From contig CAZYIA010000001.1 of NCBI GenBank assembly GCA_964646765.1, positions 1,334 through 65,333 on the forward strand: a stretch of 64,000 nt of DNA, written 5' to 3'. Each line of letters begins with the position of its first letter. Within the stretch, counting starts at the first letter, position 1. The translations under genes and the position numbers were made by a program. Source of the DNA: an uncultured Candidatus Saccharibacteria bacterium. GTDB taxonomy: Bacteria > Patescibacteriota > Minisyncoccia > Phycocordibacterales > UBA9973. Shown one piece after another: positions 1 through 64,000 of the stretch. Under the pieces are notes generated by a model. It made no database searches, was not told the origin of the DNA, and saw nothing but the letters and a program-made list of their open reading frames with translations.

Positions 1-489
1 GAATTTCGTTTCTATGATGAAGATAATCAATACATTACCCGTCGTGATGGGGTAGCATACATTGCACCAAACGGAACATCTGCCATTTTTGAAGGAGGCA
101 TCCAAGTTGGCAGCCGACCCCCACACTATACGGAATTTAAATTTCTCGCCGATCCACTTTGGGAATCAATTGATCCACGAAACACTGACATTAAGATTTT
201 TCCGAAAGGGGAAAAGCTAGAGAATGAAGCGATAAAGCCACGATTTACTGCAACGATTATGAATACCTCCCAACTCTTCACTGTACAAGATGTTGATGTC
301 ATTGCTATTTTGTACGGAGCTGATGGTAATGCTCTCGCCGCGTCTCAAACAAATATCGAGGGTATGGTTCCTCAAGAATCACAAGATGTGTACTTCACGT
401 GGCAAAAACCATTCTCTGCACAAGTAACCCGAACCGAAATTATTCCACGCTTTAATGTGTTCCTGACTAATTTCTCGAAGCATTTATGA
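1..489 (+). CDS. 3' part of an unknown protein-coding gene (runs off the window start)
   Basis: Frame 1 is open from base 1 to the stop at 487-489. Codon usage is host-like. The stop overlaps the start of the next gene (atga). Confidence 0.4.
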   Translation, partial: EFRFYDEDNQYITRRDGVAYIAPNGTSAIFEGGIQVGSRPPHYTEFKFLADPLWESIDPRNTDIKIFPKGEKLENEAIKPRFTATIMNTSQLFTVQDVDVIAILYGADGNALAASQTNIEGMVPQESQDVYFTWQKPFSAQVTRTEIIPRFNVFLTNFSKHL

Positions 490-1616
490 TGGAAAAAAAG
501 CGAGGTGTATTTGAGAGCATGGACTGGGTGCTCCTGCTTGTTACATTACCAATTATTGGTAGTGGTTTACTGGCAATGGCTAGTTTTGTAAGTCCAAACC
601 ATTTTTTTGGGCGCCAGCTTATGTGGGTAGTTATCTCCCTTATTGTCTTTTTTATGGTTTCCCAGTTTGATGTTCGGGTGCTTGCTCGAACTGAAATACT
701 CATGACACTGTACGGTATTACTCTTTTTTTATTGTTGGTACTTTTTATCCTTGGTCATGTTTCTCATGGAGCGCAAAGCTGGCTCTCACTTGGTGGTTTT
801 GCTTTGCAGCCTTCAGAAATTATGAAGCTCGTGGTGATTTTAATGCTCGCTAAGTATTTTTCCCGGCGTCACGTAGAAATTGCTCATGTGAAGCACATTA
901 TTATTTCTGGGCTCTATGCTCTTATTCCATTCGTTTTGGTGTTTCTTCAGCCTGACTTTGGTTCGGCAGTGATTATTTTTGCTATTTGGTTTGGTATGGC
1001 AATTGTTGCCGGTATTTCTAAACGACACCTTGCGTTGCTTGGTGCTATTGGGCTTGTTATTCTTGCTGGCCTTTGGTTGTTTGTGTTTAAACCCTACCAA
1101 AAAGCTCGCATCTTAACATTTTTACACCCGTCATCTGATCTTACTGGAAGTGGCTACAACGCCTATCAATCAACAGTTGCTATTGGTAGTGGTCAGCTTG
1201 TGGGAAAAGGAGTTGGTTTTGGAACGCAATCCAGACTTCAATTTTTGCCAGAGTATCAAACCGACTTTATCTTTGCAGCCTTTGCTGAAGAGTGGGGATT
1301 TATTGGCGTTATTCTTTTATTTATTCTCTTTGCCGTTCTCATTTGGCAAATTATCGGTAACGCGCTTGGAGGAGCAAGCAACTTCGAAGTGCTCTTTAGT
1401 ACTGGTGTGGCCATCTACTTTATGAGCCACATTATTATTAATGTTGGCATGAATTTAAAGCTTTTGCCGGTGACCGGTATCACGTTACCGTTTATGAGTT
1501 ATGGAGGAAGTCACCTCGTGACAGAATACGCCGCCCTTGGTATTGTGGTAGCCATGCGGCGCTATAGGAGGGCTATTCACCGCCAAGACCTAGAGCACGA
1601 ATTCGTTGGAACATAA
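486..1616 (+). CDS. SEDS-family peptidoglycan glycosyltransferase (FtsW/RodA/SpoVE)
   Basis: 376 aa, about 10 TM segments. Conserved SEDS blocks LQPSEIMKLVVIL, DFGSAVIIF and GVGFGTQSRLQFLPEYQTDFIFAAFAEEWGFIG. Confidence 0.85.
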   Translation: MMEKKRGVFESMDWVLLLVTLPIIGSGLLAMASFVSPNHFFGRQLMWVVISLIVFFMVSQFDVRVLARTEILMTLYGITLFLLLVLFILGHVSHGAQSWLSLGGFALQPSEIMKLVVILMLAKYFSRRHVEIAHVKHIIISGLYALIPFVLVFLQPDFGSAVIIFAIWFGMAIVAGISKRHLALLGAIGLVILAGLWLFVFKPYQKARILTFLHPSSDLTGSGYNAYQSTVAIGSGQLVGKGVGFGTQSRLQFLPEYQTDFIFAAFAEEWGFIGVILLFILFAVLIWQIIGNALGGASNFEVLFSTGVAIYFMSHIIINVGMNLKLLPVTGITLPFMSYGGSHLVTEYAALGIVVAMRRYRRAIHRQDLEHEFVGT

Positions 1617-1622
1617 CTTTTC

Positions 1623-2462
1623 ATGCAACTTATTAATGGACGCGCACTTCGCGATAGTATTTTAGAGACACTCAAACAACGAGTGTCGGTTTTACCGTTT
1701 CAGCCGGTTTTTTGTGATGTGCTTGTTGGTAATGATCCAGCTAGTGCGCAGTACGTACGAATGAAAGCTAAAACTGCTGAAAGTATAGGTCTTCGAGTGC
1801 ATCATGCAGAATTTCCGGCGGATATCACCACCGAAGCACTTATTGAAGAAGTTAAAAAAATAAATCAGATTCCGCACATGGCAGGACTTATTGTGCAGTT
1901 GCCACTACCTCCACATATTGATCGAACAAAAGTGCTTGATGCTATTGACCCACGTATTGATGTTGATTGCTTAACACTAGGGAATAGCGAGCGATTTTAT
2001 CGAGGTGAAATAGTACCAGTATTTCCAACTGCTCGAGCGGTACTTGCAGCTCTGGATTCTTTAAACCTTTCACTTACTGATAAACGTATTGTTGTTATCG
2101 GGCAAGGAATGCTTGTCGGGAAGCCAGTGACGTATCTTCTCCGTGCTCGCGGCTGTGAACCACAAACTATTGTTCGTGATACGGTCGACCCTCTCTCTAT
2201 AACTCGTGCTGCCGATATTCTTATCTCTGCAACTGGAGCAGCAAAAAATATTACGGCTGACAAAGTTAAATCTGGTGTCATTATTGTTGATGCTGGAACT
2301 TCTGAATCTAATGGTGGCATTGTTGGGGATGTTGATCTTGAGTCGGTATCAGAAAAAGCTTCGTATGTTTCGCCAACTCCTGGGGGAGTAGGGCCAGTAA
2401 CCGTTTCAATGTTGCTCGATAATGTTGTTACCGTTGCAGAGGGGATGAGTCAAAAAAACTAG
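1623..2462 (+). CDS. folD: bifunctional methylenetetrahydrofolate dehydrogenase/cyclohydrolase
   Basis: 279 aa. ASAQYVRMKAK..., GLIVQLPLP and the DVDCLT...GNS motif are typical of FolD. Confidence 0.9.
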   Translation: MQLINGRALRDSILETLKQRVSVLPFQPVFCDVLVGNDPASAQYVRMKAKTAESIGLRVHHAEFPADITTEALIEEVKKINQIPHMAGLIVQLPLPPHIDRTKVLDAIDPRIDVDCLTLGNSERFYRGEIVPVFPTARAVLAALDSLNLSLTDKRIVVIGQGMLVGKPVTYLLRARGCEPQTIVRDTVDPLSITRAADILISATGAAKNITADKVKSGVIIVDAGTSESNGGIVGDVDLESVSEKASYVSPTPGGVGPVTVSMLLDNVVTVAEGMSQKN

Positions 2463-2464
2463 GT

Positions 2465-2971
2465 ATGAACATGCTCATCCTAAAATTTTTCAATAGTCAT
2501 GGCACAAAATCGCCAATACTTCGCGCTCTCTCGCTTTGGATTTCACGACCAACAGGTTATATACCGCTCATCATTGCGATGCTTATACCCGTTTTGATAC
2601 TGGCACCGAATAAGGCAACATGGCTCATACTCTCGGCCGGAGTTGTAGGAGGTTCGTGGCTTTTTGCACACATATTAAAGATTATTTTTCGTATTCCTCG
2701 TCCAGTGCATGGGTTTGAGGATATTCTTGTCTTAATCACTGAAAGCGGATATTCATTCCCATCTGAACACGCCTCAGTTTTTTCTGCGATTGCCGTTCTC
2801 GGATTTTATGCAGCACCATGGTTCGGTGCCATTTTTTTAGTCCTCGCTGTTTTTGTTAGTATTTCTCGAGTGATTGCTGGGGTTCATTACCCATCTGATG
2901 TTCTTGTTGGTTTTTGCTTGGGAACGTTTGTTGGTATGATGCTCTGTAGCGTTGGTGCACAATTTTTATGA
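2465..2971 (+). CDS. PAP2-family phosphatase (undecaprenyl-PP / lipid phosphatase type)
   Basis: 168 aa membrane protein with PAP2 motifs PSEHAS and SRVIAGVHYPSDVLVG. Confidence 0.8.
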   Translation: MNMLILKFFNSHGTKSPILRALSLWISRPTGYIPLIIAMLIPVLILAPNKATWLILSAGVVGGSWLFAHILKIIFRIPRPVHGFEDILVLITESGYSFPSEHASVFSAIAVLGFYAAPWFGAIFLVLAVFVSISRVIAGVHYPSDVLVGFCLGTFVGMMLCSVGAQFL

Positions 2972-3741
2972 CTATCGTTCACGCCATCATTCTTGGTATT
3001 GTAGAAGGGATTACTGAATTTTTACCCGTTTCTTCAACTGCTCACCTCGAAATTGCTTCACGATTGCTTGGTCTTGCTGAAACTGATTTTCTAAAAACAT
3101 TCACTATTGTTATCCAGCTTGGCGCAATCCTTGCAGTGTGTGTGCTTTTTTTCAGATTAGTATGGAATAACAAAAAACTCATCTGGCTAACACTTGCCGG
3201 ATTTATTCCAACTGCTGTTGTTGGCTTTGCGCTCTATAAGATCATTAAAGGATATCTTATTGGCAACATTTTTATTGCTGCCGTTACGTTACTTCTCGGC
3301 GGTATTTTCTTTTTGGTTCTTGAATATTGGTACCTTCCTAAAAAGGCAGCCACACATTTGAATGAATATCCCTCTATCGGTGAAAGTATCGGTTTTGGAC
3401 TTGCTCAAGCCCTTGCTGTCGTGCCGGGCGTTTCGCGTTCGGGAGCGGTTATCGTGTACGGATTACTCCGAGGTTACTCACGCGAAGTTGTAATAACATT
3501 TGCTTTTTTACTAGCTGTGCCAACCATGGCCGCTGCTAGCGCATATGACCTCTATAAGTCAGCCCAGGCTTTTTCTAGTGGGGAGTGGCATGTCCTCCTC
3601 ATTGGTTTCCTAGTCTCGTTTGTTGTGGCTTATGGGGTATCAAAGTGGTTTATCCGCTTTATTTCAAACCATAGTTTTAAGGTTTTTGGCTGGTACCGTA
3701 TTGTCCTTGCCCTCGCTATCTTTGTTGGGTTGCTTTTTTAA
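2968..3741 (+). CDS. uppP: undecaprenyl-diphosphatase UppP/BacA
   Basis: N-terminus HAIILGIVEGITEFLPVSSTAHL is the UppP signature. 257 aa, polytopic. Confidence 0.9.
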   Translation: MTIVHAIILGIVEGITEFLPVSSTAHLEIASRLLGLAETDFLKTFTIVIQLGAILAVCVLFFRLVWNNKKLIWLTLAGFIPTAVVGFALYKIIKGYLIGNIFIAAVTLLLGGIFFLVLEYWYLPKKAATHLNEYPSIGESIGFGLAQALAVVPGVSRSGAVIVYGLLRGYSREVVITFAFLLAVPTMAAASAYDLYKSAQAFSSGEWHVLLIGFLVSFVVAYGVSKWFIRFISNHSFKVFGWYRIVLALAIFVGLLF

Positions 3742-3797
3742 CTCCCACAAGTAGAATAAGCCCATTACTATAAATTAGAGAGAATACAGGTTTCAGT

Positions 3798-5192
3798 ATG
3801 TGGAAGAAACGGTTACTTGCCCTCCTCATCTTGCTTATCGGTGTAGGAGTTGCGTACTTTGTTTACGGTTCGGAATTAAAAAATAACACTGCGGGAAAAG
3901 AAATAGTTCCAATTCCAGCATGGCTCCCAAGTAAGCCGTTTAAACTTGGCCTTGATCTCTCTGGCGGCTCACACCTTGTGTATAAGGCGGACGTATCACA
4001 GCTGAAGGGGACTTCAGTTGCCGATGCAATGTCATCTCTTCGGGATGTTATTGAACGCCGCATCAATATCTTTGGTGTTTCTGAACCAGTTGTTCAAATC
4101 CAAAATAGTACTTTCTCAAATGGTGGTGAAAACCGTTTGATTGTTGATCTCCCTGGTGTTACCGACATCGAGAAAGCAATTACTATGATTGGCCAGACTC
4201 CGCTTCTTGAGTTCAAGACCGAGAATCCAAATCCACCAACAATTAATGCTACTGTCGGACCTGACGGTAAAGTAAACATTGGTTCTGTAGATCCTTCATC
4301 TCGATATAGTCCTACACAGCTCACTGGCCGCTATCTCTCAAAAGCAGAACTTCAGTTTGATCCAAATACAGGTCAGCCAGTAGTAACGCTTGTTTTTGAT
4401 GCAGAAGGATCAAAACTCTTTGAAGATATCACTCGAGCAAACGTTGGTAAAACCGTTGCTATTTTCCTTGATGGTGCGCCAATTTCTACTCCGACGGTGC
4501 AACAAGCAATTGTTGGTGGTCATGCTCAAATTACTGGGAACTTTACTCCACAAGAAGCGAAGCAGCTTGTTGGCCGCTTAAATTCAGGAGCGCTTCCAGT
4601 GCCAATTTCACTTATCTCAACGCAGACCATTGGTCCATCACTCGGTGCCGAAGCTGTAAAAGCTGGTCTGCACGCTGGACTTATCGGTTTCCTTATTATC
4701 GCTCTCTTCTTGATTCTCTGGTATCGTTTTCCAGGATTGATTGCGGTAATCGCACTCGGTATGTACATGGCCATTACACTTGCGCTCTACAAGTTAATCC
4801 CAGTCACACTTACTGCTGCCGGTATTGCGGGTTTCATTATCTCGATCGGTATTGCGGTAGATGCAAATATTCTTATCTTCGAACGTATCAAAGAAGAAAT
4901 TAGAAGTGGTCGCAATATTCCAGATGCGATTCACACTGGTTTCTCTCGTGCATGGTTCTCAATTCGCGATTCAAACATTTCCACTTTCATTACTTCAGTT
5001 ATTCTCTTCTGGTTTGGCACATCACTCATTAAAGGTTTTGCGCTTACTCTTATGTTGGGTGTGATTGTGTCACTCTTCTCAGCAATTGTTGTTTCTCGAT
5101 TATTCCTCTTTGCTATTGGTGTTGAACGAACGAATGCCTTTACCAGCTTCCTCTTCGGTTCCGGATTCTCCGGTGCCCGGGCGAAAAAATAA
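3798..5192 (+). CDS. secD: protein translocase subunit SecD
   Basis: 464 aa. LGLDLSGGSHLVYKAD motif, periplasmic domain and a C-terminal 6-TM bundle. Confidence 0.9.
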   Translation: MWKKRLLALLILLIGVGVAYFVYGSELKNNTAGKEIVPIPAWLPSKPFKLGLDLSGGSHLVYKADVSQLKGTSVADAMSSLRDVIERRINIFGVSEPVVQIQNSTFSNGGENRLIVDLPGVTDIEKAITMIGQTPLLEFKTENPNPPTINATVGPDGKVNIGSVDPSSRYSPTQLTGRYLSKAELQFDPNTGQPVVTLVFDAEGSKLFEDITRANVGKTVAIFLDGAPISTPTVQQAIVGGHAQITGNFTPQEAKQLVGRLNSGALPVPISLISTQTIGPSLGAEAVKAGLHAGLIGFLIIALFLILWYRFPGLIAVIALGMYMAITLALYKLIPVTLTAAGIAGFIISIGIAVDANILIFERIKEEIRSGRNIPDAIHTGFSRAWFSIRDSNISTFITSVILFWFGTSLIKGFALTLMLGVIVSLFSAIVVSRLFLFAIGVERTNAFTSFLFGSGFSGARAKK

Positions 5193-5210
5193 TCTGTTTG
5201 AGAGAATCCT

Positions 5211-6113
5211 ATGTTTATCATCAAAAACAAATTCATCTTTATCGGTATTTCAGCCGTATTAGTACTCCTTTCGATCGTCCTCGTGGCTACCCTTGGGTTA
5301 AAACCAGGTATCGACTTTAAAGGTGGGGCACTCACAGAAGTAACCTATCCTAATGGTCGACCAGCTATTGAACATATTCAAGCTGGTGTGGAGTCGCTTT
5401 CATTTGGCGAAACAGTAGTGCAGGAAGCTGGAGCAAATGGCGTCATTGTAAAGTCTCGTGATATCACTGATGCAGAACGTTCTTCGCTTTTGAAAGCCCT
5501 CGCTGTCGATAATGCAACGGTTGAAGAAAAGAGCTTTACTTCAATTGGTCCTTCAGTTGGCCGTGAACTTACTCGAAAATCAATCGTTGCGGTTATTTTA
5601 GTTGCTCTCGCAATCATTCTCTTCATCGCTTTTGCTTTCCGAAAAGTATCCGAGCCTGTTTCCTCATGGAAGTATGGGTTAATCGCTATTGTTACCTTGG
5701 TACACGATATTGCGATGCCTTCTGGTGTATTTGCGCTCCTCTCTTATTTTCATGGTGCAGAGGTTGATTCACTCTTTGTGGTAGCTCTGCTTACGGTTCT
5801 CGGTCTTTCTGTGTCAGATACGATTGTGGTGTTCGACCGAATCCGTGAAAATCTGAAATGGAATCCAGCACCAACATTTGCTGAAACAGTAGGGAAGAGT
5901 CTCTCTCAAACATTCACTCGATCAATTAATACTTCACTCACCGTTATTCTTGCTCTTCTCGCACTCTTCTTCTTTGGTCCAGAAACCACTAAGAATTTTG
6001 CTCTTGTGCTCGTTACCGGTATGTTCTTCGGAACGTATTCATCAATTTTTGTTGCAAGTCCTATCCTCGTGCTCGTTGAGGAATGGCAGCGAAAAAAGAA
6101 AGGAAAGAAATAA
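5211..6113 (+). CDS. secF: protein translocase subunit SecF
   Basis: 300 aa, lies directly after secD. SecF-type TM bundle (GLSVSDTIVVFDRIRE). Confidence 0.9.
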   Translation: MFIIKNKFIFIGISAVLVLLSIVLVATLGLKPGIDFKGGALTEVTYPNGRPAIEHIQAGVESLSFGETVVQEAGANGVIVKSRDITDAERSSLLKALAVDNATVEEKSFTSIGPSVGRELTRKSIVAVILVALAIILFIAFAFRKVSEPVSSWKYGLIAIVTLVHDIAMPSGVFALLSYFHGAEVDSLFVVALLTVLGLSVSDTIVVFDRIRENLKWNPAPTFAETVGKSLSQTFTRSINTSLTVILALLALFFFGPETTKNFALVLVTGMFFGTYSSIFVASPILVLVEEWQRKKKGKK

Positions 6114-6128
6114 TTTGTGTAGTAGAAA

Positions 6129-6157
6129 AGGCTCCCGAAAAAACGTGGAGCCTTTTG
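6129..6157 (+). terminator. intrinsic terminator after secF
   Basis: ggctcc-N11-ggagcc hairpin followed by a T run. Confidence 0.6.
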
Positions 6158-6356
6158 CTTAGCAAAGATGATGCCTTTGCCGTTACTTTGCCTGAAGTGG
6201 GAGCGATTCGCTATTGGTCCAAAATGAACCATCATTCTTTCCAATATATTGGTTCCGCAGTGACGCGACTAACAATAGAATAAGAAAGAAAAGCACGAAC
6301 CGACGCAACCTCTCCTGAGGACTTTGCCGGAGTAAGAAAAGTATATGCATAAAAAA

Positions 6357-6545
6357 TTAATAGTTTTTGGCGGGCACCGAATTGTTGGTAGGATTCATTG
6401 GCACTTTTACTGCTTGTATAAAGCGAGGATTTTTGACTGCACAAAATACAAAAGCAATTAGTATCATGCAAAATACTACAATGGCAATGTTGCCCTTGGT
6501 TTCTGGTTTCATAAGCGGTAAGGTTTTGATTTGATTTCTGCTCAT
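6357..6545 (-). CDS. small hypothetical single-TM protein
   Basis: 62-aa ORF with a strongly hydrophobic core IAIVVFCMILIAFVFCAV. Lies in the secF-lemA gap. Weak call. Confidence 0.25.
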   Translation of the reverse strand: MSRNQIKTLPLMKPETKGNIAIVVFCMILIAFVFCAVKNPRFIQAVKVPMNPTNNSVPAKNY

Positions 6546-6585
6546 AGTACAATGTGTTGGTTATTAGTCAAAATCCAGTTTTGCT

Positions 6586-7146
6586 ATGTTTATCCTTATT
6601 GGTATTGTTGTTCTTGGTATTCTCTACGCCATAATTTCATTTAACGGCTTTGTTACCCTTAAAAACCGAGCCCAGGAGGCTTGGGCTGATATCGAAGTGC
6701 AGTTGAAGCGTCGTTATGACCTTATTCCAAATCTCGTTAACACTGTAAAAGGGTACGCCTCACACGAGAGTGGTACCCTAGAAAAAGTGATTGCAGCTCG
6801 AAATCAGGCTGTAGCCACAATGAGTGGAACTGCTACAACTGAACAGAAAGCCCAGGCAGAAAATATGCTCTCGGGTACTTTGAAGTCACTCTTTGCTCTC
6901 TCTGAAAGTTATCCTGATCTTAAGGCAAACCAGAATTTCATGGAGCTTCAGCGCGAGCTCTCTGATACCGAAAATAAAATTCAGGCCGCTCGTCGTTTCT
7001 ATAACTCTAATGTTCGCGATCTTAATATTAAAATTGAGCAGTTTCCAGGCAATCTTATTGCTAATGCTTTTGCTTTCAAAAAAATGGATCTCTTCGACAT
7101 CCCAGATGGTGATGCTGCTCAGAATCCAGTAGAAGTTAAATTCTAG
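6586..7146 (+). CDS. lemA: LemA family protein
   Basis: 186 aa. N-terminal TM then FVTLKNRAQEAWADIEVQLKRRYDLIPNLV, which is the LemA signature. Confidence 0.85.
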   Translation: MFILIGIVVLGILYAIISFNGFVTLKNRAQEAWADIEVQLKRRYDLIPNLVNTVKGYASHESGTLEKVIAARNQAVATMSGTATTEQKAQAENMLSGTLKSLFALSESYPDLKANQNFMELQRELSDTENKIQAARRFYNSNVRDLNIKIEQFPGNLIANAFAFKKMDLFDIPDGDAAQNPVEVKF

Positions 7147-7150
7147 GCTT

Positions 7151-7534
7151 ATGTACTATTATCACTATTCACGTCCTAACTTTGGCCTTGGTATGTTTTG
7201 GCTCGCTATTGTTATCTTAATGATCGCTGCTTGGGTGAAGATGTTCCAAAAAGCGGGAAGAGAATGGTGGGAGGCTATTATCCCAATTTATAACGTATAC
7301 GTTCTTCTTAAAATTGTTGGCAAACCAGGCTGGTGGCTTCTTCTCTATTTGATTCCATTGGTGAATATTGTTGTTTCCGTTATTGTGAAGCACAATCTCT
7401 CAAAAAAGTTTGGTAAGGATGTTGGCTTTACTATTGGCCTGATTTTTCTCCCGTTTATTTTTTTACCGATCTTAGGATTTGGTGACAGTGTCTATACAAA
7501 AGAAGAAATTATTAGCCAGGCTCCGACAGCGTAA
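7151..7534 (+). CDS. small polytopic membrane protein (DUF-type)
   Basis: 127 aa, 3-4 TM. Conserved-looking block KMFQKAGREWWEAIIPIYNVYVLLKIVGKPGWW. Confidence 0.6.
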   Translation: MYYYHYSRPNFGLGMFWLAIVILMIAAWVKMFQKAGREWWEAIIPIYNVYVLLKIVGKPGWWLLLYLIPLVNIVVSVIVKHNLSKKFGKDVGFTIGLIFLPFIFLPILGFGDSVYTKEEIISQAPTA

Positions 7535-7543
7535 AGTTATACT

Positions 7544-8296
7544 ATGTTCATTATTCTTGGCATCATTGTTCTCCTCGTTATTGCTTCTATTCGTATCGTT
7601 AAAGAGTACGAGCGGGGAGTAATTTTTTTCCTTGGTAAGGCAACTGGTGTTCGTGGACCAGGGCTTATTTTGGTCATTCCAATTTTTGAAATGATGACAC
7701 GGGTGCAACTTCGCACGGTAACTATGGATATTCCGTCACAGAAAATTATTACCAAAGATAACGTTTCTATTGATATTGCTGCCGTGGCGTACTATCACGT
7801 AGCTGATGCTATGAAATCGGTTATCGCTATTGAAGATATTTATAAAGCAGTAAACCAAATTAGTCAGACAACGGTGCGAAATGTCGTCGGTCAATTTTCA
7901 CTTGATCAGTTACTTTCTCAAACGAGTGAAATTAATACACAAATAAAAAATGTTATTGATGCTCACACTGAACCATGGGGTGCGCAGGTAACAGCAGTTG
8001 AAATTAAAGATATCACTCTTCCTGAAAACATGCAGCGAGCTATGGCTAAAGAAGCTGAAGCTGAGCGCGAGCGCCGAGCAAAAATTGTGGCGGCTGAAGG
8101 TGAGTTTCAGGCCGCTCAGCGTCTTGGTGAAGCGGCTGATCTCATTTCGAAGCACCCAGTTGCCCTTCAACTCCGTACACTGCAAACCATGTCTGAAATT
8201 GCGACCGAAAAGAACTCCACCATTATTTTCCCAGCCCAGTTTATGACAACCGTGCAAGAGGCAATGAAAATGGTGAAGGGGGATAACCAAGCGTAA
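7544..8296 (+). CDS. SPFH/band-7 (stomatin-like) protein
   Basis: 250 aa. N-terminal TM, SPFH core [17 protein letters not shown]...[13 protein letters not shown], coiled-coil [11 protein letters not shown]. Confidence 0.85.
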
Positions 8297-8351
8297 GAGG
8301 AGTTTCCTACCTAAATGATATAATGAAAGAGCGGCTTTTTGCTGCTATTTT

Positions 8352-9251
8352 ATGGCTACTCTCTATACACAACAAAGCAAAAATGTTACCAAAACCTGGC
8401 TATTAATGACCGTGTTTTTTCTGGTGGTTATTGCCCTCGGTTGGTTTTTCAGCTACTACTACGGTAATCCCAATATCCTTATCTTTTTTGCCTTGTTTTC
8501 GATCGTGATGAACATTGTTTCCTTCTGGTTCTCTGACAAAATTGTCGTGGCGCTTGCAGGGGCAAAACAAGTATCAAAACAAGAAGCTCCTGATCTTTAT
8601 AACGTTGTCGAGAACCTCTCAATTACAGCAGGTCTTCCTTTACCTAAGATTTACGTTATCCAAGATCCATCACCAAATGCATTTGCTACTGGTCGTGATC
8701 CACAACACGCCTCTATTGCTGTCACTACCGGACTTCTCTCAATCATGGATCGAAGTGAACTCGAAGGAGTATTGGCCCACGAGCTTTCGCATGTAGGAAA
8801 TCGCGATATGTTGGTTGCAACCGTTGCAGTGGTACTTGCCGGGTTTGTTTCGATTATCGCCGATGTTTTCCTTCGTGGAAGTATGTTTGGTTTCCGAAGA
8901 AATAGCGATAACGATCGGGAAGGGGGAGGAAATATCTTAATGCTCGTCGGTCTTATTTTTGCTATCCTTGCACCAATTTTTGCTACGCTTATTCAACTAG
9001 CAATTTCTCGTAAACGTGAGTACTTAGCCGATGCTTCTGGAGCACTCCTAACTCGTTACCCAGAAGGCTTAGCTAATGCACTTAGAAAAATCCAACAGTA
9101 CGGCCAACCTATGCGCCGTCAATCAACCGCTATTGCCCATCTTTACATAGCTAACCCCCAAGGTTCTGGTAAGTTTGCAAAAGCGGTTGGTACATTGTTT
9201 TCCACCCACCCACCAATCGACGACCGAATTAAAGCGTTACTTGGGCACTAA
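8352..9251 (+). CDS. htpX: zinc metalloprotease HtpX (M48)
   Basis: 299 aa. HELSHVGNRD HExxH motif in an HtpX-type TM topology. Confidence 0.9.
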   Translation: MATLYTQQSKNVTKTWLLMTVFFLVVIALGWFFSYYYGNPNILIFFALFSIVMNIVSFWFSDKIVVALAGAKQVSKQEAPDLYNVVENLSITAGLPLPKIYVIQDPSPNAFATGRDPQHASIAVTTGLLSIMDRSELEGVLAHELSHVGNRDMLVATVAVVLAGFVSIIADVFLRGSMFGFRRNSDNDREGGGNILMLVGLIFAILAPIFATLIQLAISRKREYLADASGALLTRYPEGLANALRKIQQYGQPMRRQSTAIAHLYIANPQGSGKFAKAVGTLFSTHPPIDDRIKALLGH

Positions 9252-9254
9252 TCT

Positions 9255-9500
9255 ATGGATTCTCTCGAACAACGAGTTAGCAACATTGAAGAACGTAATG
9301 TTCGAGTTGAAGCTGATAAAAAGTGGGAGCAAAGTTGGACGCGGAGAGTTGCTATTGCTGTACTAACATATCTTATTATTTGTCTTTTTCTTTTTGAAAT
9401 AGGCGAGTCGGAAATTTTTCTAAAAGCACTTGTACCGGTTTTTGGTTTTGTTCTCTCAACTTTGTCGATTGAGCTTTTCCGAAAAATGAGCGGATATTAA
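9255..9500 (+). CDS. small hypothetical membrane protein
   Basis: 81 aa with one or two TM segments. Tightly coupled to htpX. Confidence 0.4.
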   Translation: MDSLEQRVSNIEERNVRVEADKKWEQSWTRRVAIAVLTYLIICLFLFEIGESEIFLKALVPVFGFVLSTLSIELFRKMSGY

Positions 9501-9579
9501 TCACGATAGTAGTATGATTGGTTTCCCTCGCCGGGAAACTTCACATTTTGTATAATTGCTCGTTACTTACGTAATATAT

Positions 9580-11325
9580 ATGTCATCTGAAACTAAAACC
9601 ACAGTAATGCCAAAGGATATTCCACGGAGAGGCATATTTGGCATGCTCAAACCATATGGTTGGTTTATTTTTCTTCTTGTCCTTTGTACCGTTGTAGCAA
9701 ACGGACTCAACTTGGCTGTTCCTAAAATCATGGCTCATGCCATTGATACATATTCGGAAGGAAACTTTGTGCTCACAACACTAATTATCGAGTTTTCTAT
9801 CGTTTCAATTCTGATATTTGTTTTTACCTATCTACAAAATATTGTGCAGGTATATACGGCTGAAAGAGTTGCTCGTGATTTGCGTACTAAACTTGCAGCA
9901 AAGATTTCGCAGCAAGACTATGCATTTATTGACCGTACGACACCAGCGAAACTGCTAACCAACTTAACCTCCGATGCCGATGCGGTGAAAAATTTTATTG
10001 CACAAGCAATTTCTTCAATTATTTCCTCAGTGTTTCTTATTATTGGTGCGAGTATTCTCTTGCTGGTTACCAACTGGAAACTTGGTCTCGTTGTGCTCTC
10101 AGTGGTGCCAATCATTGGAGTAACATTCAGTATCATTTTCGGCAAAGTTCGCAAATTATTTGTTCGGGCACAAGGTGCTATTGATTGGTTAAATAAAGTA
10201 ATTAACGAAAGCATCTTAGGTGCCGCACTAATCCGGTTGGTTAACTCTCAATCTCTTGAATATCAAAAATTCCTTAATGCTAACACTGAAGCGCGCGAAA
10301 TTAGCTTAGGAATTTTGAAATTGTTTGCCAGCTTAATTCCTATTATTACGTTTCTTACGAACGCAGCAATTCTTGCCATTCTCGTTCTCGGTGGGCATTT
10401 TGTCATCAACGGAAGTATGTCACTTGGTGATTTTACGGCGTTCAATAGCTACCTCTCAATTCTTATTTTCCCGATTTTTATTTTAGGATTTATGTCTACG
10501 GTTATTGCTCAAGCGACAGCTTCATATGGTCGCATAGAAGAGGTTTTAAATACGCCGGACGCTAAGGACTTAGGTACTATTACTACACCGCTACGGGGAG
10601 ATGTTGCCGTACAGAATGTTACTCTCTCATTTGGTGAAAAAGACGCTCTCAAGAATGTTTCGTTTGAAGCGAAAGCTAAAACACGCACAGCAATTATTGG
10701 CCCAACCGCAGCAGGAAAGACGCAGCTTCTGTACGTGCTTACCGGTTTGGTAACTCCACAAGAAGGTAGTGTGCTCTATGATGGAAAAAATATTACTGAG
10801 TACAATAAAGAAAAATTGCATGACCAAATAGGTTTGGTATTCCAAGATAGTATTTTATTTAACCTAACCCTTCGTGAAAATATTGCTTTCAGTAGTGCAG
10901 TTACTGACGAAACGTTACAAAAAGCTATTGATACAGCAGAACTTGGTGACTTCATCGACTCGTTACCTGAAGGCTTAAATACAGTTGTATCTGAGCGAGG
11001 TACTAGTCTTTCTGGCGGTCAAAAACAGCGAGTGATGCTTGCCCGAGCGTTAGCATTAAATCCAACGGTTCTTCTCTTAGATGATTTTACCGCGCGGGTA
11101 GATGCTCGCACTGAAAAGAAAATTCTGGAAAATGTTCGCAAAAACTATCCAGATATTACGCTTATTTCCATCACTCAAAAAATTACTTCGGTCGAGTCAT
11201 TCGATCAAATTGTACTTCTGATGGAAGGGGAGTTAATTGCAAAAGGTACTCATAGAGAACTTCTTGAAATCTGTCCTGAGTACGTCCAAATTTATAATTC
11301 GCAGGAGAGTACTGAGCATTTATGA
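9580..11325 (+). CDS. ABC transporter permease/ATP-binding protein (exporter type)
   Basis: N-terminal 6-TM domain plus an NBD with GPTAAGKTQ Walker A, LSGGQKQRVMLARAL signature and LLLDD Walker B. The ATG at 9580 is preferred over the TTG at 9556 because a TATAAT box sits at 9551-9556. Confidence 0.85.
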   Translation: MSSETKTTVMPKDIPRRGIFGMLKPYGWFIFLLVLCTVVANGLNLAVPKIMAHAIDTYSEGNFVLTTLIIEFSIVSILIFVFTYLQNIVQVYTAERVARDLRTKLAAKISQQDYAFIDRTTPAKLLTNLTSDADAVKNFIAQAISSIISSVFLIIGASILLLVTNWKLGLVVLSVVPIIGVTFSIIFGKVRKLFVRAQGAIDWLNKVINESILGAALIRLVNSQSLEYQKFLNANTEAREISLGILKLFASLIPIITFLTNAAILAILVLGGHFVINGSMSLGDFTAFNSYLSILIFPIFILGFMSTVIAQATASYGRIEEVLNTPDAKDLGTITTPLRGDVAVQNVTLSFGEKDALKNVSFEAKAKTRTAIIGPTAAGKTQLLYVLTGLVTPQEGSVLYDGKNITEYNKEKLHDQIGLVFQDSILFNLTLRENIAFSSAVTDETLQKAIDTAELGDFIDSLPEGLNTVVSERGTSLSGGQKQRVMLARALALNPTVLLLDDFTARVDARTEKKILENVRKNYPDITLISITQKITSVESFDQIVLLMEGELIAKGTHRELLEICPEYVQIYNSQESTEHL

Positions 11326-13079
11326 ACTACAAACTAAGAACATTTGAAAAAGCTGAGCGATCAATGGCGATGAAAGATGCGCTTGTTAGTTTAAAGCCGC
11401 TGCTCTCCGATGAAAAGAGTTCGTTACTTTTTGCCCTCGTTGCCATCATTATCAACTCGGGAGCAAATCTTTTAGGCCCAGTTATTATTGCCAAGGTTAT
11501 TGATACCTATATTGCTACTAAAAATTTCCACGGTGTTCTCGTATACTCAGGTTTACTTGCGGTAGTATATCTTTTTGGTTTAGGTGCTTCGTTTCTTCAA
11601 ATTCAGGTGATGGGAGGAGTTGGACGTCGCGTACTCTTTAAACTCCGCAACAGTATTTTTACGAAGCTTCAGGAATTGCCAGTGGCATTCTTTAACGCAA
11701 ATAAAGCTGGTGATTTAATTTCGCGTATCAACAATGATACCGATAAATTAAACCAGTTCTTTTCACAGGCCTTGGTGCAACTTGTGGGTAATCTGTTCAT
11801 GATGCTCGGGGCTGCTATTTTTCTCGTGACGCTTAATGTCCGGCTAGGTTTTGCATCCCTTGCCCCGGCTCTCCTGGTGGTTATTATTACTCAGCTTATT
11901 TCGCCATGGATTAAGAGTACCAGCACACGCAGTTTGCAAACCCTTGGTGGTATGAGTGCTGAAATTCAGGAAAGTTTGGCCAACTTTAAGGTTGTGGTTG
12001 CCTTTAATCGTCTCGATTATTTTCGTACAAAATTTAATGACGTTAATCAGCAAAATTATAAATCTTCTATTAAGGCTGGTATTGCAAATAATATCCTTGT
12101 TCCTATTTATGGTATTGCTTCGAACTTGGCGCAGATCGCGGTATTAGCCTATGGAATTATGATGATTACTTCTGGTCATCTTACTATCGGTTTATTGGTC
12201 GGATTTTTGCTCTATGTAAACAATTTCTATACACCACTTCGCCAACTTGCAGCTCTGTGGTCATCGCTCCAATTTGCTCTCGCCTCACTTGACCGCATCT
12301 CAGAAGTGTTAGATCTCGAATCAACGATCAAAGTAGTACCATCTGGCAAAACCATAGAACCGAACGGCATTCTTACTTTTGAACGGGTTTTCTTTTCGTA
12401 TAGTAATGAAAAGCAAGTACTCCACGATGTAAGCTTTACCCTTCAAAAAGGGAAGACGTATGCGCTGGTAGGGCCAACGGGAGGAGGTAAAACAACCACA
12501 GCCTCTCTGATGGCGCGGTTATTTGATCCAACTATGGGAACGGTATATCTTGAAGGTAAAGATATTCGCTCATATGATCCAGCTGTACGTGCCAAGAAAA
12601 TAGGGTTCATCCTTCAAGAACCGTTTTTGTTTACGGGTACCGTTCAAGAAAACATTTTGTACGGCAATGAAGAATACCAAAACAGAACGAGCGAAGAACT
12701 TCTGAAATTGTTACAAGAAAAACAACTCGATAGTTTATTGGTACGATTTGAAAAAGGTTTAGATACCAAAGTTGGAGCAGGGGATGCAATTAGTTTAGGA
12801 CAAAAGCAGCTCATCGCTTTTATGCGAGCAGTTTTGCGAAATCCAAAACTTCTTATTTTAGATGAGGCAACGGCTAACATTGATACCGTTACCGAACAAC
12901 TTCTTGAAGAAATTTTAAAAAAACTTCCTTCCGACACAACAAAAGTAATTATTGCGCACCGGCTTAATACGATTCAAAACGCAGATGATATTTTCTTTGT
13001 AAATGGCGGAGATGTTATCCACGCTGGTTCTTTTGAGCATGCACTGGAAATGCTCTTACATGGAAAGCGGGTAAGTTAA
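11322..13079 (+). CDS. ABC transporter permease/ATP-binding protein (heterodimer partner)
   Basis: 585 aa. GPTGGGKTT Walker A, LSLGQKQLIAFMRAV signature, LILDEAT Walker B. Its start overlaps the stop of the previous gene. Confidence 0.85.
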   Translation: MNYKLRTFEKAERSMAMKDALVSLKPLLSDEKSSLLFALVAIIINSGANLLGPVIIAKVIDTYIATKNFHGVLVYSGLLAVVYLFGLGASFLQIQVMGGVGRRVLFKLRNSIFTKLQELPVAFFNANKAGDLISRINNDTDKLNQFFSQALVQLVGNLFMMLGAAIFLVTLNVRLGFASLAPALLVVIITQLISPWIKSTSTRSLQTLGGMSAEIQESLANFKVVVAFNRLDYFRTKFNDVNQQNYKSSIKAGIANNILVPIYGIASNLAQIAVLAYGIMMITSGHLTIGLLVGFLLYVNNFYTPLRQLAALWSSLQFALASLDRISEVLDLESTIKVVPSGKTIEPNGILTFERVFFSYSNEKQVLHDVSFTLQKGKTYALVGPTGGGKTTTASLMARLFDPTMGTVYLEGKDIRSYDPAVRAKKIGFILQEPFLFTGTVQENILYGNEEYQNRTSEELLKLLQEKQLDSLLVRFEKGLDTKVGAGDAISLGQKQLIAFMRAVLRNPKLLILDEATANIDTVTEQLLEEILKKLPSDTTKVIIAHRLNTIQNADDIFFVNGGDVIHAGSFEHALEMLLHGKRVS

Positions 13080-13084
13080 GGTTT

Positions 13085-13478
13085 TGCGGAGGAGGCGAGA
13101 TTCGCCCGCGGCTAAAACTTTTTCGTCAAAAAGTTTTGTCTGGGCACCAGCTCGTCTGTTTTGTTTACTAACAAAACATGACTCCGCTGTTCGAATCTCA
13201 CTCGAATATGAAGCAGTTCATATTCTCTCCTCACGCAAAAGAGCCTCTTTAAGGACTCTTGATTGCGGAGGAGGCGAGATTCGAACTCGCGGTCAGGTTT
13301 CCCCAACACAGTCTTTCCAGGACTGCCATTTAAACCACTCATGCACTCCTCCGTATATTTCATTTTTCTCAAACGGAGGTCGCACAGGGTGCGAAACAGT
13401 GCATGAGTGGTCGGCCACTATTGTGTGCCGGCTTAAATTGAAGCAGTTCAATGCAAGCCCATCTCATGCACTCCTCCC
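13085..13478. repeat. tRNA-Ser-derived partial repeats flanking the intact gene
   Basis: A 20-nt copy of the tRNA 3' end tgcggaggaggcgagattcg at 13085-13104, minus sense. A 15-nt copy of the 5' end at 13464-13478, minus sense. A 13-nt inverted copy AGTGCATGAGTGG at 13399-13411. gaagcagttca occurs twice. Confidence 0.6.
13266..13352 (-). tRNA. tRNA-Ser (anticodon GGA)
   Basis: Reverse complement folds as acceptor GGAGGAG/CTCCTCC, anticodon stem CAGTC/GACTG with loop CTGGAAA, a long variable arm, T-arm GCGAG-TTCGAAT-CTCGC, discriminator G. No encoded CCA. Confidence 0.8.
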
Positions 13479-13501
13479 TTAGAACCAATCATTTTTAACA
13501 C

Positions 13502-14599
13502 ATGTTTTTATACTTTTCTAGTGTGACGAAGTGGAGTACACTGGGGAGTATGCGTTTTAAATATACCTTCTCACTCTTCGTTGGTGTAACACTCCTATTC
13601 TTTTTGGTTCCACATATCGTATCTGCGCATGAGGTGTATGTACTTAATGCGAACGAAATTCAGTTTGCGCTCAAAGCACCGTCTCCTGATTTTCTCACTA
13701 CGATTACAACCCATCTTGGGCAATTTTTAACGTGGGGCTTACTGACACTTCTTATTGTTATTGGAGTATTTTTTATTTCAATTATTCGACCCGTTGAGCG
13801 AGCCATTGATCCTTTCTTAAATAAATTAAAAGTTACTGCTCCACTTATTGCTCAAGTCACTCTCGGCGCGGCGCTTTTAGCTAGTGGTTATTACCATGCA
13901 ATTTTTGGTATTGAACTTCCAGTTGTGGTTACGTTCGGTATCTATGCACCTCTCGTGAATAGTGTGCTCATGATTATCGGCGTGATGTTACTTTTTGGCA
14001 TCTTGCCGCGTGTTGCTGCCATTGTAGCTGCAGTATTGTATCTTTCTCTCGTATTTTCTTATGGAGTATATATGTTGAACTATGCTACCTATGCGGGCGA
14101 AGCGCTCACCGTAGCGCTCTTTGGTGGGGCATACCATGTTATTGAATTTAAAAAAATGGCGCGTTTATTTGAACGAGTAGAAAATAAAATCGTTCCTCAC
14201 TTGCATGCGTATAAATTCCTCATCATGCGAGTACTTTTTGGAGTTTCTCTCGTCTATGCTTCGCTATATGCAAAATTTTTTCATGGTGAGTTAGCTCTTG
14301 AAACTGTTACGAAATATCATTTAACTCAATATTTTCATTTTGACCCTGTCTTTTTGGTTCTTGGAGCTATGGCTATTGAGGTGTTGCTTGGTTTTTGTTT
14401 TATTCTTGGATTCGAAATTCGCTTCGCCTCACTTTTTTTCTTGATTTTCTTAACACTCTCGCTTCTCTTTTTTGGCGAAGCCGTATGGCCGCATGTCATT
14501 CTTATTGGCACCGCACTTGCAATGTTTGCTCATGGATATGATGCCTACTGTCTTTCCGCTTTGCTTTCAAAGCAAAAAAATTTAGAACCAGTACTTTAG
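13502..14599 (+). CDS. hypothetical polytopic membrane protein
   Basis: 365 aa, at least 8 TM segments, signal-like N-terminus. The real start may be M at 13550. Confidence 0.6.
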   Translation: MFLYFSSVTKWSTLGSMRFKYTFSLFVGVTLLFFLVPHIVSAHEVYVLNANEIQFALKAPSPDFLTTITTHLGQFLTWGLLTLLIVIGVFFISIIRPVERAIDPFLNKLKVTAPLIAQVTLGAALLASGYYHAIFGIELPVVVTFGIYAPLVNSVLMIIGVMLLFGILPRVAAIVAAVLYLSLVFSYGVYMLNYATYAGEALTVALFGGAYHVIEFKKMARLFERVENKIVPHLHAYKFLIMRVLFGVSLVYASLYAKFFHGELALETVTKYHLTQYFHFDPVFLVLGAMAIEVLLGFCFILGFEIRFASLFFLIFLTLSLLFFGEAVWPHVILIGTALAMFAHGYDAYCLSALLSKQKNLEPVL

Positions 14600-14623
14600 G
14601 TCTTACTATGCTATTATTTTCTT

Positions 14624-15373
14624 ATGACCACTTTTCGAAATCCTGTTCTACATACGACACAGAATGTTTCTCGTTTACATAAAGAAGCGCAGGGGACAAG
14701 TAGCACCTCAAAACTAAACTGGCTTAGAGCGGCGGTGCTCGGTGCTAATGATGGGATCGTTTCCATTTCCTCACTTATTGTTGGTGTTGCTGGAGCTTCA
14801 AATTCACTTCGCGCAATACTTACCGCTGGTATTGCAGGAGCGGTAGCAGGAGCGCTCTCGATGGCGGCAGGGGAGTATGTGTCGGTGTCTTCACAACGAG
14901 ATGCTGAAAAGGTACTTCTTGAAAAGGAGCGCCAAGAGCTTATTGATACTCCGACCGAAGAACTGCATGAACTTACCGATATCTATAAAAACAAAGGTTT
15001 GTCCGCGGAGACTGCGGCACAAGTGGCAAAAGAACTTACCGCCCACGATGCGTTCGCTGCCCACGTTGAAGCAGAATTAAAAATTGATCCGAACGATCTT
15101 ACCAACCCATGGCATGCTGCTTACGCTTCAGCTTTAGCGTTTTTAGTTGGATCAGTTATTCCACTCCTAGCAGTTATTATTCCCCCAGCTTCTTGGCGAA
15201 TCCCGGTCAGTTTTATTGCAGTTATTATTGCCCTCGGTATAACCGGAACTCTCTCTGCCCATGTTGGAGGAGCCAATAAGATACGGGCTGTCGCACGTGT
15301 TGTTCTCGGTGGTGTTTTAGCCATGCTCGTAACATTTTCTATTGGCAAACTCTTCGGTATTTCTGGCCTATAA
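14624..15373 (+). CDS. VIT1/CCC1-family iron/manganese transporter
   Basis: 249 aa. LNWLRAAVLGANDGIVSISSLIVGVAGAS is the VIT-family signature. Coiled middle region and C-terminal TMs. Confidence 0.8.
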   Translation: MTTFRNPVLHTTQNVSRLHKEAQGTSSTSKLNWLRAAVLGANDGIVSISSLIVGVAGASNSLRAILTAGIAGAVAGALSMAAGEYVSVSSQRDAEKVLLEKERQELIDTPTEELHELTDIYKNKGLSAETAAQVAKELTAHDAFAAHVEAELKIDPNDLTNPWHAAYASALAFLVGSVIPLLAVIIPPASWRIPVSFIAVIIALGITGTLSAHVGGANKIRAVARVVLGGVLAMLVTFSIGKLFGISGL

Positions 15374-15528
15374 GAGCGATTTCCACAGCTGGGGTAGAGC
15401 CCTTCCTTTTATTCAAAATGTGTGCTTTAATACGAAGTGTATTTTCGTGTTCGACCGTTTTGGGTAACCAGTAGGCCGCGACTGAAATTACGGTCGAATA
15501 ATTCTAGATCACAAGATCTATTCTCACT

Positions 15529-15828
15529 ATGGCAGCAAAACTCTACATCGGTTCTCTCGCTTACGCGACTACCGATGACAGCCTCCGCAACTATTTTGCG
15601 ACAGCTGGAAACGTTGTTAGTGCATCAGTCATCATGGATAAGATGACCGGTCGCTCACGCGGTTTCGGTTTCGTAGAAATGGGCAGCGAGCAGGAAGCAC
15701 AGGATGCTATCGCAAAGTTCGATGGAACCGAACTCGACGGTCGCACAATCCGTGTTTCTGTAGCACAGGCTAAGGAGCGCACAGGTGGCAATGGCGGCGG
15801 CGGATTCCGCGGCGGCAATCGCTACTAG
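15529..15828 (+). CDS. RRM-type glycine-rich RNA-binding protein
   Basis: 99 aa. RNP2 KLYIGSL and RNP1 RGFGFVEM motifs, Gly-rich tail GGNGGGGFRGGNRY. Confidence 0.9.
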   Translation: MAAKLYIGSLAYATTDDSLRNYFATAGNVVSASVIMDKMTGRSRGFGFVEMGSEQEAQDAIAKFDGTELDGRTIRVSVAQAKERTGGNGGGGFRGGNRY

Positions 15829-15845
15829 TACGTTTTCTCATTTAC

Positions 15846-15876
15846 AAAAAATCCGCTTCGGCGGATTTTTTGTTTT
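15846..15876 (+). terminator. intrinsic terminator
   Basis: atccgc-ttcg-gcggat hairpin followed by tttttgtttt. Confidence 0.8.
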
Positions 15877-15914
15877 GGTTGCAGATAATACAGTGCTACC
15901 GTATAGTTTTGGTG

Positions 15915-16005
15915 TTTGGGCGCGTTGCGGAATTAGTATCGCGTCTCAGAAGTGAGAGGCGATATACTGGGAACCCAGTTTCTAAGCATATCGCCGCAAG
16001 ACCTT
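15915..16005 (+). ncRNA. degenerate tRNA-Leu-like 5' segment fused to a hairpin-rich tail (pseudo-tRNA or structured RNA)
   Basis: GGGCGCGTTGCGGAATTAGTATCGCG-TCTCAGAAG closely parallels the tRNA-Leu 5' half 165 nt downstream but lacks a 3' acceptor complement. It is followed by a ggcgatat...atatcgcc stem. Confidence 0.35.
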
Positions 16006-16080
16006 AAGCGTTTTGTTTCAAAATGCGAAAGGTGTACAACTCCTGTAAGGAGTCACGAAAGATAAATTTGTGTCTTGAGT

Positions 16081-16162
16081 GGGCGTGTGGCGGAACTGGT
16101 ATACGCGTACGTCTCAGAAGCGTATCCCGAAAGGGTTGGAGGTTCAAATCCTCTCACGCCCA
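16081..16162 (+). tRNA. tRNA-Leu (anticodon CAG)
   Basis: Acceptor GGGCGTG/CACGCCC, anticodon loop CTCAGAA, long variable arm TCCCGAAAGGGTTG, T-arm GGAGG-TTCAAAT-CCTCT, discriminator A. Confidence 0.8.
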
Positions 16163-16197
16163 CTCAAGATAGAAGTTAATTGCATCACTAGCCCACT

Positions 16198-16485
16198 ATG
16201 AATAAAGAACATAAAAAAGTTATTGTTTCCGGCAGAGTCCAGGGAGTCTTTTTCCGTGATAGCGCAAAAGAAGTCGCTCACTCATTAGGTATCTTTGGTA
16301 CGGTGCGAAATGCTACCGACGGGACGGTCCATGTTGAAATAGAAGGGGAACACGAGACTCTCGAGCAGTTCCTTTTTTGGTGTGCGACAGGTCCTAAGGA
16401 TGCAATTGTTACTAATATGGATGTAACCAAGGGAGAGTTTAAAAATTTCTCAACTTTTGAAATTCTACCTGATTTACAAGGCTAA
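16198..16485 (+). CDS. acyP: acylphosphatase
   Basis: 95 aa. VSGRVQGVFFRDSAKEVAHSLGIFGTVRN is the acylphosphatase signature. Confidence 0.85.
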   Translation: MNKEHKKVIVSGRVQGVFFRDSAKEVAHSLGIFGTVRNATDGTVHVEIEGEHETLEQFLFWCATGPKDAIVTNMDVTKGEFKNFSTFEILPDLQG

Positions 16486-16534
16486 ATTTAGAAAAGACTG
16501 GAAAAAAGTACCTTTTTTGCTATAATCTGACGAT

Positions 16535-17758
16535 ATGCAGAAAGTATTTCGCGCGGGCTTCCTCTTTGTCGCTTTTGCCCTTCTAGCCCTTTCTATCCCA
16601 GTATTTGCAGAAGAGAAAGACCCCATAAAGGCTGATACACCAACAGTCAGTACTCCGGTGCTTTCACCTGATGACCAAGAACTATATAAGGAGATTGATC
16701 AGTTACTCATACTTGGTTTTCGGGGAACTGAAGTTACTGATGAGAGTCCAATTGCCACTATTCTAAAAGATACTAATTTGGGAGGGGTTATTCTCTTTGA
16801 TTATGATTCCTTGACCAAAAAGTTTGATCGAAATATTAGTTCACCATCACAACTTCAAGCTCTTACTACTGCACTTCAAAGCCGCGCAGCAACACCACTT
16901 TTTATTTCAATTGATGAAGAAGGTGGAGCAGTGAATCGTTTGAAAAAGTCATACGGGTTTTCCTATGTCTTACCACGAGCAAAAGAGCTAGGTTTAAAGA
17001 AAACATCAAACACCCTTCTTCAAAGTAAAAAACTTGCTCGGCAGCTTAAGGTGCTCGGTATCAATTTAAATTTTGCTCCCGACGTTGATCTTGATTATGG
17101 TACCCGAAGCCCGATTATCGGTCTCTTTGGCCGCGCATTTAGTTCAAAGCCAGCAGTTGTTGTTGCTCATGCAAAAGCCTTTATTGATGGCCATAACTAT
17201 TACGGTATTGGAACTGTTATTAAGCATTTCCCAGGCCACGGTAGTGCGCGAGGGGATACTCATGCGGGGTTGGTAGATATTACTCGTACCTACGATGTCC
17301 GTGAGGCTGAACCATTCCAGAAATTGGTTACCAGTGGAGATGCTAAAGCCGTAATGGTTGGTCATCTTTTTGACCGTGACATCGATCCAACGTATCCAGC
17401 TTCTCTTTCAAAAGTGTTTGTTACCGATCTTCTCCGCAAGAAACTTAACTTTGACGGTGTTGTTGTCAGTGATGATCTTAATATGGGAGCAATTGCCGAT
17501 GCGTATTCTCCGGGAGAAGCAGCTGTTCTCGCTCTTTCAGCTGGTGACGATATGTTGATTTTTTCTAACAACATTGACTCTTATGATGACAATCTGGTGT
17601 ATAACGTCCGCGATGCAGTATTTAAAGCGGTGCAAGATGGAACGCTCCCACGTTCTCGAGTTCAGGATGCTTTCAGTCATGTAATGCTCTGGAAAGCATG
17701 GCTTAATGTTATCCCTGACAAAGATCCTGGGGATGCTAGCGACGACGAAAGTCTCTAG
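16535..17758 (+). CDS. glycoside hydrolase family 3 beta-N-acetylhexosaminidase (NagZ-like), secreted
   Basis: Signal peptide. GH3 N-terminal domain blocks GGVILFDYD and KHFPGHGSARGDTHAG. Confidence 0.8.
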   Translation: MQKVFRAGFLFVAFALLALSIPVFAEEKDPIKADTPTVSTPVLSPDDQELYKEIDQLLILGFRGTEVTDESPIATILKDTNLGGVILFDYDSLTKKFDRNISSPSQLQALTTALQSRAATPLFISIDEEGGAVNRLKKSYGFSYVLPRAKELGLKKTSNTLLQSKKLARQLKVLGINLNFAPDVDLDYGTRSPIIGLFGRAFSSKPAVVVAHAKAFIDGHNYYGIGTVIKHFPGHGSARGDTHAGLVDITRTYDVREAEPFQKLVTSGDAKAVMVGHLFDRDIDPTYPASLSKVFVTDLLRKKLNFDGVVVSDDLNMGAIADAYSPGEAAVLALSAGDDMLIFSNNIDSYDDNLVYNVRDAVFKAVQDGTLPRSRVQDAFSHVMLWKAWLNVIPDKDPGDASDDESL

Positions 17759-17824
17759 TGTGGTATACTTTTGTAGTTCTATTAGAAGTTAGAAAGTAAC
17801 TCCGGATTTTCCGGGTAATAATGT

Positions 17825-18352
17825 ATGTGTATAGACTGTAAAGGTCCAGTTGGTTTTTCTCCAAAGAGTCTCGGTCTTCTTTTGCTCCGTCTTGTTGTCG
17901 CGGGCATTTTTTTGTATCACGGTTGGAATAAGTTCATGTTTATGGACAATACGGTGATATTCTTCGGTACGCTCGGCCTCGCGCCATTCTTTGCGTACTT
18001 TATTGCTCTCGTTGAAGTTGTTGGTGGTTTGTTTATGCTTCTCGGTGCATTTCCATGTGTTACCGGTATCATGCTTGCTCTCGACATGGTGGTTGCTATC
18101 TTCTTGGTAAAACTTTCAAGCGGTTTTGTTGGCATGGAAACCGAACTTCTTCTTTTTGCTGGCTCACTTGCTCTTGCCCTCATGGGAAGTGGTCGCTATG
18201 CAATTATGAAACACTGTCCATGTAAATGGTGCCGCTGGTGCAAACAAGATGGTGGTTGCGCATGTTGCGGAGGTGGCTGCAAAGACTGTAAAGATTGTGC
18301 AGCGTGTAAGGATGGAGTTTGTGCTCTGCCTAAAACTGAGAAGTCTTCTTAA
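17825..18352 (+). CDS. DoxX-family membrane protein with Cys-rich C-terminal tail
   Basis: LLLRLVVAGIFLYHGWNKF DoxX motif and 4 TM segments. C-terminal 45 aa carry 14 Cys (CPCKWCRWCKQDGGCACCGGGCKDCKDCAACKDGVC). Confidence 0.75.
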   Translation: MCIDCKGPVGFSPKSLGLLLLRLVVAGIFLYHGWNKFMFMDNTVIFFGTLGLAPFFAYFIALVEVVGGLFMLLGAFPCVTGIMLALDMVVAIFLVKLSSGFVGMETELLLFAGSLALALMGSGRYAIMKHCPCKWCRWCKQDGGCACCGGGCKDCKDCAACKDGVCALPKTEKSS

Positions 18353-18446
18353 AAGGCTGTTTTGTTTGACTGTTTTCACTAGTTCTTTATAATCAAGAAA
18401 ACTTCTTGTCAGGAGTTTTATTAATCAGTAGTTCAGTATATTCGTT

Positions 18447-18758
18447 ATGATGGACGATAAAGCATTTCTTGAGTACGTAGTTAAGGCTCTTGTTGATAAT
18501 CCGAACGACGTTAAAATTGATCGCACCGTTGATGAAATGGGTGTGCTCGTAACTCTCTCAGTTAATCCAGCAGATATGGGTAAAGTGATTGGCCGCCAGG
18601 GTAATACCGCTAAGGCAATCCGCACTCTTCTCCGTGTGATTGGCATGAAGAACAACGCTCGTGTAAACCTCAAAATTAATGAACCAGAAGGCGGCACAAA
18701 AAGTGCAAATCCTTCTGAAGCCATGGATGAGGCTCTCGCTGACCTTAAAAACATGTAA
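18447..18758 (+). CDS. KH-domain RNA-binding protein (KhpA/YlqC-like)
   Basis: 103 aa. KH GxxG loop VIGRQGNTAKAIRTLLRVIG. Sits at the position of the KH gene in the rpsP-KH-rimM-trmD operon. Confidence 0.85.
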   Translation: MMDDKAFLEYVVKALVDNPNDVKIDRTVDEMGVLVTLSVNPADMGKVIGRQGNTAKAIRTLLRVIGMKNNARVNLKINEPEGGTKSANPSEAMDEALADLKNM

Positions 18759-18764
18759 AACAAA

Positions 18765-18795
18765 GGCCGCCCGAAAGGGCGGTTTTTGTTTTCCC
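18765..18795 (+). terminator. intrinsic terminator after the KH gene
   Basis: gccgccc-gaaa-gggcgg hairpin followed by tttttgtttt. Confidence 0.75.
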
Positions 18796-18803
18796 CAAGC
18801 CTG

Positions 18804-18831
18804 TTGACGGCTGTTTTTAGGTCGGTAGTAT
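18804..18831 (+). promoter_or_regulatory. sigma-70-like promoter TTGACG-N16-TAGTAT
   Basis: Same architecture as the rpoB promoter at 22051-22078. Confidence 0.5.
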
Positions 18832-18837
18832 GGATAT

Positions 18838-18967
18838 ATGGAATGCCAGAACGCGAAAAACTTTAGCCTCCTTCTAAACCTCCTTACGCCACTCGAGGGT
18901 TGATTCCTGCGTTCGAAACGATCGAAATCAGAAATCAGCTCTCGAAAGAGGGCTGATTTTGTTTTTT
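18838..18967 (+). ncRNA. candidate small RNA (promoter-to-terminator unit, about 130 nt)
   Basis: Bounded by the promoter above and a 10-bp stem plus T-run terminator at 18934-18967. The only ORF inside is 12 codons. Confidence 0.3.
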
Positions 18968-19004
18968 GATAAAAAAATATTGTTGAACTCTTAAATTTAC
19001 CGCT

Positions 19005-19517
19005 ATGCAGCATTTATCATTTTTACCTATCGTAATCCTGAAAGGGATATATGCGAAAAAGCAATTTTCTTGTAGCACATCGTGCTACCAACTCTCACTG
19101 TCAGACAGCGAGCTAACCATTAGCGATACTAACACCGTACCGCACAGCCGATTCACTACTACTACTACTACTACTGCCGGTTCCCGCTACACTACTCGCC
19201 ATGTTCTCACCTCGCTACTCGCAGCAGAAGAAGATGAGGCTAAGTATCCTTCGCTAATTCAGAGTGAACTGGAAAAACTAAATGTGCAGCCAGGCTCACT
19301 ATACAGTTTGCTGGATGCTGTGCAGAAAAACACCCTGGACTTTTTGTGGCCAGATGCGAAATTACTACGCATTCTGGAACCTTTCATGGTAGATGAGAAA
19401 CTCCATTTCTTTATTGCTCAACAAGAGCATGCACGACCAGGTTTTACTCTGGTCTATGTTCCTGCAAGAGAATTTATGCAAATGGAGGCCTGTCCTTTTT
19501 TGTCACATCATCGGTAA
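19005..19517 (+). CDS. hypothetical protein, compositionally atypical (enterobacterial-like codon usage), Thr6 tract
   Basis: 170-aa ORF with a CTG/CCG/CAG-rich codon set unlike its neighbours. (ACT)6 at 19155-19172. Occupies the position where rimM is expected and has no RimM motifs. Confidence 0.45.
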   Translation: MQHLSFLPIVILKGIYAKKQFSCSTSCYQLSLSDSELTISDTNTVPHSRFTTTTTTTAGSRYTTRHVLTSLLAAEEDEAKYPSLIQSELEKLNVQPGSLYSLLDAVQKNTLDFLWPDAKLLRILEPFMVDEKLHFFIAQQEHARPGFTLVYVPAREFMQMEACPFLSHHR

Positions 19518-19604
19518 GATTTACAGTATTCGAAATTGGGAGGGGGTTGTCATTGGCAATCCCTTTTCTATTTGCACGGTTCTTTGAGAGAAGGTAGAGT
19601 ACAC

Positions 19605-20294
19605 CGTATGCGATTTCATGTCGTAACCCTGTTCCGAAACCTGGTTGAGCCGTATTTTTCTGACTCAATTTTAGGCCGGGCAATTAAAGAAAAAAAGATC
19701 TCCGTGAAGTTTTATAACCCGCGGGATTTTGTTCGTGGTAAGTACCGAAAAGTATGGCCAGACGGCAATATTTCCGCCCAGGTGGATGAGCGGCCGTACG
19801 GTGGCGGCCCAGGCATGATTATGATGGCTGACCCAGTGCTTCGAGCGGTAGCCAAGGCGCAGGGAAGCATCAAAAACAAAAAAGCTAAGACAAAAATTAT
19901 TTTCTTTTCGCCAGCGGGTAAAAAGTTTGATACAGCGTATGCAAAAATAGCGGCAAAAAAGTATACCGATATTATTTTAATCAGCGGTCGCTACGAAGGC
20001 ATTGACGCCCGTGTTTTAAAGATTTTGAAAGCTGAAGAAATTTCGGTTGGCGATTATGTGCTCACTGGAGGAGAACTTCCAGCGGCAATTTTAATTGACT
20101 GTATTTCCCGCCAAGTAGAAGGAGTGCTCGGCAACTTTGATTCTCGCGAGGAAGAGCGCGTATCTTCTTCAGAGGTTTATACTCGACCAGAAGTGCTCGA
20201 ATGGAAAGGGAAGAAGTACCGGGTTCCGAAAGTCCTTTTGACCGGAAACCACAAAAAAATAGAAGAGTGGAAGAGCAAAGGTAAAAAGATATAA
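19605..20294 (+). CDS. trmD: tRNA (guanine37-N1)-methyltransferase
   Basis: MRFHVVTLF..., ERPYGGGPGM, SGRYEGIDARV and GDYVLTGGELPA blocks. Start placed at M of MRFHVV rather than the ORF-track 19536. Confidence 0.9.
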   Translation, partial: RMRFHVVTLFRNLVEPYFSDSILGRAIKEKKISVKFYNPRDFVRGKYRKVWPDGNISAQVDERPYGGGPGMIMMADPVLRAVAKAQGSIKNKKAKTKIIFFSPAGKKFDTAYAKIAAKKYTDIILISGRYEGIDARVLKILKAEEISVGDYVLTGGELPAAILIDCISRQVEGVLGNFDSREEERVSSSEVYTRPEVLEWKGKKYRVPKVLLTGNHKKIEEWKSKGKKI

Positions 20295-20303
20295 TTTGTT
20301 TTT

Positions 20304-21614
20304 ATGGAAAGTCCTAGTTTTTTAGAGAGGAAAGAAGAAAAATCAACTGCAAAAGAACTCCTCAAAGGTTTTAAGGAGGGGATGAAAGATCTTACTAGCT
20401 GGAAACCTACTAGTCTGGATACTACTATTTTTCAGACCTACTTGAGGAGGTTCCTTATTGTCTCACTTGCTCTTTGGGCAGCTTCTATACCAGTTCAAAT
20501 TGGTAAACAGGGAGTAGACAGAATTAAGTACGAGCAAAGTAAAAAAAAGTTTCAAGACAAATACAAAGATTTGTCTGTTGAGTCGATATCACGGTTACAC
20601 CAAAGAGCAGTAGAAGCCTACGGGGAGCACTATGTAAATAGTATTCCAGGCGTGAGCTTAGTGAGTGGTGATGCCCAAGAAAAAGTTATTAAAAGGATGG
20701 AAGCTGATAAACCAGAAGTTTTTACTCTGGCAGGAAGTTTCAATATGGGCGACTGGGATAAAGAATTTACTCATTATGAAAAAGAATACGGGGATCTACT
20801 TGATGACGTAACGTTTAATAAAGAAGAATCATCGGAGTATATTATTCTAAAGCAGGATACTGTTTTAGATGTAAACCACAACGAATCTTATACTCATTGG
20901 GCTGAAAGAATGAAAGCATCCAAAGATACTGTTCCCGCAGAAGAATTTCTCTCTAAAATGGAAGTCTTTTTCCCGAAAGGTTGGATAAAAGGTGAAGTAC
21001 AATCTTTCACTTTTAAAGAGCAATATCCAAAACTTACTGCATATGGCGCAAAATCACAGACAGCTGGGGAAGTAGGAAATAATAAAGAACTATTCTTATA
21101 TGGAGTTCAGACAGAGGAATCACAAGGGGAGACTTTAGCTCATGAATTAGGTCATGAGAACGACTGGGAGCGGTCAACCAAACTAAGCCCAGAACAGAGA
21201 TTAGAACTTTTAATGAAAGTGCATGATCGTGTGACTTCAGAGAATAGGTTTCGCTCAGATTATGTAGAGTCCATTTTAAGTGGGGAATTGTATCCAGAGA
21301 TGAAAGATCCGAAAGTCATTCTTCAAACTGCCACTGTTGAGTATTGGGCTGAGATAACAGGTGAATACTTCTCAAACGGAGTTGGCAACTTAGCTTCTGA
21401 AGACGTTGAAGTTATTGAATGGATGATACAAAAAGTGGATCCAGAATTTTTAGCCACACACTCGGCAGGAGGTATTTTTGCTGCTTCGTATAGGGACCAC
21501 AACATACGACAAACAAAGCTCTTTGATGAAGCTTTTGAAGAAGAGAATTCTGACAGCCTAAATCAAAAAGATTATTTAAAAATTGCGTATTATCGGCGAT
21601 ATCTTAATTTATAG
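20304..21614 (+). CDS. membrane-anchored hypothetical protein with HExxH metallopeptidase-like motif
   Basis: 436 aa with one TM near residue 50. HELGHENDWER motif near residue 280. AGA/AGG-rich codon usage unlike host genes. Confidence 0.5.
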   Translation: MESPSFLERKEEKSTAKELLKGFKEGMKDLTSWKPTSLDTTIFQTYLRRFLIVSLALWAASIPVQIGKQGVDRIKYEQSKKKFQDKYKDLSVESISRLHQRAVEAYGEHYVNSIPGVSLVSGDAQEKVIKRMEADKPEVFTLAGSFNMGDWDKEFTHYEKEYGDLLDDVTFNKEESSEYIILKQDTVLDVNHNESYTHWAERMKASKDTVPAEEFLSKMEVFFPKGWIKGEVQSFTFKEQYPKLTAYGAKSQTAGEVGNNKELFLYGVQTEESQGETLAHELGHENDWERSTKLSPEQRLELLMKVHDRVTSENRFRSDYVESILSGELYPEMKDPKVILQTATVEYWAEITGEYFSNGVGNLASEDVEVIEWMIQKVDPEFLATHSAGGIFAASYRDHNIRQTKLFDEAFEEENSDSLNQKDYLKIAYYRRYLNL

Positions 21615-21628
21615 AGGGTACATTTTCT

Positions 21629-22018
21629 ATGATTAAACTTAATTGTTACTCAAAAGAGGAATTTCTAGGCGTTCTCGCGGTTAAGAATGGTTTTTTTACG
21701 ATAGAAAGTAAAAATAAGAGTTTTACTACTGCTCTACAGGAACTTTCAGAACAAGGGATTCCTGTTGCTAATATTGATAGCACAGTGAGTATTATATTTC
21801 CAAAAGATTCACGGTATATCTTTTTCTTAGAAAAGTTTCTTATAAAGTGTGGTTTTCGTATTATTCGTGTTGATACCGAACTCATCACAAAATTAAAACA
21901 GAAAGTAATGACCAATGATACGTCGGTTTCAGAAAGTTCATTTAACGAAATCTATGGGCAGCTTTCTGTCTATGAGGCGAGCCTATTACTGCGAACCCTA
22001 GATTCGCTACCTAACTAG
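21629..22018 (+). CDS. small hypothetical protein
   Basis: 129 aa with no recognisable motifs. Same atypical codon usage as the upstream gene. Confidence 0.4.
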   Translation: MIKLNCYSKEEFLGVLAVKNGFFTIESKNKSFTTALQELSEQGIPVANIDSTVSIIFPKDSRYIFFLEKFLIKCGFRIIRVDTELITKLKQKVMTNDTSVSESSFNEIYGQLSVYEASLLLRTLDSLPN

Positions 22019-22050
22019 CACTGCTTTCCCAGGATTTTAGGGAGATAAAC

Positions 22051-22078
22051 TTGACTTTCTTTCAAAAATAAGTAGTAT
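22051..22078 (+). promoter_or_regulatory. rpoB promoter TTGACT-N16-TAGTAT
   Basis: Hexamers at 22051-22056 and 22073-22078, about 165 nt upstream of the rpoB ATG. Confidence 0.55.
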
Positions 22079-22241
22079 AGCCCTTACCTAAGCCCTGATT
22101 GAGTTACGTCTTGCTTTGGTGTTATGAGCACTAAAAAAGTCGTCCTCTTGCTACTCAAAACAACCTGCCGCGCATAGCCCGGAGAAAAACTACCTAGGAA
22201 TTCGCGGTAGTTTGTTTTGCGTTTAGAGAGACAAAAAGAAT

Positions 22242-25200
22242 ATGTCGAAACTTGCAGCGACACGACCAAAAAAGTACTTTTCAAAGTACAAGGAACCTCT
22301 TGTTGAGTTTCCAAATCTCCTTGAGACCCAACTCATCTCGTTTGAGTGGTTGGTGGAGAAAGGCCTCGGTGAGGTCTTCAAAGAATTCTCACCAATTAAC
22401 GATTACTCGGGCAAAAAATTTCAGCTCGATTTCGTTTCGTTTACCTTGGGTGAACCAAAGTATGACGAGCACTACGCAAAAGCTAATAAGCTTACCTACG
22501 AAGGTCAGCTCAAAGCTCGCGTAAAGCTTTTTAATAAAACGATCAACGAAACCAAAGAGCAGGAAATCTTCATGGCGGATGTTCCGCTCATGACGGCACA
22601 CGGTACCTTCATCATCAACGGTGTTGAGCGTGTTATCGTTCCACAGCTTGCTCGTTCGTTCGGTATTTTCTTTACTGAAGACGAAGTAAAAGGCAAAAAG
22701 CACTTTGGTGCAAAAATTATTCCAGCTCGCGGTGTTTGGATCGAAATTGAAACTGATACCGACGGCACTCTTGTTGTTCGTATCGACAAGAAGCGCAAAT
22801 TCCCAGCCACGTCACTTCTCCGCGTGCTTGGCCTCGCTACTGATGCTGATATCTTAGCTGCCTTTAAAGACAGTGGATACGAAGCCCAGATCAAAGCTGG
22901 TCTCGAAAAAGATCCAGCAAAGACTCAGGGTGAAGCATACGTTGAAATTTATAAGCGTCTCCGTGATGGCGATCTTGCTACCGCTGATAACGCTAAGGAA
23001 TTTATCAACTCTCTTTTTGGAAGTGAGCGTTACGACCTTTCTCCAGTTGGTCGTTTCCGCTTCAACAAGCGCTTCGAAAAGAGTATGGACGAGAAAGAAC
23101 TTGCTCGTCGCACTATTTCCGCAGAAGATGTTGTGGTTGTTTTGAACAATGTTCTTACACTCAACGCTACCCCAGGGGCAAAGGCTGATGATATCGATCA
23201 CCTTGGTCAGCGCCGTGTTCGTTACGTTGGTGAAATGCTCCAGCAGAAAGTTCGTGTTGGTATGACACAGATTAAGCGTAATGTGCAAGACCGTATGTCG
23301 ACTATCGACACCGGAACAACGCTTCCAATCGCTATTGTTAACCAGCGTCCACTCCAGGCTCGTATTAAAGAATTCTTCACCACGAACCAGCTCTCACAGT
23401 TCATGAACCAGGAAAATATCTTGGCTGAGCTTGAACATCTCCGCACTCTTTCTGCGCTTGGTCCCGGAGGTCTCACTCGTGAGCGTGCAGGTCTTGAAGT
23501 TCGCGACGTGCACACTTCTCACTACGGTCGTGTATGTCCAATTCACACTCCTGAAGGTCCGAACATCGGTCTTATTCTTCACACTTCAACGTACGCTCGT
23601 GTAAACGACTTCGGTATCATCGAAACTCCATACATCAAAGTGAAAGACGGTAAAGTTACCGGCGAAGTGGTATACCTCAACGCTCTTGAAGAAGAGAAGT
23701 ATGTCATCGCTCACGCAGGTACAAAAGTAGACGATAAAGGTAAAATTGTTGAAGAAAAAGCTGAAGCTCGTATTCAAACTGAACCGGGTCTCGTTGATCG
23801 CGATAAGGTAGACTTTATCGACGTTGCAACCAACCAGGCATTCTCAATCGCTACTTCAACTATTCCATTCCTTGAGCACGACGACGCAAACCGCGCACTC
23901 ATGGGAAGTAACATGCAGAAGCAAGCAACTCCATGTATCGTTCCAGATGTACCACTTGTGGCAACCGGTATGGAAGAGCATATTGCTCGCGAAAGTGGCC
24001 GCGTAGCAGTTTCTCGAAGCGAAGGAGAAGTTGTTGCCGTAGATGCTCGTGAAATTACGGTAGAAGACAAAGCAGGTAAGAAGCACGTCTACAAACTCAT
24101 TAACTTCGAACGAACAAACAACTTCACCGTATTCCATCAGCGTCCAATCGTTTCAGTAGGTGATAAAGTGAAGAAAGGCCAGGTACTTGCTGACACCTCT
24201 TCATCATCACAAGGTCAGGTTGCTCTCGGACAAAACGTTCGCGTAGCCTTCATGGCATGGAACGGTGCAAACTTCGAAGACGCGATTATTCTTTCAGAAC
24301 GTCTCGTAAAGAACTCAAAATTTACTTCTATCTACGTTGAAGAATTCGTTTGTCTCGTTCGCGATACTAAGCTTGGACCTGAAGTAACCACTCGCGATAT
24401 TCCAAACGTTGGTGAACAGAAACTCAAAGATCTCGACGAAGAAGGAATTATCCGCATCGGTGCTGAAGTTCGCGAAAACGATATTCTCGTTGGTAAAATT
24501 ACTCCAAAGGGTGAAACCGAACTTACTCCTGAAGAACGTCTCCTCCGATCAATCTTTGCTGAAAAGGCTCGCGACGTGAAGGATACTTCACTTCGTATGG
24601 AACACGGTAAGCGTGGCCGCATTATCGGTGTGAAAATTTTCTCACGCGAAGCAGGTCATCAGCTTGAATCTGGCATCATCAAAAAAGTAGTTATTGAACT
24701 CGCTCAAGTACGTAACATTTCAGTAGGTGACAAGCTTGCTGGACGACACGGTAACAAGGGTGTTATCTCAACCATTCTTCCTGAAGAAGATATGCCATAT
24801 ACCGCAGACGGTCAGCCAGTAGACATGATTTTGACTCCGCTCGGTGTGCCATCACGTATGAACCTCGGACAAATTCTTGAAATGCACCTTGGTTTGGCTG
24901 CTGACACGCTTGGTTACCAGGCAATCATCCCACCATTCTGTGGCGCAACCGAAGGTGAAATCCGCGGTGAACTCAAAGCTGCTGGATGGCCTGAACACGG
25001 ACGCATCAAACTCTACGATGGTCGCACTGGTGACGCATTCGAACAAGATATCGCCGTTGGTGTGATGCACGTTTTGAAACTGCACCACATGGTGGAAGAC
25101 AAGATTCATATGCGTTCAATTGGACCGTACTCACTCATTACGCAGCAGCCACTCGGTGGTAAAGCACAAGGTGGTGGTCAGCGTTTCGGTGAAATGGAAG

Positions 25201-25448
25201 TGTGGGCGCTCGAAGGTTACGGTGCAGCGTATGCTCTCCGTGAAATGCTTACGATCAAGTCTGACGACATCATGGGCCGCTCACAAACGTTCGACTCAAT
25301 CATCAAGGGTGAAGATATTAAAACGCCAAACGCTCCAGCATCATTTTCTGTTATGTTGAACTACCTCCGTGGTTTGGCTCTCGACGTTGATCTCAAAAAG
25401 AAGGTCGGAAAGAATACTAGCGACGACTCCGCCGAAGGAGACGAATAA
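22242..25448 (+). CDS. rpoB: DNA-directed RNA polymerase subunit beta (short form)
   Basis: 1068 aa. Universal RpoB blocks such as [28 protein letters not shown] and NMQKQATP. Confidence 0.95.
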   Translation: [1068 protein letters not shown]

Positions 25449-25466
25449 TATCTAACGAGTTAATCT

Positions 25467-28400
25467 ATGGGAAAAGTTATAGATACAACTGACTTTGACT
25501 TCATTACACTCTCACTCGCGAGTCCTGAACGCATTCGCGAATGGAGCTACGGCGAAGTAACGAAGCCTGAAACAATCAACTACCGTACCGGCCGATCTGA
25601 ACGCGGTGGTCTCTTCGACGAGCGCATTTTCGGTCCAGAAAAGGACTACGAATGTTACTGTGGTAAATACCGACGTATTCGTTACAAGGATATTGTGTGT
25701 GAAAAATGTGGCGTGGAAGTAACTCGCTCTATCGTTCGCCGTGAACGCATGGGCCATATTGAACTTGCTTCACCAGTTGCACACATTTGGTTCCTCCGTG
25801 GTGTACCTAGCCGCATGAGTATTCTCATGAACATCACTGTTTCAGATCTTGAAAAGGTGATCTACTTTGCTGGTTACATCATCACCAAAGTACATGAGGA
25901 CGAAAAAGCTACGGTTATTAAAGACCTCGAAAGTGAATTTAAGGCAAAGGTAAAGAGTGCACAGGACGACGAGACTAAGGAAAAATTGAAGACGCTTCTC
26001 CAGAGTACTAAACGCGAAATCAACGAAATCTATGAAGGTCGTGTATTGAACGAAATCCAGTATCACCACTTCTCACTTAAGTACGGTACTTGTTTTGAGG
26101 CTTCAATCGGTGCTGAAGCAATCTTTAATCTCTTCAAGAATCTTGATCTCAAGCGTCTTAAAGATATTACCGAAGCTTCAATCGAAAAGGCTGGTAACCT
26201 TGAGCGTGAAAAACTTGAAAAGCGTCTCTCAGTTATTCGCTCAATGATGCACGCTTCTATTCGTCCTGAATGGATGTTCCTCACTGTCATTCCAGTTATC
26301 CCACCAGCACTCCGTCCGATGGTGGCTCTTGATGGTGGTCGCCATGCAACTTCAGATTTGAACGACCTCTACCGTCGCGTGATCAACCGAAACAACCGTT
26401 TGAAGAAGCTCAAGGAAATTGGCGCGCCAGACGTTATTCTCCGTAACGAAAAGCGTATTCTCCAAGAAGCAGTTGATGCTCTCATCGACAACTCAATTGC
26501 AAGTCAGAATGATTCTCAGGCAATGAGTCAGTCACAGCGTCGCGCACTCAAATCTCTTTCAGATAACTTGAAAAGTAAGCAGGGTCTCTTCCGTCAAAAC
26601 CTCCTCGGTAAGCGTGTAGACTACTCAGGCCGTTCAGTTATCGTGGTTGGTCCTACGCTTAAACTCTCACAGTGTGGTCTTCCAAAACACATGGCGCTCG
26701 AACTTTTCCGTCCGTTCGTCATTTCAAAACTCATTGAACGTGAATTCGCTTTCAACATTCGCGGTGCAAACCGTTTGATTGAAGAAGGTGTTCCAGAAGT
26801 GTGGGCAATTCTTGAAGAAGTGACAAAAGGGAAGTACGTGCTCTTAAACCGTGCACCAACCCTTCACCGTCTCGGTATTCAGGCATTCACACCAGTCTTG
26901 ATTGAAGGAAATGCTATTCAGGTGCACCCACTCGTTTGTTCTGCGTTCAACGCTGACTTCGACGGTGACCAAATGGCTGTCTACGTTCCGCTTTCTGATG
27001 AAGCACAGGCTGAAGCTCGTGAGCTCATGGCTTCAAACAAAAACCTTCTTAAGCCACAATCTGGTGAACCAATCGTAAACCCATCACAGGATATTATTCT
27101 TGGTTGTTTCTGGATGACTAAAGAAGTGAAGGGTGACAAGGGTGAAGGCATGCTCTTCTCTTCACCGAATGAAGCGATTACTGCCTACGACTTCGGTATG
27201 GTTTCATTCCGCGCTAAGATTAAAGTTCTTCCAACTGAGAAGCCAAAGTACGCTCCGTTTAATGGTTTGCCATTTGAAACAACGATCGGACGACTTCTCT
27301 TTAACTCGGTGCTTCCAGAAGACTTCCCATACTTGAACGAAGAAATCACCAAGAAGCGTATGTCGAACTTGGTAGATGATTTGATTCTCCGCCACGGTAT
27401 TGATGGTACTCCTGATATTCTCGACAAGATCAAGAACTTCGGTTATCGCTACGCAACTCGTTCAGGAACAACCTTCGGTATGGACTCTGTTCGTATTCCG
27501 GAAGGCAAGCCTGCACTCATTGCCGCTGCTCGAAAAGAAGAAGAAGAAATCATCAGTCAGTATAACGACGGTCTTCTTTCGAAAGAAGAAAAGTACGAAA
27601 AGGTTATTGAAATCTGGGAGCGCGCAAAGAAGGACGTTGAAAAACTCATTCCAGAAACACTTGCGAAAGCTGGTTCAGTGAACGATATGGTTACCTCTGG
27701 TGCCCGTGGTTCAGTTGGTCAGGTTACACAGATGGCCGGTATGAAGGGTCTCATCATTAACACTCAGGGCCGCACAATTGAATTCCCAGTTATCCCGTCA
27801 TATAAGGAAGGTCTTTCTCCGATTGAATACTTCATTATTACCCACGGTTCACGTAAAGGTCTTGCCGACACAGCGCTTAACACCGCAAAGGCAGGTTACC
27901 TCACTCGTCGTCTTGTTGACGTTGCTCAAGACGTTGTTGTTACCGAAGAAGATTGTGGAACTAAGGAAGGAAAGTGGGCAACTGCTGATAACGTGCTCGG
28001 TATTGAAATTTCTCTCACCAAAAACCTCCGTGGTCGTGTGCTTGCTGCTGACTTGAAAGACGCAAAGGGCGAAACTATGTTCAAGCGTGGCACACTTCTC
28101 TCAAAGGACGATGCTTCAAAAGTTGAAAAAGCTGGTATCGAAAAGGCATACATTCGCACACCACTTACCTGTAAGTTACATCACGGTATCTGCCGACAGT
28201 GTTATGGTCTTGACCTCGGTCGCAACAAGCTCGTTGAGCTTGGTGAAGCAGTTGGTATCGTTGCCGCTCAAGCTATCGGTGAACCAGGAACCCAGCTTAC
28301 ACTCCGAACCTTCCACGCCGGTGGTGTGGCACAGGTGGACATTACTCAAGGTTTGCCACGTGTTGAAGAAATCTTCGAACGTCGTACGCCAAAGAGTCCA

Positions 28401-29132
28401 GCTGTCGTTTCTCACGCAGATGGCGAAGTAATCGAAATCAAAGGTGAAGGCCGCGACAAAGTTCTTGTTGTGCTCAATGACACGAAGGGAGACAAGAAAT
28501 CAAACACCGTTGAATATCCAATTCCATTCCGCCGAAATCCGCTCGTAAAATCTGGCGACCGCGTTCTTTCTGGTCAGATCCTTACTGACGGTTCAGCTGA
28601 TATCAACGAAGTATTTAAGTACGGTGGCCGAGAAGCTGCAGAAGAATACATCGTTCGAGAAATCAACAAAGTGTACGAACTCCAGAGTGCATCAATTTCT
28701 CGTAAGCACATTGAAATCATCATTCGCCAAATGTTCTCACGCCGACGCATTAAGGATGCCGGTGATACCGACTTCTCACCAGGTGAGGTTGTTGAAAATG
28801 TTGAATTGATGGACGAAAACAAGCGCGTTTCTCTTTCAAACACTGAAGAAGCAAAAGCTGATGAAATCGTACTTGGTATTTCTGAAACTGCTCTTACTAC
28901 AAAGAGCTGGCTCTCCGCGGCATCGTTCCAAAATACAAACCGCGTGCTCATTTCAAACGCGATTCGTGGTGGTATTGATCGTCTCCGTGGTCTTAAGGAA
29001 AACGTTATCATTGGCCGCTTGATTCCGGCTGGTACTGGTTTTCCAAATTCACCGACAGCCGCTCGTGTGCAGGTAGAAAAGAAACCCGTCATCACTCCTA
29101 CAGAAGAAGTTACTGAAAAAGTCGAAGCGTAA
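25467..29132 (+). CDS. rpoC: DNA-directed RNA polymerase subunit beta'
   Basis: 1221 aa. Zn-binding CxxC...CxKC, and [16 protein letters not shown] catalytic motif. Confidence 0.95.
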
Positions 29133-29174
29133 GTTAGTTGCGAGCGATTCTAAAGAATCGCTCGCCAAGGCTTC

Positions 29175-30926
29175 GTGTCTACGCCCGTAGAAACAATTAA
29201 AGAACGCCTTTCGATCGACGAAGTTATTGGCTCGTACGTTAAACTTGAACGCTCGGGCCAAAACTTCAAGGCTCGGTGCCCATTTCATAACGAAAAGACG
29301 CCGTCGTTTTATGTATCGCCAAATCGTGGCGGATACTACTGTTTTGGATGTGGTGCAAAGGGGGATATCTTCACATTCGTAGAATCGTTTGAAGGTCTCG
29401 ACTTTAAGGGAGCATTGAAAGTGCTCGCCGACCGAGCAGGTGTAGAGCTAAAGCCAGAGAAGCCGGGAGCAAAGGACGAACGCGACAGACTCTTTGCCAT
29501 CATGGAAGCAGCAACTCAGTACTTTGAGTCAGCGCTTACTCGAGTAAACGATATTCAAGCGTATATCAAGGATCGCGGCCTTCATGAAGACACTATAAAA
29601 AGTTTTCGCATAGGCTACGCACCGGAAGGCTGGCGGAATCTCGCTGATCATTTACAGAGTCTCGGCTACTCGCTTAAAGAGCTTGAAGAAGCTGGTTTGG
29701 CGAAACGGGTTAGCGGAGAAGGCACAAAAGAAGATCGTATTTATGATCGTTTCCGTGGCCGCGTTATGTTTCCGATTAGCGATAGTTCTGGCCGCATCAT
29801 TGCATTTTCTGGCCGCATCGTGAAAGATGATGGTACAAGTGCGAAGTATTTAAATTCTCCAGAAACGCCACTCTTCGATAAATCGAGTACGTTGTATGGT
29901 TTAGATCGTGCTAAAGAGACTATTCGACGCTTAGGTTATGCCATTTTAGTCGAAGGCCAATTCGATCTTGTGCTTGCCCATCAAACGGGGACAAAAAATG
30001 TAGTGGCTGCTTCAGGTACAGCCCTTACTGATGACGAAGGCGAAACTGGCAGTCGCGGCGTGGCAAACATGAAAATGATTGCTCGTCTCTGCAAGAATGT
30101 TGTGCTCTCGTTTGATGGAGACAGTGCTGGTATTAGAGCTACCTATCGTGGAGTGCGACTGGCTTGGATATTAGGTATGGACACCAAAGTAGCGCTTTTG
30201 CCAGAAGGCAAAGATCCTGCAGATGTCATCCGTGAAGGTGGAGATACCTGGCAAAAAGTTCTTCGTACCACAAAGCCAGCTCTAGAATTTTTTACTAGCC
30301 GTATTCGTGCAGAATCTTCCGACGACCGCGTATACCACAAACGAGTTCGTGACGAACTTTTATCCCTCGTGGCTTTACTTCCTTCGGCTATCGATCAAGA
30401 GCACGCATTAAAAACACTTGAGCGCGAAACAGGAGTAAATGCCGAATCATGGAAACATGATTTAGAGCAGATCGTTCGTGAACCTCGTCCCGTTGGGGTG
30501 GTGCAAACCGAACGTCTCGAAGCGCCACGATTTACTCGGGCAAGTGACAGACTCTTCGGTCTCATTGCCTGGCAGAAAAGTGTACAGAGTCCAGTCATTA
30601 ACCCAGAGATGTACGAAAAAAAGATTATTGAAACTGTAGGTGAAGAAACATTTAAAAAACTTCGCGACGCAGTATCTGATAGAACTGAAACTCTCATTTT
30701 TGAAGCCGAAGCTGCATTTGCTGATACTGCTCAGATAGCTATAGAAGCCGACATGCTCACCGGGTTACTTACAGAAGAAGTTATTAGAGATGAAATTAGG
30801 GCTTTAACTCCTGAAGTACGACGAGCCGAAACGAATCATGACCCAACGTTACCAGCCCTTTTAGAGAAACACCGAACGCTAACTGATAGGCTCGAGAGCG
30901 AGCGAAGGAAGCGTCACGGAGCATGA
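29175..30926 (+). CDS. dnaG: DNA primase
   Basis: GTG start. Zinc finger CPFHNEKTPSF...CFGCG, and TOPRIM EGQFDLV...DGDSAG. Confidence 0.9.
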   Translation: MSTPVETIKERLSIDEVIGSYVKLERSGQNFKARCPFHNEKTPSFYVSPNRGGYYCFGCGAKGDIFTFVESFEGLDFKGALKVLADRAGVELKPEKPGAKDERDRLFAIMEAATQYFESALTRVNDIQAYIKDRGLHEDTIKSFRIGYAPEGWRNLADHLQSLGYSLKELEEAGLAKRVSGEGTKEDRIYDRFRGRVMFPISDSSGRIIAFSGRIVKDDGTSAKYLNSPETPLFDKSSTLYGLDRAKETIRRLGYAILVEGQFDLVLAHQTGTKNVVAASGTALTDDEGETGSRGVANMKMIARLCKNVVLSFDGDSAGIRATYRGVRLAWILGMDTKVALLPEGKDPADVIREGGDTWQKVLRTTKPALEFFTSRIRAESSDDRVYHKRVRDELLSLVALLPSAIDQEHALKTLERETGVNAESWKHDLEQIVREPRPVGVVQTERLEAPRFTRASDRLFGLIAWQKSVQSPVINPEMYEKKIIETVGEETFKKLRDAVSDRTETLIFEAEAAFADTAQIAIEADMLTGLLTEEVIRDEIRALTPEVRRAETNHDPTLPALLEKHRTLTDRLESERRKRHGA

Positions 30927-30958
30927 TATACTCTCGTTACTAACTAACCCATAAAAAT

Positions 30959-32251
30959 ATGCCGAGTAAAGCAAAGAAGAAAACAACTAAAAAAGCCCTT
31001 AAGAAAAAGCCTATCCTCAAAAAGAAGGTTTCTAAGAGTGTACCTAAAAAGGGCGGAGCCGCTAAAAAACTGATCGAAAAGCGCCGGGCGGCTGTTAAGA
31101 AAGTAGCACCTAAAAAAGTGGCTACTCCAAAAGCAAAGGCTGTAAAGCCAGAGAAACCAGTAAAACTTACTGCCGCAGAAAAGAAAGCAAAAGAGTTTGA
31201 GGCACGTGCCCAATCGCTTATTGAAAAAGGTAAAAAGCGTGGTTTTATTACCTATGACGAAATTTTAAAAACATTTCCTGACATTGAGAATAACATTCTC
31301 TTTTTGGATGAACTGTACGAAAAATTCCAAGTAGCAGGTGTTGATATTTTAGAAGGTGGTAACCTGCTCGACGTTGATATTGATGCAAAAGAACTCAAAC
31401 TTGGTAAGGAATCAAGCCAATATGATTCAATCCAAATTTATCTCAAAGAAATTGGCCAGTATCCACTTCTTACTGCTGCCGATGAGCGCGAACTCGCAAA
31501 GCGTATTGAAGCAGGGGACTTAGAAGCAAAAAACTTGCTTGCCCGTGCTAACCTCCGTTTGGTGGTTTCGATTGCTAAAAAATATGTTGGTCGCTCTTCT
31601 GATCTTACGCTGCTCGACCTCATTCAGGAAGGTAACCTCGGTCTTTTTAAGGCGGTAGAAAAATTTGACTGGTCTAAAGGTTTCAAATTCTCAACCTATG
31701 CAACCTGGTGGATTCGCCAGTCTATTACCCGCGCACTTGCTGACCAGAGCCGTACTATCCGTATTCCAGTTCACATGGTAGAAACCATTTCGAAATATAA
31801 ACAGGTATATCGTCGTCTCTCCCAAGACCTTGGCCGCGATCCACTCCCAGAGGAAATCGCTACCGAAATGGGTATTGAAGTAGAAAAGGTGCATGTAATT
31901 GAAAACATCAACCAAGATACCGTTTCGCTTGAACAGCCAATTGGTGACGATGATGAAAAATCTACTCGTGGTGAATTTATCGCTGACGACAAAATTCTCC
32001 GCCCTGATCAGGAAGCTTCTCGCCGTATCTTACAAGACCAAATCCGCGAAGTGCTCGGTGAGCTTTCACCAAAAGAACAACGCATTCTTGAAATGCGCTA
32101 CGGTCTTCATGATGGCGTACAGCACACCCTTGAAGAGGTAGGTCAAGAATTCGGTGTAACCCGTGAGCGTATTCGCCAAATTGAGGCAAAAGTACATGAA
32201 AAGCTCCGTAATAACGAGAAAATTCAGCGCCTGAAGAATTACTTCGACTAG
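30959..32251 (+). CDS. rpoD: primary RNA polymerase sigma factor (sigma-70/RpoD) with Lys-rich N-terminal extension
   Basis: Region 2.x [14 protein letters not shown], region 4 [20 protein letters not shown]. Roughly 80 aa of K/A-rich N-terminal sequence. Confidence 0.9.
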
Positions 32252-32390
32252 GCTTGCATATTTTTTAGGCCCATGCTTAACTAGAACTACATGATTACTT
32301 ATAAGCACAACGCAATCCCTTGTCTTCCACCTACCACCGCGGAGGGTTGTCCTTTGTGCTTGTAAGAAATTTCTAACTTCGAGCCTAGAT

Positions 32391-32428
32391 GAGAGCCCTC
32401 CGCAGAACACGGAAGGCTCTTTTCTTTT
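32391..32428 (+). terminator. intrinsic terminator after rpoD
   Basis: agagcc...ggctct stem followed by tttctttt. It sits inside a larger imperfect palindrome running 32299-32366. Confidence 0.55.
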
Positions 32429-32471
32429 ATATTCAAATAATCTAATCATTAACCAACTAAAAAGCTGAATT

Positions 32472-33560
32472 ATGAAACCAAGCAACAACCAACCGTATTT
32501 CTTTGCCGTTATTGGAACAGGCAAACTCGCAAAAGCATTTGCAATCTTCTTTGTTTTTTTACTTAGTAAAAAACAACGTAAAAACGTTCTATTTATTGGA
32601 CCGCAGAAAACTTCTAACCTGGACTACTTTAAGAAATTGGGTTTTTCCGTTTCAAACGACTACCAATTAGTGGCCAATGTTCGGTCGGTAGTGATAGCTG
32701 TTGCCCCCGGTGGTATTGGAGACGTCCTGTTTGCTCTGAAGTACGCCCAATTACAACCAGACTTTGACCAGTATTTTGTGGTCATTGTTTCTGGAGTGCG
32801 TAAAGCACCATTTACCGAGGAGGCAGGCATTAACCGCCATAAGTTAATTATCGCTACTACCGACACCAATATTTCTTCCGGCAACGGTTTGATGGTAATG
32901 AATGGTGAAGGCACCAGCCCATACTTTCAGCGTGCGCAAGAAGAAATGAAAATGTTTGGAACCGTACAAGCAACGAGTCCAACTAAGGTGCGCAAATCAA
33001 TTACATTTGTTGGCTCCTGGGCTGCATTTAACGCAAAAGACCTATGGGTAAGTTATATTACTTCTGGTGTTACTTGTAGTTTTACCGATTGGCTATTTGA
33101 ACTTTACGAACGGTATGATGAAATTATTAATGCAAAAAAAATAATACCAGAATACGCAGGAGTACAGCAGTATATCCGTGCAATGGTTCCAGTATTAAAA
33201 CGATTCGGCTATCGTAACCACGACAGAACTCGTACTGCTTTCAACCACATTACTAAAATTCTTTTTAATACCGTACTAACCTTTCTTGCAGAAGGAGTTA
33301 CCGATGAGGAAGGAGTACGCCTGTATATAGAAAGAGTAGCAAGTAAAGATGGTTGCACTGAGAGGGGTATTGGAAAGATTAATACACCAGCTGATTTTGC
33401 TTCACCAACTTTGTTAACTACTACCGGTCTTACTATTAACCAGGTAGTAAAAGATGTATTTCCAGTTCGGGTTTCTGAATCAATAGAAGAAGCTCGTAAA
33501 AAAGATGGAGGACATATAGTTCACAAAGAACTTGCCAGGGGTAACTACCCATTAACTTAA
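32472..33560 (+). CDS. NAD(P)-binding Rossmann oxidoreductase, pyrroline-5-carboxylate reductase-like, with C-terminal extension
   Basis: AVIGTGKLA dinucleotide-binding motif at the N-terminus. ProC-like central blocks VVIAVAPGG and IIATTDTN. 362 aa against about 270 for a canonical ProC. Confidence 0.4.
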   Translation: MKPSNNQPYFFAVIGTGKLAKAFAIFFVFLLSKKQRKNVLFIGPQKTSNLDYFKKLGFSVSNDYQLVANVRSVVIAVAPGGIGDVLFALKYAQLQPDFDQYFVVIVSGVRKAPFTEEAGINRHKLIIATTDTNISSGNGLMVMNGEGTSPYFQRAQEEMKMFGTVQATSPTKVRKSITFVGSWAAFNAKDLWVSYITSGVTCSFTDWLFELYERYDEIINAKKIIPEYAGVQQYIRAMVPVLKRFGYRNHDRTRTAFNHITKILFNTVLTFLAEGVTDEEGVRLYIERVASKDGCTERGIGKINTPADFASPTLLTTTGLTINQVVKDVFPVRVSESIEEARKKDGGHIVHKELARGNYPLT

Positions 33561-33625
33561 TTACTAACCAGCAGTAAACGAAAAATGCCCCTGCTTTTCA
33601 AGCCGGGGCATTTTCTTGTCTCTAC

Positions 33626-34366
33626 CTATTTCATTTTAAAGAGACTTCCCATACCACCAGATTTGTGGAGGAGCTCTTCAATCACACCAGTTACTGTTGA
33701 GTAGGAAACAGCACCAGGAATAGCATATTGTTTACCATCTGGAGCGATAACGAGGATAAATGGTGTACCCTGAACACCAACAGCATTACCATCCTCAACA
33801 TCTTTCTGAACCTTTGAAAGGAGTGAGGTATCTTTCATACACGTATCAAACTTTGCCTCATCAGCACCAGCTTGTACTGCGAGCTTTGGAAGTTGTGCTG
33901 GATCAAGACCGTTGTTTGATGGGGTAACTGCAAAAACTGAGTTTACGAATTTCCAGAAACCTTCATTGCCAAGCTGCGCAGCCACACATTCAGAAGCCAA
34001 TGCTTCATTACGAGCTTTGGGGTGGAGAGAATCGAGAGGGAAGTGGCGATATACCCAACGTACTTTTGTACCGTAATCTTTCATCACAACTTCCATTGTT
34101 TGATGAAAACGCTTACAAAATGGACACTCAAGATCAGTGTACTCAATGAACGTAAGTGGGGCGTTAGCTCCACCCAGAGAGTAGTCTGTAGCATCTACAG
34201 CACGGGCTGGAACGTTAATTGGATTTTGAGTAATCTGGGCTATCTGCTGAATAATATCAGGATCCTTAATTTCGGTTCCTTTTGAGACATTGCTCGCATA
34301 AATTGCACCGGCAATAAGGAGGCCAGCAACAACAATAGCGGCAGGAATACTAAGGCGATCGCTCAT
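33626..34366 (-). CDS. DsbA-family thiol:disulfide oxidoreductase, membrane-anchored
   Basis: N-terminal TM. CPFC active site in ECPFCKRFH within a thioredoxin fold. Confidence 0.85.
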   Translation of the reverse strand: MSDRLSIPAAIVVAGLLIAGAIYASNVSKGTEIKDPDIIQQIAQITQNPINVPARAVDATDYSLGGANAPLTFIEYTDLECPFCKRFHQTMEVVMKDYGTKVRWVYRHFPLDSLHPKARNEALASECVAAQLGNEGFWKFVNSVFAVTPSNNGLDPAQLPKLAVQAGADEAKFDTCMKDTSLLSKVQKDVEDGNAVGVQGTPFILVIAPDGKQYAIPGAVSYSTVTGVIEELLHKSGGMGSLFKMK

Positions 34367-34451
34367 AGATAGATGTTTTAAAAATTACGAATAACACTTC
34401 CCGTGATTAGGGTAGGGTAAGTATAGCATGGCGCCATGAAGCAAAAAGCAA

Positions 34452-35309
34452 CTACCAATCAAGGTTTATCTTTTCAAAAAGGTTATCCTTTTGAATATAG
34501 AGAACGCTACCTTTAACGATGAAAAGAAGATTTTTACCTGAGATGAGTTTTGACTCGTTGTGGCCTCCATAGCGGTCGATTTCGCTCACGTAAATGCCAT
34601 CATCTTTGGCGAGGATAACAATGTCGTTACGATTTGGGAAAAAGTCAAAACTAGTTTCAGTTGGAACACCTCGAGCGATAGCTGAAACTAAAGAGCAAAC
34701 CCCAGGAGCATCACAAAAATAATGCGGAAGAGTATTTTCGCTGCCAGTCCATTCACCATAGATACTGTCGCCAAATTGGAAAATATGCGTTTTATCTTGA
34801 GTGTGTTCTTTCATAACTGGAGAGGAAGTGATTTCTCCAGAAACAGGGTCACGCACTGGGATAAACAGTTTTCGAGTTGTTGTGTATTCAGGGTTCGTAA
34901 GTAGGTGGCCATTCTCGTCAGTGATTTTTTGAGGTATTTCTGTAATTTCGGGTTCTAACGGAATTTGAAATGGGTGAACATCGGTTACTTTTCCAGCAAC
35001 CACCGGGACATCTTTCTCCCAGCTAGAAAAATTTTCTCGAGCAAAGAGCACACGATACGTTGTAGGAGTAAAACCTTGGCTGAGTGAGTCAGTAGTAACG
35101 TAGGGAGTAGTAAGGCTACCTCCTGAAATAGTTGTTACACCTTTAATATTTTCTCGATGAATATAAATACCACCAGTCTCAACTAATCCTTGCTTTTGCG
35201 ACAGTCGAAAACCAGAGACGTAGAGAAATAGCACTGGAAGGATAACAATGAAAATTGCGATAGCAATACCTAAAAGTGCTGCACGTTTTGTAGAAGTAAG
35301 TGGTTCCAT
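34452..35309 (-). CDS. hypothetical membrane-anchored extracytoplasmic protein
   Basis: 285 aa. One N-terminal TM, remainder likely extracellular. Confidence 0.5.
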   Translation of the reverse strand: MEPLTSTKRAALLGIAIAIFIVILPVLFLYVSGFRLSQKQGLVETGGIYIHRENIKGVTTISGGSLTTPYVTTDSLSQGFTPTTYRVLFARENFSSWEKDVPVVAGKVTDVHPFQIPLEPEITEIPQKITDENGHLLTNPEYTTTRKLFIPVRDPVSGEITSSPVMKEHTQDKTHIFQFGDSIYGEWTGSENTLPHYFCDAPGVCSLVSAIARGVPTETSFDFFPNRNDIVILAKDDGIYVSEIDRYGGHNESKLISGKNLLFIVKGSVLYIQKDNLFEKINLDW

Positions 35310-35318
35310 TTTTCTCTA

Positions 35319-36929
35319 TTATACATGAGAGAGAGAAATTTTTTTATTATTTCCTCCACGATGTTTTGGGGTAACCCAAAATCCCATGTATTTACCTAAC
35401 AGTAATCGTGTTTGAGCTTCAATGCCTGGGAGCGCGCCAAAGACAACAATTGAGAAGGGTACCAAAAGCCATTCAATAACCATAATTGTTCGAGAAAGGT
35501 AGGGTCGTTTGATGTGTTCCGGAGCTTTTGGTACAAATTGGGAAGCGATAAATGCAGACGATAGAATACCACTCATAGAAAGCACCATCAAAAGCTGGGT
35601 AATGATTGGTAAGTTGTAGGCAAGAGTACTGTGGGCGAAGGTGTAACCGCCGATAACGCCGGGTAGCCAACCAAGGAGGAAAATAAAAATAGGATTTGTA
35701 GCGAGGGCCCAGTAACCGTCAATTTGAATAAGAGCTGTAGAAAGACGTTTCTTTATTGGAATGCGCTTATTTTTAATGAATGAAAAAAGAAGATACGGAA
35801 CATTTTCAGCACCCCACATCCAGCGGCGATGCTGTTTGTACACGTTCTTACAGGTTTCAATGAAGTTTTTTCCCAGATTCGCGTCCATAGAGACTGGATA
35901 GGCCATTGGTGTTACGGTATAGGCACCATTGTAAGCAACATAGGCATTCCAAAAAATTCGAGAGTCATCTGAGACAATGTTGCGCTGCCAGTAACCAAGC
36001 TCAACAAGTGTTTGAAATGAAACTGAGTGTGATGAAAACGTCACTAATTCTTCAGGGCGTTCCTGTTGAATCATTTGCCAAAAGGTTCCCGAAAGAGCAG
36101 GAACACGAGAGAATGGTGGCACATCCCAAATGTTGTTATTGTAAAACGGAATTGGCTGGAAACTTGTTCGATACGGGTTTTTACTGGTTATAAAATGATA
36201 GGCAAGTACATTAAAATATTCTGGGTAAATAACTGAGTCAATATCAAAGGCAGACGCGATAACATCTGTATAGGCAATATGTTTTACATCAAGAATTTGT
36301 TTACGAACTTCCTCGCTCGCGTAAGAAATGTTTGAACCTTTACCTGCAAGTTCACCTGGTACATTACTTGGATGTACCGTAACTAAAAAGTGGCCAAAGG
36401 TGTTGTTAAATTTTTTCTCAGCGTCGTGAGCACGAGTAATCGCATCTGGGCCACCACTTTGCTCTGCGGCAAGTACAACAATAAATTTTGAAAGATCATA
36501 GTGAGCTTTCGTAAGTGATAGTAAGGTATCTTCAATAACTGTCGTTGATTCTGAATGGAAGGGGAGAAGAATGAGATGATAGAGATGCTGGTATGATGTA
36601 CCCTCAAGTTTTTTTTGCCAGTCGGTAGCAAGATTTTTCTTTACCCGGCTATAGTTGTGATGTAAATGGAAAGAGAGGTACGCAGTTTTTAGAAGCCAGT
36701 AGAGATCAAAGGCAATAATAAAAAGTGCTGCACCGCGTGGTGCAAAGTAGGAGATAAGAACCGTACCAAACAGAGTGCCCCAGGTAAGTAAGCCCGGCAG
36801 CATCTCTAAAAAGCGATATAGCCTGCGATCGTTGCCTGTGAGTTCACTTGCGCGCCCGACATGAAAATACGGAGTGTGAATGTACTCCGTGTTCAATGCG
36901 GCTTTATTTTGTAAGGTCGTTTCAGCCAT
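35319..36929 (-). CDS. GT2-family processive beta-glycosyltransferase (cellulose-synthase-like) membrane protein
   Basis: 536 aa. QxxRW motif QHRRWMWGAE, central catalytic domain, multiple TMs. Confidence 0.7.
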   Translation of the reverse strand: MAETTLQNKAALNTEYIHTPYFHVGRASELTGNDRRLYRFLEMLPGLLTWGTLFGTVLISYFAPRGAALFIIAFDLYWLLKTAYLSFHLHHNYSRVKKNLATDWQKKLEGTSYQHLYHLILLPFHSESTTVIEDTLLSLTKAHYDLSKFIVVLAAEQSGGPDAITRAHDAEKKFNNTFGHFLVTVHPSNVPGELAGKGSNISYASEEVRKQILDVKHIAYTDVIASAFDIDSVIYPEYFNVLAYHFITSKNPYRTSFQPIPFYNNNIWDVPPFSRVPALSGTFWQMIQQERPEELVTFSSHSVSFQTLVELGYWQRNIVSDDSRIFWNAYVAYNGAYTVTPMAYPVSMDANLGKNFIETCKNVYKQHRRWMWGAENVPYLLFSFIKNKRIPIKKRLSTALIQIDGYWALATNPIFIFLLGWLPGVIGGYTFAHSTLAYNLPIITQLLMVLSMSGILSSAFIASQFVPKAPEHIKRPYLSRTIMVIEWLLVPFSIVVFGALPGIEAQTRLLLGKYMGFWVTPKHRGGNNKKISLSHV

Positions 36930-37030
36930 TACGATCTTCGTAGTTTACCGTAAATGGTGAAATTTTCAAGTAATAAAAAACTAGCCACCTCAGTATGTCG
37001 AGATGGCTAGTTGTCGCTATATAGTAGCGC

Positions 37031-38497
37031 TTATTCTTCGATTAGTAGTGAAAGTAGTAAATTATAGAACCGGTATACCGAATCGGTATCAACCCATTCT
37101 CTTGTTGTATGAACATCACCCATCGTAGGACCAAAAGATACAATCTCTACACCAGGCATACGTTTGTAAAAAGAAGCACACTCAAGCCCAGCGTGGATTG
37201 TTTTAACTTCAGGTTCACCCCCAAACTGTTCTTTGTATTTACGCTTCAGTAGTGCCAGTAGTTTAGTGTTAAATTGTGGTTCCCATGGCGCGTATTCAGC
37301 AACCACTTCAGTTTCTGCATGTGCTGTTTTGAACAGCGTATTAATTTCTTTTCCCAGTTCGGTAATCTTTGAACTAAGGGAACTTCTAAACATACTGGTA
37401 ATTTTAACGCAGCCGTCTTCCATTTCTACCAGTCCAACATTATTTGATGTCTGAACCATAGTTTTATCTTCTGGTTCCATGCTCATTACACCATCCGGTA
37501 AGTTTGTTAGCAGTTTTAGAAAATCACTTTGTTGGTCGGAGTTCCAGTACTTTTGTGTAGGTTCACCGGTAACCAATTCAATGCTGAACTTTAAACTTTC
37601 GTTTCGGCACAGGTTTCCAGCCTGTTCGGTTAGTAGTGGTATTAAGCTGTTGAATTTCGGTACGTCATTAGTGCGTATCAATATAACTGCCTTTGCCGTA
37701 GAGGGGATGGCATTCATAGCGGTACCACCAGTGAATGAAATAAAACTAAAATCCACACTGCCTTTTAGGTCGGAGAATATTTTTGCCAAAACCTTGATGG
37801 CATTTACGCGGCCTAAGTGTATATCAACGCCAGAGTGTCCACCGGCCAAACCCGATAGCTCAATACTGTAAGTTTTGTAATTAAGTACCGGTTTTACTAA
37901 CTCCAGGTTAATTGAACCAACTACTCTACCTCCACCTGCGCAGCCAACGTATATAATTCCTTCCTCTTCAGAGTCGAGGTTCAGGATACGTTTGCTTTGC
38001 AGAAGGGAATAGTCGAAGTTTTCAGCTCCTACTAAACCTTCTTCTTCGATGGTTGTGTATAGCAGTTCCAGTGGGCCGTGCGGAATAGTTTTGTCAGCCA
38101 TGATAGTCATCATTGCTGCAACACCAATACCGTTGTCGGCTCCCAAAGTGGTATCAGTAGCGGTAAGTATGTTGTCGTTTAGTATAAGTTGGATAGGGAA
38201 CATTTCGGCAACGCTGTCTTCTTTTACACATACCATGTCAGTATGGCTTTGTAAGCACAGTAATGGCAGGTGTTCATAGCCGGAGGAAGCAGGTATGCGT
38301 ACCAGCACGTTGTGCAGGTTATCGCGTATTACTTCCAGCCTTAGCTCGGTAGCTAAGGCAATCAGCATGTCTGCTACAGCAGCTTCATTTTTTGATTTCC
38401 GTGCAATCATGCACAGAGTTACGAAATGCTTCCACAAGTTAATGGGAAGTAGATTGGCGATTACAGCCAGATTGTTTTGGAGGATGTCCTTTTTCAT
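37031..38497 (-). CDS. pepD: aminoacyl-histidine (Xaa-His) dipeptidase, M20C family
   Basis: 488 aa with PepD-type sequence LCLQSHTDMVC...DNGIGVAAMM. Bacteroidetes-like codon usage (CTG, AAG, AGA) unlike the surrounding genome. Confidence 0.8.
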   Translation of the reverse strand: MKKDILQNNLAVIANLLPINLWKHFVTLCMIARKSKNEAAVADMLIALATELRLEVIRDNLHNVLVRIPASSGYEHLPLLCLQSHTDMVCVKEDSVAEMFPIQLILNDNILTATDTTLGADNGIGVAAMMTIMADKTIPHGPLELLYTTIEEEGLVGAENFDYSLLQSKRILNLDSEEEGIIYVGCAGGGRVVGSINLELVKPVLNYKTYSIELSGLAGGHSGVDIHLGRVNAIKVLAKIFSDLKGSVDFSFISFTGGTAMNAIPSTAKAVILIRTNDVPKFNSLIPLLTEQAGNLCRNESLKFSIELVTGEPTQKYWNSDQQSDFLKLLTNLPDGVMSMEPEDKTMVQTSNNVGLVEMEDGCVKITSMFRSSLSSKITELGKEINTLFKTAHAETEVVAEYAPWEPQFNTKLLALLKRKYKEQFGGEPEVKTIHAGLECASFYKRMPGVEIVSFGPTMGDVHTTREWVDTDSVYRFYNLLLSLLIEE

Positions 38498-38722
38498 AAT
38501 AATGGTTTCGTTTTAGTTGTTACCAGAAGAGGGAAGTCTCCTCTGATAACAACTAAAATTGTATGTCAAAAAGTGACGGTTTTCGTTACATTACCATGAT
38601 TTTGCAGTTAGTCAAAAGTTCTTTTTTAGTCGAAGGGCCATCGATCTAATAAAAGGAGGGTCCATTGAAAAACAGATCAAAGTCTGCTAATCTATTGTGG
38701 CTACAGGGTTTTTTAGCCCAGT

Positions 38723-38795
38723 GCCGCCTTAGCTCAGTTGGTAGAGCAACGCTTTTGTAAAGCGAAGGTCCTCGGTTCAAGTCCGAGAGGCGGCT
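38723..38795 (+). tRNA. tRNA-Thr (anticodon TGT)
   Basis: Acceptor GCCGCCT/AGGCGGC, D-arm GCTCAGTTGGTAGAGC, anticodon loop TTTGTAA, T-arm CTCGG-TTCAAGT-CCGAG, discriminator T. 73 nt. Confidence 0.85.
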
Positions 38796-38922
38796 CAGAA
38801 AATTTTCTATTTAGTCATGATGTATGCGAGGTATGTCCTGCGCGAAGGTACGTCGCTTGAGAAGCGGGAGCGGATGGGGCATCTGCGGACACGGCTAGTG
38901 CTGAACGATAAGAAAATTACGC

Positions 38923-41646
38923 TTATGGCTGAGTAGTTCCTTGATTCAGTTTTAATGAAAGCAAAGCGACGTCCTTCTTGGAGTTTCTCTTTTCCAAACC
39001 GTCTAAGACCTTCTTTTCTGTCTCGGGTGTCCAATATATCTTCAATTTTTCCTTCGCTCTCGTGATTGCTGTATAGAAAATATTATGCGTTATCATTTCC
39101 TCTACCTCGTTTGTAATGACAACTTTAACTGAATCAAACTCAAGACCTTGTGCCTTGTGGATTGAAACCGCATAGGAAACCTGAAATGGCACTATCGCAT
39201 CGGAAGAAGAGTCGTCATCATCTTCATCGGTGCTGGGGTATTTGTTGACTGAAAAACGGATAATGGACTTACTTCCGTCAGGTGTGTTGCCAACTAGTTG
39301 GAAATCGTAGCCTTCTGCATCAAGCTCGTTTATTACTTTATCGATCTCGATATCGAACTGGATCCTGTCATTATTTTTGGTAATACCAACGATCTTACCC
39401 TTAAGGTTGTTATAGATGAGCGGAGAGAATCTATTCATCTCATTGAACAGTACAGGGTCACCAATTTTGTAGGTGTGAACTCCCCAGTACATCGGACTGT
39501 TCTTGTTGTTGCTTTGGAGAAATCTATTGATGTTGTTGATGCCGTATAATCCATCGTAATTCAGACAGAGCACGATCTCATCCTCCTCGGCATTCTCAAA
39601 GAAAGATTGATCAAGCTTCACGGAGTATTTATTCTTTGTTATGTGTTCAAGAATATCGGTGTCTATGTTCCGTACTTTATTCCACAAGGTGATCAACTTC
39701 TCGTTAGTGCTACGGTATGGCTTAGTCAGCTCAAACCTAGATGTTTGAGGAATGAAGGACTGGGCAATATTGAACCAGTTACCAAAGTTTATAGACTCTA
39801 TCTGGAACACATCTCCGACCAAGACGAGTAATTTGAACTTTGCTTTTTCCAGAACCGCACGCATATCCGAATTGCTGACGGTACTACATTCATCAATAAT
39901 CAATATGTCGTAGTCGAAATCTGTATTTTTAGGCGAAAGGAATTTACTGATCGTCTTGTATGTACAGTTAGCGGCTTGAACCTTTCTTCTCAAGTTATCT
40001 ACCGCAGGGTTGGTGTTCGCTAGATAAAGTTTGGTCTTATCGTTAAAGAAATTCGATATGTGATTTATCATTGTCGACTTTCCAGTACCAGCGGCACCAT
40101 ACACCAACGCCACCTTTGATTTTTCAAACAATCTTCTCAAAGCATCCTTCTTTTCTTCACAGTCGACAATGTGCGTAGATGTCTGAAGCCAAGAATCGAT
40201 CGAATTAGCGTAGTTGCGAATACCTGTAGATGAAAGCTCGGTCAACTTTTTGATGATGTACAAGGCAGCCTCTTCATATCCCTTGATGTAGATATGGTCT
40301 TTAAACTTCTCCAACTTGCGATGCCCGTGTTTGAAGTATAAGGAAGAATTGTATTTCTGGATCAATGCATCGACGTCTTTAAACCCATCCGTGTCGCTCA
40401 TAGGAGTGTAGAGCTGACCGTCAATTTCGTTTTTATTTGTAATAAACTTTGCGAACATTTCATGCTCTCGACCTGTTGCATCAATGCAATCAAATAGGTC
40501 ATGTGCTCTCGGCTTATGGTTGAGAGGCGAGGAATTGAAAGGCATCTCATCAAACGGAATACACCCGAATTCTAGTTTCAAATTTGAGAGGTTCGGACAC
40601 TCATCGTGGCTATATTGCTGCTTGATGATTTTGTTATTGAGTCTGTAAAGCAGGTATCTGACTACATTTGTACCGGCTTTCTTTGCTTGCACAAATGCAC
40701 GGACATTATCCAGTACATCAAAAATGTATTTAGTCTTTGCCGCGCTTACAATCTTGGACCTTATGCTACCGTAGTAATCGTCAGATAGGTCCATGAACTC
40801 TGTAAGATTCAGTCCTGTCTCCGTCAGAAACCTCATTAACTCCTTGTACTCATTTCCACTTTGGATCTTGGGATCTTTTCCGAAGATTTTCGCAAAGTTA
40901 TTCAACTCACAAGGACGGATAGACACCTCCCAATCGTTAATGATTTGGATGGGCATGTTCTTATCCACGATCTTTATGCTGTCGGTAGTCAAAGATAGCT
41001 TCACGGCATAGTTGTCAGATATATCTAACTTTGTAAAAGCAATGATTCTGTCGAACTTGCTTGCGTAGTCATTAGCGCGTGTAAAAGTTACCTCGTAATA
41101 CACTTCGTAATTGACGAAGAAGGGTTTTACCTTTTGAATGTAGAACCTGTCGCTATTAACACCTTTGGGGTCTGCAGGTGGCTGATGGTTTATTTTCTCA
41201 GCAATTTTTTCGTGATACTCCTTGAGGACGGAATCGGTATTGATGGGAAAGGCATCTATATTCTTGAGAACTTCCAAGTTGTGAGTCTTCTTTAGGTAGG
41301 ACTTTATCTTCAAAAGATACTCGTAATACTTGAGCATCAGCCTCTCCGAATTTTCTTCGTCAGGCGTGTAATGAGAAATTGTCTTTTGAAGAAGCTTGTG
41401 GAAATTACTCAAAAACCGCAGATCGCCCCTGGTCTTAACGTAAGCTTCGCCACTCTTGATGTTTTCGTATGAGTTATCTATGTCCTTGCCGTTGCTGAAT
41501 GCTTTCAGCGAGATGTGGTCGACAAAGTTTCTAAGTTGCGACAGTATGTTCTGTGACAGCAACCCTCTTTCGGAAGTATCAAACCTGTCGATATTGGCAG
41601 ATATGACTTTGTCTGTATTTAAGATTTCAGTATCGACTTTGCTCAT
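38923..41646 (-). CDS. standalone 907-aa fusion protein: uncharacterised N-terminal region with HEPN-like R-x4-H motif plus a C-terminal RecD/TraA-type SF1 helicase
   Basis: Walker A VALVYGAAGTGKST. Walker B/DExx ILIIDECS. Motif III LVLVGDVFQ. Motifs V/VI AVSIHKAQGLEFDSVKVV and TAITRAK. LRNFVDH at residues 38-44. AGA/AGG-rich codon usage. Flanked by tRNA-Thr and its inverted partial copy. Confidence 0.75.
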   Translation of the reverse strand: MSKVDTEILNTDKVISANIDRFDTSERGLLSQNILSQLRNFVDHISLKAFSNGKDIDNSYENIKSGEAYVKTRGDLRFLSNFHKLLQKTISHYTPDEENSERLMLKYYEYLLKIKSYLKKTHNLEVLKNIDAFPINTDSVLKEYHEKIAEKINHQPPADPKGVNSDRFYIQKVKPFFVNYEVYYEVTFTRANDYASKFDRIIAFTKLDISDNYAVKLSLTTDSIKIVDKNMPIQIINDWEVSIRPCELNNFAKIFGKDPKIQSGNEYKELMRFLTETGLNLTEFMDLSDDYYGSIRSKIVSAAKTKYIFDVLDNVRAFVQAKKAGTNVVRYLLYRLNNKIIKQQYSHDECPNLSNLKLEFGCIPFDEMPFNSSPLNHKPRAHDLFDCIDATGREHEMFAKFITNKNEIDGQLYTPMSDTDGFKDVDALIQKYNSSLYFKHGHRKLEKFKDHIYIKGYEEAALYIIKKLTELSSTGIRNYANSIDSWLQTSTHIVDCEEKKDALRRLFEKSKVALVYGAAGTGKSTMINHISNFFNDKTKLYLANTNPAVDNLRRKVQAANCTYKTISKFLSPKNTDFDYDILIIDECSTVSNSDMRAVLEKAKFKLLVLVGDVFQIESINFGNWFNIAQSFIPQTSRFELTKPYRSTNEKLITLWNKVRNIDTDILEHITKNKYSVKLDQSFFENAEEDEIVLCLNYDGLYGINNINRFLQSNNKNSPMYWGVHTYKIGDPVLFNEMNRFSPLIYNNLKGKIVGITKNNDRIQFDIEIDKVINELDAEGYDFQLVGNTPDGSKSIIRFSVNKYPSTDEDDDDSSSDAIVPFQVSYAVSIHKAQGLEFDSVKVVITNEVEEMITHNIFYTAITRAKEKLKIYWTPETEKKVLDGLEKRNSKKDVALLSLKLNQGTTQP

Positions 41647-41693
41647 GAGAATATTTACATTTTAGCATTTTTCGGTCTTATTTTATTTAAACA

Positions 41694-41724
41694 AAAAAGA
41701 GCGATTCATATCGCTCTTTTTTGT
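41694..41724. terminator. bidirectional hairpin terminator
   Basis: aaaaaagagcgat-tcat-atcgctctttttt. Confidence 0.6.
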
Positions 41725-41807
41725 ACAACCTTTAGCTTCGTGGGTCACAGCTCAACCTAGAGCATGTGGGTCATCAAAACTACCAGGTTGTCAATGCGGG
41801 TTTAGTG

Positions 41808-41897
41808 AGATTCGAACTCGGCGACCCGTTTTTTCCAAGAAGTAGCTCTACAAACACTTTGTTAATAAAAATAACCTTATAATATAAGGCTTTTTTT
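41808..41897 (+). terminator. two tandem hairpin plus T-run elements
   Basis: cgggt...acccg followed by tttttt at 41808-41845. Perfect 15-bp palindrome ccttataatataagg followed by ttttttt at 41875-41897. Confidence 0.45.
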
Positions 41898-41921
41898 GGG
41901 GAAGAGGGTAGACCTGTTTAT

Positions 41922-41957
41922 TACAAAAGCGTTGCTCTACCAACTGAGCTAAGGCGG
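41922..41957 (-). repeat. exact 36-nt copy of the tRNA-Thr 5' half (nt 1-36) in inverted orientation
   Basis: Reverse complement is GCCGCCTTAGCTCAGTTGGTAGAGCAACGCTTTTGT, identical to 38723-38758. It diverges after the anticodon with no matching 3' half. Confidence 0.8.
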
Positions 41958-41972
41958 CAATATTTGTTTTGG

Positions 41973-42560
41973 TTATTCTACTATATTTTCGGGAGAATTG
42001 GATACTGGTTCTGTGGTAGTAGGATTTTCTGTCTTGGTTTCCATAACTGAAGCAACATGAACGGTTCGCTTGCGGCGGGCTGGTTTCTTAATTGCTTCGG
42101 TTACTGTTTCAGTGACAGTATGCACGGTTCTTCCTGCATCCTGAACTGTTTTTTCAACTTCAGTTTGCATTTCTTTTGCTGCGTTTCGAAGCGTATCTTT
42201 GTATTCAGAAATGGAGTTTAAGAATTGCTCACTGGTTCGGTTTGCTTCGAGTGCTCCTTTCTCATGTTCAATCCGAGCGAGCATTTTGTGCACTAAGGTG
42301 TCGAGCTTTACGCGAACCTTATGCGCAAAGAGGGCAGTGGTGTGCAGAAAGCGAATGAAGAATGTGCGAATTTGGTCACGAAGGGCGATCAAAAATGCTC
42401 GGGTAATTGCTTCTACTTTAGCTAAGGCAAGAGGATTCTCATGCTCTGGATCGAATGCCGCCGGATTAATTCGGTTCGTTTTGATTTGCCACGCACGAAG
42501 CGAGACAGTACCAACGATACCGACGAGCGAAACGATCCAGAGAATAAGAACGAATGACAT
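41973..42560 (-). CDS. hypothetical membrane-anchored coiled-coil protein
   Basis: 195 aa. N-terminal TM then a helical region. Host-like codon usage. Confidence 0.5.
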   Translation of the reverse strand: MSFVLILWIVSLVGIVGTVSLRAWQIKTNRINPAAFDPEHENPLALAKVEAITRAFLIALRDQIRTFFIRFLHTTALFAHKVRVKLDTLVHKMLARIEHEKGALEANRTSEQFLNSISEYKDTLRNAAKEMQTEVEKTVQDAGRTVHTVTETVTEAIKKPARRKRTVHVASVMETKTENPTTTEPVSNSPENIVE

Positions 42561-42568
42561 ACTTTATA

Positions 42569-43348
42569 TTATGCACCAATTTGGAGAAGTGACACCTCCT
42601 TTAATTTTCCTCCAGCTGATTCAATGTGCTTTAGAATCGTTACATCAGGATTTTTGATGAATGCCTGGTCGAGCAATGTGCGTTCCTTAAAGTAAGTAGC
42701 AAGTTTCCCAGCAAGCATTTTTTCCTGAATGTCGGCAGGCTTTCCAGAAGCAGCTACTTCTTCAGCAAACATTGCCTTTGCCTTTTCGGTCATATCGGCA
42801 GGAATATCGGTTGCGCGGATGTACTCTGGATGCATTGCTGCAACGTGCATAGCAACGTCCTTTGCAACATCAGCGTTGCCTCCTTCAAGCGAGACAACCA
42901 CAGCGGTTTTGCCATTGTGGACGTAGCTTCCGATAGTCGTACCAGAAACTTCAACGATGCGGCCGAGCTTAATGTTTTCACCAATCTTCTGAATGATCGC
43001 ATTAATCATGTCAGGAGCTGCGGCTTCTGCTGCGTCTTTACCTTCCGCGAGCGCTTTTTGAGCAATTGCTTCCGCAAGTGAAACGAAGTCGGCATTTTGT
43101 GCCACGAAGTCAGTTTCGCAATTAAGCTCAACGAGTACCGCTTTGTCATCTTTTTTAAGAACAACAATGCGACCTTCGACTGCTTCGCGATCACTTTTCT
43201 TAGCCGCAATTTCAGTCGACTTCTTTTTAAGGATCATGAGCGCCTTTTCCATATCACCGCCGGCTTCTTCGAGCGCCTTGCGGCACTGCATAACCGAGAT
43301 GCCAGTTTGATCACGGAGGGCTTTTACTTGGTCTGTGGTGATTGCCAT
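42569..43348 (-). CDS. tsf: translation elongation factor Ts
   Basis: MAITTDQVKALRDQTGISVMQCRKALEEAGGDMEKA is an EF-Ts UBA-like N-terminus. Start placed at this M rather than the ORF-track 43441. Confidence 0.9.
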   Translation of the reverse strand: MAITTDQVKALRDQTGISVMQCRKALEEAGGDMEKALMILKKKSTEIAAKKSDREAVEGRIVVLKKDDKAVLVELNCETDFVAQNADFVSLAEAIAQKALAEGKDAAEAAAPDMINAIIQKIGENIKLGRIVEVSGTTIGSYVHNGKTAVVVSLEGGNADVAKDVAMHVAAMHPEYIRATDIPADMTEKAKAMFAEEVAASGKPADIQEKMLAGKLATYFKERTLLDQAFIKNPDVTILKHIESAGGKLKEVSLLQIGA

Positions 43349-43383
43349 ACGAAAGAACAAAATTAAAGAACTAATGGAGCAGT

Positions 43384-44082
43384 TTATGCTGTAGGGTTTG
43401 AGGTGAGGCCACCGCGCCATGCAGATACTGCGCGTTCGCAAATCAGATTAATTGATGAAACTGATCCATCATTACCAACGATTGGGTAGGCGATACCTGA
43501 AACGTTCGTGTCAGTGTTTGCAAGAGCGATAACTGGAATACCAATTTTCTGAGCTTCAGTTACGGCAATGTGTTCGCGCTTTGGATCGATAACAAAGAGA
43601 GCATCAGGTTTCTGGGTGAGGCCGGTAAGACCTGAGAAGAGCTTGTGCATTTTTGCAATTTCCTCGTCGAGGAGAAGGCGTTCCTTCTTCGTGTACTTAT
43701 CGAGTTCGCCAGCTTCTTTTTTAGCTTTGAGATCAATAAGACGAGCAATACGCTTCTTGATTTCTGGCCAGTTAGTGAGCACGCCACCTACCCAGCGTTC
43801 AACGATGTACGGCTGGTCGAGGCGTTCAGCGGCACCTTTTACAGTTTCGCGAGCTTCTGGCTTAGTACCAACGAAAAGAACTTTCTTGCCTTTTGCAGCA
43901 AGAGAAGCAAGAAAAGCTTCAGCGGTAGCAAGCTGCGCTGCAGTCTTTTCAATATCGATAATGTCGACTTTGTTTTTCGTGGTGAACACGAATTTCGCAG
44001 CCGATGGGTGGCGACGCGTTTTTGAGTAACCAAAGTGTGCGCCGGCCTGGAAGAGTGAATCAACCAATGATTGGTCTGACAT
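43384..44082 (-). CDS. rpsB: 30S ribosomal protein S2
   Basis: 232 aa. AGAHFGYSKTRRHP... is the S2 signature. Classic rpsB-tsf pair. Confidence 0.9.
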   Translation of the reverse strand: MSDQSLVDSLFQAGAHFGYSKTRRHPSAAKFVFTTKNKVDIIDIEKTAAQLATAEAFLASLAAKGKKVLFVGTKPEARETVKGAAERLDQPYIVERWVGGVLTNWPEIKKRIARLIDLKAKKEAGELDKYTKKERLLLDEEIAKMHKLFSGLTGLTQKPDALFVIDPKREHIAVTEAQKIGIPVIALANTDTNVSGIAYPIVGNDGSVSSINLICERAVSAWRGGLTSNPTA

Positions 44083-44344
44083 AAAAACTCTCTATCCGAG
44101 TCCCTTAGCGGGAACCGGTTAATTTATAAGTGTAGGTTCGAGGCCTACAGCATTCCGTTCATAAGCATTGCAGCATATTTACAGGGAGGAGCGCTTGTAC
44201 CAGAGGCCGAAGCCTGTTGGGCTAAACTAAAAACTCCCCACGGAGTGCCAAAACACAATACCTCAAAAACCGAAAAAAAGCAAGAATTTCTAAGGCTTAA
44301 AAGTTGTAAAACTAAGGCTTTTAGGCTACTATCACTGTACTTAT

Positions 44345-45604
44345 ATGCGTCAATCAAAGCTTTTTACCAAGACCAAGCGGGAGGACCCGAAAGACGAGGT
44401 TTCCAAGAACGCTAAACTCTTAATTAGGGGTGGTTTCGTTCATAAGGAAATGGCTGGAGTGTATGCTTTCTTACCACTTGGCTTACAGGTGCTCAGCAAT
44501 ATCGTGGCGATTATTCGTGAAGAAATGAATCGCATTGGGGGTCAAGAAGTGGTGCTTACCGCTCTTCAAGAACGTGAACTATGGGAAAAAACCAACCGTT
44601 GGGACGATGCCGTTGTTGATACGTGGTTCAAAACAAAGTTAAAGAATGATACCGAACTTGGTTTAGGTTTTACGCATGAAGAGCCGCTGACACGTCTTAT
44701 GAAGGATCATATTTCTTCATACCGTGATCTGCCTGTTTCGGTGTATCAGTTCCAAACAAAATTTCGAAATGAAACGCGGGCTAAAAGTGGCATTATGCGC
44801 ATGCGCGAATTTTTAATGAAAGATTTGTACTCATTCTCGCGCAATAAAGAAGAACACGATGCCTATTATGAAAGAGCAGCCGAAGCGTACTTGAAAATTT
44901 TTGAACGTGTTGGCTTAGGTAGTCTCACCTATAAAACATTTGCTTCTGGTGGCGTCTTTTCAAAATACTCGCACGAGTTTCAAACGCTCACTGAAGCAGG
45001 CGAGGATATCATTTATGTATCAGAAGCAAAGAAAATCGCCATCAACAAAGAAGTGTACACCGAAGATGTATTACAAAATCTTGGCTTAACAAAAGAAGAA
45101 CTTGTAGAAAAGAAAGCGGTTGAAGTGGGAAATATTTTCACTCTTGGTACTCGTTTCTCAGAACCGCTTGAACTTACTTTTCTTGATGAGAATGGTGAGA
45201 AGAAGCCGGTACTCATGGGCTGTTACGGCATTGGCCCTGGCCGAGTGATGGGCACTATTGTTGAAGCGCTTTCTGATGAGAAGGGAATTGTGTGGCCAGA
45301 ATCGGTTGCGCCATTCCGGGTACATCTTCTTGCTCTTGGCGAAACAGAAACCGTGCGCGAAACAGCCGACAAACTCTATGGTGAACTTTCTGATGCCGGT
45401 GTCTCAGTTCTCTATGATGATCGCCGCGCTTCGAACGGAGAAAAATTTGCTGACGCTGATTTACTTGGTATGCCATATCGCGTAGTTGTTTCAGAGCGCA
45501 GCATGAAAGAAGGTGGCGCCGAAGTAAAAAAGCGAACCGAAGAAAAAGGTTCGATTTTACCGTTCACTGATGTCATTGGTTTTCTCTCTCCTAAAAAGGA
45601 TTAA
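44345..45604 (+). CDS. proS: prolyl-tRNA synthetase (short form lacking the editing insertion)
   Basis: 419 aa. N-terminus MRQSKLFTKTKRE...LIRGGFV and class II motifs FRNETRAKSGIMRMREF and GCYGIGPGRV. Confidence 0.85.
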   Translation: MRQSKLFTKTKREDPKDEVSKNAKLLIRGGFVHKEMAGVYAFLPLGLQVLSNIVAIIREEMNRIGGQEVVLTALQERELWEKTNRWDDAVVDTWFKTKLKNDTELGLGFTHEEPLTRLMKDHISSYRDLPVSVYQFQTKFRNETRAKSGIMRMREFLMKDLYSFSRNKEEHDAYYERAAEAYLKIFERVGLGSLTYKTFASGGVFSKYSHEFQTLTEAGEDIIYVSEAKKIAINKEVYTEDVLQNLGLTKEELVEKKAVEVGNIFTLGTRFSEPLELTFLDENGEKKPVLMGCYGIGPGRVMGTIVEALSDEKGIVWPESVAPFRVHLLALGETETVRETADKLYGELSDAGVSVLYDDRRASNGEKFADADLLGMPYRVVVSERSMKEGGAEVKKRTEEKGSILPFTDVIGFLSPKKD

Positions 45605-45609
45605 TACGT

Positions 45610-46656
45610 ATGTTTGATTCACTCTACCAATCATTTTCAAACGACATCGGTATCGATCTTGGTACCGCAAACACCCTCGTGTATTTAAAAGGTCACGGCA
45701 TTGTTATCAATGAACCATCGGTGGTAGCAGTAAACCAAAAGACTGGTCAGATCGTGGCAGTAGGAACTGAAGCAAAACAAATGCTCGGCCGTACACCAGG
45801 GCACATTAAGGCAATCCGCCCGCTTGTTGATGGAGTGATTTCAGATTTCGAAGTGACCGAAGAAATGCTTGCCTATTTGATTGGTAAGACTGAAAAAACT
45901 TCTAAGAAAATGTTTCGCCCTCGCGTAGTTGTTGGTATTCCAACCGGAACCACCAACGTAGAATCGCGCGCTGTGTACGATGCGGCAAAATCTGCTGGTG
46001 CTCGCGAAGTGTATTTGATCGAAGAGCCGATGGCAGCTGCAATTGGTATTCGTTTGCCAATTAAAGATGCCGTGGGATCAATGATTATCGATATTGGTGG
46101 GGGAACTACTGACATCGCAGTGATTTCGCTCGGTGGTATTGTACGAAGCAAAAATCTAAAAATTGCCGGCGATAAATTTAACAATGATATCTCAACCTAC
46201 CTTCGTGATGAATTTAAACTTTTGATTGGTGAGAAAACTGCTGAAGGAGTGAAGCTTGCTGTCGCAAATGTACTCCCAGGAAACTTTATGGAAGCTGAAG
46301 TGCGCGGTCGTGATCTTGTTTCAGGGTTGCCTCGAGAAGTTATCATTACCGATTCTGACGTTCGTGAAGCTATTGGCCCCTCGGTAAACCAACTCATTGA
46401 TGGTGTAAAAGAAGTGCTTGAAACCACACCACCAGAAATTTTGGGTGACGTTATGCACCGCGGTATTGTGCTTTCAGGTGGCGGTGCGCTACTTCGTGGC
46501 CTCGATGAACTTCTTCATAACGTTTTGAAAATTCCAATTTATATTGCTGAAGATCCACTCACAGCTGTTGCTCGAGGAGCTGGTGTTGTACTTGATGATA
46601 TAGAGTACTATCGCGAAGTGCTTGTTGACGCTGAACATGAACACACGCTTCGCTAA
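45610..46656 (+). CDS. mreB: rod shape-determining protein MreB
   Basis: DLGTANTLVY, DIGGGTTD and actin-fold blocks. 348 aa. Confidence 0.9.
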   Translation: MFDSLYQSFSNDIGIDLGTANTLVYLKGHGIVINEPSVVAVNQKTGQIVAVGTEAKQMLGRTPGHIKAIRPLVDGVISDFEVTEEMLAYLIGKTEKTSKKMFRPRVVVGIPTGTTNVESRAVYDAAKSAGAREVYLIEEPMAAAIGIRLPIKDAVGSMIIDIGGGTTDIAVISLGGIVRSKNLKIAGDKFNNDISTYLRDEFKLLIGEKTAEGVKLAVANVLPGNFMEAEVRGRDLVSGLPREVIITDSDVREAIGPSVNQLIDGVKEVLETTPPEILGDVMHRGIVLSGGGALLRGLDELLHNVLKIPIYIAEDPLTAVARGAGVVLDDIEYYREVLVDAEHEHTLR

Positions 46657-47422
46657 ATCTTCCCGTCGCGGACCACATACGCTGCTTGTCGCTGCTCTTG
46701 TTTTTGTTCTTTGTTTTATTGCTTCCGTTTTTATTTTTCCTGCTTTTGGGCATCTATTTCGTACTATGCTCCGACCTCTTACGAGCGTAAGTAGTGGTAT
46801 TGGTTCTGGTTTTGAAACACTGGGTGCCTATTTTGGTTCTAAAGCTCACATGGAACGACGGAATCAAGAACTTGAAAATCAAATTACTGAACTACAAACT
46901 CGGTTACTTGATCGCGATAGCATAGCTCTCGAAAATGCTGCGCTGCAAGAAATTTTAAATCGTAAGGTTTCAGAAAAATTTACACTTGCCCGTGTTTTAG
47001 TAAAACCAAATCGTTCACTGTACGACACAGTTATTATTGATATTGGTAAAGACAATAATCTACGCGTTGGAGCTCAGGTGTTTGCCTACGGTGATGTTCC
47101 TATTGGAACTGTGGCAACTGTGGATGCAAAAACGTCACTGGTAAAACTTTATTCATCTCCTGGTGAAGTGGTCACTGGTCGTATTGAAGGACTTGATATC
47201 GATGTTACACTCACGGGCCGCGGCGGCGGTAATTTTGAAGCTGAGCTCCCGCGCGAAGTCAAAGTAACTGAAGGCCAGAATGTCGTATTACCAGCTTCAA
47301 CGCCACTTATTATTGCCAAATTTGGTAAGGAAATTTCTGATCCACGTGATCCAGCACAAAAGTTTATTCTCACTGGCCCAATAAATATGAGTGAGCTTAA
47401 CCTGGTAGAAATTGGAGAATAA
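46622..47422 (+). CDS. mreC: rod shape-determining protein MreC
   Basis: Lies directly after mreB. N-terminal TM, coiled coil, beta-rich C-terminal domain. Confidence 0.75.
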   Translation: MLTLNMNTRFAKSSRRGPHTLLVAALVFVLCFIASVFIFPAFGHLFRTMLRPLTSVSSGIGSGFETLGAYFGSKAHMERRNQELENQITELQTRLLDRDSIALENAALQEILNRKVSEKFTLARVLVKPNRSLYDTVIIDIGKDNNLRVGAQVFAYGDVPIGTVATVDAKTSLVKLYSSPGEVVTGRIEGLDIDVTLTGRGGGNFEAELPREVKVTEGQNVVLPASTPLIIAKFGKEISDPRDPAQKFILTGPINMSELNLVEIGE

Positions 47423-47424
47423 TA

Positions 47425-48633
47425 ATGTCATTTCAGTTTAAGATTAATAAAAAAATTCCTAACTCACTTGGACGACTAGGAACCATATTGACTCCGCATG
47501 GTGAAATAGAAACACCGGCATTTACGGCTGTGGGTACGAAAGCAACCGTGAAAGCGATAACGCCTGCGCAGCTAAAAGAAATTGGCATTCAGGCAGTACT
47601 TGCCAATACCTACCATCTTCATCTTGAGCCAGGAAGCGACATTGTTGCGAAAGGCGGGGGATTTGGTACATGGATGGGTTGGAATGGTCCAACATTTACC
47701 GACTCAGGTGGTTTCCAAGCTTTTTCACTCGGCGCTGCGTTCGGGAAAAAAGTTTCTAAAGTGGCAAAAGGAGACGTCGGCGAAGGTGATGCTATTGAAG
47801 AGTATGGTACTCCGCTCGCTAACGTTGATGAAGAAGGGGTAACGTTTCGTTCATATCGAGATGGTAGTGAGCATCGTTTTACTCCTGAACGTTCAATGGA
47901 AATTCAGTGGAACTTAGGCGCCGATGTTATTTTTGCTTTTGATGAGTGCACGAGCCCGAAAGCGCCCAAGGAGTATCAGAGAGAGGCAATGGATCGCACG
48001 CACCGCTGGGCGAAGCGAAGTCTGATACGTCATAATGAACTCGATACAAAAAATATACAAGCACTTTTTGGTGTCGTTCAAGGTGGCCAGTTCGAAGATC
48101 TTCGCCGAGAATCTGCTCGCACATTAGCTAGCATGGATTTTGATGGCTTCGGTATTGGGGGATCATTCAATAAAGAAGATATTCAGACGGCAGTGCGTTG
48201 GGTAAACGAAGAACTACCAGAAGATAAACCGCGTCATTTATTAGGTATTGGTGAACCAGCGGACATTTTCGCTGGTATCGAAGCTGGCTGTGATACCTTC
48301 GATTGTGTTTCGCCAACTCGCGCTGGTCGCACGGGCCGAATCTATACTAAAGGTGGCACCATGAACATGATGAACGCTCGGTTCAAGGAATCATTTGAGC
48401 CACTAGAAAAAGACTGCGGCTGCTACACGTGCCAAAATTTTACTGCCAGTTATGTAGCCCACCTCTTCCGTTCAAGTGAAATGCTCGCTGCCACGCTTGC
48501 TACAATTCATAACCTTTATTTCATCAATCAACTTTTTGCGGATATACGAAAAAGTATTATGGAAGATACTTTTTCTAGTTATAAAGAGAAATTTTTAGAA
48601 CGCTATAGTCCCAGTAGAGGAAAAATAGCATGA
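47425..48633 (+). CDS. tgt: queuine tRNA-ribosyltransferase
   Basis: 402 aa. TIM-barrel blocks LGIGEPADIFAGIEAGCDTFDCVSPTR and Zn site CGCYTC. Confidence 0.85.
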   Translation: MSFQFKINKKIPNSLGRLGTILTPHGEIETPAFTAVGTKATVKAITPAQLKEIGIQAVLANTYHLHLEPGSDIVAKGGGFGTWMGWNGPTFTDSGGFQAFSLGAAFGKKVSKVAKGDVGEGDAIEEYGTPLANVDEEGVTFRSYRDGSEHRFTPERSMEIQWNLGADVIFAFDECTSPKAPKEYQREAMDRTHRWAKRSLIRHNELDTKNIQALFGVVQGGQFEDLRRESARTLASMDFDGFGIGGSFNKEDIQTAVRWVNEELPEDKPRHLLGIGEPADIFAGIEAGCDTFDCVSPTRAGRTGRIYTKGGTMNMMNARFKESFEPLEKDCGCYTCQNFTASYVAHLFRSSEMLAATLATIHNLYFINQLFADIRKSIMEDTFSSYKEKFLERYSPSRGKIA

Positions 48634-48671
48634 ATAAAGTACTCTAGTCACAGAATATAATCCAAGGTAGT

Positions 48672-49631
48672 ATGCAAGTACGTATGAAAACAATTAGTAT
48701 TGTCGTTCCTGCTTACAACGAAGAGGGCAATATTCTGCGTATGCTCGATCAAGTATCAAAACAACTTGGTCTATTGAGTTCCAAATATACTTTTGAAGTT
48801 ATTGTTGTGGATGATGGTAGTACTGATGCAACTGGAAACTCTATTGGCAGTTACAGCGCACAATACCAATATCCACTGAAACTTATTCAATTCTCTCGAA
48901 ATTTTGGCAAAGAAGCAGCGCTGTCTGCTGGTATCCATGCATCACATGGTGATGCAGTGCTTACTATTGATGCAGATATGCAGCAGCCACCTGAGCATAT
49001 CCCAACTCTCATTAAAGACTGGGAAGCAGGAAACGATATTGTTGTGGCGGTTCGAAAAAGTCACCAAGGGGAAGATTTCCTGAAACGTCTTGGAGCATAC
49101 GTGTTTTATAAAACAATGGACGTGGTGAGTGAGACAGAAATTATTCCGTACTCGACTGATTTTCGAATCATGGATCGTCAGGTTGTGGATGCTTTTAAGG
49201 AACTTGGTGAACGTAATCGCATGACTCGTGGGCTCATTGACTGGCTTGGCTTCAAACGAACCTACTTTTTTTATGAATCAGGAATGAGGACAGGTAAGCC
49301 TTCGTATAATCGACGAAAGCTCATTAGCTTAGCTATTGTTGGTTTTGTAAAAAATAGTCTCTTACCACTTAAACTAGTAAGTTACTTGGGGTTTGCCACG
49401 CTCTGTATTTCTACTGTTCTTGGAAGTGTTGTTTTTGTAGAGAAATATATTATGCGAGCTGGTTGGGGTGCCGCATTTTCTGCTGCAGATATTATGACTA
49501 TCGTGATTGTCTTTTTGATAAGTATCATGTTTATGTCGCTCGGCGTACTCTCGCTCTATATTGCTGATATTCAAACTGAGGTCCGAGAACGACCGTTGTA
49601 TGTCATTCGACGTGAGCGAACCAAGGAATAA
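48672..49631 (+). CDS. GT2 glycosyltransferase (polyprenyl-phosphate sugar transferase type) with C-terminal TMs
   Basis: ISIVVPAYNEEGNI, DDGSTD, and a DAD motif in TIDADMQ. Confidence 0.8.
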   Translation: MQVRMKTISIVVPAYNEEGNILRMLDQVSKQLGLLSSKYTFEVIVVDDGSTDATGNSIGSYSAQYQYPLKLIQFSRNFGKEAALSAGIHASHGDAVLTIDADMQQPPEHIPTLIKDWEAGNDIVVAVRKSHQGEDFLKRLGAYVFYKTMDVVSETEIIPYSTDFRIMDRQVVDAFKELGERNRMTRGLIDWLGFKRTYFFYESGMRTGKPSYNRRKLISLAIVGFVKNSLLPLKLVSYLGFATLCISTVLGSVVFVEKYIMRAGWGAAFSAADIMTIVIVFLISIMFMSLGVLSLYIADIQTEVRERPLYVIRRERTKE

Positions 49632-49635
49632 ATCT

Positions 49636-50760
49636 ATGCGGATCACCTGGTTTTCATGGAAAGATTACATGCATCCAGAAGCAGGAGGAGCAGAACAAAT
49701 TGCCGATATCATACTTTCAGGTTTGGTACGCGATGGTCATGTCGTTACTTTAGTTACAGCCCGTTATTCTGGTAGTAAAGAAATAGAAGTTGCTAAAGGT
49801 GGGTACACTATTACCCGCACTGGTGGACATTACAGCGTATATCTTCAAGCGCTGAAGTTATTGATACTAGGGAAGTATCACGATACAGATCTTTTTGTTG
49901 ATGAAGCAAGTGGTATTCCTTTTTTTACAGCACTTTTTGCATGGAAAAAACCAGTGGTCACCGTGTTTTACCATATTCAAAGAAAAATCTGGTTTTATCA
50001 GATGCCATTTCCTTTAAATATTTTTGGCTACCTTCTTGAGCCATTGTGGGTTTTTCTTCTTGGTTTACGAAGCGCCTTAGTGGTTACGATTTCCGACAGT
50101 ACGAAATATGAGCTTATGCGGTTTGGAGTGTCGAATAAAAAAATAGTCATGATTCCAATTTCAATAGAGATTCCGCGGATTGGGTTATATGAAGAAAGAA
50201 AAGAAACAGCGGTTCCCACAATTCTGGCTCTTGGCGCGCTTCGCCCAATGAAGAAACCTCTCAGTATTATTGAAGCTTTTACTTCTGTTCAAGAAAAAAT
50301 ACCAACGGCGAAACTCATTCTTGCTGGTGGTGGGGCTGAGAGTACATATGGTAAAAAAGTTCTTAGAGCCATCAAAGAATCACCAGCACATACCAATATT
50401 GAATATAAAGGCCGTATCACCAAAGAAGAAAAAATTTCACTGTTGCGAAGCTCGTGGGTTTTGTTGGCGGCGTCTGTAAAAGAAGGGTGGGGACTTATTG
50501 CAACTGAAGCTCACAGTCAAGGATTACCAACCATCGTTAACGATGTTCCTGGACTTCGTGATTCGACAAAAAATAAAGTAACTGGTTTTGTGGTAGAAGA
50601 AAGAAAAGACGAAATTGCTCGTGCTACAATACACTTACTTGAGGATACAAAGTTGCGTCACTTATACGGACAAAATGCTTTGGAAGATTCAGTTCAGTAT
50701 GTTCCGGAGAAAACGTACAGCGCATTTCTTAGTGCACTTAAAAACCATAAGCTGATATGA
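49636..50760 (+). CDS. GT4 (GT-B) glycosyltransferase
   Basis: C-terminal GT1/4 block EGWGLIATEAHSQGLPTIVND. Start placed at M of MRITWF after the upstream stop. Confidence 0.75.
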   Translation: MRITWFSWKDYMHPEAGGAEQIADIILSGLVRDGHVVTLVTARYSGSKEIEVAKGGYTITRTGGHYSVYLQALKLLILGKYHDTDLFVDEASGIPFFTALFAWKKPVVTVFYHIQRKIWFYQMPFPLNIFGYLLEPLWVFLLGLRSALVVTISDSTKYELMRFGVSNKKIVMIPISIEIPRIGLYEERKETAVPTILALGALRPMKKPLSIIEAFTSVQEKIPTAKLILAGGGAESTYGKKVLRAIKESPAHTNIEYKGRITKEEKISLLRSSWVLLAASVKEGWGLIATEAHSQGLPTIVNDVPGLRDSTKNKVTGFVVEERKDEIARATIHLLEDTKLRHLYGQNALEDSVQYVPEKTYSAFLSALKNHKLI

Positions 50761-51602
50761 ACCAAAAAACACCAATCATAAGTGTTATGATCCCAACGCT
50801 TCAAAGTGAAGCGTTCATTGAAGGATGTCTTGAGAGCATCAAGGCTCAGAACTATCCAGCTCTTGAAGTGATTCTCATTGATGGAGGTTCGACAGATGCA
50901 ACTATTGCTCGTGCGCAAAAAATAATTCCTACTATTGTTGTTACAGTAGTGCAAGATGGTCTTCTTCGAGCTAGAGTTTCAGGTATTAAACTTGCGCAAG
51001 GAGAATATGGCTTGTTGCTTGATGCCGATCAGATACTCACTCCTCAGGTACTTACTCGTGCCGTTTCTGAGATAGAAGCGAAGCATCTTGATATGCTTGT
51101 TTTTGAAGAAATGGTCTATGAGCCAAAAACACTTCTCGAACAGTTATTTGTACTTGATCGAAAACTTATTCATGCCGTGAAGGATTTTAGTCCTGAAACC
51201 GGTGTTATGTTGCCGCGTTTCTTTAAAATGGATCTTCTACGAAAAGCAGTTAGCTCTATTCCTGAGGATGCACTTTCTGCTGGGGACCGTGATCACGCAA
51301 TTATATATGCCGAAGCGTTTGCTCTATCACAGCACATTGATCTTGTAAGTGACGCGGTGTACCACAAAGAGCCAAGTTCATTTATAAAGCTGATAAAAAA
51401 GTTTTATCGATGGGGGTATACAAATTTACCAGCTCAGCACCCTCGGTATCGTGCCCTTCTGGCAAAAAAAGAAGGATTTAGAAAAGGGATGTTTACCCAC
51501 GGACTCATTCTTGAAAGTTTTGGTTCCGCACTGCTGCTTCTCTGTAAAGGTGTGCCCTATAAGATCGGTTATTTTGTTGCATGGATTCAGAAAAAATTCT
51601 AA
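50757..51602 (+). CDS. GT2 glycosyltransferase
   Basis: ISVMIPT, IDGGSTD, DADQ. Confidence 0.75.
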   Translation: MNQKTPIISVMIPTLQSEAFIEGCLESIKAQNYPALEVILIDGGSTDATIARAQKIIPTIVVTVVQDGLLRARVSGIKLAQGEYGLLLDADQILTPQVLTRAVSEIEAKHLDMLVFEEMVYEPKTLLEQLFVLDRKLIHAVKDFSPETGVMLPRFFKMDLLRKAVSSIPEDALSAGDRDHAIIYAEAFALSQHIDLVSDAVYHKEPSSFIKLIKKFYRWGYTNLPAQHPRYRALLAKKEGFRKGMFTHGLILESFGSALLLLCKGVPYKIGYFVAWIQKKF

Positions 51603-51625
51603 AAGAATATACCTGTATTGCCTTC

Positions 51626-52798
51626 ATGCATTCATATAGTGGTGGCATGAGTGGTGGCGATCGCATCTGTCTCGAATTTGCTAAGCGTTGGAGGAAGTAC
51701 TTTAAAACAGTAACGTTGGTGACTTCACGAGAGGGAGTATCCGCGGTGCAAAAATACAATATTACTATTCCAAGTATTGAACTTTCATCTGGCTTACCGT
51801 CCATAACAAATGTATTAGGATACCTTCGCCGAACCCTTCTAGGTATTCGCTTTGCCTGGTCGTATGTTCTTCACGAGCCAGAAAAAGTAGTAGTGTACAT
51901 GTCTTCCGATTTTTGGTCGGATGCAATCCCTGCACTTATTTTAAAATGGCGATACCCGAAAGTTTTTTTGATTGGCACTGCATACTTAAAAGCAGCTGCA
52001 CCATGGGCCGCTGACAATCCATATCGAACATCATTTACTCGATTCGTTATTGGTTGTCTCTATTATCTATCACAACTTCCAGTTCTTGCTTTAGTTAACT
52101 GGTACTCAGATATGGTTTTTGTTACGTCACTTCCTGATGTTAAACGGTTTGTAACCAAACGCCGTAGCCGTGAAGCCGTTGTTGTAGTAAAAGGGGGAGT
52201 TGATCTTGAACCGGTTTCTGCTTGGAAAACTCGTACGGCTCTTCCACCGGTTTCGTCCCGTAAGTATGATGCTGTTTTCGTGGGTCGTTTTCACGATCAA
52301 AAAGGGATCATGGAACTTCTTTCATTGTGGAGAATCGTAATTCGAGAAAAACCAGATGCCCAACTCGCTCTCATTGGAGAAGGCCCTCTCGAAGCGATTA
52401 TTAAAGAGACCATTACTCACTATAACTTAGAGCATTCAGTAACTATCCTGGGTTTTCTGGATGGGGAAGAGAAATATGCAATTTTTCGAAACTCAAAATT
52501 ATTTGTTCATCCTGCAATTTACGATAGTGGCGGTATGGCAGCGGCAGAAGGAATGGCTTGGGGGTTGCCAGCAGTTAGTTTTGATTTAGAGGCACTTACA
52601 ACCTACTATCCAAAAGGAATGGTGAAAATTCCATGTTATGACGAAGAGTTGTTTGCGCAGGCAATTCTACGTCTCTTACATGATTCAACATACTATACTC
52701 ATTATGCGCAAGAGGCAGAGACGCTCATTTATGAAGAATGGGGATGGGATAAACGAGTTCTCTCGGTGACCCAAAGTATCGCACAAAAGATTGCATGA
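51626..52798 (+). CDS. GT4 (GT-B) glycosyltransferase
   Basis: GRFHDQKGIMELL...GGMAAAEGMAWGLPAVSFD. Confidence 0.75.
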   Translation: MHSYSGGMSGGDRICLEFAKRWRKYFKTVTLVTSREGVSAVQKYNITIPSIELSSGLPSITNVLGYLRRTLLGIRFAWSYVLHEPEKVVVYMSSDFWSDAIPALILKWRYPKVFLIGTAYLKAAAPWAADNPYRTSFTRFVIGCLYYLSQLPVLALVNWYSDMVFVTSLPDVKRFVTKRRSREAVVVVKGGVDLEPVSAWKTRTALPPVSSRKYDAVFVGRFHDQKGIMELLSLWRIVIREKPDAQLALIGEGPLEAIIKETITHYNLEHSVTILGFLDGEEKYAIFRNSKLFVHPAIYDSGGMAAAEGMAWGLPAVSFDLEALTTYYPKGMVKIPCYDEELFAQAILRLLHDSTYYTHYAQEAETLIYEEWGWDKRVLSVTQSIAQKIA

Positions 52799-55143
52799 AA
52801 TTTTCACGCCAAACAGTAACATACGTCATTATTTTCAGCAGCATTGTCATTGCGGCCATGCTGGTATTTACCTGGTTCAAGCCCCTAGAACGTTATTATG
52901 GGACTGACTTATATTTTCCTGAAAACCGATCTAATTTTTTTCATTTGTCGTTTACATCATGGGATGACCGTTCTTTAGGGCAGGATAATTTCAGAATGTA
53001 CTCAGTGGCGTATCCCTTTGGTCTTTATCTGGCGGGAACTGAGAAACTTGGTATACCAGTGGCACAAGCAGAGCACGGCTGGCTTTATTTTCTTTTTGTG
53101 TCTTCAGGAATTTCGTTTGCGCTCTTTGCAATAACACTGTGGGGAGCACCGAAGAAAAAAATGCACGGTGTTCTTTATGTTTGTGGGGCATTAGTGTATA
53201 TGTTTAATCCGTATACGAGTATTATGTTGTACTCGTTTCCGTACCTTTTTCACATATACGCCTTTTTACCACTTAAACTTGCAGCAATCTATTACGGGAT
53301 TTCAAGACAAAAAGGATTTGTATATGCAGCAAGTATTCTTATTCCGTGGGTATTTCTGACCACATCTTCTTATAGTAATCCGAAATATTTACTTATTGAT
53401 TGGATACCAATTGGTTTGATGGCCCTCGGATTTATTATTCGTCGGAATAAAAAAGAAATTACTTTTGGAACACTTCGTTTTCTCGGGATATGCATTGTTC
53501 TTTTTTCGCTGCTCTCTTTTTTTTGGATTCTGCCGACGTTTGCTGGAATTCAAGAAAATGTAAGCTCAATGCACTCGTATTATGAGAGCCTTGGAGGGCG
53601 TTCTCGGGAAACAAATTTTATTCAAGACAGTACCAAATATGCTTTTGATGCTGTCCGTCAATTAGGATATTGGGCAATTCAGGGAAAATTAGGTGACGCG
53701 CCATATATACCTTGGGTTTCTTTTTATAATTCACTTGGCGGTGTAATTCTTAGTTTCTTTGCTATCCTTTTGTTTCTTGCTCCGCTCACTCTTACCCTAC
53801 GGAAAAAGATGGTGTTGTATAAGACAGCTTTTTCATTTTGGGTTTTTGCTCTTATCGGGATGCTTGGCAGTGCTTCTTTTGTTGGTGCAGCTGCGCTTTT
53901 TGTAACGCGTCGCATTCCATATCTTATTGATGTATTTTCAAATCCTTTTCAGATGTTCGGGCTTTACGCATCTCTCTTGTTCGCTTTTCTTTTAGTAAGT
54001 GCAACAATTCTTCTGCTTACTAATGTTCGTACACGAGCTCAGGTATATCTTGGTCTATCTGCGCTCACGCTTTTTATTGTAACGACATTTTTTTTCCTTA
54101 CTCCATTTATACAGGGAAGTACTATTCGAAGAAATAACGATATCCTGCGTCCTGCGACATACATTGTGCCAGAGTATGTAAAACAGTTAGAGTCTTTCCT
54201 CGCACATCAGTCTGATAACGATTCTTTCCGAACCTTATATCTCCCTTACTCAAAAACTCATTACGGATCGTATCTTTGGGAAGACGGTTACAATGGACTA
54301 GATCTCAATAGTCTATTTGTTGGTCGAGATCTTGCTGGTATTGCTCCTGGGCCGCGAATGCTTGCGCGTGCACTTTCAGAAGGGAATGTTACTCTCTTTG
54401 ACACACTACTACCGCTCTATAATGTTCGTTACGTTGTTCTTACGCTTGATGCAAATACTCCTCTTAATGAATCTCTTTCTACGTGGTACGAAGGTTTTAA
54501 CTTATCAGAAGTTGTTAATTCAATTCCTACGAGTTCAATTCTTACCTATAAAACTGCGTTTGGGCCACTAGTTGTATATGAAGTGCGTCACCCGTTTGTG
54601 ACATCGCTCGCATATATTCCACATGCAACACTAAGCGATCTAGAACTCGGTACTCGTGACGCATTTATGCGAGTGTCTCCCGATAGCTATGCGCTCTCTC
54701 AAAATATTATTCCTTCAGCATTAGGAAAAGCATCGGTAGAAAAAGTTATCTCGTCTTCTGCTGACGTCTACCAAGTAGAAGTTACGAATATTGAGAGCCC
54801 GTTTACTCTTATCCTAAATACGAACTATCACTCCGCTTGGAAGTTATCAGTTTTTGAAGACGGCAGATGGCGAGAATTACGTGTGCCGCATGCAGTAGTG
54901 AATGACTATGCGAATGGTTGGACACTTACCCCAAGTGATGTTTGCGCGAGTAGCGCACTTTGTAATGGTACTCATCCGGGAAAAGCGTTGTTGCAAATTT
55001 CGTTTGATAGAAAAAAATATTTTGAAGCCGGATACCTGATTTCTGGAAGTACTCTATGTATACTGATAGTGGCTCTTGGAGCACTATCTATTTATCGACG
55101 GTATGCTATATCTAAAAAAACTGATAACAGCACTATATCGTAA
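52795..55143 (+). CDS. large polytopic membrane protein, possible GT-C-type glycosyltransferase (hypothetical)
   Basis: 782 aa, at least 12 TM segments plus a C-terminal soluble domain, embedded in a glycosyltransferase cluster. Confidence 0.5.
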   Translation: MKFSRQTVTYVIIFSSIVIAAMLVFTWFKPLERYYGTDLYFPENRSNFFHLSFTSWDDRSLGQDNFRMYSVAYPFGLYLAGTEKLGIPVAQAEHGWLYFLFVSSGISFALFAITLWGAPKKKMHGVLYVCGALVYMFNPYTSIMLYSFPYLFHIYAFLPLKLAAIYYGISRQKGFVYAASILIPWVFLTTSSYSNPKYLLIDWIPIGLMALGFIIRRNKKEITFGTLRFLGICIVLFSLLSFFWILPTFAGIQENVSSMHSYYESLGGRSRETNFIQDSTKYAFDAVRQLGYWAIQGKLGDAPYIPWVSFYNSLGGVILSFFAILLFLAPLTLTLRKKMVLYKTAFSFWVFALIGMLGSASFVGAAALFVTRRIPYLIDVFSNPFQMFGLYASLLFAFLLVSATILLLTNVRTRAQVYLGLSALTLFIVTTFFFLTPFIQGSTIRRNNDILRPATYIVPEYVKQLESFLAHQSDNDSFRTLYLPYSKTHYGSYLWEDGYNGLDLNSLFVGRDLAGIAPGPRMLARALSEGNVTLFDTLLPLYNVRYVVLTLDANTPLNESLSTWYEGFNLSEVVNSIPTSSILTYKTAFGPLVVYEVRHPFVTSLAYIPHATLSDLELGTRDAFMRVSPDSYALSQNIIPSALGKASVEKVISSSADVYQVEVTNIESPFTLILNTNYHSAWKLSVFEDGRWRELRVPHAVVNDYANGWTLTPSDVCASSALCNGTHPGKALLQISFDRKKYFEAGYLISGSTLCILIVALGALSIYRRYAISKKTDNSTIS

Positions 55144-55240
55144 CGGACGCTTCGCATATCTCGCGCCGCTATTGATTCTTGGCCCCGAATTACATAAATC
55201 TGGGTATCTCTTTTTTGTTGATTTTTCCTGGGGTCCTTCA

Positions 55241-56734
55241 ATGCACTCAGGTTGGGCAAATAGCTGGCACGTGCTTGAGGTTATAAGTAACATGCTCCAT
55301 CCATTTTTCCCGGCGTGGTTTTTCCAGAAGCTTGTTATTCTCGTAGTCTTAGTTGTGCTTATAACTGCAGGAAGAAAATTGGCAGCACAAGTATCCTCAC
55401 ATCCTTTTGTTATTGGTCTTACTGGTATTTTTTTGGTGTTTAACCCGTTTACCTATATTCGTTTAGAAATGGGTCAGCTGGGAACACTCCTGGGTGTTGG
55501 TTTTTTACTTCTCTCAAGTATTTCACTAATTACCGCACTTAGAGAAAACAATCCTCGTGAACTTTTCTACGCCTACCTATATGCAGGTTTGGTTATTTAT
55601 TTTGCCCCGTATTATATTTTTGCTTTAGCTCTATTAAAAATTATAGTTTTGATTTCTGAAAAAAAATTGCTCCACGATCGATTTTTTGGACCAACAAGAG
55701 GGGAATATATCCGGTATGCATTACTTGGAATTCTTTGCATTCTTTTGATCAATAGTATTTGGATCACAGCTTCATATATAGGGCACACTAATATGGGAGG
55801 AGGCTTTACTGCACAAGATATGCAAGCATTTAAGCCGTGGGGAACTCCGCTCCAAGCATTTTTTGACACCGTCACGCTTCGATCCTTTTGGATTCAAAGT
55901 TTATACTTTAAGCGTCTTGCCGAAACACAGTTTCTCTTTAGTTTTATTCCGGTTGCTATAGTTCTTTTGGTGGGGGTTTATTTTTCTATTAAACAAAGAA
56001 AATTTCGCGAATTAATCGCCGTCTTGTTGCTTTTTTCTTGTGCGGGATTTTTGGCTCTCGGAGTTGCAACACCATTTTCTGCACCGGTCACTCTTTGGCT
56101 CACTACACACGTTCCTTTCTATATAGGTTTGCGTGATGCTTCGAAATGGGTTGGAGTTCTTCTTGGGGTGTATGCACTTTTTTTCTCTATCGGACTTGCT
56201 CGTATTATACGTTTGCCATTAGTTCGAATATTTAACATCGGCTTTGGTATATTGTTTGTCAGTCTCGTACTCTTTTTATCCCCGTACTCATTGTGGGGAT
56301 TTGGAGGCACTGTTACATCTGTCGAGTATCCAGAACCTTGGTATCAAGCAAATGTCACATTAAATAAAAATAATTGTTTTTCTGGACGAACACTCGTGCT
56401 CCCATGGCATCTCTATATGTCGTACTCTTGGTTTTCAGGAAGAGCCGGGAATATCGGTGAGAAGTTTTTTGATTGCCCGTTAGTTAGTCCAACTAATATT
56501 GAAATTGGTGGAGTTTCAGATAGCAGCGGAACAGTAGAAGGTGTCCTTATTCCCGAATGGCTTTCAAGTGGCAATAAGACACTCTTGGAAAAACTTAATG
56601 TAACAAGCATTATCGTCTTCCATGAAGTTGACTGGCAAGGATATAATGAAGCGCTACAAAAGTTACCGTATCTTTCAAAAGTAGATTCTACTTCGGTTGG
56701 TAGGGGAGATATTACTATCTATAAAGTGCAATAA
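55241..56734 (+). CDS. large polytopic membrane protein (hypothetical). Start uncertain, somewhere 55145-55300.
   Basis: At least 10 TM segments. The ORF-track start at 55076 overlaps the previous gene, so the first internal M after its stop was chosen. Confidence 0.45.
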   Translation: MHSGWANSWHVLEVISNMLHPFFPAWFFQKLVILVVLVVLITAGRKLAAQVSSHPFVIGLTGIFLVFNPFTYIRLEMGQLGTLLGVGFLLLSSISLITALRENNPRELFYAYLYAGLVIYFAPYYIFALALLKIIVLISEKKLLHDRFFGPTRGEYIRYALLGILCILLINSIWITASYIGHTNMGGGFTAQDMQAFKPWGTPLQAFFDTVTLRSFWIQSLYFKRLAETQFLFSFIPVAIVLLVGVYFSIKQRKFRELIAVLLLFSCAGFLALGVATPFSAPVTLWLTTHVPFYIGLRDASKWVGVLLGVYALFFSIGLARIIRLPLVRIFNIGFGILFVSLVLFLSPYSLWGFGGTVTSVEYPEPWYQANVTLNKNNCFSGRTLVLPWHLYMSYSWFSGRAGNIGEKFFDCPLVSPTNIEIGGVSDSSGTVEGVLIPEWLSSGNKTLLEKLNVTSIIVFHEVDWQGYNEALQKLPYLSKVDSTSVGRGDITIYKVQ

Positions 56735-57228
56735 TGAAAACAATTTTACATAAAGAAGTCACCGCTCTCTTCCCGTATGTTCTTTTGTGTTACCTTGTTT
56801 TTTCTCCGATCGCTTTCTTAGAAAAAAATACTATTTTTTCTCCCTCATTTATTATTGCCACACTCTATCTTTGCATTTTTTTTATCTACTGCGTGTTTGC
56901 CGTTCTTGGTAAGGTGGTAACATGGCGAGATATTTTTCGGATGAGTATCAGTAGTCGACAGTTGTTTCTCTATACGTTGTTAGCATTTATTCCAGTTTTG
57001 TATGTCTCTTTTAACCAGGTTGAACATCACTATCTCTTTTCAGCTCTTATTTGGGTGCTTGGTTTGGTGGCCGTGCTCTATGGTTCACGAATAACCGCTT
57101 TCGCCGTTATTACTATCGTGTTCCTTGCCCTGATTGGCTATTTAGTGGGGAATACACAGGTGGCTGAATTTGCCTCCCAGCTCTTCTTTTATGGCAGTTT
57201 AGTACTTATTACCAGTTGGTTCTTATAA
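56734..57228 (+). CDS. hypothetical 4-5 TM membrane protein
   Basis: 164 aa, hydrophobic throughout. Translationally coupled to the upstream gene. Confidence 0.5.
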   Translation: MKTILHKEVTALFPYVLLCYLVFSPIAFLEKNTIFSPSFIIATLYLCIFFIYCVFAVLGKVVTWRDIFRMSISSRQLFLYTLLAFIPVLYVSFNQVEHHYLFSALIWVLGLVAVLYGSRITAFAVITIVFLALIGYLVGNTQVAEFASQLFFYGSLVLITSWFL

Positions 57229-57262
57229 ATATATTAACAATTTGCTATACTAGCGGGTATCT

Positions 57263-58579
57263 ATGGCAGGTCTTAGTCATTCCAATTTAATGCGTCTTAA
57301 AGTCCTATTTGCTGTTTTGGTAATGGGATTAGTAGTGTTTGTCTTCGGCCCTACTATTCGAGCATATTTCTATCAGACTGGTTCTTCTAATGCTCCATTC
57401 GGATACAACTATGGTTGGGGTTATGGATACCGTCAGGTAACCCTACCGCCCTTTTTAGGAGGCGGAATTGATTACCAATATGGTTACGGATATGGTTATG
57501 GATACGGGTATGGATATGCCAATGATCCTTCGGGGACTGGATACGGTTATAACGATGGCTTTGGCTATGGATTTGTCCAGTTCTTTACTCCAAAAGACGC
57601 TCCGGGGATTTACTTACCCGAGACACTGAAAGTAACTACGGCTTCGTCTAGCGCGACGGTAGATTACTATTCATATTTTTCTGCGAGACTAAAAGTGTAT
57701 TACAAATCATACACAACATCTGTTCCTGCTGCGCCATTTACTGATAGCACAACACTAACTGGTGATTTCTATTCGGGTAACGGGACCCTTTCAGTAAGTA
57801 ACCTTAACTGTGGTACGAATTATGCTTTTTACGTTGCCGCTGTTGATGCCGGGGGTAATGAATGGCCGTCAGAAACCATACTCGTTAAACCTACAGATCA
57901 TTGCTCAGGAGGCGGCACCTCCGGTGGTTCAGGTTCGATTGTACCAATTCAATTCTTGGTGAATGCTCTCTCAAGTGTTCCTGGTACAGTTGAATATCGC
58001 TATATTGCTCACCAGGGTGGGCGAATTGAAATTACTTCTGGCGTTGCTTGTGATGAGGATTTTATTACCTCTAACATTCAATTTGGAAAGAAAAATAATC
58101 CAACCGATGTTCGCAGACTTCAGTTCTTTTTGAAAAATGTTCTTCAAAATCCAGGAGTAAAAATTACGGGAATCTATTCCAAAGAAGATGAAGCGATTGT
58201 TAAAAATTTTCAAAAGAAATATCTTGTTGATATTTTGCAGCCATGGGGTTTAAATTCTGGTACTGGTTTTGTCTACAAAACAACTCGTCCAGTTATTAAC
58301 CGTATGTATTGTGAGTACCGCGCGCTACTTCACTTGGTTTTTGATCGCGACTTAACTCTTGGTTCGACAGGAAACGATGTGCTTCTCTTGCAAAAGTATC
58401 TCAACAAAAACGGCATACTCGTTGCTACAAAAGGTTCCGGATCTCCAGGTAAAGAAACTCATCGATATGGTATTGGTACAAAGAAAGCAGTACAAGTGTT
58501 TCAGAAAAAGCACGGGCTTCCAGAAACTGGAGTTTTGGATGTTGCAACCCGAACTGTCTTAAACGACATCTACGAATAA
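57263..58579 (+). CDS. secreted Tyr-Gly-repeat protein with C-terminal peptidoglycan-binding domain
   Basis: Signal/TM at the N-terminus. (GY)n tract YGYGYGYGYGYGY at nt 57478-57530. C-terminal PG_binding_1-like LGSTGNDVLLLQKYLN...VQVFQKKHGLPETGVLD. Confidence 0.7.
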   Translation: MAGLSHSNLMRLKVLFAVLVMGLVVFVFGPTIRAYFYQTGSSNAPFGYNYGWGYGYRQVTLPPFLGGGIDYQYGYGYGYGYGYGYANDPSGTGYGYNDGFGYGFVQFFTPKDAPGIYLPETLKVTTASSSATVDYYSYFSARLKVYYKSYTTSVPAAPFTDSTTLTGDFYSGNGTLSVSNLNCGTNYAFYVAAVDAGGNEWPSETILVKPTDHCSGGGTSGGSGSIVPIQFLVNALSSVPGTVEYRYIAHQGGRIEITSGVACDEDFITSNIQFGKKNNPTDVRRLQFFLKNVLQNPGVKITGIYSKEDEAIVKNFQKKYLVDILQPWGLNSGTGFVYKTTRPVINRMYCEYRALLHLVFDRDLTLGSTGNDVLLLQKYLNKNGILVATKGSGSPGKETHRYGIGTKKAVQVFQKKHGLPETGVLDVATRTVLNDIYE

Positions 58580-58580
58580 T

Positions 58581-59555
58581 ATGAATAAAAAAGCTCTCAT
58601 AACCGGTGTGCTCGGACAAGACGGTGCATACTTAGCGCAGTTTTTGTTGGCGAAAGGGTATCGAGTATACGGTATGGTTCGTCGTCATTCGAACCAAAAT
58701 TTTACCAATACAGATTATCTCGGGATCACGAAGGATATTGAATTTGTTCCTGGGGATCTTACCGATGAATCTTCACTGATTTCGATCGTAAAGCGAGTTC
58801 AGCCAGACGAAGTATACAACTTAGGGGCCCAATCTTTTGTCGGAGTTTCTTGGGAGCAAACAAAGCACACTACTGAAGTAAATGCTCTCGGTACGTTGTA
58901 TCTTTTGAATGCTATTAAAATGTTTGCACCACTTGCCAAATTCTACCAAGCGTCAACTAGCGAGATGTTTGGGAATGCCGATACTCCAACCCAAAATGAA
59001 AACACACCATTTCACCCACGAAATCCGTACGGTGTCTCAAAACTCTATGCTCATTTCATGACTAAGAATTTTCAAGAGAGCTATGACATGTTCTGCACCG
59101 CAGGGATATTGTTTAATCATGAGAGTCCAATTCGTGGTCCAGAATTTGTGACACGAAAAATTTCGATGGGTGTGGCAAAAATAAAGCACGGTCTTGCTAC
59201 CGAAATTTCTCTCGGCAACCTTGATTCAAAACGCGATTGGGGTTTTGCAGGTGACTATGTTGAAGCAATGTGGATGCTATTACAGCAAGAGAAGCCAGAC
59301 ACCTTTGTTATTGCAACAGGAGAAACACATACCATTGAAGATTTTGTAACTGAGGCTTTTGCCCATGTCGGTATTACCGACTGGAAATCCCATGTTCGTA
59401 TTGATCCACGATTTAAACGCCCCGCTGAACTATCTGTACTTTGCGGCGATGCAACAAAAGCAAATGAAGTTTTAGGTTGGAAGCCAAAGACGTCATTTAA
59501 GGAACTCGTTGCAATGATGGTAGACGCGGATATGAAGCGTCTCGAAAAGAAATAA
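58581..59555 (+). CDS. gmd: GDP-mannose 4,6-dehydratase
   Basis: ALITGVLGQDGAYLAQFLLAKGYRVYGMVRR N-terminus and SDR catalytic YGVSK. Confidence 0.9.
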   Translation: MNKKALITGVLGQDGAYLAQFLLAKGYRVYGMVRRHSNQNFTNTDYLGITKDIEFVPGDLTDESSLISIVKRVQPDEVYNLGAQSFVGVSWEQTKHTTEVNALGTLYLLNAIKMFAPLAKFYQASTSEMFGNADTPTQNENTPFHPRNPYGVSKLYAHFMTKNFQESYDMFCTAGILFNHESPIRGPEFVTRKISMGVAKIKHGLATEISLGNLDSKRDWGFAGDYVEAMWMLLQQEKPDTFVIATGETHTIEDFVTEAFAHVGITDWKSHVRIDPRFKRPAELSVLCGDATKANEVLGWKPKTSFKELVAMMVDADMKRLEKK

Positions 59556-59622
59556 CATTATAGCGGTATCTAGACAGGATTAGTGCACATGTTACTGTGA
59601 AGGTAACTAAATCCCGTCATAA

Positions 59623-60261
59623 ATGAAAAAACTTTTATTCCCAATACTTATTGTGCTGGTTGGCACAATGGTATTACCGCAGAATATTTTTGCTCAAGGC
59701 TGTCTTGAAGCTGACATTATCGTTGCTGTCGACTGGTCAAACAGTGTTTCAAGCAAACGCCAAGAAATGGTTGATGCTCTCTATACGTATAGCCGTGCAT
59801 TTACGCTTCGGAAAGATGGCATTAAACTTGGTATTCTTAGTTTTGGGGATACCTCCCGCATAGAAGCACCCATTACTTCAGATACTAACTACATCGACCT
59901 TGGACTTGCTTCACTTTTTTCTGATAAAGCCGGGCACAGTACTCGGTGTGGAGAAATTCCTGGCTATGCCTCGGTTCTTTTTAATCAGAGTGCTAGCGAG
60001 CGGGGAAAAATTCCTGAAAAACGCTTCCTGATTTTTATTTCTGACGGAGATGTCGAAAATAAAGATTATGTTGCCCAAGACTTTCTTACCTTTGCGGCCT
60101 CCCAAAATGTAGTTGTCTGTGCTATTCAAATAAACTCTGACCTTGCCATAGAAAGGTCAGCCACAAAATTTATGCGTGATATTGCAACACCAGGATTTTA
60201 CTTTACCAGTTCATATAGTAAGATTCAAAGTTTTTTACGAACACTTGATTTATGTATGTAA
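59623..60261 (+). CDS. secreted von Willebrand factor A (VWA) domain protein
   Basis: Signal peptide. MIDAS-like DWSNS (DxSxS). Alternating beta-alpha pattern. 212 aa. Confidence 0.6.
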   Translation: MKKLLFPILIVLVGTMVLPQNIFAQGCLEADIIVAVDWSNSVSSKRQEMVDALYTYSRAFTLRKDGIKLGILSFGDTSRIEAPITSDTNYIDLGLASLFSDKAGHSTRCGEIPGYASVLFNQSASERGKIPEKRFLIFISDGDVENKDYVAQDFLTFAASQNVVVCAIQINSDLAIERSATKFMRDIATPGFYFTSSYSKIQSFLRTLDLCM

Positions 60262-60265
60262 AAAT

Positions 60266-60302
60266 AGAGGTACCCGTTCTAAGATAAGGAGCGGGTACTT
60301 TT
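60266..60302 (+). terminator. intrinsic terminator
   Basis: gtacccg-N15-cgggtac followed by ttttatt. Confidence 0.6.
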
Positions 60303-60354
60303 ATTGACAGATAGCGTATACTAGAGGGTAGGCACCTCGTGTGCCGATATTTGT

Positions 60355-62421
60355 ATGCCTAGCCCATTTATACTCCAAAGTGAATTTAAGCCTGCTGGTG
60401 ACCAACCCGAGGCTATTTCGGCATTAGTGAGTGGGTTACAAAAGGATTACCCTAAGCAAACGCTTTTAGGGGCAACCGGTACAGGTAAAACCTTTACTAT
60501 GGCAAATGTCATTAAAGAGTGGGGGAAGCCTACCCTAGTTATCGCTCATAACAAAACCCTCGCTGCTCAGCTTGCTCAAGAGTTTCGAGAGTTTTTCCCA
60601 ACTCACGCAGTGCATTATTTCGTTTCGTATTACGATTTTTACCAACCAGAAGCCTATTTACCAACCACTGATACCTTTATTGAAAAAGATGCCCAGATCA
60701 ACGAAGAAATTGATCGTCTTCGTCACGCCTCAACTCAGGCATTACTTTCTCGACGTGACGTTATCATCGTCGCTTCAGTTTCTTGTATTTATGGTTTAGG
60801 ATCACCGGCAGAATATGAAAAACGAAATATGAAACTTGCTGTTGGTGAAAAAATGGAACGGACTGAACTCATGCAGCGACTCGTTTCGGTATATTTTGAG
60901 CGAACTAATGCCGATCTCACTCCAGGAACATTCCGTGCTATTGGTAGCAAAATTGAGATTATGCCAATCTCAGAAACATTTTCATATCATATTGTGTTAC
61001 TCGGCGGAAAAATTGAAGCAATTCTTAAAGTTGATCCAGTTTCAAACAAAATACTAGGCGAAGAACAGACCATATTTATTTTCCCGGCGAAGCATTTCGT
61101 AACATCGAAAGACGAACAAGAACGAGCACTCAAAACTATTAAATTAGAACTTGCTGAGCAGCTAAAGAAATTTGAGAAAGATGGAAAGCTGTTAGAGGCT
61201 GAGCGTATTAAGCGTCGCACTAATTATGATTTAGCCATGATCCGCGAGGTTGGCTATTGTTCTGGCATTGAAAACTATTCTCGCCACATGTCGGGCAAGG
61301 CTCCAGGGGAGCCGCCAGATACACTGCTTTCATATTTCCCACACACCAAGAAAGGCGAACCAGATTTTCTCACTATTATTGATGAATCGCACGTAACCTT
61401 GCCGCAGCTTCGTGGTATGTACGCCGGTGATGCTTCTCGAAAAAACACCCTCGTTGAATTCGGTTTCCGTTTGCCTTCCGCAAAAGATAATCGGCCGCTC
61501 AAGTACGAAGAATTTGAAAAGCGAGTCGGAAATGTTATTTACACTTCAGCAACGCCAAGCGAGTATGAACGTACTGAGAGCAAGCAAGTAGTGCAGCAAA
61601 TTATTCGCCCAACTGGCCTTTTAGATCCAGAAATTACTGTTCGGCCAATTATGGAGAATGTTGGTGCTCACTACAAAGGGCAAGTACATGACTTTATTGA
61701 TGAGGCCGCAAAAACTATCCAAGGTGGTGGCCGTGTGCTTGCTACTACGCTCACTAAAAAAATGGCTGAAGATCTTTCGGCGTATCTGAAGGATCGAAAG
61801 ATGAAAGCGGAGTATCTACACAGTGATATTAAAACCATTGAGCGTATTCGTATTTTAACCAGCTTCCGAAAAGGGGAGTTTGATTGCTTGGTCGGTGTTA
61901 ACTTACTTCGTGAAGGACTCGACCTTCCAGAAGTTGAACTCATTGGTATTTTGGATGCTGACAAGGAAGGCTTTTTGCGAAGTGAAACCTCGCTTATTCA
62001 AACTATTGGTCGTGCTGCTCGTAACGCTGCTGGGCGGGTCATTTTGTACGCCGACAACATGACGGGAAGTATGGAGCGCGCCATTGGGGAAACCAATCGT
62101 CGTCGAGCGGTGCAAATGGAATACAATAAAAAGCACGGTATTACGCCAAAAACTATTCAAAAGAAAATTCAGGATATAACTCAGGGTATGGAAACTGAGC
62201 ATGACAAAGCAGTCGCAGCAAACTTGGCGATTGATGCTCAGATCTTTAAAGAAGATCCAGAAAAGCTTATTAAGCTGAAAGAAGAAGAAATGAACGAGGC
62301 TGTAAAAGAACTCGACTTTGAAACAGCAGCTATCTTGCGCGATGAAATAATTGCTATTAAGGCAAAAATACCAAAACTTCCAAAACAACGAAAATTAAAG
62401 AAAGGTGAGCGTCTAATCTAA
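60355..62421 (+). CDS. uvrB: excinuclease ABC subunit B
   Basis: 688 aa. Walker A GATGTGKT, helicase motifs, and a C-terminal UVR domain AAILRDEIIAIK. Confidence 0.95.
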   Translation: MPSPFILQSEFKPAGDQPEAISALVSGLQKDYPKQTLLGATGTGKTFTMANVIKEWGKPTLVIAHNKTLAAQLAQEFREFFPTHAVHYFVSYYDFYQPEAYLPTTDTFIEKDAQINEEIDRLRHASTQALLSRRDVIIVASVSCIYGLGSPAEYEKRNMKLAVGEKMERTELMQRLVSVYFERTNADLTPGTFRAIGSKIEIMPISETFSYHIVLLGGKIEAILKVDPVSNKILGEEQTIFIFPAKHFVTSKDEQERALKTIKLELAEQLKKFEKDGKLLEAERIKRRTNYDLAMIREVGYCSGIENYSRHMSGKAPGEPPDTLLSYFPHTKKGEPDFLTIIDESHVTLPQLRGMYAGDASRKNTLVEFGFRLPSAKDNRPLKYEEFEKRVGNVIYTSATPSEYERTESKQVVQQIIRPTGLLDPEITVRPIMENVGAHYKGQVHDFIDEAAKTIQGGGRVLATTLTKKMAEDLSAYLKDRKMKAEYLHSDIKTIERIRILTSFRKGEFDCLVGVNLLREGLDLPEVELIGILDADKEGFLRSETSLIQTIGRAARNAAGRVILYADNMTGSMERAIGETNRRRAVQMEYNKKHGITPKTIQKKIQDITQGMETEHDKAVAANLAIDAQIFKEDPEKLIKLKEEEMNEAVKELDFETAAILRDEIIAIKAKIPKLPKQRKLKKGERLI

Positions 62422-63068
62422 AACAGACTTCCTTGTTCTGGTTTTCGCATCTCTTTTTTCTCTTCGATAATTTTTTTGGTTTCAGTAGAAGTGCTTGCGG
62501 TTTCGATTGCCTTCGGAATTTTTTTGAAATCTTTCAGTAGCGTTTCGCGCATGCCGCCATTATAGAGCGCTGAAGCCGGATGATAGAGTGGTAAGAAATA
62601 TTCGGTTGGGATGTGCTGAAACTTCTTATGAATTAACTTGCCGTGTACATTTGAAATCTTTAAATCCGGAAAAAAGTCATTCATTGAGTGGCGCCCGAGA
62701 AAGACAATAATTTTAGGGGCAATGAACGAAAGCTCTTCGTAGAGCCAGGGTGCACAATCTTCTTTTTCAGTTGGTAGCGGATCACGGTTATTTGGTGGGC
62801 GGTATTTTACGATATTGGTGATATAGATATCTTCGCGCTTCATGCCAATTTCACCCAGCATTTCATTTAAAAACTGCCCAGCCCGGCCAACAAAGGGGAT
62901 ACCTTGAATGTCTTCGTCTTTTCCTGGAGCTTCGCCAATAAAGACTATTTCTGCGCTCGGATTACCAGCCCCTGGTACCGGCTGAGTAGCCACCTTTTTG
63001 AGTGGGCAGGTGTTTTTGACAAACCATTTTTCATGGATTTGTTTTAATTGTTCGGCTCGGGTTGCCAT
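62418..63068 (-). CDS. uracil-DNA glycosylase, family 4-like
   Basis: GEAPGKDEDIQGIPFVGRAGQ active-site block and HPASALYN C-terminal motif. Confidence 0.8.
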   Translation of the reverse strand: MATRAEQLKQIHEKWFVKNTCPLKKVATQPVPGAGNPSAEIVFIGEAPGKDEDIQGIPFVGRAGQFLNEMLGEIGMKREDIYITNIVKYRPPNNRDPLPTEKEDCAPWLYEELSFIAPKIIVFLGRHSMNDFFPDLKISNVHGKLIHKKFQHIPTEYFLPLYHPASALYNGGMRETLLKDFKKIPKAIETASTSTETKKIIEEKKEMRKPEQGSLF

Positions 63069-63072
63069 AGAA

Positions 63073-63112
63073 AAAGAGTATAAAAAAAAGCAGCGTTGAA
63101 CAAGTAAATTTG
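63073..63112. terminator. bidirectional hairpin terminator
   Basis: aagcagcgttg-N17-caacgctgctt. Confidence 0.6.
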
Positions 63113-63136
63113 TCCAACGCTGCTTCCATTAACTAA

Positions 63137-63865
63137 TTACCAAGGATTGAATTTGCAACCAACCGAAATTACAATTGTGGACATTTCCGTAATGCTACAG
63201 TGAGGATGCTCAACTTTTTCAGAAATACCTGCTAAATAGGCAGCTTCTGCATAGAAGCGTCCTTTGAAGAAGTTCCCCCGAATGAGAGGACCTAACTCGA
63301 AGCGCGGTTCTAATTTAGAAGGAGTAATTCCATCTTCTGCCACAAACTGCAATTTTGTTTCCATAAGCAATCCCAATTCAATAAACCGGTGTGGGGAAAT
63401 CCCTACCTCGGTAAAATTATAGATTGCTTGCGGTTTCAGGTTTGCAATGTGTACCAGATAACTTAAGTCTGAAAAGAAGTACCAGGGATCTTTTTCCACT
63501 TTTAGTAAAAATCCTGGAGCAATACCGGGGTACTCGCCAATAAGCAGGCTCATTTTTGGCACAACCCAAAGGTCAGAACGTTTAGCACAGTCGTAGCCGA
63601 AACCTAAATCAGCAGTCTTGTCGGTATGTAAACCATACTGAAAATCCAGAACAAATTTTCTTTTTCTATCCTTGTGGATAGTCCAGAAAATGTATTCCAT
63701 CTTATCTTCCAGTGGTTTCCGAAGGTGGAAGCTAATGTCGGTAAAGCGGGCCACGTGATGAGCCTCCTTTGTTTTGAAGTGGATATTTTCACCATCGTTA
63801 TGTTCTTGGGTGTAACCAAAAAGAACAAGCAGCAGAGCTGTAAGCAGAGTAAGTAATTTCTTCAT
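63137..63865 (-). CDS. secreted hypothetical protein with Bacteroidetes-style signal peptide and codon usage (beta-rich, possibly an outer-membrane protein)
   Basis: MKKLLTLLTALLLVLFGYTQ signal peptide. AGA/AAG/CTG-rich codons. The upstream sequence, reverse-complemented, ends TAATTTTG-ATG, which matches the TAnnTTTG Bacteroidetes promoter motif. Start placed at the MKKLL Met. Confidence 0.55.
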   Translation of the reverse strand: MKKLLTLLTALLLVLFGYTQEHNDGENIHFKTKEAHHVARFTDISFHLRKPLEDKMEYIFWTIHKDRKRKFVLDFQYGLHTDKTADLGFGYDCAKRSDLWVVPKMSLLIGEYPGIAPGFLLKVEKDPWYFFSDLSYLVHIANLKPQAIYNFTEVGISPHRFIELGLLMETKLQFVAEDGITPSKLEPRFELGPLIRGNFFKGRFYAEAAYLAGISEKVEHPHCSITEMSTIVISVGCKFNPW

Positions 63866-64000
63866 CAAAATTAATTTTTGGGTTAATAAAGTTTTTATTC
63901 GCAACGTCAAACAACGTATGTCAACATTATGACCCAAAAAAATCATTTTGTAAAGGTCTGTTTCGTTAAAAAACCCTTTTGTGCTATAGTCAAATCCATG

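Follow-up and report, generated by a model that had tools for sequence, protein, structure and literature searches.

ORF170, an open reading frame of 170 codons between khpA and trmD in a 64 kb stretch of DNA (the window) from a Paceibacteria-type CPR bacterium, is a genuine gene. It probably belongs to a self-contained accessory unit that sits as an insertion between the terminator of khpA and the promoter of trmD and that includes an attenuator leader. The unit would comprise a sigma-70 promoter, a structured leader RNA, the ORF and a closing terminator-like hairpin (Table 1). Two modest but definite findings stand out: a structured RNA leader, not annotated before, that is clearly under purifying selection, and an orphan gene that forms an island of old-allele divergence between near-identical flanks. 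To our knowledge the regulatory RNA repertoire of this phylum is almost unknown, and we know of no ribosome-mediated attenuator described in Patescibacteria; should the attenuator reading be true, the leader would provide a tractable case of how a phylum with Shine–Dalgarno (SD)-independent initiation controls a gene conditionally. From its allele pattern, ORF170 is a candidate for a factor of interaction or conflict that differs between strains of these episymbiotic bacteria.

Table 1. Features of the khpA–trmD region, in window coordinates.
Feature	Coordinates	Strand	Description
khpA	18447..18758	+	KH-domain RNA-binding protein, 103 aa; Pfam PF13083, E = 3.9e-22
khpA intrinsic terminator	18765..18792	+	Inverted repeat CCGCCC-GAAA-GGGCGG followed by TTTTTGTTTT
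Unit promoter, sigma-70 type	18804..18831	+	TTGACG, 16 nt spacer, TAGTAT; 9/12 match to consensus
Structured leader RNA, ~130 nt	18836..18969	+	5' hairpin domain, inner hairpin, terminator
Candidate leaderless leader ORF, 21 codons	18838..18903	+	MECQNAKNFSLLLNLLTPLEG followed by a stop; speculative, frame read from sequence
Segment 1 (putative anti-antiterminator)	18863..18871	+	Pairs with segment 2 at 18895-18903; consensus columns 28-36 with 60-68
Segment 2 (putative antiterminator 5' arm)	18893..18916	+	Pairs with 18922-18945
Leader terminator	18931..18967	+	14 bp hairpin (18931-18944/18947-18960), then U-tract
ORF170	19005..19517	+	Protein-coding gene, ~170 aa; orphan family of three alleles
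(ACT)7 microsatellite	19155..19175	+	Thr7; TRF 7.0 copies, 100% matches
Unit-closing terminator-like hairpin with U-rich tail	19538..19577	+	Fold -19.5 kcal/mol, z = -2.5
trmD promoter-like site	19571..19600	+	TTTGCA, 18 nt spacer, TAGAGT; ends 7 nt before trmD ATG
trmD	19608..20294	+	tRNA m1G37 methyltransferase, 228 aa; Pfam PF01746, E = 2.3e-33

Both neighbours of ORF170 were assigned by Pfam as an earlier sequence-only reading had proposed, with a KH-domain gene upstream and trmD downstream, and its observations that the upstream gene carries its own terminator and that a new promoter and an sRNA-like unit precede the ORF were likewise borne out. The khpA terminator is identical across all contigs that bear the unit, and every copy of the unit sits behind an identical KhpA protein; comparison of khpA between the window and contig L082 gave dN = 0 and dS = 1.1. 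The true start of trmD is ATG 19608 and not TTG 19536, and the encoded protein is 60–73% identical from residue 1 to TrmD of Paceibacteria and Nomurabacteria MAGs. Both hexamers of the promoter-like site ahead of trmD are kept in a relative that lacks the unit (L091).

Relatives without the unit, in which KhpA differs by one residue, share the gene order acylphosphatase, GH3, DoxX, khpA, trmD, hyp445 and hyp125 and have a khpA–trmD gap of 75–116 nt; homology to the window resumes at ~19564. The unit is thus absent from the syntenic site of the nearest relatives and is a lineage-specific insertion. Look-ups of four KhpA variants (P0126, P0127, P0128 and P0138) returned only sites without the unit. 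Neither terminal inverted repeats nor a target-site duplication, as signatures of a mobile element, were found around 18790-19565.

The leader is preceded by a promoter in which both hexamers are invariant across the alleles, while the 16 nt spacer differs at ~7 positions and is constant in length. Minimum free-energy z-scores of the leader were -3.3 (window) and -4.0 (L082), compared with -1.6 for the opposite strand. The consensus fold contains 40 pairs, of which two are compensatory, both in the terminator; the other substitutions lie mostly in loops, and two of them disrupt or destabilize base pairing in the 5' domain. Covariation is minimal in this comparison, which involves three alleles, two of them close. 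Identity of the leader to that of L082 is 80–87%, compared with ~57–75% for the flanking DoxX gene (L087 comparison), and the 5' hairpin domain of ~76 nt is ~85% conserved against a background of ~60%. Leader nucleotide identity amounts to 84%, compared with an amino-acid identity of 25% for the ORF. Judged from these comparisons, the leader is evidently under purifying selection.

A search against the 4227 families of Rfam 15 gave best scores of 10–24 bits for the leader, against thresholds of 37–95, and nearly all of these fell on terminator hairpins; matches to amino-acid leader families were confined to the khpA terminator and lay far below threshold. tmRNA, 6S RNA, SRP RNA and riboswitches were rejected as identities of the leader, with nothing near threshold in Rfam; ARAGORN reported three ordinary tRNAs only, elsewhere in the window. 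No metagenome contig matched a 20-mer of the leader exactly, and a search with the covariance model R1 turned up no further copy among 80 relatives and 17 loci with near-identical khpA. The RNA is known only together with the ORF170 family.

The geometry of the leader suggests a cis-acting role in which it attenuates transcription of ORF170. In the default state segments 1 and 2 would pair with each other and segments 3 and 4 would form the terminator, so that transcription would stop 37 nt before the ATG of ORF170; with segment 1 engaged elsewhere, segment 2 would pair with segment 3 as an antiterminator and ORF170 would be transcribed. Segment 1 might be occupied by a ribosome that stalls while translating the leaderless, Leu-rich leader ORF, or by another ligand or factor. 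The predicted helix between segments 2 and 3 has 21 pairs (96.8% of cells paired) with energies of -26.7 kcal/mol in the window and -21.1 kcal/mol in L082 and L085, the contigs that carry the other two alleles. The terminator was computed at -19.0 (window) and -21.4 kcal/mol (L082), its two compensatory pairs being fully so between alleles, and the 5' domain at -13.9 and -19.2 kcal/mol in two sequence versions. As computed from three sequences, antiterminator, terminator and 5' domain are mutually exclusive and are kept in both versions. Segment 2 is invariant, so no double-sided changes occur in the antiterminator; two of three substitutions in segment 3 still pair with both partners. The units of L082 and L085 end in their own downstream terminator with no trmD after it, so the leader promoter is the sole promoter visible for the ORF.

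An alternative that we consider possible but rather unlikely is that the RNA is an independent trans-acting sRNA, perhaps associated with KhpA, with ORF170 being expressed separately by read-through or from an unrecognized promoter and without any switch. A promoter of its own and a strong Rho-independent terminator are the standard anatomy of a bacterial sRNA, the RNA is better conserved than the ORF, and its place after khpA is fixed; KhpA and KhpB proteins bind sRNAs in other bacteria. However, the RNA occurs only with the ORF family, a scan found no promoter-like site between the leader terminator and the ATG, and the stable competing antiterminator is kept in both versions, with the dual pairing of segment 3 described above.

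The attenuator reading has a model in the ribosome-mediated attenuators (trp, leu, thr and his leaders; Leu_leader RF00512, Thr_leader RF00506), with which the unit shares a promoter, a short leader and a terminator before the ORF, four segments that pair either as 1:2 and 3:4 or as 2:3, and a short Leu-rich frame (5–6 of 21 codons) over segment 1 with its stop in segment 2. It differs from them in lacking a sequence match, in that translation of the candidate leader ORF would have to be leaderless, and in that ORF170 is not an amino-acid biosynthesis operon. Leaders of riboswitches and of protein-dependent attenuation resemble it in having a 5' hairpin domain followed by a competing antiterminator and terminator; it differs from these in matching no Rfam family and in being confined to one clade.

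The candidate leader frame is open over 21 codons in all alleles, and its UGA stop lies in the 5' arm of the antiterminator. Its ATG is located 6 nt after the -10 box, a geometry that resembles that of the leaderless genes here and is found for five of the 50 genes and for 2.7% of background ATGs. We estimate that roughly one case in three would show an open frame of 21 codons by chance alone, and statistically the frame does not stand out from chance. The richness in Leu follows in part from the C/U-rich segment 1. It is doubtful, though conceivable, that the whole forms a regulated hypervariable cassette of a new kind, with a classic 1:2/2:3/3:4 attenuator that is driven by a Leu-rich leader peptide translated without a leader and that controls a strain-specific gene under balancing selection and tied to KhpA. 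The host would then be an SD-less, largely leaderless CPR bacterium; the tie to KhpA would be physical and perhaps functional.

ORF170 belongs to a tiny, fast-evolving, lineage-restricted accessory family. A HMMER search of 1.84 billion protein representatives gave a single clear homologue besides the query, P0003 (169 aa, E = 2e-4; pairwise BLASTP E = 3e-12), which is of equal length and shares an N-terminal LPI..G and a C-terminal EFMQxxACPFL. The third match, P0002, was judged to be driven by the repeat and was rejected as a homologue. A profile search of 5.8 billion proteins yielded three clusters of the family only. No relatives outside the clade were found in two 5.8-billion-protein searches or in the search of representatives, and degenerate-pattern scans of metagenome and viral contigs revealed no further members. 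Three allele types of 169–170 aa with conserved termini are known; the other two show 25 and 65% amino-acid identity, with the same length and the common C-terminal motif. The arrangement of khpA, leader and ORF with divergent alleles was found on six contigs from five other samples. In L082 and L085 the ORF is followed by a Calx-beta/NHL gene instead of trmD; it stands between khpA and trmD in the genome of the window only.

Pfam, NCBIfam, PHROGs and PADLOC contained no family for ORF170, with no defence or phage function assigned by the latter two. Inspection of the protein revealed neither a signal peptide nor a transmembrane segment nor any signature of a defence family, and it is probably cytoplasmic; no toxin partner or defence gene adjoins it.

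The sequence-only reading had placed ORF170 in the slot of rimM, since the conserved operon core is rpsP–KH–rimM–trmD–rplS, and had considered that it might be a replacement of rimM or a novel analogue in ribosome maturation. The canonical operon has already eroded in the window, where rpsP does not lie upstream nor rplS downstream. In the khpA–trmD loci fetched from 68 relatives no RimM was found; khpA is mostly followed directly by trmD with a gap of mostly 3–240 nt, and ten larger ORFs in such gaps proved to be unrelated proteins in a Pfam scan. According to a 2025 survey, rimM is found in hardly any CPR bacteria (PMC12641178). In this phylum it is normal for rimM to be missing between a KH gene and trmD; rimM is not expected at the site, so an ORF in the gap does not signify a replacement, and ORF170, which replaced nothing, does not stand in for rimM.

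That ORF170 nevertheless descends from RimM with strong divergence, or serves as its analogue without homology in the ancestral rimM position, is very unlikely, and its being a clade-specific substitute for the missing RimM is one of the more remote possibilities. Its length agrees with that of RimM (162–182 aa in solved structures), in the window it lies between a KH gene and trmD, and on visual comparison the family's FIGKL at the N-terminal end and IPF..F at the C-terminal end resemble the IGK and LIPF of RimM. The earlier reading had found no RimM or PRC-barrel motifs in the ORF, and this held: Pfam searches with hmmscan, at cut-offs of E ≤ 0.1 and of E ≤ 10, detected no RimM N-domain (PF01782) in any of the three alleles, the PRC-barrel families PF05239/PF24986 gave no match in any allele at E ≤ 10, and NCBIfam gave no RimM match. 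At least 120 true RimM proteins were listed, all of which carry all three domains. The possibility of a divergent RimM, which that reading had left to profile comparison, found no backing there. RimM proteins of known structure (3H9N, 2QGG, 2F1L and 2DYI) showed no similarity to the family at profile level: hhalign of the ORF170 family against a five-sequence RimM alignment gave a local alignment that is collinear over 126 columns but not significant (probability 0.07%, E = 0.68), both profiles being shallow (Neff ~2). A large protein search with the RimM alignment, intended to deepen the profile, had only gammaproteobacterial RimM among the matches listed and added no diversity. The family profile gave no match to PDB sequences at E ≤ 10, and a home-made RimM HMM found no RimM signal in all six-frame ORFs of the window and of 88 loci.

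Structure prediction of ORF170 was poor (pLDDT 34 from a single sequence and 53 from three sequences); Foldseek with the low-confidence model returned no RimM among its matches, and the model contains a helical segment of ~50 residues, a feature not known for RimM. By every test applied, ORF170 is not RimM, the fold model being of low confidence. It also differs from an operonic RimM in having its own promoter, leader and terminator. A family that is limited to one narrow clade, varies between strains, shows a swap of 65%-identical alleles between near-identical strains and does not adjoin trmD elsewhere is unlike a ribosome assembly factor, and no positive evidence for a ribosome-maturation analogue emerged.

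The 170-codon frame is a genuine protein-coding gene. That it is spurious, having stayed open by chance within a long non-coding stretch or within a decaying pseudogene, is highly improbable. Such a reading would fit the codon log-odds coding score of 0.02 (0.13–0.5 in most window genes), the codon adaptation index of 0.63, which is like that of clearly spurious window ORFs, the want of family matches and the absence of an SD motif upstream. By our estimate, however, a frame of this length is expected only ~0.005 times by chance in a spacer of 810 nt, and the full-length homologues of the same size hold the frame, their dN/dS being 0.2 and the length of every indel divisible by three. SD motifs precede only six of 49 genes in the window, so their lack at ORF170 is normal here; many Parcubacteria are without them (PMC9297842).

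With GC content at 0.443 and GC3 at 0.412, the ORF does not differ from the rest of the window in base composition. Its choice among synonymous codons is unusual, with a likelihood z-score of -3.8, the third lowest among 50 genes; uniform codon statistics, raised beforehand as a reason to drop the idea of foreign DNA, were thus found for base composition and not for codon choice. The description of the ORF as rich in CTG, CCG, CAG and GAA was right for CTG (seven of 23 Leu codons, 30%, compared with 7% in the rest of the window) and wrong for CCG (one codon), CAG (44 compared with 45%) and GAA (55 compared with 75%). Among the other Leu codons CTA is at 26% (6% in the rest of the window) and CTT at 0% (35%). 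The GC skew of the region is negative, unlike that of the adjoining genes.

Comparison of L082 with L085 showed 73% nucleotide and 65% amino-acid identity in the ORF, with 44/29/74 differences at the three codon positions, dS = 1.19, dN = 0.24 (dN/dS = 0.20) and in-frame indels of 6 and 3 nt. The flanks are nearly the same: dS of khpA is 0.076, some 15-fold lower than that of the ORF, the intergenic region is 98% identical and 218 nt downstream are 100% identical. Since flanks of 98–100% identity enclose an ORF at 73%, the ORF is an island of old-allele divergence. The differences span ~440 nt, whereas the first ~45 and last ~40 nt are conserved. Old alleles in near-identical flanks point to allele replacement by recombination under balancing or strain-specific selection, a pattern usual in accessory interaction or conflict genes rather than in housekeeping ribosome factors. 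The allelic divergence islands of surface-antigen, immunity and defence loci likewise have near-identical flanks and conserved gene ends, and assemblies fragment at them; several metagenome contigs break inside ORF170 or just ahead of it. ORF170 differs from these in the lack of the protein and neighbourhood features given above.

A dedicated mutagenic mechanism, such as a diversity-generating retroelement (DGR) or local hypermutation, would explain the sharp confinement of the divergence to the ORF, and CPR genomes are rich in DGRs. Such an origin in place of old-allele exchange is scarcely credible: no template repeat of the ORF exists within the window, variation extends over nearly the whole gene instead of being limited to a short region at the C-terminus, substitutions follow an ordinary spectrum (90 transitions, 57 transversions) without adenine bias, and third codon positions dominate at the low dN/dS. 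ORF170 was accordingly rejected as a DGR target gene.

The region is not contamination, and an origin as a contaminant, through chimeric assembly or by recent transfer from Enterobacteria, which the first reading had suspected from an enterobacterial look and for which the CTG-rich leucine usage and the negative GC skew would speak, is extremely improbable in view of an independently assembled Logan contig that is identical over 7.3 kb and spans both ORF170 junctions, the recurrence of the arrangement on six contigs, the typical GC and GC3, the lack of any blastn match in 5426 complete E. coli genomes (28 Gb) or tblastn match in phages and plasmids, the failure of the two 5.8-billion-protein searches and of the search of representatives to find a relative outside the clade, and the position of all known homologues behind the same CPR khpA.

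The microsatellite within ORF170, given before as (ACT)6 encoding Thr6, has seven units by TRF. It lies in a variable loop beside a conserved TTR motif of the protein, is missing from both other alleles and is flanked by short imperfect direct repeats.

The 170-aa ORF between khpA and trmD (ORF170) belongs to a lineage-specific accessory insertion in a clade-variable spacer. This unit combines a promoter, a leader resembling an attenuator and an orphan gene that varies between strains. The window (GC ~42%) was placed in the Patescibacteria (CPR), among Paceibacteria/Nomurabacteria-like MAGs, by its TrmD relatives (top TrmD identity 73%). Acylphosphatase, GH3 and DoxX genes lie on one flank of the locus and two hypothetical genes followed by rpoB on the other. 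The sequence-only reading was largely real in its observations, including an ORF between a KH gene and trmD and a new promoter and RNA unit (a folded ~130-nt leader ending in a terminator) ahead of it; its framing of a foreign gene in the place of rimM was wrong. The repeat inside ORF170, given there as (ACT)6, is (ACT)7 (19155-19175).

Features of the khpA–trmD locus
Feature	Position	Strand	Remarks
KhpA-type KH protein, 103 aa	18447-18758	+	PF13083, E=4e-22
Leader promoter	18804-18831	+	TTGACG, 16 nt, TAGTAT; both hexamers conserved
Candidate leader ORF	18838-18903	+	21 codons, MECQNAKNFSLLLNLLTPLEG*; starts 6 nt past -10 box
Leader P1 (5' domain)	18841-18851 with 18904-18914	+	consensus fold
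Leader P2 (5' domain)	18863-18871 with 18895-18903	+	consensus fold; closed by variable 23-nt loop
Inner hairpin	18912-18926	+	part of alternative antiterminator fold
ORF170	19005-19517	+	170 aa, ATG to stop
Terminator-like hairpin closing unit	19538-19577	+	-19.5 kcal/mol
TrmD	19608-20294	+	PF01746, E=2e-33

Relatives whose KhpA differs by one residue share with the window the order acylphosphatase, (SelR), GH3, DoxX, khpA, trmD, hyp445, hyp125, with a khpA–trmD spacer of only 75-116 nt. Homology of the window to module-free relatives breaks off after khpA (~18751-18760) and is back at 19564, in a segment holding a conserved trmD promoter-like sequence (TTTGCA, 18 nt, TAGAGT) that ends 7 nt 5' of the trmD ATG. 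The extra ~770 nt comprise the promoter, leader RNA, ORF170 and terminator-like hairpin. The unit is also closed by a terminator in L082 and L085, two module-bearing contigs, where the next gene encodes a Calx-beta/NHL protein and not TrmD. No terminal repeats or target duplications were found at the unit flanks. Over 17 nt, the leader terminator's 3' arm plus tail (18949-18965) shows 88% identity to the corresponding part of the khpA terminator (18776-18792), a similarity that may be a trace of the unit's origin or insertion. In module-free relatives (L090 2813-2928; L102 and L104 downstream of khpA; L105) inverted short-repeat arrays (TAGTAAG... / ...CTTACTAC, or AGCTGCTAGC-type) flank the khpA terminator hairpin and would form long extended stems.

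The spacer had been taken for the rimM slot of an rpsP-KH-rimM-trmD-rplS operon. Within the window there is no rpsP upstream of the locus and no rplS downstream. Among 68 related genomes for which a single fetched locus covers both khpA and trmD, 41 have a gap of 3-241 nt between them. Larger gaps hold unrelated ORFs on both strands (pilin-like, PD-(D/E)XK nuclease, no-family proteins); a Pfam scan of ten gap ORFs returned no RimM. A RimM HMM made from five sequences (the aligned portions of four solved structures, and E. coli RimM) found nothing among all six-frame ORFs of the window and 88 loci. The usual clade order, in relatives with rpsP upstream, is rpsP, 0-2 intervening genes, khpA and then trmD directly; in L106, one of these relatives, a DUF3137 gene separates the last two. 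rimM is not expected at this spacer, and a survey of >30,000 genomes describes it as almost missing from CPR bacteria (PMC12641178). Spacer content varies across the clade. Pilin-like N_methyl protein, PD-(D/E)XK nuclease, DUF3137 and 600-900-aa ORFs occur in the spacers of relatives L019, L078, L106, L002, L030, L040, L013, L031 and L037, and small minus-strand ORFs lacking Pfam matches are also found; the spacer looks like a recurrent insertion spot.

Searches with ORF170 of Pfam, NCBIfam, PHROGs and PADLOC, permissive thresholds included, gave no match, and among 5.8 billion proteins a word-indexed search returned only ORF170 itself. An HMMER scan of 1.84 billion representatives yielded P0003, a 169-aa homologue (29% identity over 115 residues; E=2e-4 library-wide, 3e-12 pairwise) with a C-terminal REFMQxxACPFL in common; its gene lies directly 3' of a khpA that encodes the same protein as the window copy. 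Exact look-up of KhpA gave six more module-bearing contigs (L082, L085-L089) from five other samples; a seventh, L084, ends 54 nt past khpA. The six fall into two allele types (L082/L086 and L085/L087/L088/L089), and the three types now available align end to end (169-170 aa) with 31 invariant columns, including N-terminal LPI..G, central TTR..LT and C-terminal FM...ACP.L. Between L082 and L085, dN/dS is 0.20 (dS=1.19, dN=0.24), differences at codon positions 1/2/3 number 44/29/74 and the only indels are of 6 and 3 nt; this pattern marks translation under purifying selection, and ORF170 is a genuine gene. Its lack of an SD motif is uninformative, since only 6 of 49 window genes carry one and the anti-SD motif is missing in about half of Parcubacteria (PMC9297842). 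Full promoters end 4-12 nt before the ATG of GH3 (16535), trmD (19608) and the genes at 41973-42560 (-), 35319-36929 (-) and 44345-45604 (+), which suggests that several window genes have leaderless mRNAs; leaderless, SD-poor starts fit the same report.

It is very improbable that ORF170 is a remote RimM relative. Its 'FIGKL' and 'IPF..F' resemble RimM 'IGK' and 'LIPF' by eye, a likeness without statistical support; against it, the family profile had zero matches at E<=10 among all PDB sequences and hhalign against the five RimM sequences gave a probability of 0.07%. AF2 reached a pLDDT of 34 (single sequence) or 53 (three sequences), and the low-confidence model (four beta strands, a ~50-residue helical stretch, three further strands and a C-terminal helix) gave nothing significant with Foldseek against the PDB, RimM not being among the results. 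The absence of a RimM/PRC signal had been read correctly.

ORF170 had also been described as CTG/CCG/CAG/GAA-rich and enterobacterial-looking. Neither its GC (0.443) nor its GC3 (0.412) stands out in the window; synonymous codon choice is atypical, the likelihood under window usage lying 3.8 SD below expectation (third lowest among 50 genes) because Leu CTG (30% versus 7%) and CTA (26% versus 6%) are in excess and CTT is absent (0% versus 35%). CCG, CAG and GAA are not enriched, and the codon log-odds coding score is ~0. The other two alleles show the same kind of deviation (z=-5.5) and likewise negative GC skew, which marks these as family traits rather than features of a single assembly. Contamination and a chimeric join were rejected because no complete E. 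coli genome resembles the ORF170 region at the DNA level, the protein has no similarity in phage and plasmid collections, and a 13.3-kb contig from Logan, an independent assembly collection, matches the window exactly over 7.3 kb spanning both junctions. Elsewhere, a 907-aa SF1 helicase (Viral_helicase1/AAA_30/UvrD_C_2) in the region 37031-41646 (-), a neighbour of tRNA-Thr (38723-38796), deviates extremely in synonymous codon choice (z=-16; GC3 0.51, GC1 0.42), and the adjoining M20 peptidase deviates too (z=-6.7), so that the region beside the tRNA gene may have been acquired as an island.

CPR genomes commonly contain orphan genes, and the interest of ORF170 is accordingly modest; the parts of note are the conserved leader RNA and the island of old alleles. 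On the + strand alone, the leader folds with significantly greater stability than shuffled sequences (z=-3.3, -4.0; opposite strand -1.6), and its consensus includes a 14-bp terminator with a U-tract behind it. The promoter spacer varies in sequence between alleles at constant length. Most leader substitutions that separate the window from the other alleles fall in loops or are compensated, two fall in 5'-domain pairs, and the terminator has two fully compensatory pairs. Leader identity between genomes is 80-87% versus ~60% for the adjacent DoxX gene, which shows that purifying selection acts on the RNA. Segment 2 (18893-18916) can pair alternatively with the terminator 5' arm (18922-18945) through 21 pairs; this antiterminator helix (-26.7 / -21.1 kcal/mol; terminator -19.0 / -21.4, 5' domain -13.9 / -19.2) has 96.8% of cells paired across alleles. 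No promoter-like site lies between the leader terminator and the ORF170 ATG, 37 nt downstream. To judge from structure and conservation, the leader has terminator/antiterminator attenuator anatomy and would regulate ORF170 by attenuation. In the candidate leader ORF, segment 1 is covered by 5-6 Leu codons and segment 2 contains the stop codon, an arrangement known from classic leader-peptide attenuators; its start geometry recurs in 5 of 50 window genes versus 2.7% of background ATGs, and its translation is weakly suggested. Rfam has no matching family, and a covariance model of the leader found it solely adjacent to the ORF170 family.

The window and L082 are not very close (khpA dS=1.1, dN=0), and the window DoxX gene is ~57-75% identical in nucleotides to that of L087. 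L082 and L085 are nearly the same around ORF170 (khpA dS=0.076; intergenic 98%; 218 nt downstream 100%) and share 73% nucleotide and 65% amino-acid identity inside it, the divergent block running from ~codon 16 to ~codon 162 between conserved ends (first ~45 nt, last ~40 nt). A DGR is unlikely because the substitutions show an ordinary spectrum, with 90 transitions and 57 transversions, and the window has no repeat copy of ORF170. Since the elevation of dS matches that of dN, the variants are best read as old alleles shifted by recombination and not as fast amino-acid change in place. Several contigs terminate inside or just before ORF170, as expected if alleles coexist within samples. L085 (Logan SRR6837583) matches window 17973-18981 at 100% up to the khpA start (18446) and then at ~87%, following the L087 lineage; this break at khpA reflects a strain-chimeric assembly or else a genuine recombination junction.

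The DoxX protein (17825-18352, +) carries a Cys-rich C-terminal tail (CPCKWCRWCKQDGGCACCGGGCKDCKDCAACKDGVC) past its domain. The two conserved hypothetical genes 3' of trmD (20304-21614 and 21629-22018, both +; homologues of 445 and 125 aa in relatives) had zero Pfam and NCBIfam matches, and a HELGH (HExxH) motif in the 436-aa product suggests a metalloprotease.

Follow-up and report, generated by a model that had tools for sequence, protein, structure and literature searches.

A candidate membrane-anchored zinc peptidase and its linked small partner encoded between trmD and rpoB in an uncultured Candidatus Saccharibacteria bacterium

The canonical clusters in which trmD and rpoB are found are rpsP-rimM-trmD-rplS and rplKAJL-rpoBC, respectively. 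In the stretch of 64,000 nucleotides analysed here as a whole, hereafter the window, trmD is followed instead by two genes coding for a 436-aa protein with an HExxH motif and for a 129-aa protein. This arrangement raises the question of what the two proteins are, whether they stand in the place of rplS and whether they came from elsewhere.

Gene order around trmD and rpoB

Both ORFs, and the HELGHENDWER motif of the larger product, were confirmed after trmD on the + strand, as described in the original prediction (Table 1). The trmD product scored 204.8 bits against TIGR00088, above the NCBIfam equivalog cut-off of 195, and 215.4 bits against NF000648, slightly below the cut-off of 220; position 19608 is probably its true start, as it matches the product on record. 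A gap of 9 nt separates trmD from the large gene, with which it probably forms one operon, and 14 nt after the end of the latter, behind a GAGGG Shine-Dalgarno-like site, the small gene begins. On the 3' side of the pair the order is rpoB, then rpoC, dnaG and rpoD. The promoter-like sequence found by consensus scan in the spacer upstream of rpoB, of a kind whose count is no higher than in shuffled sequences, suggests that rpoB may have its own promoter and that the pair may be the end of the trmD transcription unit.

Table 1. Features of the trmD-rpoB locus, in coordinates of the window
Feature	Position	Strand	Basis
trmD (tRNA m1G37 methyltransferase), 228 aa	19608..20294	+	NCBIfam TIGR00088; Pfam tRNA_m1G_MT, 3e-33
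Zincin-like protein gene, 436 aa	20304..21614	+	ORF list
Membrane anchor or uncleaved signal-like segment (predicted), residues 50-67, FLIVSLALWAASIPVQIG	20451..20504	+	
Conserved, putatively catalytic domain, residues about 205-392	20916..21479	+	Family-wide profile coverage
HELGH, residues 280-284: putative zinc-binding His pair and catalytic Glu	21141..21155	+	Invariant, 150/150
E346 in EYWAEI..EYF: putative third zinc ligand, 'glutamate helix'	21339..21341	+	Invariant
Partner gene, 129 aa	21629..22018	+	ORF list
Promoter-like TTGACT-16-TAGTAT, in the 223-nt spacer 5' of rpoB	22051..22078	+	Consensus scan
rpoB, 1068 aa, downstream flank	22242..25448	+	Pfam domains on the identical gene of locus L005

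The absence of rplS after trmD, already pointed out in the original prediction, extends to the whole 64 kb, where tblastn with E. coli L19 as query found no rplS at E<=10; rpsP and rimM were likewise not found in the window with S16 and RimM as queries. An ORF of 170 aa between a KH gene and trmD was considered as a divergent rimM and rejected, being without Pfam match and missing from one of the relatives (L001). The pair is thus no replacement of rplS: both canonical clusters are already broken up in this lineage, rpsP, rimM and rplS all being missing from the window. That the pair follows trmD is a chance outcome of gene order in this lineage, with no functional tie to rplS or to the ribosome.

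The idea of a recent foreign insertion at this site was contradicted by the gene order of relatives, since one with 65% identity has the order KH-trmD-pair-rpoB-rpoC and another with 62% identity the order trmD-pair-rpoB, a conserved synteny of the sort that the original prediction had listed as refuting it; from the placement at 65% identity it follows that the pair was inherited vertically there. Compared with the orthologs in L001, to which the flanking genes are 92% (trmD) and 95% (rpoB) identical, dN was 0.25 for the large gene and 0.30 for the small one, versus 0.05 for trmD and 0.04 for rpoB, with pN/pS well below 1. The pair thus evolves at 5-6 times the rate of its flanking genes, and a dN/dS of about 0.16 among orthologs of the large gene indicates purifying selection. 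In distant genomes, of Saccharibacteria (L010) and Giovannonibacteria (L042), and in further metagenome loci, the pair is found among unrelated housekeeping or surface genes; dnaG-rpoD lies near it both in the window and in L011. A contig scan with patterns derived from a 5-sequence alignment was too narrow and found one locus; the metagenome scan of the family was run with a motif-selected subset of the alignment. The pair is a vertically inherited, fast-evolving module across CPR (Patescibacteria) bacteria.

The large protein and its fold

The 436-aa protein comprises an N-terminal tail, a hydrophobic anchor, a helical region and a C-terminal gluzincin-type domain of ~180 aa. Its motif is TLAHELGHENDWERS, in which the first His is H280 and HELGHENDWER covers residues 280-290. 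Word-indexed homolog searches, even with a profile, retrieved 5 close homologs only, and the family was obtained by an exhaustive profile search, which at a cut-off of E<=1e-3 gave 600 representatives at 50% identity, 468 of them also passing E<=1e-10. Nearly all of the 150 matches listed cover profile positions of about 205-392, and only one of the family proteins listed lacks the HExxH motif. H280, E281, H284, R309, E346, Y347 and D367 are invariant in sets of 150 and 125 sequences, in which N286, D287 and W288 are conserved at 90% or more, so that the family motif reads HExxH[A/E]NDW; the distance from HExxH to the Glu is 66 residues. Because the HExxH is accompanied by a distal invariant Glu, E346, the layout is of gluzincin type, and on these sequence features the protein would be a gluzincin (clan MA, subclan MA(E)). 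The invariant zincin-type residues and the N-terminal hydrophobic anchor agree with its earlier description as metallopeptidase-like.

The prediction that this family cannot be named was also borne out, as no model of Pfam, NCBIfam, PHROG or PADLOC gave a real match to the 436-aa protein and cluster look-ups gave no name for either protein. In particular, the candidates put forward originally (DUF4157, Tox-MPTase, M48, M56 and SprT-like) had no Pfam match to the window protein. Among 125 family members the weak Pfam matches were exclusively to zincin families: SprT-like in 3 (sub-threshold, best E 0.002), MPTase-PolyVal in 1 and BSP in 1. The Pfam profile Peptidase_M90 matched neither the window protein nor any of the 125 members. 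A family-profile search of the PDB gave no genuine sequence match; a penicillin-acylase match was spurious, as it covers the low-complexity N-terminal region.

An AF2 model of the protein reached a pLDDT of 79 and a pTM of 0.75 (with the 5-sequence alignment the pLDDT was 43 and the model unusable). The model shows a beta-sheet and, after it, the helix 271-285, carrying HExxH, and the helix 336-358, carrying E346, both with pLDDT >90; this predicted order of secondary structures is zincin-type, and E346 would be the third zinc ligand according to both sequence and model. When the model was compared with the PDB by Foldseek, anthrax LF occupied ranks 1-3 and 5 (1j7n_B; best E 0.17, prob 0.60), and MtfA (3dl1, an identity that was checked and confirmed) was at rank 8 with E 1.9; PprI was also found, together with 6cyj, 6cyy, 6cz6 and 6d2s, which we take to be PrpR, and every PDB match had E>0.1, so that no solved or curated peptidase was matched at statistical significance. 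The BFVD matches were headed by an 'endopeptidase family M34' protein of a phage (E 0.014, prob 0.97), with zincins of polyvalent proteins coming next.

The LF of family M34 and the phage M34-like endopeptidases likewise have HExxH on one helix and, some 50-66 residues further on in another helix, a ligand Glu. The likeness to this group, which provides the best Foldseek matches in PDB (LF) and in BFVD (the phage protein) at fold E-values of just 0.01-0.2, includes an Asp three residues past the second His (HExxHxxD) and a Glu-aromatic-aromatic-Ala-Glu sequence, EYWAE in this family and EFFAE in LF. By contrast, no sequence-profile match to M34 was found, the ATLF (M34) profile matching neither the window protein (at E<=1) nor any of 125 members (at E<=0.01). 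Unlike LF, the proteins of this family have 330-450 aa, a membrane anchor, a helical N-domain of their own, an invariant NDW after HExxH, R309 and D367, and a dedicated small partner gene; they are without protective-antigen-binding or substrate-recognition domains.

In the case of MtfA (M90; 3dl1/3khi), E. coli HEVAHKLD ... AECFAVLSEYFFSAPELF aligns by eye and without gaps with HExxHANDW ... EYWAEICxxYFxxPxxL, E. coli AECFAVLSEYFFSAP parallels by inspection the region of E346, and the spacing from HExxH to Glu is 63 residues in MtfA and 66 in the window family. Computed comparison with E. coli MtfA gave an hhalign probability of 0.5% and 4.4 bits by hmmsearch, with an alignment limited to the HExxH turn. 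MtfA also acts with a protein partner, Mlc, but MtfA is a soluble protein of the cytoplasm and Mlc a ROK-family repressor whose gene is not linked to it, whereas the window family has an N-terminal anchor and an adjoining partner of about 130-150 aa. MtfA, like M34, is a gluzincin of subclan MA(E) (PMC3890501).

The single transmembrane segment originally proposed is plausible: residues 50-67 form a stretch of 18 uncharged residues with a mean Kyte-Doolittle value of 1.86, directly preceded by RR. Most family members have a comparable hydrophobic segment near residue 45, and some have classical Sec signal-peptide-like or Tat-like N-termini. Around the anchor, K/R residues are in excess in the N-terminal flank of 43 members and in the C-terminal flank of 19. 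In the window clade the counts are 2 in the N-flank and 6 in the C-flank, and the topology suggested by these sequences is ambiguous. On the whole we consider it fairly probable that the catalytic domain faces outward rather than the cytoplasm.

The small partner

The 129-aa protein has neither TM segment nor signal peptide; an outward protease and a cytoplasmic partner would therefore meet only before export or via the 49-residue N-terminal tail. The small protein defines a second, previously undescribed family. A jackhmmer search with the single sequence converged too early and profile iteration was used instead. The iterated HMM gave 28 matches, each of them directly 3' of a zincin gene of the family and none elsewhere, in full agreement with the tight linkage of the small ORF that had been predicted. 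The gap between the two genes is often -4 nt, with overlapping stop and start codons.

A partner was present in 23 of the 39 distinct loci with room for one and in all 20 loci scoring at least 190 bits, which represent the closest subfamily. It was undetectable in the other 16 of the 39, all belonging to more distant subfamilies, and in the distant subfamily no alternative partner family was found 3' of the zincin gene. In a single case (P0064) the zincin continues at its C-terminus into a partner-like domain (17.6 bits); as the contig is truncated, this fusion may be an artefact of a frameshift.

The partner has no relative in Pfam, NCBIfam, PDB or PHROG; the best PDB matches to its sequence are to designed proteins or to a STAS domain (E 0.06). 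No sigma-70 r2/r4, HTH or known immunity domain was found in 20 members of the family by comparison with Pfam, NCBIfam and PDB. In PADLOC the zincin was unmatched, and the small protein matched only KwaB/DUF4868 (E 0.008, 13.5 bits, sub-threshold).

Readings of the pair and its origin

We lean, by a modest preference, towards a membrane-anchored zinc peptidase with a stoichiometric dedicated partner, together forming a self-contained and vertically inherited operon of CPR bacteria. Zinc would be held by H280, H284 and E346, with E281 serving as general base, and the N-terminal hydrophobic helix would tether the catalytic domain to the membrane; the small protein would be translated together with the protease and would most likely bind it 1:1, as an inhibitor, a chaperone, or a regulatory or specificity subunit. 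The analysis shows the family membership with the invariant catalytic-type residues, the zincin-type order of secondary structures, the conserved pairing of the genes, the synteny in close relatives and the fast evolution; we infer metal binding, peptidase activity, the topology, a physical contact between the two proteins and the substrate. CPR/Patescibacteria have small genomes in which about half of the genes are without assigned function, and a two-gene module kept from Saccharibacteria to Giovannonibacteria, in which a protease with a clear catalytic signature is joined to a partner without known relatives, is a testable piece of this dark matter. A protease exposed at the surface would be a candidate factor in the contact of episymbionts with their host or in the processing of their envelope; with the protease on the cytoplasmic side, the pair could be a new protease-regulator switch.

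An unlikely explanation is that of a toxin and its immunity protein, as had been suggested for this arrangement, where an exported LF-like proteolytic toxin would act on the host or on competitors and the signal-less partner would be the cytoplasmic immunity protein. The tight and frequently overlapping gene pair, the partner without signal peptide or TM segment, the fast evolution of both genes, the rare-codon bias of the large gene and the nearest folds, which include M34-type toxin proteases and phage polyvalent-protein zincins, are in line with this. The zincins of polymorphic toxins (Tox-MPTase, MPTase-PolyVal) similarly come with a linked signal-less small ORF and evolve fast, and both the one weak match among the 125 members and the polyvalent proteins in the BFVD results recall MPTase-PolyVal. 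Nevertheless, the architecture of anchor, helical region and zincin is not that of a long polymorphic toxin with the zincin as its C-terminal module, and there is no large secreted toxin carrier and no conserved secretion-system or mobile-element context. In the loci examined no T6SS, T7SS or CDI genes, orphan immunity arrays or mobile-element genes adjoin the pair, with the sole exception of a HerA/TrwB-like ATPase beside one locus (L014). Moreover, the pair is syntenic among core genes, with a stable place next to trmD and rpoB throughout the close clade, the zincin gene is single-copy in the 64-kb window, no relatives of the 436-aa family were found on viral contigs, the partner fits no known immunity family, no Tox-MPTase or immunity model of Pfam matched and PADLOC gave the sub-threshold KwaB match only.

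We regard as equally unlikely that the pair is a signal-transducing protease with its regulator or substrate, like BlaR1/BlaI, ImmA/ImmR or IrrE/DdrO, in which a cytoplasmic domain would cleave or sequester, upon a signal, the partner or a factor bound to it; the titration of Mlc by MtfA follows a similar logic. In the window clade the positive-inside bias speaks for a C-terminal domain located in the cytoplasm, where the translationally coupled partner also resides, the weak fold matches include the regulatory zincins PprI/IrrE and MtfA (and presumably PrpR), and in the window and in L011 the pair is close to dnaG-rpoD. As in ImmA/IrrE (M78) and BlaR1 (M56), the zincin gene has as its neighbour a gene for a small protein (about 125-150 aa); BlaR1 shares the membrane location, and PprI/IrrE resembles the window protein weakly in fold. 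On the other hand, no domain of HTH, winged-helix, sigma or anti-sigma-antagonist type was found in the partner, which has no Pfam match and whose best PDB matches are those given above, and 125 members gave no M78 or M56 Pfam match. The anchor is a single N-terminal helix, unlike the polytopic sensor of BlaR1, while the charge bias over the family as a whole, and in some members the Sec/Tat-like N-termini, suggest that the domain is exported; a conserved neighbouring regulon was not found.

To a surface weapon or tool specific to episymbiotic CPR bacteria we give a similarly low chance. Here an outward, anchored LF-like zinc endopeptidase would cut surface proteins of the host or of the cell itself, the partner, of a new type, would silence or deliver it, and conflict would drive the diversification.

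The favoured reading of a vertically inherited operon finally has to be compared with a recently acquired foreign cassette, which would have displaced rplS 3' of trmD. The GC content of the large (38%) and small gene (35%) is below that of the window (about 42%), rplS is missing from the window, and AGA/AGG are 10 of the 17 Arg codons of the large gene, their share elsewhere in the window being about 11% (binomial P = 2e-6). The original claim that both genes are AGA/AGG-rich holds for the large gene but not for the small one (0 of 4 Arg codons), and the bias of the former is common to its orthologs. The composition is near to that of the host: GC3 (0.31 and 0.30, large and small gene) is within the span of the window's genes, and in synonymous codon usage the large gene is a mild outlier (z = -2.7), close to trmD (-2.65), and the small gene is normal (-1.3), the true outliers lying away from the pair. 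A scan of 18300-22400 gave no tRNA or terminator-like inverted repeat, and no integrase was found among the ORFs of 15000-27000. In relatives with the same gene order the proteins of the pair are 58-67% identical, against 92-95% for trmD and rpoB, which argues for old residence and fast divergence. A recent acquisition is thus very improbable and already largely refuted.

As for the rest of the window, rRNA was rejected as the cause of the codon outliers at 37-41.6 kb, as none was found there by Rfam; the true codon outliers of the window are those at 37031-41646.

Gene order and age of the pair

The two ORFs downstream of trmD, hereafter the large gene (436 aa) and the small gene (129 aa), are separated by only 14 nt, and the large gene begins 9 nt after the end of trmD; rpoB is instead preceded by a 223-nt spacer carrying a promoter-like TTGACT-16-TAGTAT, so that the trmD transcription unit probably ends with the pair.

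Selected features of the window (nucleotides) and of the AlphaFold2 model of the large protein (residues)
Feature	Position	Strand	Remarks
132-aa ORF	13084-13482
tRNA-Ser(GGA) call	13265-13352	-	ARAGORN
DoxX-family membrane protein	17825-18352	+	unusually Cys-rich C-terminal tail CPCKWCRWCKQDGGCACCGGGCKDCKDCAACKDGVC
KhpA-type KH-domain gene	18447-18758	+
Terminator-like hairpin	18931-18960		13-bp stem
Orphan 170-aa ORF	19005-19517	+	poly-Thr run; atypical codons (z = -3.6)
trmD	start 19608	+	recorded product 228 aa; TIGR00088 equivalog cut-off passed (204.8 bits vs 195)
Large gene	20304-21614	+
Small gene	21629-22018	+	GAGGG ribosome-binding site
rpoB	22242-25448	+
rpoC	25467-29132	+
dnaG	29175-30926	+
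rpoD	30959-32251	+
M20-family peptidase	37031-38497	-	atypical codons (z = -6.7)
tRNA-Thr	38723-38796	+
SF1 helicase-like protein, 907 aa	38923-41646	-	z = -16; AGA/AGG in 22/33 Arg codons
Helix	residues 15-31
Long helix	residues 38-88		contains hydrophobic segment 50-67
Helices	residues 93-163
Small beta-sheet	residues 209-211, 234-238, 255-257, 262-266		four strands
Helix	residues 271-285		carries HELGH
Helices	residues 296-325
Helix	residues 336-358		carries E346

A word-indexed search covering 5.8 billion proteins returned only four relatives of the large protein, with 87, 65, 62 and 32% identity. The 65% ortholog (locus L001), found on four contigs, shows the same order as the window, KH-trmD-445 aa-125 aa-rpoB-rpoC, with an 8-nt overlap inside the pair; in the 62% ortholog the pair recurs with an overlap of 4 nt. 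Compared with L001, the window's trmD is 92% identical at the amino-acid level (dN 0.05) and its rpoB 95% (dN 0.04), vs 65% (dN 0.25) and 58% (dN 0.30) for the large and the small gene, with pN << pS in both genes of the pair. Thus, the pair has long resided at the trmD-rpoB site; purifying selection acts on it, and it changes 5-6 times faster than the genes on either side.

The surroundings show some peculiarities. The 175-aa DoxX protein occupies the same position, with the same length, in L001. The stretch from the KH-domain gene to trmD (18759-19607), ~775 nt in the window vs a 75-nt spacer in L001, holds the hairpin and the orphan ORF, for which no family match was found, and has the appearance of an insertion or remnant specific to the lineage. 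Moreover, dnaG-rpoD directly follow rpoB-rpoC, and rplKAJL is not upstream of the latter; in the metagenome locus L011 the zincin-partner pair again adjoins dnaG-rpoD, in divergent orientation, possibly by coincidence.

The zincin family and its modelled fold

The metallopeptidase-type motif noticed in the large protein is present (TLAHELGHENDWERS, with H280 as first His). An exhaustive HMMER search with a 5-sequence profile against 1.84 billion representatives collected a family of 600 proteins at E<=1e-3 (468 at E<=1e-10), nearly all matching over profile positions ~205-392. In alignments of 150 and 125 members, H280, E281, H284, R309, E346, Y347 and D367 are invariant, and P224, N286, D287, W288, S318, Y320, V321, E322, I324, A349, I351, Y355 and D379 are conserved in at least 90%, giving the signature HExxH[A/E]NDW ... 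R ... DRxxSxYVESI ... EYWAEIxxxYF ... D ... DPxF.

The family is without any curated model: the window protein had no match in Pfam, NCBIfam, PADLOC or PHROGs, and Pfam gave on 125 members only sporadic sub-threshold matches (SprT-like in 3, MPTase-PolyVal in 1, BSP in 1), the relevant ones all being zincin families. Hence none of the families suggested in the original prediction (DUF4157, Tox-MPTase, M48, M56, SprT-like) was supported by Pfam. Its remark that the family could not be named proved right; a protease is recognisable, but no family is assignable. No relatives were found on viral contigs. In locus L038, two tandem paralogous zincin genes of a distant subfamily (3856-4788 and 4920-5942) lie without a partner-family gene.

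AlphaFold2 with 150 sequences modelled the large protein with pLDDT 79 and pTM 0.75 (5 sequences only gave an unusable model, pLDDT 43); pLDDT exceeds 90 in blocks 281-350 and 361-380 and averages 88 in block 351-360. In this model the order of the elements is that of the zincin layout, namely edge strand, active-site helix and 'glutamate helix'. Foldseek gave no match at E<=1e-3 against the PDB. Of the zincins that could be recognised among the matches listed, anthrax lethal factor (LF) took ranks 1-3 and 5 (1j7n_B, E 0.17, prob 0.60) and 3dl1, confirmed as the Klebsiella MtfA ortholog (E 4e-144), rank 8; the others were PprI/IrrE (8sln) and four entries titled 'M. tuberculosis transcriptional regulator' (6cyj, 6cyy, 6cz6 and 6d2s), which we take to be PrpR, a protein with a zincin-like domain. 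Against BFVD, an Erwinia-phage 'endopeptidase family M34' protein came first (prob 0.97, E 0.014), ahead of polyvalent-protein zincins. LF reads HEFGHAVD ... EFFAE. By inspection, E. coli MtfA reads HEVAHKLD ... AECFAVLSEYFFSAPELF, to be compared with the family consensus HExxHANDW ... EYWAEICxxYFxxPxxL, and His and Glu are spaced 63 residues apart in MtfA, vs 66 in the window zincin. At profile level the likeness to MtfA is not significant (hhalign probability 0.5%; hmmsearch aligns the HExxH turn only), and we therefore describe the modelled catalytic domain as an LF/MtfA-like gluzincin by architecture, and do not file it under M34 or M90, both placed in subclan MA(E) (PMC3890501).

The partner and the proposed function of the pair

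Behind the distant (32%) zincin gene, from a Saccharibacteria MAG, a gap of 8 nt leads to the gene of a 146-aa protein with 23% identity to the window's small protein. A metagenome scan with a motif-selected alignment added 36 zincin loci, and a small-protein HMM, iterated to convergence over all six-frame ORFs of all loci, produced 28 matches; all 28 directly follow a family zincin gene, and there were none at other positions. Of 39 distinct loci in which 300 nt or more of sequence is available downstream, 23 have the partner, often at a gap of -4 nt; these include 20/20 of the loci with a zincin score of 190 bits or more on the subfamily profile. Next to more distant zincins no partner was recognisable, and their downstream ORFs form no other family. 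The small protein has no relative in Pfam, NCBIfam or PDB either, and shows no TM segment and no signal peptide. Its N-terminal half is probably beta-rich and is followed by LxxxLxxxGYxV and a helical tail ending in MSYLEQTxLLExL. In the family protein P0064, a partner-like segment (17.6 bits, ...DPLFHLARREYLERNGYEVA) lies past the zincin domain at the contig end.

In the large protein, residues 50-67 are 18 uncharged residues (mean KD 1.86) with RR just before. A similar segment is a recurrent feature of the family, near residue 45 (median 19-residue KD maximum 1.38), often with a single Glu in a 'LALE' context, and members with a clean segment have more K/R on the N-terminal flank in 43 cases and on the C-terminal flank in 19. 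Several members begin instead with classical signal-peptide-like N-termini, and P0064 with a canonical twin-arginine (Tat) motif, MNMDRRNFLKK... (MNMDRRNFLKKATVSTVGAVVFA); it may be a Tat-exported natural zincin-partner fusion, although it could also be a frameshift artefact. From the flank bias and these N-termini, we consider it rather likely that the catalytic domain is outside the cell; the reversed bias in the window's own clade (N-flank 2 vs C-flank 6) and the cytoplasmic partner argue against it.

Beyond the close clade, the pair has no conserved wider neighbourhood: it adjoins TyrRS, another class II tRNA synthetase, a HerA/TrwB-like ATPase, a CYTH-domain protein, an LCAT-type lipase with Ig-like domains, Big_5 plus C39-like surface proteins, a YebC-RuvC cluster, penicillin-binding proteins, FtsZ or dnaG-rpoD. 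Apart from that one ATPase, no integrase, transposase or secretion-system genes were found beside it. The family spans distant CPR lineages, as L010 is an 'uncultured Candidatus Saccharibacteria' MAG, the FtsZ of L042 is identical to entries named Candidatus Giovannonibacteria, and several loci come from 0.1-um groundwater fractions; the window itself presumably stems from a CPR genome akin to Saccharibacteria. Two related loci each carry, directly after the pair, a giant protein in which Pfam recognises no domain (1392 aa in L032, 9529-13707; 1524 aa in L034, 9498-14072); a Big_5 plus C39-like surface protein, identified individually, lies upstream of the pair in L032, and a summary scan of neighbours counted two such proteins.

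Taken together, we somewhat favour a self-contained CPR operon, in which a membrane-tethered zinc peptidase of a new gluzincin family, whose metal binding, activity, topology and substrate we infer, would work with a stoichiometric partner; the latter would presumably contact the peptidase as inhibitor or chaperone, or as a regulatory or specificity subunit. A toxin/immunity pair could likewise account for the tight pairing, the signal-less partner, the fast evolution and the LF-like fold, but is unlikely, as the context consists of stable core genes, and toxin-system architecture and any known immunity family are absent. The charge bias in the window's clade and the cytoplasmic partner would suit a protease/regulator switch of the BlaR1/ImmA/MtfA type; the lack of a DNA-binding or sigma domain and the export signals of some family members make it improbable.

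Composition and origin

The original prediction described the pair as a cassette in the place of rplS, with both genes AGA/AGG-rich, unlike the CGT/CGC usage of the host. The codon bias was confirmed for the large gene (10/17 Arg codons vs ~11% in the rest of the window, binomial P = 2e-6), but not for the small one (0/4). GC is 38% and 35%, respectively, vs ~42% on average in the window; GC3 (0.31 and 0.30) falls inside the range of the other genes, and when synonymous codon choice was compared by likelihood with that in the remainder of the window, using simulated expectations, z was -2.7 and -1.3, with trmD itself at -2.65. AGA/AGG, absent from rpoB and rpoC, also recur in the orthologs (9/18 Arg codons in L001, 6/17 in L007, 11/30 in L010); being common to them, the bias is a property of the large gene, typical of weakly expressed genes, and not a mark of recent import.

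As for rplS, tblastn with E. coli queries found nothing credible for L19, RimM or S16 in the 64-kb window. Thus rplS is indeed absent from the window, but it was not replaced by the pair: of the canonical rpsP-rimM-trmD-rplS cluster, rpsP and rimM are missing as well, this lineage already has the cluster broken up, and expecting rplS there was weak from the outset. A recent foreign cassette displacing rplS is largely refuted and very improbable, given the trmD-pair-rpoB order shared with the 65% ortholog, conserved synteny being what the original prediction itself had named as contrary evidence. The observation was real and its framing wrong; there remains a CPR gene pair that is widely conserved and genuinely unannotated, with a recognisable protease component and a wholly uncharacterised partner.

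The strongest codon outliers in the window are the helicase-like gene (Viral_helicase1/AAA_30/UvrD_C_2, with a long unannotated N-terminal half) and the adjoining M20-family peptidase gene, both beside the tRNA-Thr; an island acquired horizontally at a tRNA gene is more plausible here than for the zincin-partner pair. Finally, the tRNA-Ser(GGA) call, unreported by the Rfam tRNA model at gathering threshold, lies inside the 132-aa ORF, and one of the two is spurious.

Follow-up and report, generated by a model that had tools for sequence, protein, structure and literature searches.

A scar of horizontal gene transfer at a tRNA-Thr gene of a Patescibacteria genome

Introduction

How a tRNA gene came to be accompanied by an inverted copy of its own 5' half is the question raised by one locus of a Pacebacteria-like Patescibacteria bacterium, whose relatives were found at 62–85% identity in a tsf protein search. 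The locus lies in a stretch of 64,000 nucleotides (hereafter the window), in which a dipeptidase gene (pepD), an intact tRNA-Thr and a helicase gene stand between a glycosyltransferase gene (GT2) and tsf-rpsB. An earlier note on this DNA had read the segment as horizontally acquired at or next to a tRNA gene, or else as an assembly chimera. The locus bears a genuine scar of horizontal gene transfer, though one of a fairly ordinary kind.

Results

Sister genomes carry the empty site

Profile searches upheld the gene identities, namely GT2, pepD (an M20 dipeptidase), the 907-aa SF1 helicase, tsf and rpsB. Orthologous loci were compared from two sister contigs with tsf 85% identical to that of the window (L175 and L176) and from a third contig with tsf 83% identical. 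The gene order in all three was rpsB-tsf-193-aa gene-GT2 (536 aa)-286-aa gene-DsbA...sigma70-DnaG-rpoC; the third contig is known from gene calls only, and tRNA-Thr was confirmed in L175 and L176. In these two, the gap of approximately 82 nt between the 193-aa gene and GT2 contains an intact tRNA-Thr(TGT) and nothing else. This tRNA shares its strand with the 193-aa gene, which it follows at a distance of 7 nt, and its 3' end, with an encoded CCA, directly abuts or overlaps the GT2 ATG. It is identical to the intact copy in the window at 74 of 74 positions. Both pepD and the helicase are absent from the orthologous locus in all three contigs. The window and L175 are collinear on both sides of the insertion at 74–80% nucleotide identity.

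Because the sister genomes have nothing but tRNA-Thr between the 193-aa gene and GT2, the segment from approximately 36930 to 41920 is a lineage-specific insertion of about 5.0 kb. The ancestor had a single tRNA-Thr(UGU) between the 195-aa gene, downstream of rpsB-tsf, and GT2, all on one strand. The insert consists of pepD with its terminator and 224 nt of upstream sequence, a complete inverted tRNA-Thr, and the stump of a decayed mobile island. Horizontal acquisition at or next to a tRNA gene is supported by this empty site, and the comparison that the earlier note had proposed returned small gene, tRNA-Thr and GT2 without the insert. The Bacteroidetes source that it had suggested was not established.

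Foreign composition is seen in codons and oligonucleotides

Codon usage was scored for 49 genes of the window. The worst fits were the helicase (z = +16.1) and pepD (z = +7.2), and host-like usage was found for GT2 (−1.4), the 195-aa gene (+0.5), tsf (+0.9) and rpsB (−2.9). CTG, AAG and AGA were enriched in the atypical genes, bearing out the earlier description of pepD and the 907-aa gene as rich in these codons between host-like flanks. The GC3 of the helicase was 0.51 against about 0.35 for the host, and 0.46–0.475 in the closest helicase clade. Among the 2.5-kb tetranucleotide windows of the 64 kb, the three that least resembled the host fell within 38.5–42.0 kb (r 0.40–0.47, mean 0.70), and pepD deviated mildly by this measure (z about −1.3). 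No GC island was present, GC being 0.38–0.45 across both boundaries. The claim of a compositionally foreign island therefore holds for codon and tetranucleotide usage but not for GC: the foreign signal is at the codon and oligonucleotide level.

The tRNA-Thr copies and the inverted repeat

The following features were recorded.

38722-38760, plus strand: inverted-repeat arm 1, tRNA-Thr positions −1 to 38, the 5' half of the intact gene
38723-38796, plus strand: intact tRNA-Thr(TGT), called by ARAGORN and by Rfam (68.9 bits)
38797-38822, no strand: joint between the tRNA 3' end and the recombinase remnant, from reading of the sequence
41921-41959, minus strand: inverted-repeat arm 2, the ancestral tRNA-Thr 5' half (−1 to 38), 39 nt at 100%

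The intact tRNA-Thr(TGT) named in the earlier note was confirmed by both programs. It points opposite to the ancestral gene, and its 3' end lacks an encoded CCA (T-CAG in the window). The exact inverted copy of its 5' part is also present, with a length of 39 nt instead of the 36 nt first given. The arms are 100% complementary, and the repeat stops precisely where the anticodon loop ends on its 3' side. Chance cannot account for a perfect 39-mer within 7.5 kb.

Arm 2 occupies the ancestral position and strand, 14 nt downstream of the stop codon of the 195-aa gene, and positions 1–38 of the sister tRNA-Thr, which lies at the orthologous site, match 41958-41921 at 100%. The half-copy was not brought in as a boundary repeat; it is the native tRNA's own 5' half, which never left its place. 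The native tRNA-Thr is broken after position 38, its 5' half staying in place as a dead fragment and its 3' half being lost from before GT2. The 39-nt repeat is the part common to the dead native half and the live inverted copy, and is not an att duplication made by an integrase. The repeat has its outer boundary at the tRNA 5' end (+1 nt), a position in keeping with two separate copies of the gene that each have their own flanks. The T-CAG trailer of the inverted copy is as in the outgroup L178, where tRNA-Thr is inverted relative to tsf, and unlike the encoded T-CCA of the sister; only 2 bases are informative in this resemblance. A tRNA with an intron, or a tmRNA, was considered for 41750-41960, and nothing was called there by Rfam or ARAGORN. 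The region is a composite, made up of the 5' half of tRNA-Thr and a pseudo-tRNA-Ser.

pepD and the GT2-side end

The part of the insertion next to GT2 contains the following.

36930-37030, minus strand: GT2-proximal insertion end, with the pepD terminator hairpin (36979-37012) and a promoter-like site
37031-38497, minus strand: pepD, M20 beta-Ala-His (Xaa-His) dipeptidase of 488 aa, with Pfam domains Peptidase_M20 and M20_dimer
38498-38721, no strand: divergent intergenic region of 224 nt between pepD and tRNA-Thr, the new upstream flank of the tRNA, from reading of the sequence

The promoter-like site (TTGAAA-16-TAAACT, 36942-36969) now lies upstream of the GT2 ATG (36927-36929). Same-strain contigs apart, 36930-37030 matched no other fetched locus. 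An apparent remnant of the tRNA-Thr 3' half upstream of the GT2 ATG (GTAAA..CGAAG.TC) was rejected, with P = 0.12 in the most favourable test and 0.81–0.87 in unbiased tests.

The pepD product scored 457 bits against TIGR01893, above cutoff. Recent import from a known taxon was rejected, its best non-self homolog being only 61% identical and the next 53–50%. It was also rejected as cargo of the helicase island, since it is encoded in none of the helicase loci, and its relatives could not serve as a guide to ancestral order, being in unrelated contexts with no tRNA-Thr nearby. The gene lies inside the insertion and has an origin separate from the helicase part, with no demonstrable common source. 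No homolog of 38498-38721 was found in the sister or other loci compared; a weak candidate promoter (TTGAAA-N17-TAATCT) was seen there by eye and was not called by a consensus scan.

The helicase and the remains of its island

The remainder of the insertion comprises the following.

38823-38931, plus strand: large serine recombinase stump (pseudogene), the last approximately 35 codons, convergent with the helicase and overlapping its 3' end
38923-41646, minus strand: SF1B (RecD/Dda-like) helicase of 907 aa, PADLOC candidate defence family PDC-S53
41650-41673, minus strand: promoter-like or 5'-leader block (AAAATGCTAAAATGTAAATAT) just upstream of the helicase start
41691-41724, minus strand: symmetric intrinsic-terminator hairpin between the tRNA module and the helicase promoter
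41725-41794, minus strand: conserved spacer of approximately 70 nt with a small hairpin, following the tRNA-Ser 3' end in all close helicase loci
approximately 41795-41860, minus strand: degraded tRNA-Ser(TGA) pseudogene, T arm and acceptor 3' strand recognisable, anticodon arm deleted
41861-41920, minus strand: innermost insert on the 195-aa side, with a weak AT-rich hairpin (about 41866-41897) and 23 nt (41898-41920) abutting the broken tRNA

The helicase matched the PDC-S53 HMM over its full length (1358 bits, residues 1–901 against profile positions 1–895 of 900) and PHROG 325 'Dda-like helicase' at 2e-76. Its Pfam domains are AAA_30, Viral_helicase1 and UvrD_C_2, and homologs at 64–91% identity are distributed across phyla. 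Neither RecD2 (TIGR01448, 129 bits against a cutoff of 500) nor RecD (TIGR01447, 107 against 310) was reached; only the SF1B core is held in common with these proteins. With a dN/dS of 0.02–0.035, the helicase is foreign yet maintained under strong purifying selection. It presumably serves in anti-phage defence, the basis for this being the candidate-family HMM. A literature search for PDC-S53 found no papers in the library covered. An AlphaFold model was too poor for fold searches (mean pLDDT 60, pTM 0.33, N-terminal half near 50).

The recombinase stump was aligned by tblastn to residues 415–448 and 408–442 of the L088 and L089 recombinases at 51–53% identity, with E 6e-11 in the local search and 1e-6 when the whole window was searched; its relative position is that of the recombinases in those loci. 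Its pN was 0.30 against 0.12 between intact recombinases; the remnant has drifted. The remainder of the gene is absent from the window.

Upstream of the helicase, the AAAATGCTAAAATGTAAATAT block is near-invariant between the window and seven other loci (L088, L089, L090, L166, L091, L179 and L180). The hairpin at 41691-41724 has perfect arms of 15+15 nt, with −20 kcal/mol on both strands (z −7.4 and −9.1). It is conserved on the helicase strand in 7 loci, with double (compensatory) changes in 11 of 19 pairs. The earlier note had placed two plus-strand terminators here: this one is strong but symmetric and is conserved on the helicase strand, and the other, at about 41866-41897, is weak and not significant (z −0.8). 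The 'tRNA-like debris' of the same note is real and can now be named. It aligns with the intact tRNA-Ser(TGA) upstream of the helicase in L088, L089 and L180, which identifies it as a degraded minus-strand tRNA-Ser(TGA); neither ARAGORN nor Rfam made a call at 41795-41860. The 23 nt at 41898-41920 were compared with the 3' parts of other tRNAs, as a crossover in the anticodon loop might have left such a sequence there. The best match, to the 3' end of a tRNA-Ser, agreed at 9 of 13 positions and is no more than suggestive.

Homology to other loci at the DNA level is limited to the helicase cassette, 38904-41698. The convergent helicase and recombinase pair was found in L088, L089, L090, L179 and L180, preceded by tRNA-Ser and followed by restriction-modification genes or other cargo. 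The window retains the PDC-S53 helicase with an overlapping convergent recombinase, the latter as a stump, and upstream the tRNA-Ser, spacer, terminator and promoter block all align, the tRNA-Ser being degraded. An intact recombinase and downstream cargo are both absent from the window. Islands of this type have the layout tRNA-Ser -> spacer -> terminator -> PDC-S53 helicase -> <- large serine recombinase -> defence cargo. The helicase part of the insert is a decayed fragment of such a serine-recombinase-borne island, in which the helicase alone is intact and under selection. One locus of the same family (L180) is a tDNA-linked island with 54-nt direct repeats and a 24-nt inverted copy of a tRNA end. 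Inverted tRNA fragments as a recurrent trait of the island family were rejected, the 24 nt of L180 being the only case; the other loci are cut at the tRNA or have no repeats of this kind.

Discussion

Origin of the inverted copy

From these observations we infer an order of events and a source for the inverted tRNA copy. The favoured account, held with somewhat better than even confidence, is that an insert with a second, inverted tRNA-Thr was gained, that the native 3' half was later deleted, and that the helicase was kept. The 3' side of tRNA genes is a classic insertion hotspot. Foreign or mosaic DNA would have entered there at tRNA-Thr, bringing or creating a second, oppositely oriented tRNA-Thr. 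With two copies, one would have been dispensable, and a deletion would have taken the native 3' half together with adjoining island DNA; such deletions are typical of streamlined genomes. A similar loss would have removed the body of the recombinase gene. The helicase would have been retained because it was useful, presumably in anti-phage defence. Among the relatives, no intermediate state was found, whether two whole tRNA-Thr genes or pepD beside tRNA-Thr. Co-import of the tRNA with pepD from a close relative, as would be needed for the 74/74 identity, sits awkwardly with the codons of pepD and its best match at 61%.

An identical sequence would also be produced by one inversion with a duplicated breakpoint. 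Such a step, possible but unlikely, would have started from an island lying wholly downstream of a forward tRNA-Thr, in the order tRNA-Thr, recombinase stump, helicase, pseudo-tRNA-Ser, pepD, GT2. One breakpoint of the 3.2-kb inversion would have been staggered over tRNA positions −1 to 38, so that fill-in duplicated 39 nt in inverted orientation and the 3' half moved to the far end. The exact observed order would result with no imported tRNA copy, the 74/74 identity to the sister tRNA is as expected, and the prior state has the island at the canonical tRNA 3'-end hotspot. An earlier change of tRNA orientation at this locus is also seen in L178. However, a duplicated block that begins at the tRNA 5' end (+1 nt) would be a coincidence under random stagger, and the live copy has no ancestral encoded CCA. 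The orientation of the module relative to the upstream tRNA half is the same as in L180 and L088, which suggests that the present junction is primary, and no intermediate was found for this course either.

The favoured route of insertion and later deletion may also be set against canonical site-specific integration, in which the recombinase of the island would have targeted the tRNA anticodon loop and the element would have supplied a replacement 5' half and promoter, with a later rearrangement. The break exactly at the anticodon-loop edge, the recombinase remnant and the repeats of L180 are in keeping with such an event. Anticodon-centred attP sites and displaced 5' fragments are recorded by Islander (PMC4383910), the former for just over half of islands and the latter in 159 of 3919. 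It is nevertheless improbable: the fragment is opposite in orientation and on the wrong side, both of which are grounds for rejection in Islander (PMC4383910), the relatives of the island are at tRNA-Ser and not tRNA-Thr, and the present order would need an additional inversion and a deletion. The candidate displaced 3' remnant beside GT2 was not significant (P 0.12–0.87).

Assembly and the orientation of the inner segment

The helicase and tsf are on the same NCBI contig of 426,523 bp. Logan contigs identical to the window at 100% cover 26952-38751 (L007), 38731-41950 (L001) and 41932-52560 (L003). The GT2-pepD join is spanned by L007, which is from another run, and the four repeat junctions are covered by contigs from runs SRR11845619, SRR11845633 and SRR11845634. 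The k=31 graph fits both orientations of the 3.16-kb inner segment, and the orientation given is that of the source assembly.

It is quite improbable that the 3.16-kb segment between the 39-nt arms is still invertible, by RecA or a recombinase acting in trans, and that the window records one of two states. Because the segment carries the tRNA 3' half, either orientation would rebuild a whole tRNA-Thr, behind the pepD-side flank or in the ancestral place behind rpsB-tsf-195aa, and the helicase would flip as well. The segment is flanked by perfect inverted repeats (39 nt at 100%), both orientations fit the graphs of three runs, the contigs stop exactly within the arms (the inner contig being 3160 + 2x30 nt), and a flip would restore the exact ancestral tRNA context. 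Contig breaks at repeats longer than k are, however, expected with or without inversion. The only recombinase nearby is the 35-codon stump, none being intact, and 39 nt is a poor substrate for RecA. The helicase promoter and terminator lie inside the segment, which leaves no obvious expression switch, and direct evidence of a second orientation was not found. A tRNA-half switch, in which tRNA-Thr is split over the cassette so that two 5' halves, each with a different region upstream, flank the sole 3' half and the defence helicase, is very unlikely. If true, every inversion would rebuild one complete copy of an essential tRNA, and would at the same time change the context in which it is transcribed and the orientation of the helicase.

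That the island or the inverted repeat arose through chimeric assembly or a faulty contig join is barely credible: the window does derive from a metagenome-assembled contig, and the repeat exceeds the Logan k so that contigs break there, but the four junctions and the GT2-pepD join recur at 100% identity in three runs with a different assembler, the sole linear graph path uses the repeat twice, and the flanks are collinear with sister genomes. The chimera offered in the earlier note is refuted.

Comparison with known islands

Islands at the tmRNA gene (ssrA) of Dehalococcoides are reportedly mobilised by a serine recombinase, and are said to keep direct repeats and an intact recombinase. The window, unlike these, has neither direct repeats nor an intact recombinase. 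The ssrA islands of this genus are the subject of McMurdie et al. 2011 (PMC3146451).

The tRNA-gene islands of Islander/TIGER (Hudson, Lau & Williams 2015, PMC4383910) are closer in several respects. Foreign DNA sited at a tRNA is absent from sisters in which the target tRNA is uninterrupted (L175 and L176, and the third contig by gene calls). An intact tRNA is accompanied by a fragment broken at the anticodon loop, and the inserted DNA includes what is left of a recombinase together with cargo of atypical composition. The differences are that the fragment in the window is a 5' half, which is rare, that it is inverted and downstream of the plus-strand tRNA where a 5' fragment should be upstream in the same orientation, and that the recombinase is a serine-type stump of approximately 35 codons in place of a tyrosine integrase gene inside the island. 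The tRNA gene and fragment do not mark the island ends, only 3.2 of 5.0 kb being bracketed and pepD lying outside. The earlier remark that the inverted orientation pointed to an inversion or unusual recombination was reasonable, since neither the orientation nor the configuration conforms to what is required of a canonical integrase footprint (Islander, PMC4383910).

Among tycheposon-type islands, a minority use large serine recombinases, and helicases are among the hallmark genes (Hackl et al., bioRxiv 10.1101/2020.12.28.424599). Such islands, including degenerate ones, resemble the locus in having a streamlined genome, a tRNA-proximal variable region, and partial tRNAs and fragmented integrases as relics of integration. 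They differ in host (Prochlorococcus against Patescibacteria), and the window has no intact element; the comparison covers general architecture.

Within PDC-S53, a single-gene family of candidate status only, the helicase of the window is a full-length member. Other members are found in islands, plasmids and temperate phages, beside restriction-modification, toxin-antitoxin and repressor genes. Unlike these relatives, the helicase of the window is stranded in the chromosome without a recombinase partner.

Meaning for Patescibacteria and the island family

The locus is a base-pair-resolved case of gene gain in a Patescibacteria (CPR) genome, and in genomes so minimal there is information in every foreign gene that is retained. 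Alongside the disruption of what seems to be the only tRNA-Thr(UGU) gene stands a relocated copy in inverted orientation. Scars of this sort are probably under-counted, since standard island finders reject such a configuration by design. A PDC-S53 candidate helicase can be stripped from its serine-recombinase island and then held by strong purifying selection, which suggests how ultra-small bacteria may acquire phage defence. The module of tRNA-Ser, helicase and large serine recombinase, which recurs in five other loci, may form the central part of a tDNA-linked element family not yet described.

Sister loci and the empty site

Homologs of tsf were found at 85%, 83%, 74% and 67% identity, and the named matches in the protein search (62-65%) were to 'Candidatus Pacebacteria'; the host was therefore placed in the Patescibacteria. 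The tsf homologs P0318 (89%), P0262 (81%) and P0245 (74%) were also recorded. In the 85% and 83% tsf relatives the gene order is rpsB-tsf-193aa-GT2(536 aa)-286aa-DsbA-like...sigma70-DnaG-rpoC. The window has the same order plus pepD, a helicase and a tRNA rearrangement. Window and sister locus L175 are collinear on both sides, at 74-80% nucleotide identity. In L175 and a second sister locus, L176, the gap of approximately 82 nt between the 193-aa gene and GT2 contains an intact tRNA-Thr(TGT) and nothing else. This tRNA lies on the same strand and starts 7 nt past the stop codon, and its encoded CCA overlaps the GT2 ATG. The tRNA was seen in the DNA of L175 and L176; for a third contig (tsf 83%) the order was taken from gene calls alone. 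The sister tRNA-Thr is identical to the window's intact copy (74/74), and its positions 1-38 match 41958-41921, at the orthologous position. From the empty site and the tRNA match, approximately 36930-41920 (about 5.0 kb) was therefore identified as a lineage-specific insertion, in agreement with the earlier note, which had named an empty site in relatives as the test.

L178, a more remote relative with tsf at 67%, also has neither pepD nor the helicase. Its tRNA-Thr (11263-11336) lies beside tsf on the opposite strand, after a NUDIX gene, so the orientation of the tRNA at the locus has changed independently at least once.

Elsewhere in the window, a glycosyltransferase cluster of approximately 11 kb (48600-59600) is absent from the otherwise collinear L175, where its flanks are about 0.8 kb apart. 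The cluster has the look of another variable region specific to this lineage, and the part at 55-58 kb is the next-lowest region in tetranucleotide usage after the helicase.

Gene content and composition

The features of the locus were as follows.

35319-36929: GT2 glycosyltransferase
37031-38497: pepD, M20 Xaa-His dipeptidase (TIGR01893 above cutoff)
38723-38796: intact tRNA-Thr(TGT) (ARAGORN and Rfam agree)
38823-38931, plus strand: recombinase remnant, last ~35 codons (51-53% identity, same overlap geometry)
38923-41646: SF1 helicase, 907 aa
41691-41724, minus strand: hairpin terminator (-20 kcal/mol on both strands; kept with compensatory changes in 7 loci)
~41795-41860, minus strand: degraded tRNA-Ser, anticodon arm lost
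beyond the helicase: a 195-aa protein (no Pfam family match), then tsf, then rpsB

The gene identities in the earlier note (GT2, pepD, helicase, tsf, rpsB) were correct. What it had described as tRNA-like debris is real and was identified as the decayed tRNA-Ser.

Codon usage was tested for 49 genes, each against the synonymous-codon usage of the remaining genes, with simulated nulls. The helicase deviated most (z=+16.1), followed by pepD (z=+7.2); host-like usage was seen in GT2, the 195-aa gene, tsf and rpsB. The reported enrichment in CTG, AAG and AGA was evident in the raw codon fractions. In the tetranucleotide test that the earlier note had proposed, the three 2.5-kb windows least like the host, out of the full 64 kb, fell at 38.5-42.0 kb, with pepD only mildly low. 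No GC island was found, GC being 0.38-0.45 across both proposed boundaries. The segment is therefore foreign by codon usage, as had been claimed, and by tetranucleotide usage, but not by GC. Helicase GC3 (0.51) fits its own clade (0.46-0.475) and not the host (about 0.35), which argues that residence has been too short for amelioration.

Two adjacent short ORFs, 18558-19013 (minus strand) and 19005-19517 (plus strand), ranked third and fourth of the 49 genes in codon atypicality (z=+6.3 and +4.0; CTG fraction 0.29). A further small patch of foreign DNA is one possible reading; the other is that they are not real genes.

The inverted repeat and assembly integrity

A repeat finder returned a single outstanding inverted pair, 38722-38760 and 41921-41959, 100% complementary. 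The inverted tRNA-Thr half-copy thus exists, at 39 nt and not the 36 nt first given; it runs from the base preceding the tRNA up to position 38, the last anticodon-loop base. By its sequence and position, the 'half-copy' at 41921-41959 is the 5' half of the native tRNA-Thr, left in place. The live tRNA-Thr lies at a distance of 3.2 kb in inverted orientation; the 224-nt flank now in front of it is new and is shared with pepD. It lacks the ancestral CCA and has the trailer T-CAG, as in L178.

Logan contigs from three sequencing runs (SRR11845619, SRR11845633 and SRR11845634) were located by exact-protein look-up. Contigs 100% identical to the window covered 26952-38751, 36976-38751, 38731-41950 and 41932-52560, plus two shorter ones; the first spans the GT2-pepD join. 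Contigs end inside the arms because the 39-nt repeat exceeds k=31, and the inner contig has a length of exactly 3160 + 2x30 nt. As contigs run through all four repeat junctions, all four are present in the reads. The only linear path through the graph passes the repeat twice, and cluster membership placed the helicase and tsf on one 426,523-bp NCBI contig. An assembly chimera, the other option in the earlier note, was dismissed on these identical contigs and on the junctions in three runs. Which way round the inner 3.16 kb lies was taken from the source assembly, the k=31 graph fitting both orientations. The two orientations of 38761-41920 differ in the join: pepD flank, 5' half and 3' half in one, and pepD flank, 5' half and 'TAAACAGG...' in the other.

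In SRR11845634 the pepD contig (L006) ends past the pepD terminator but short of GT2, at 36976, where a contig of SRR11845633 reads through. Differences between strains, or low coverage of the junction on the GT2 side, may account for this end.

The helicase and its island family

Helicase homologs 64-91% identical over the full 900 residues were found in MAGs that bear the labels Massilibacteroides, Moranbacteria, Kaiserbacteria and Magasanikbacteria, and also in Clostridium, Virgibacillus, Gracilibacillus and Flavobacteriaceae. More distant full-length copies are carried by two temperate phages and five plasmids. The protein is a full-length member of PADLOC PDC-S53 (1358 bits), already catalogued as a candidate defence family, and of PHROG 325, 'Dda-like helicase'. 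It scores well under both the RecD and RecD2 equivalog cutoffs, and structure prediction of its N-terminal half was too poor for characterization.

Two full-length homologs (46-48% identity) lie on a mobilizable 10.7-kb L. plantarum plasmid (L181; NZ_CP137848.1), where the neighbours are an integrase and a toxin-antitoxin pair, and in the temperate Terrisporobacter phage TPDSL_ph1 (L182), next to the repressor. Such positions are typical of accessory or defence genes.

When 80 metagenomic loci were compared with the window, only 38904-41698 had homology at the DNA level, and the flanks were unrelated. The closest clade consists of L088, L089, L090, L179 and L180 (helicase 86-91%). In every one of these a large serine recombinase comes after the helicase, convergent with it and overlapping it, and variable cargo follows, including Type I restriction-modification genes, a ParB-methylase and a DUF4011-like gene. 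Upstream are tRNA-Ser(TGA) or its 3' end, a conserved spacer of ~70 nt, a hairpin terminator and a conserved promoter-like block. The window has all of these in decayed form, arranged along the minus strand in an unchanged order. The rest of the recombinase was not found anywhere in the window. Compared with its four nearest relatives, the helicase has a dN/dS of 0.02-0.035, with synonymous sites saturated; the recombinase stump has drifted, its pN being 0.30 vs 0.12 between intact copies. The helicase gene is maintained, and the recombinase is a pseudogene.

The spacer (41725-41794, with equivalents in L088, L089, L166, L179 and L180) has the consensus AGACAtTTTAGTATCGGAGTCAAC..., which is kept in different hosts; within it is a small hairpin in which some of the changes are compensatory. 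The spacer could serve as the attachment site of the recombinase, or encode a small RNA transcribed together with the tRNA.

In L180 (NCBI MAG contig CAYLUP010000003.1; regions 2550-2860 and 14887-14940) a 12.25-kb helicase/serine-recombinase/Type I restriction-modification island lies between 54-nt direct repeats consisting of the tRNA-Ser 3' tip and terminator. The tRNA-Ser 3' end occurs twice more just inside the boundary, once inverted (24 nt, perfect) and once as a direct copy of 19 nt. Among the other loci, inverted tRNA copies were not demonstrated as a general feature of the family. L166, another locus with a helicase homolog, has a 152-nt inverted repeat (96% identity, 1-152 vs 2817-2968) with its second arm just upstream of the helicase homolog. 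The fetched stretch begins at position 3121 of a 13.6-kb contig, and the repeat could be a real inverted duplication beside the cassette or a misassembly.

By synteny pepD is within the insertion, but its source was judged separate, since none of the helicase islands carries it and its homologs are distant (best non-self homolog 61%, then 53-50%). Its relatives lie in unrelated compact Patescibacteria-like contexts.

Origin of the inverted duplication

The arrangement does not fit the canonical integrase footprint: the 5'-half fragment is inverted, lies on the side where it is not expected, and encloses no more than part of the insert. Fragments of the 5' half are rare (159/3919 Islander islands; PMC4383910). 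Several routes yield an identical sequence.

The route tentatively preferred is insertion with a second, opposed tRNA-Thr followed by deletion of the native 3' half. DNA would have entered on the 3' side of tRNA-Thr, bringing or creating the second copy. Deletion would then have removed the 3' half of the native copy with adjoining island DNA, as redundancy of the two copies would allow. This route would account for three observations: the repeat's outer edge is the tRNA 5' end; the live copy lacks the ancestral CCA and has a T-CAG trailer like that of L178; and the pseudo-tRNA-Ser, helicase and recombinase have, with respect to the tRNA half upstream of them, the orientation seen in L180 and L088.

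A single inversion with a staggered, duplicated breakpoint is as compact as the preferred route but requires a coincidence at the tRNA 5' end, and was considered rather unlikely. Integration at the anticodon loop followed by rearrangement is improbable; it requires more steps, and a candidate for the displaced 3' remnant, next to GT2, did not reach significance. An active invertible switch, though compatible with the k=31 contigs, was given slightly less credence still, there being no recombinase and no evidence for it. Partial tRNA copies, one of them inverted, do occur at the edge of the L180 island, which is of the same family.

Relation to known systems

The feature, an insertion at a tRNA hotspot that includes a decayed integrative island, is real, and the interpretation in the earlier note is supported. 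The window shares this pattern with the described tDNA islands (PMC4383910) and with the degenerate tRNA-proximal elements of streamlined genomes, which have partial tRNAs and fragmented integrases (bioRxiv 10.1101/2020.12.28.424599). The unusual feature is the inverted, 5'-half tRNA scar. The recurring module of tRNA-Ser, helicase and serine recombinase is a useful by-product.
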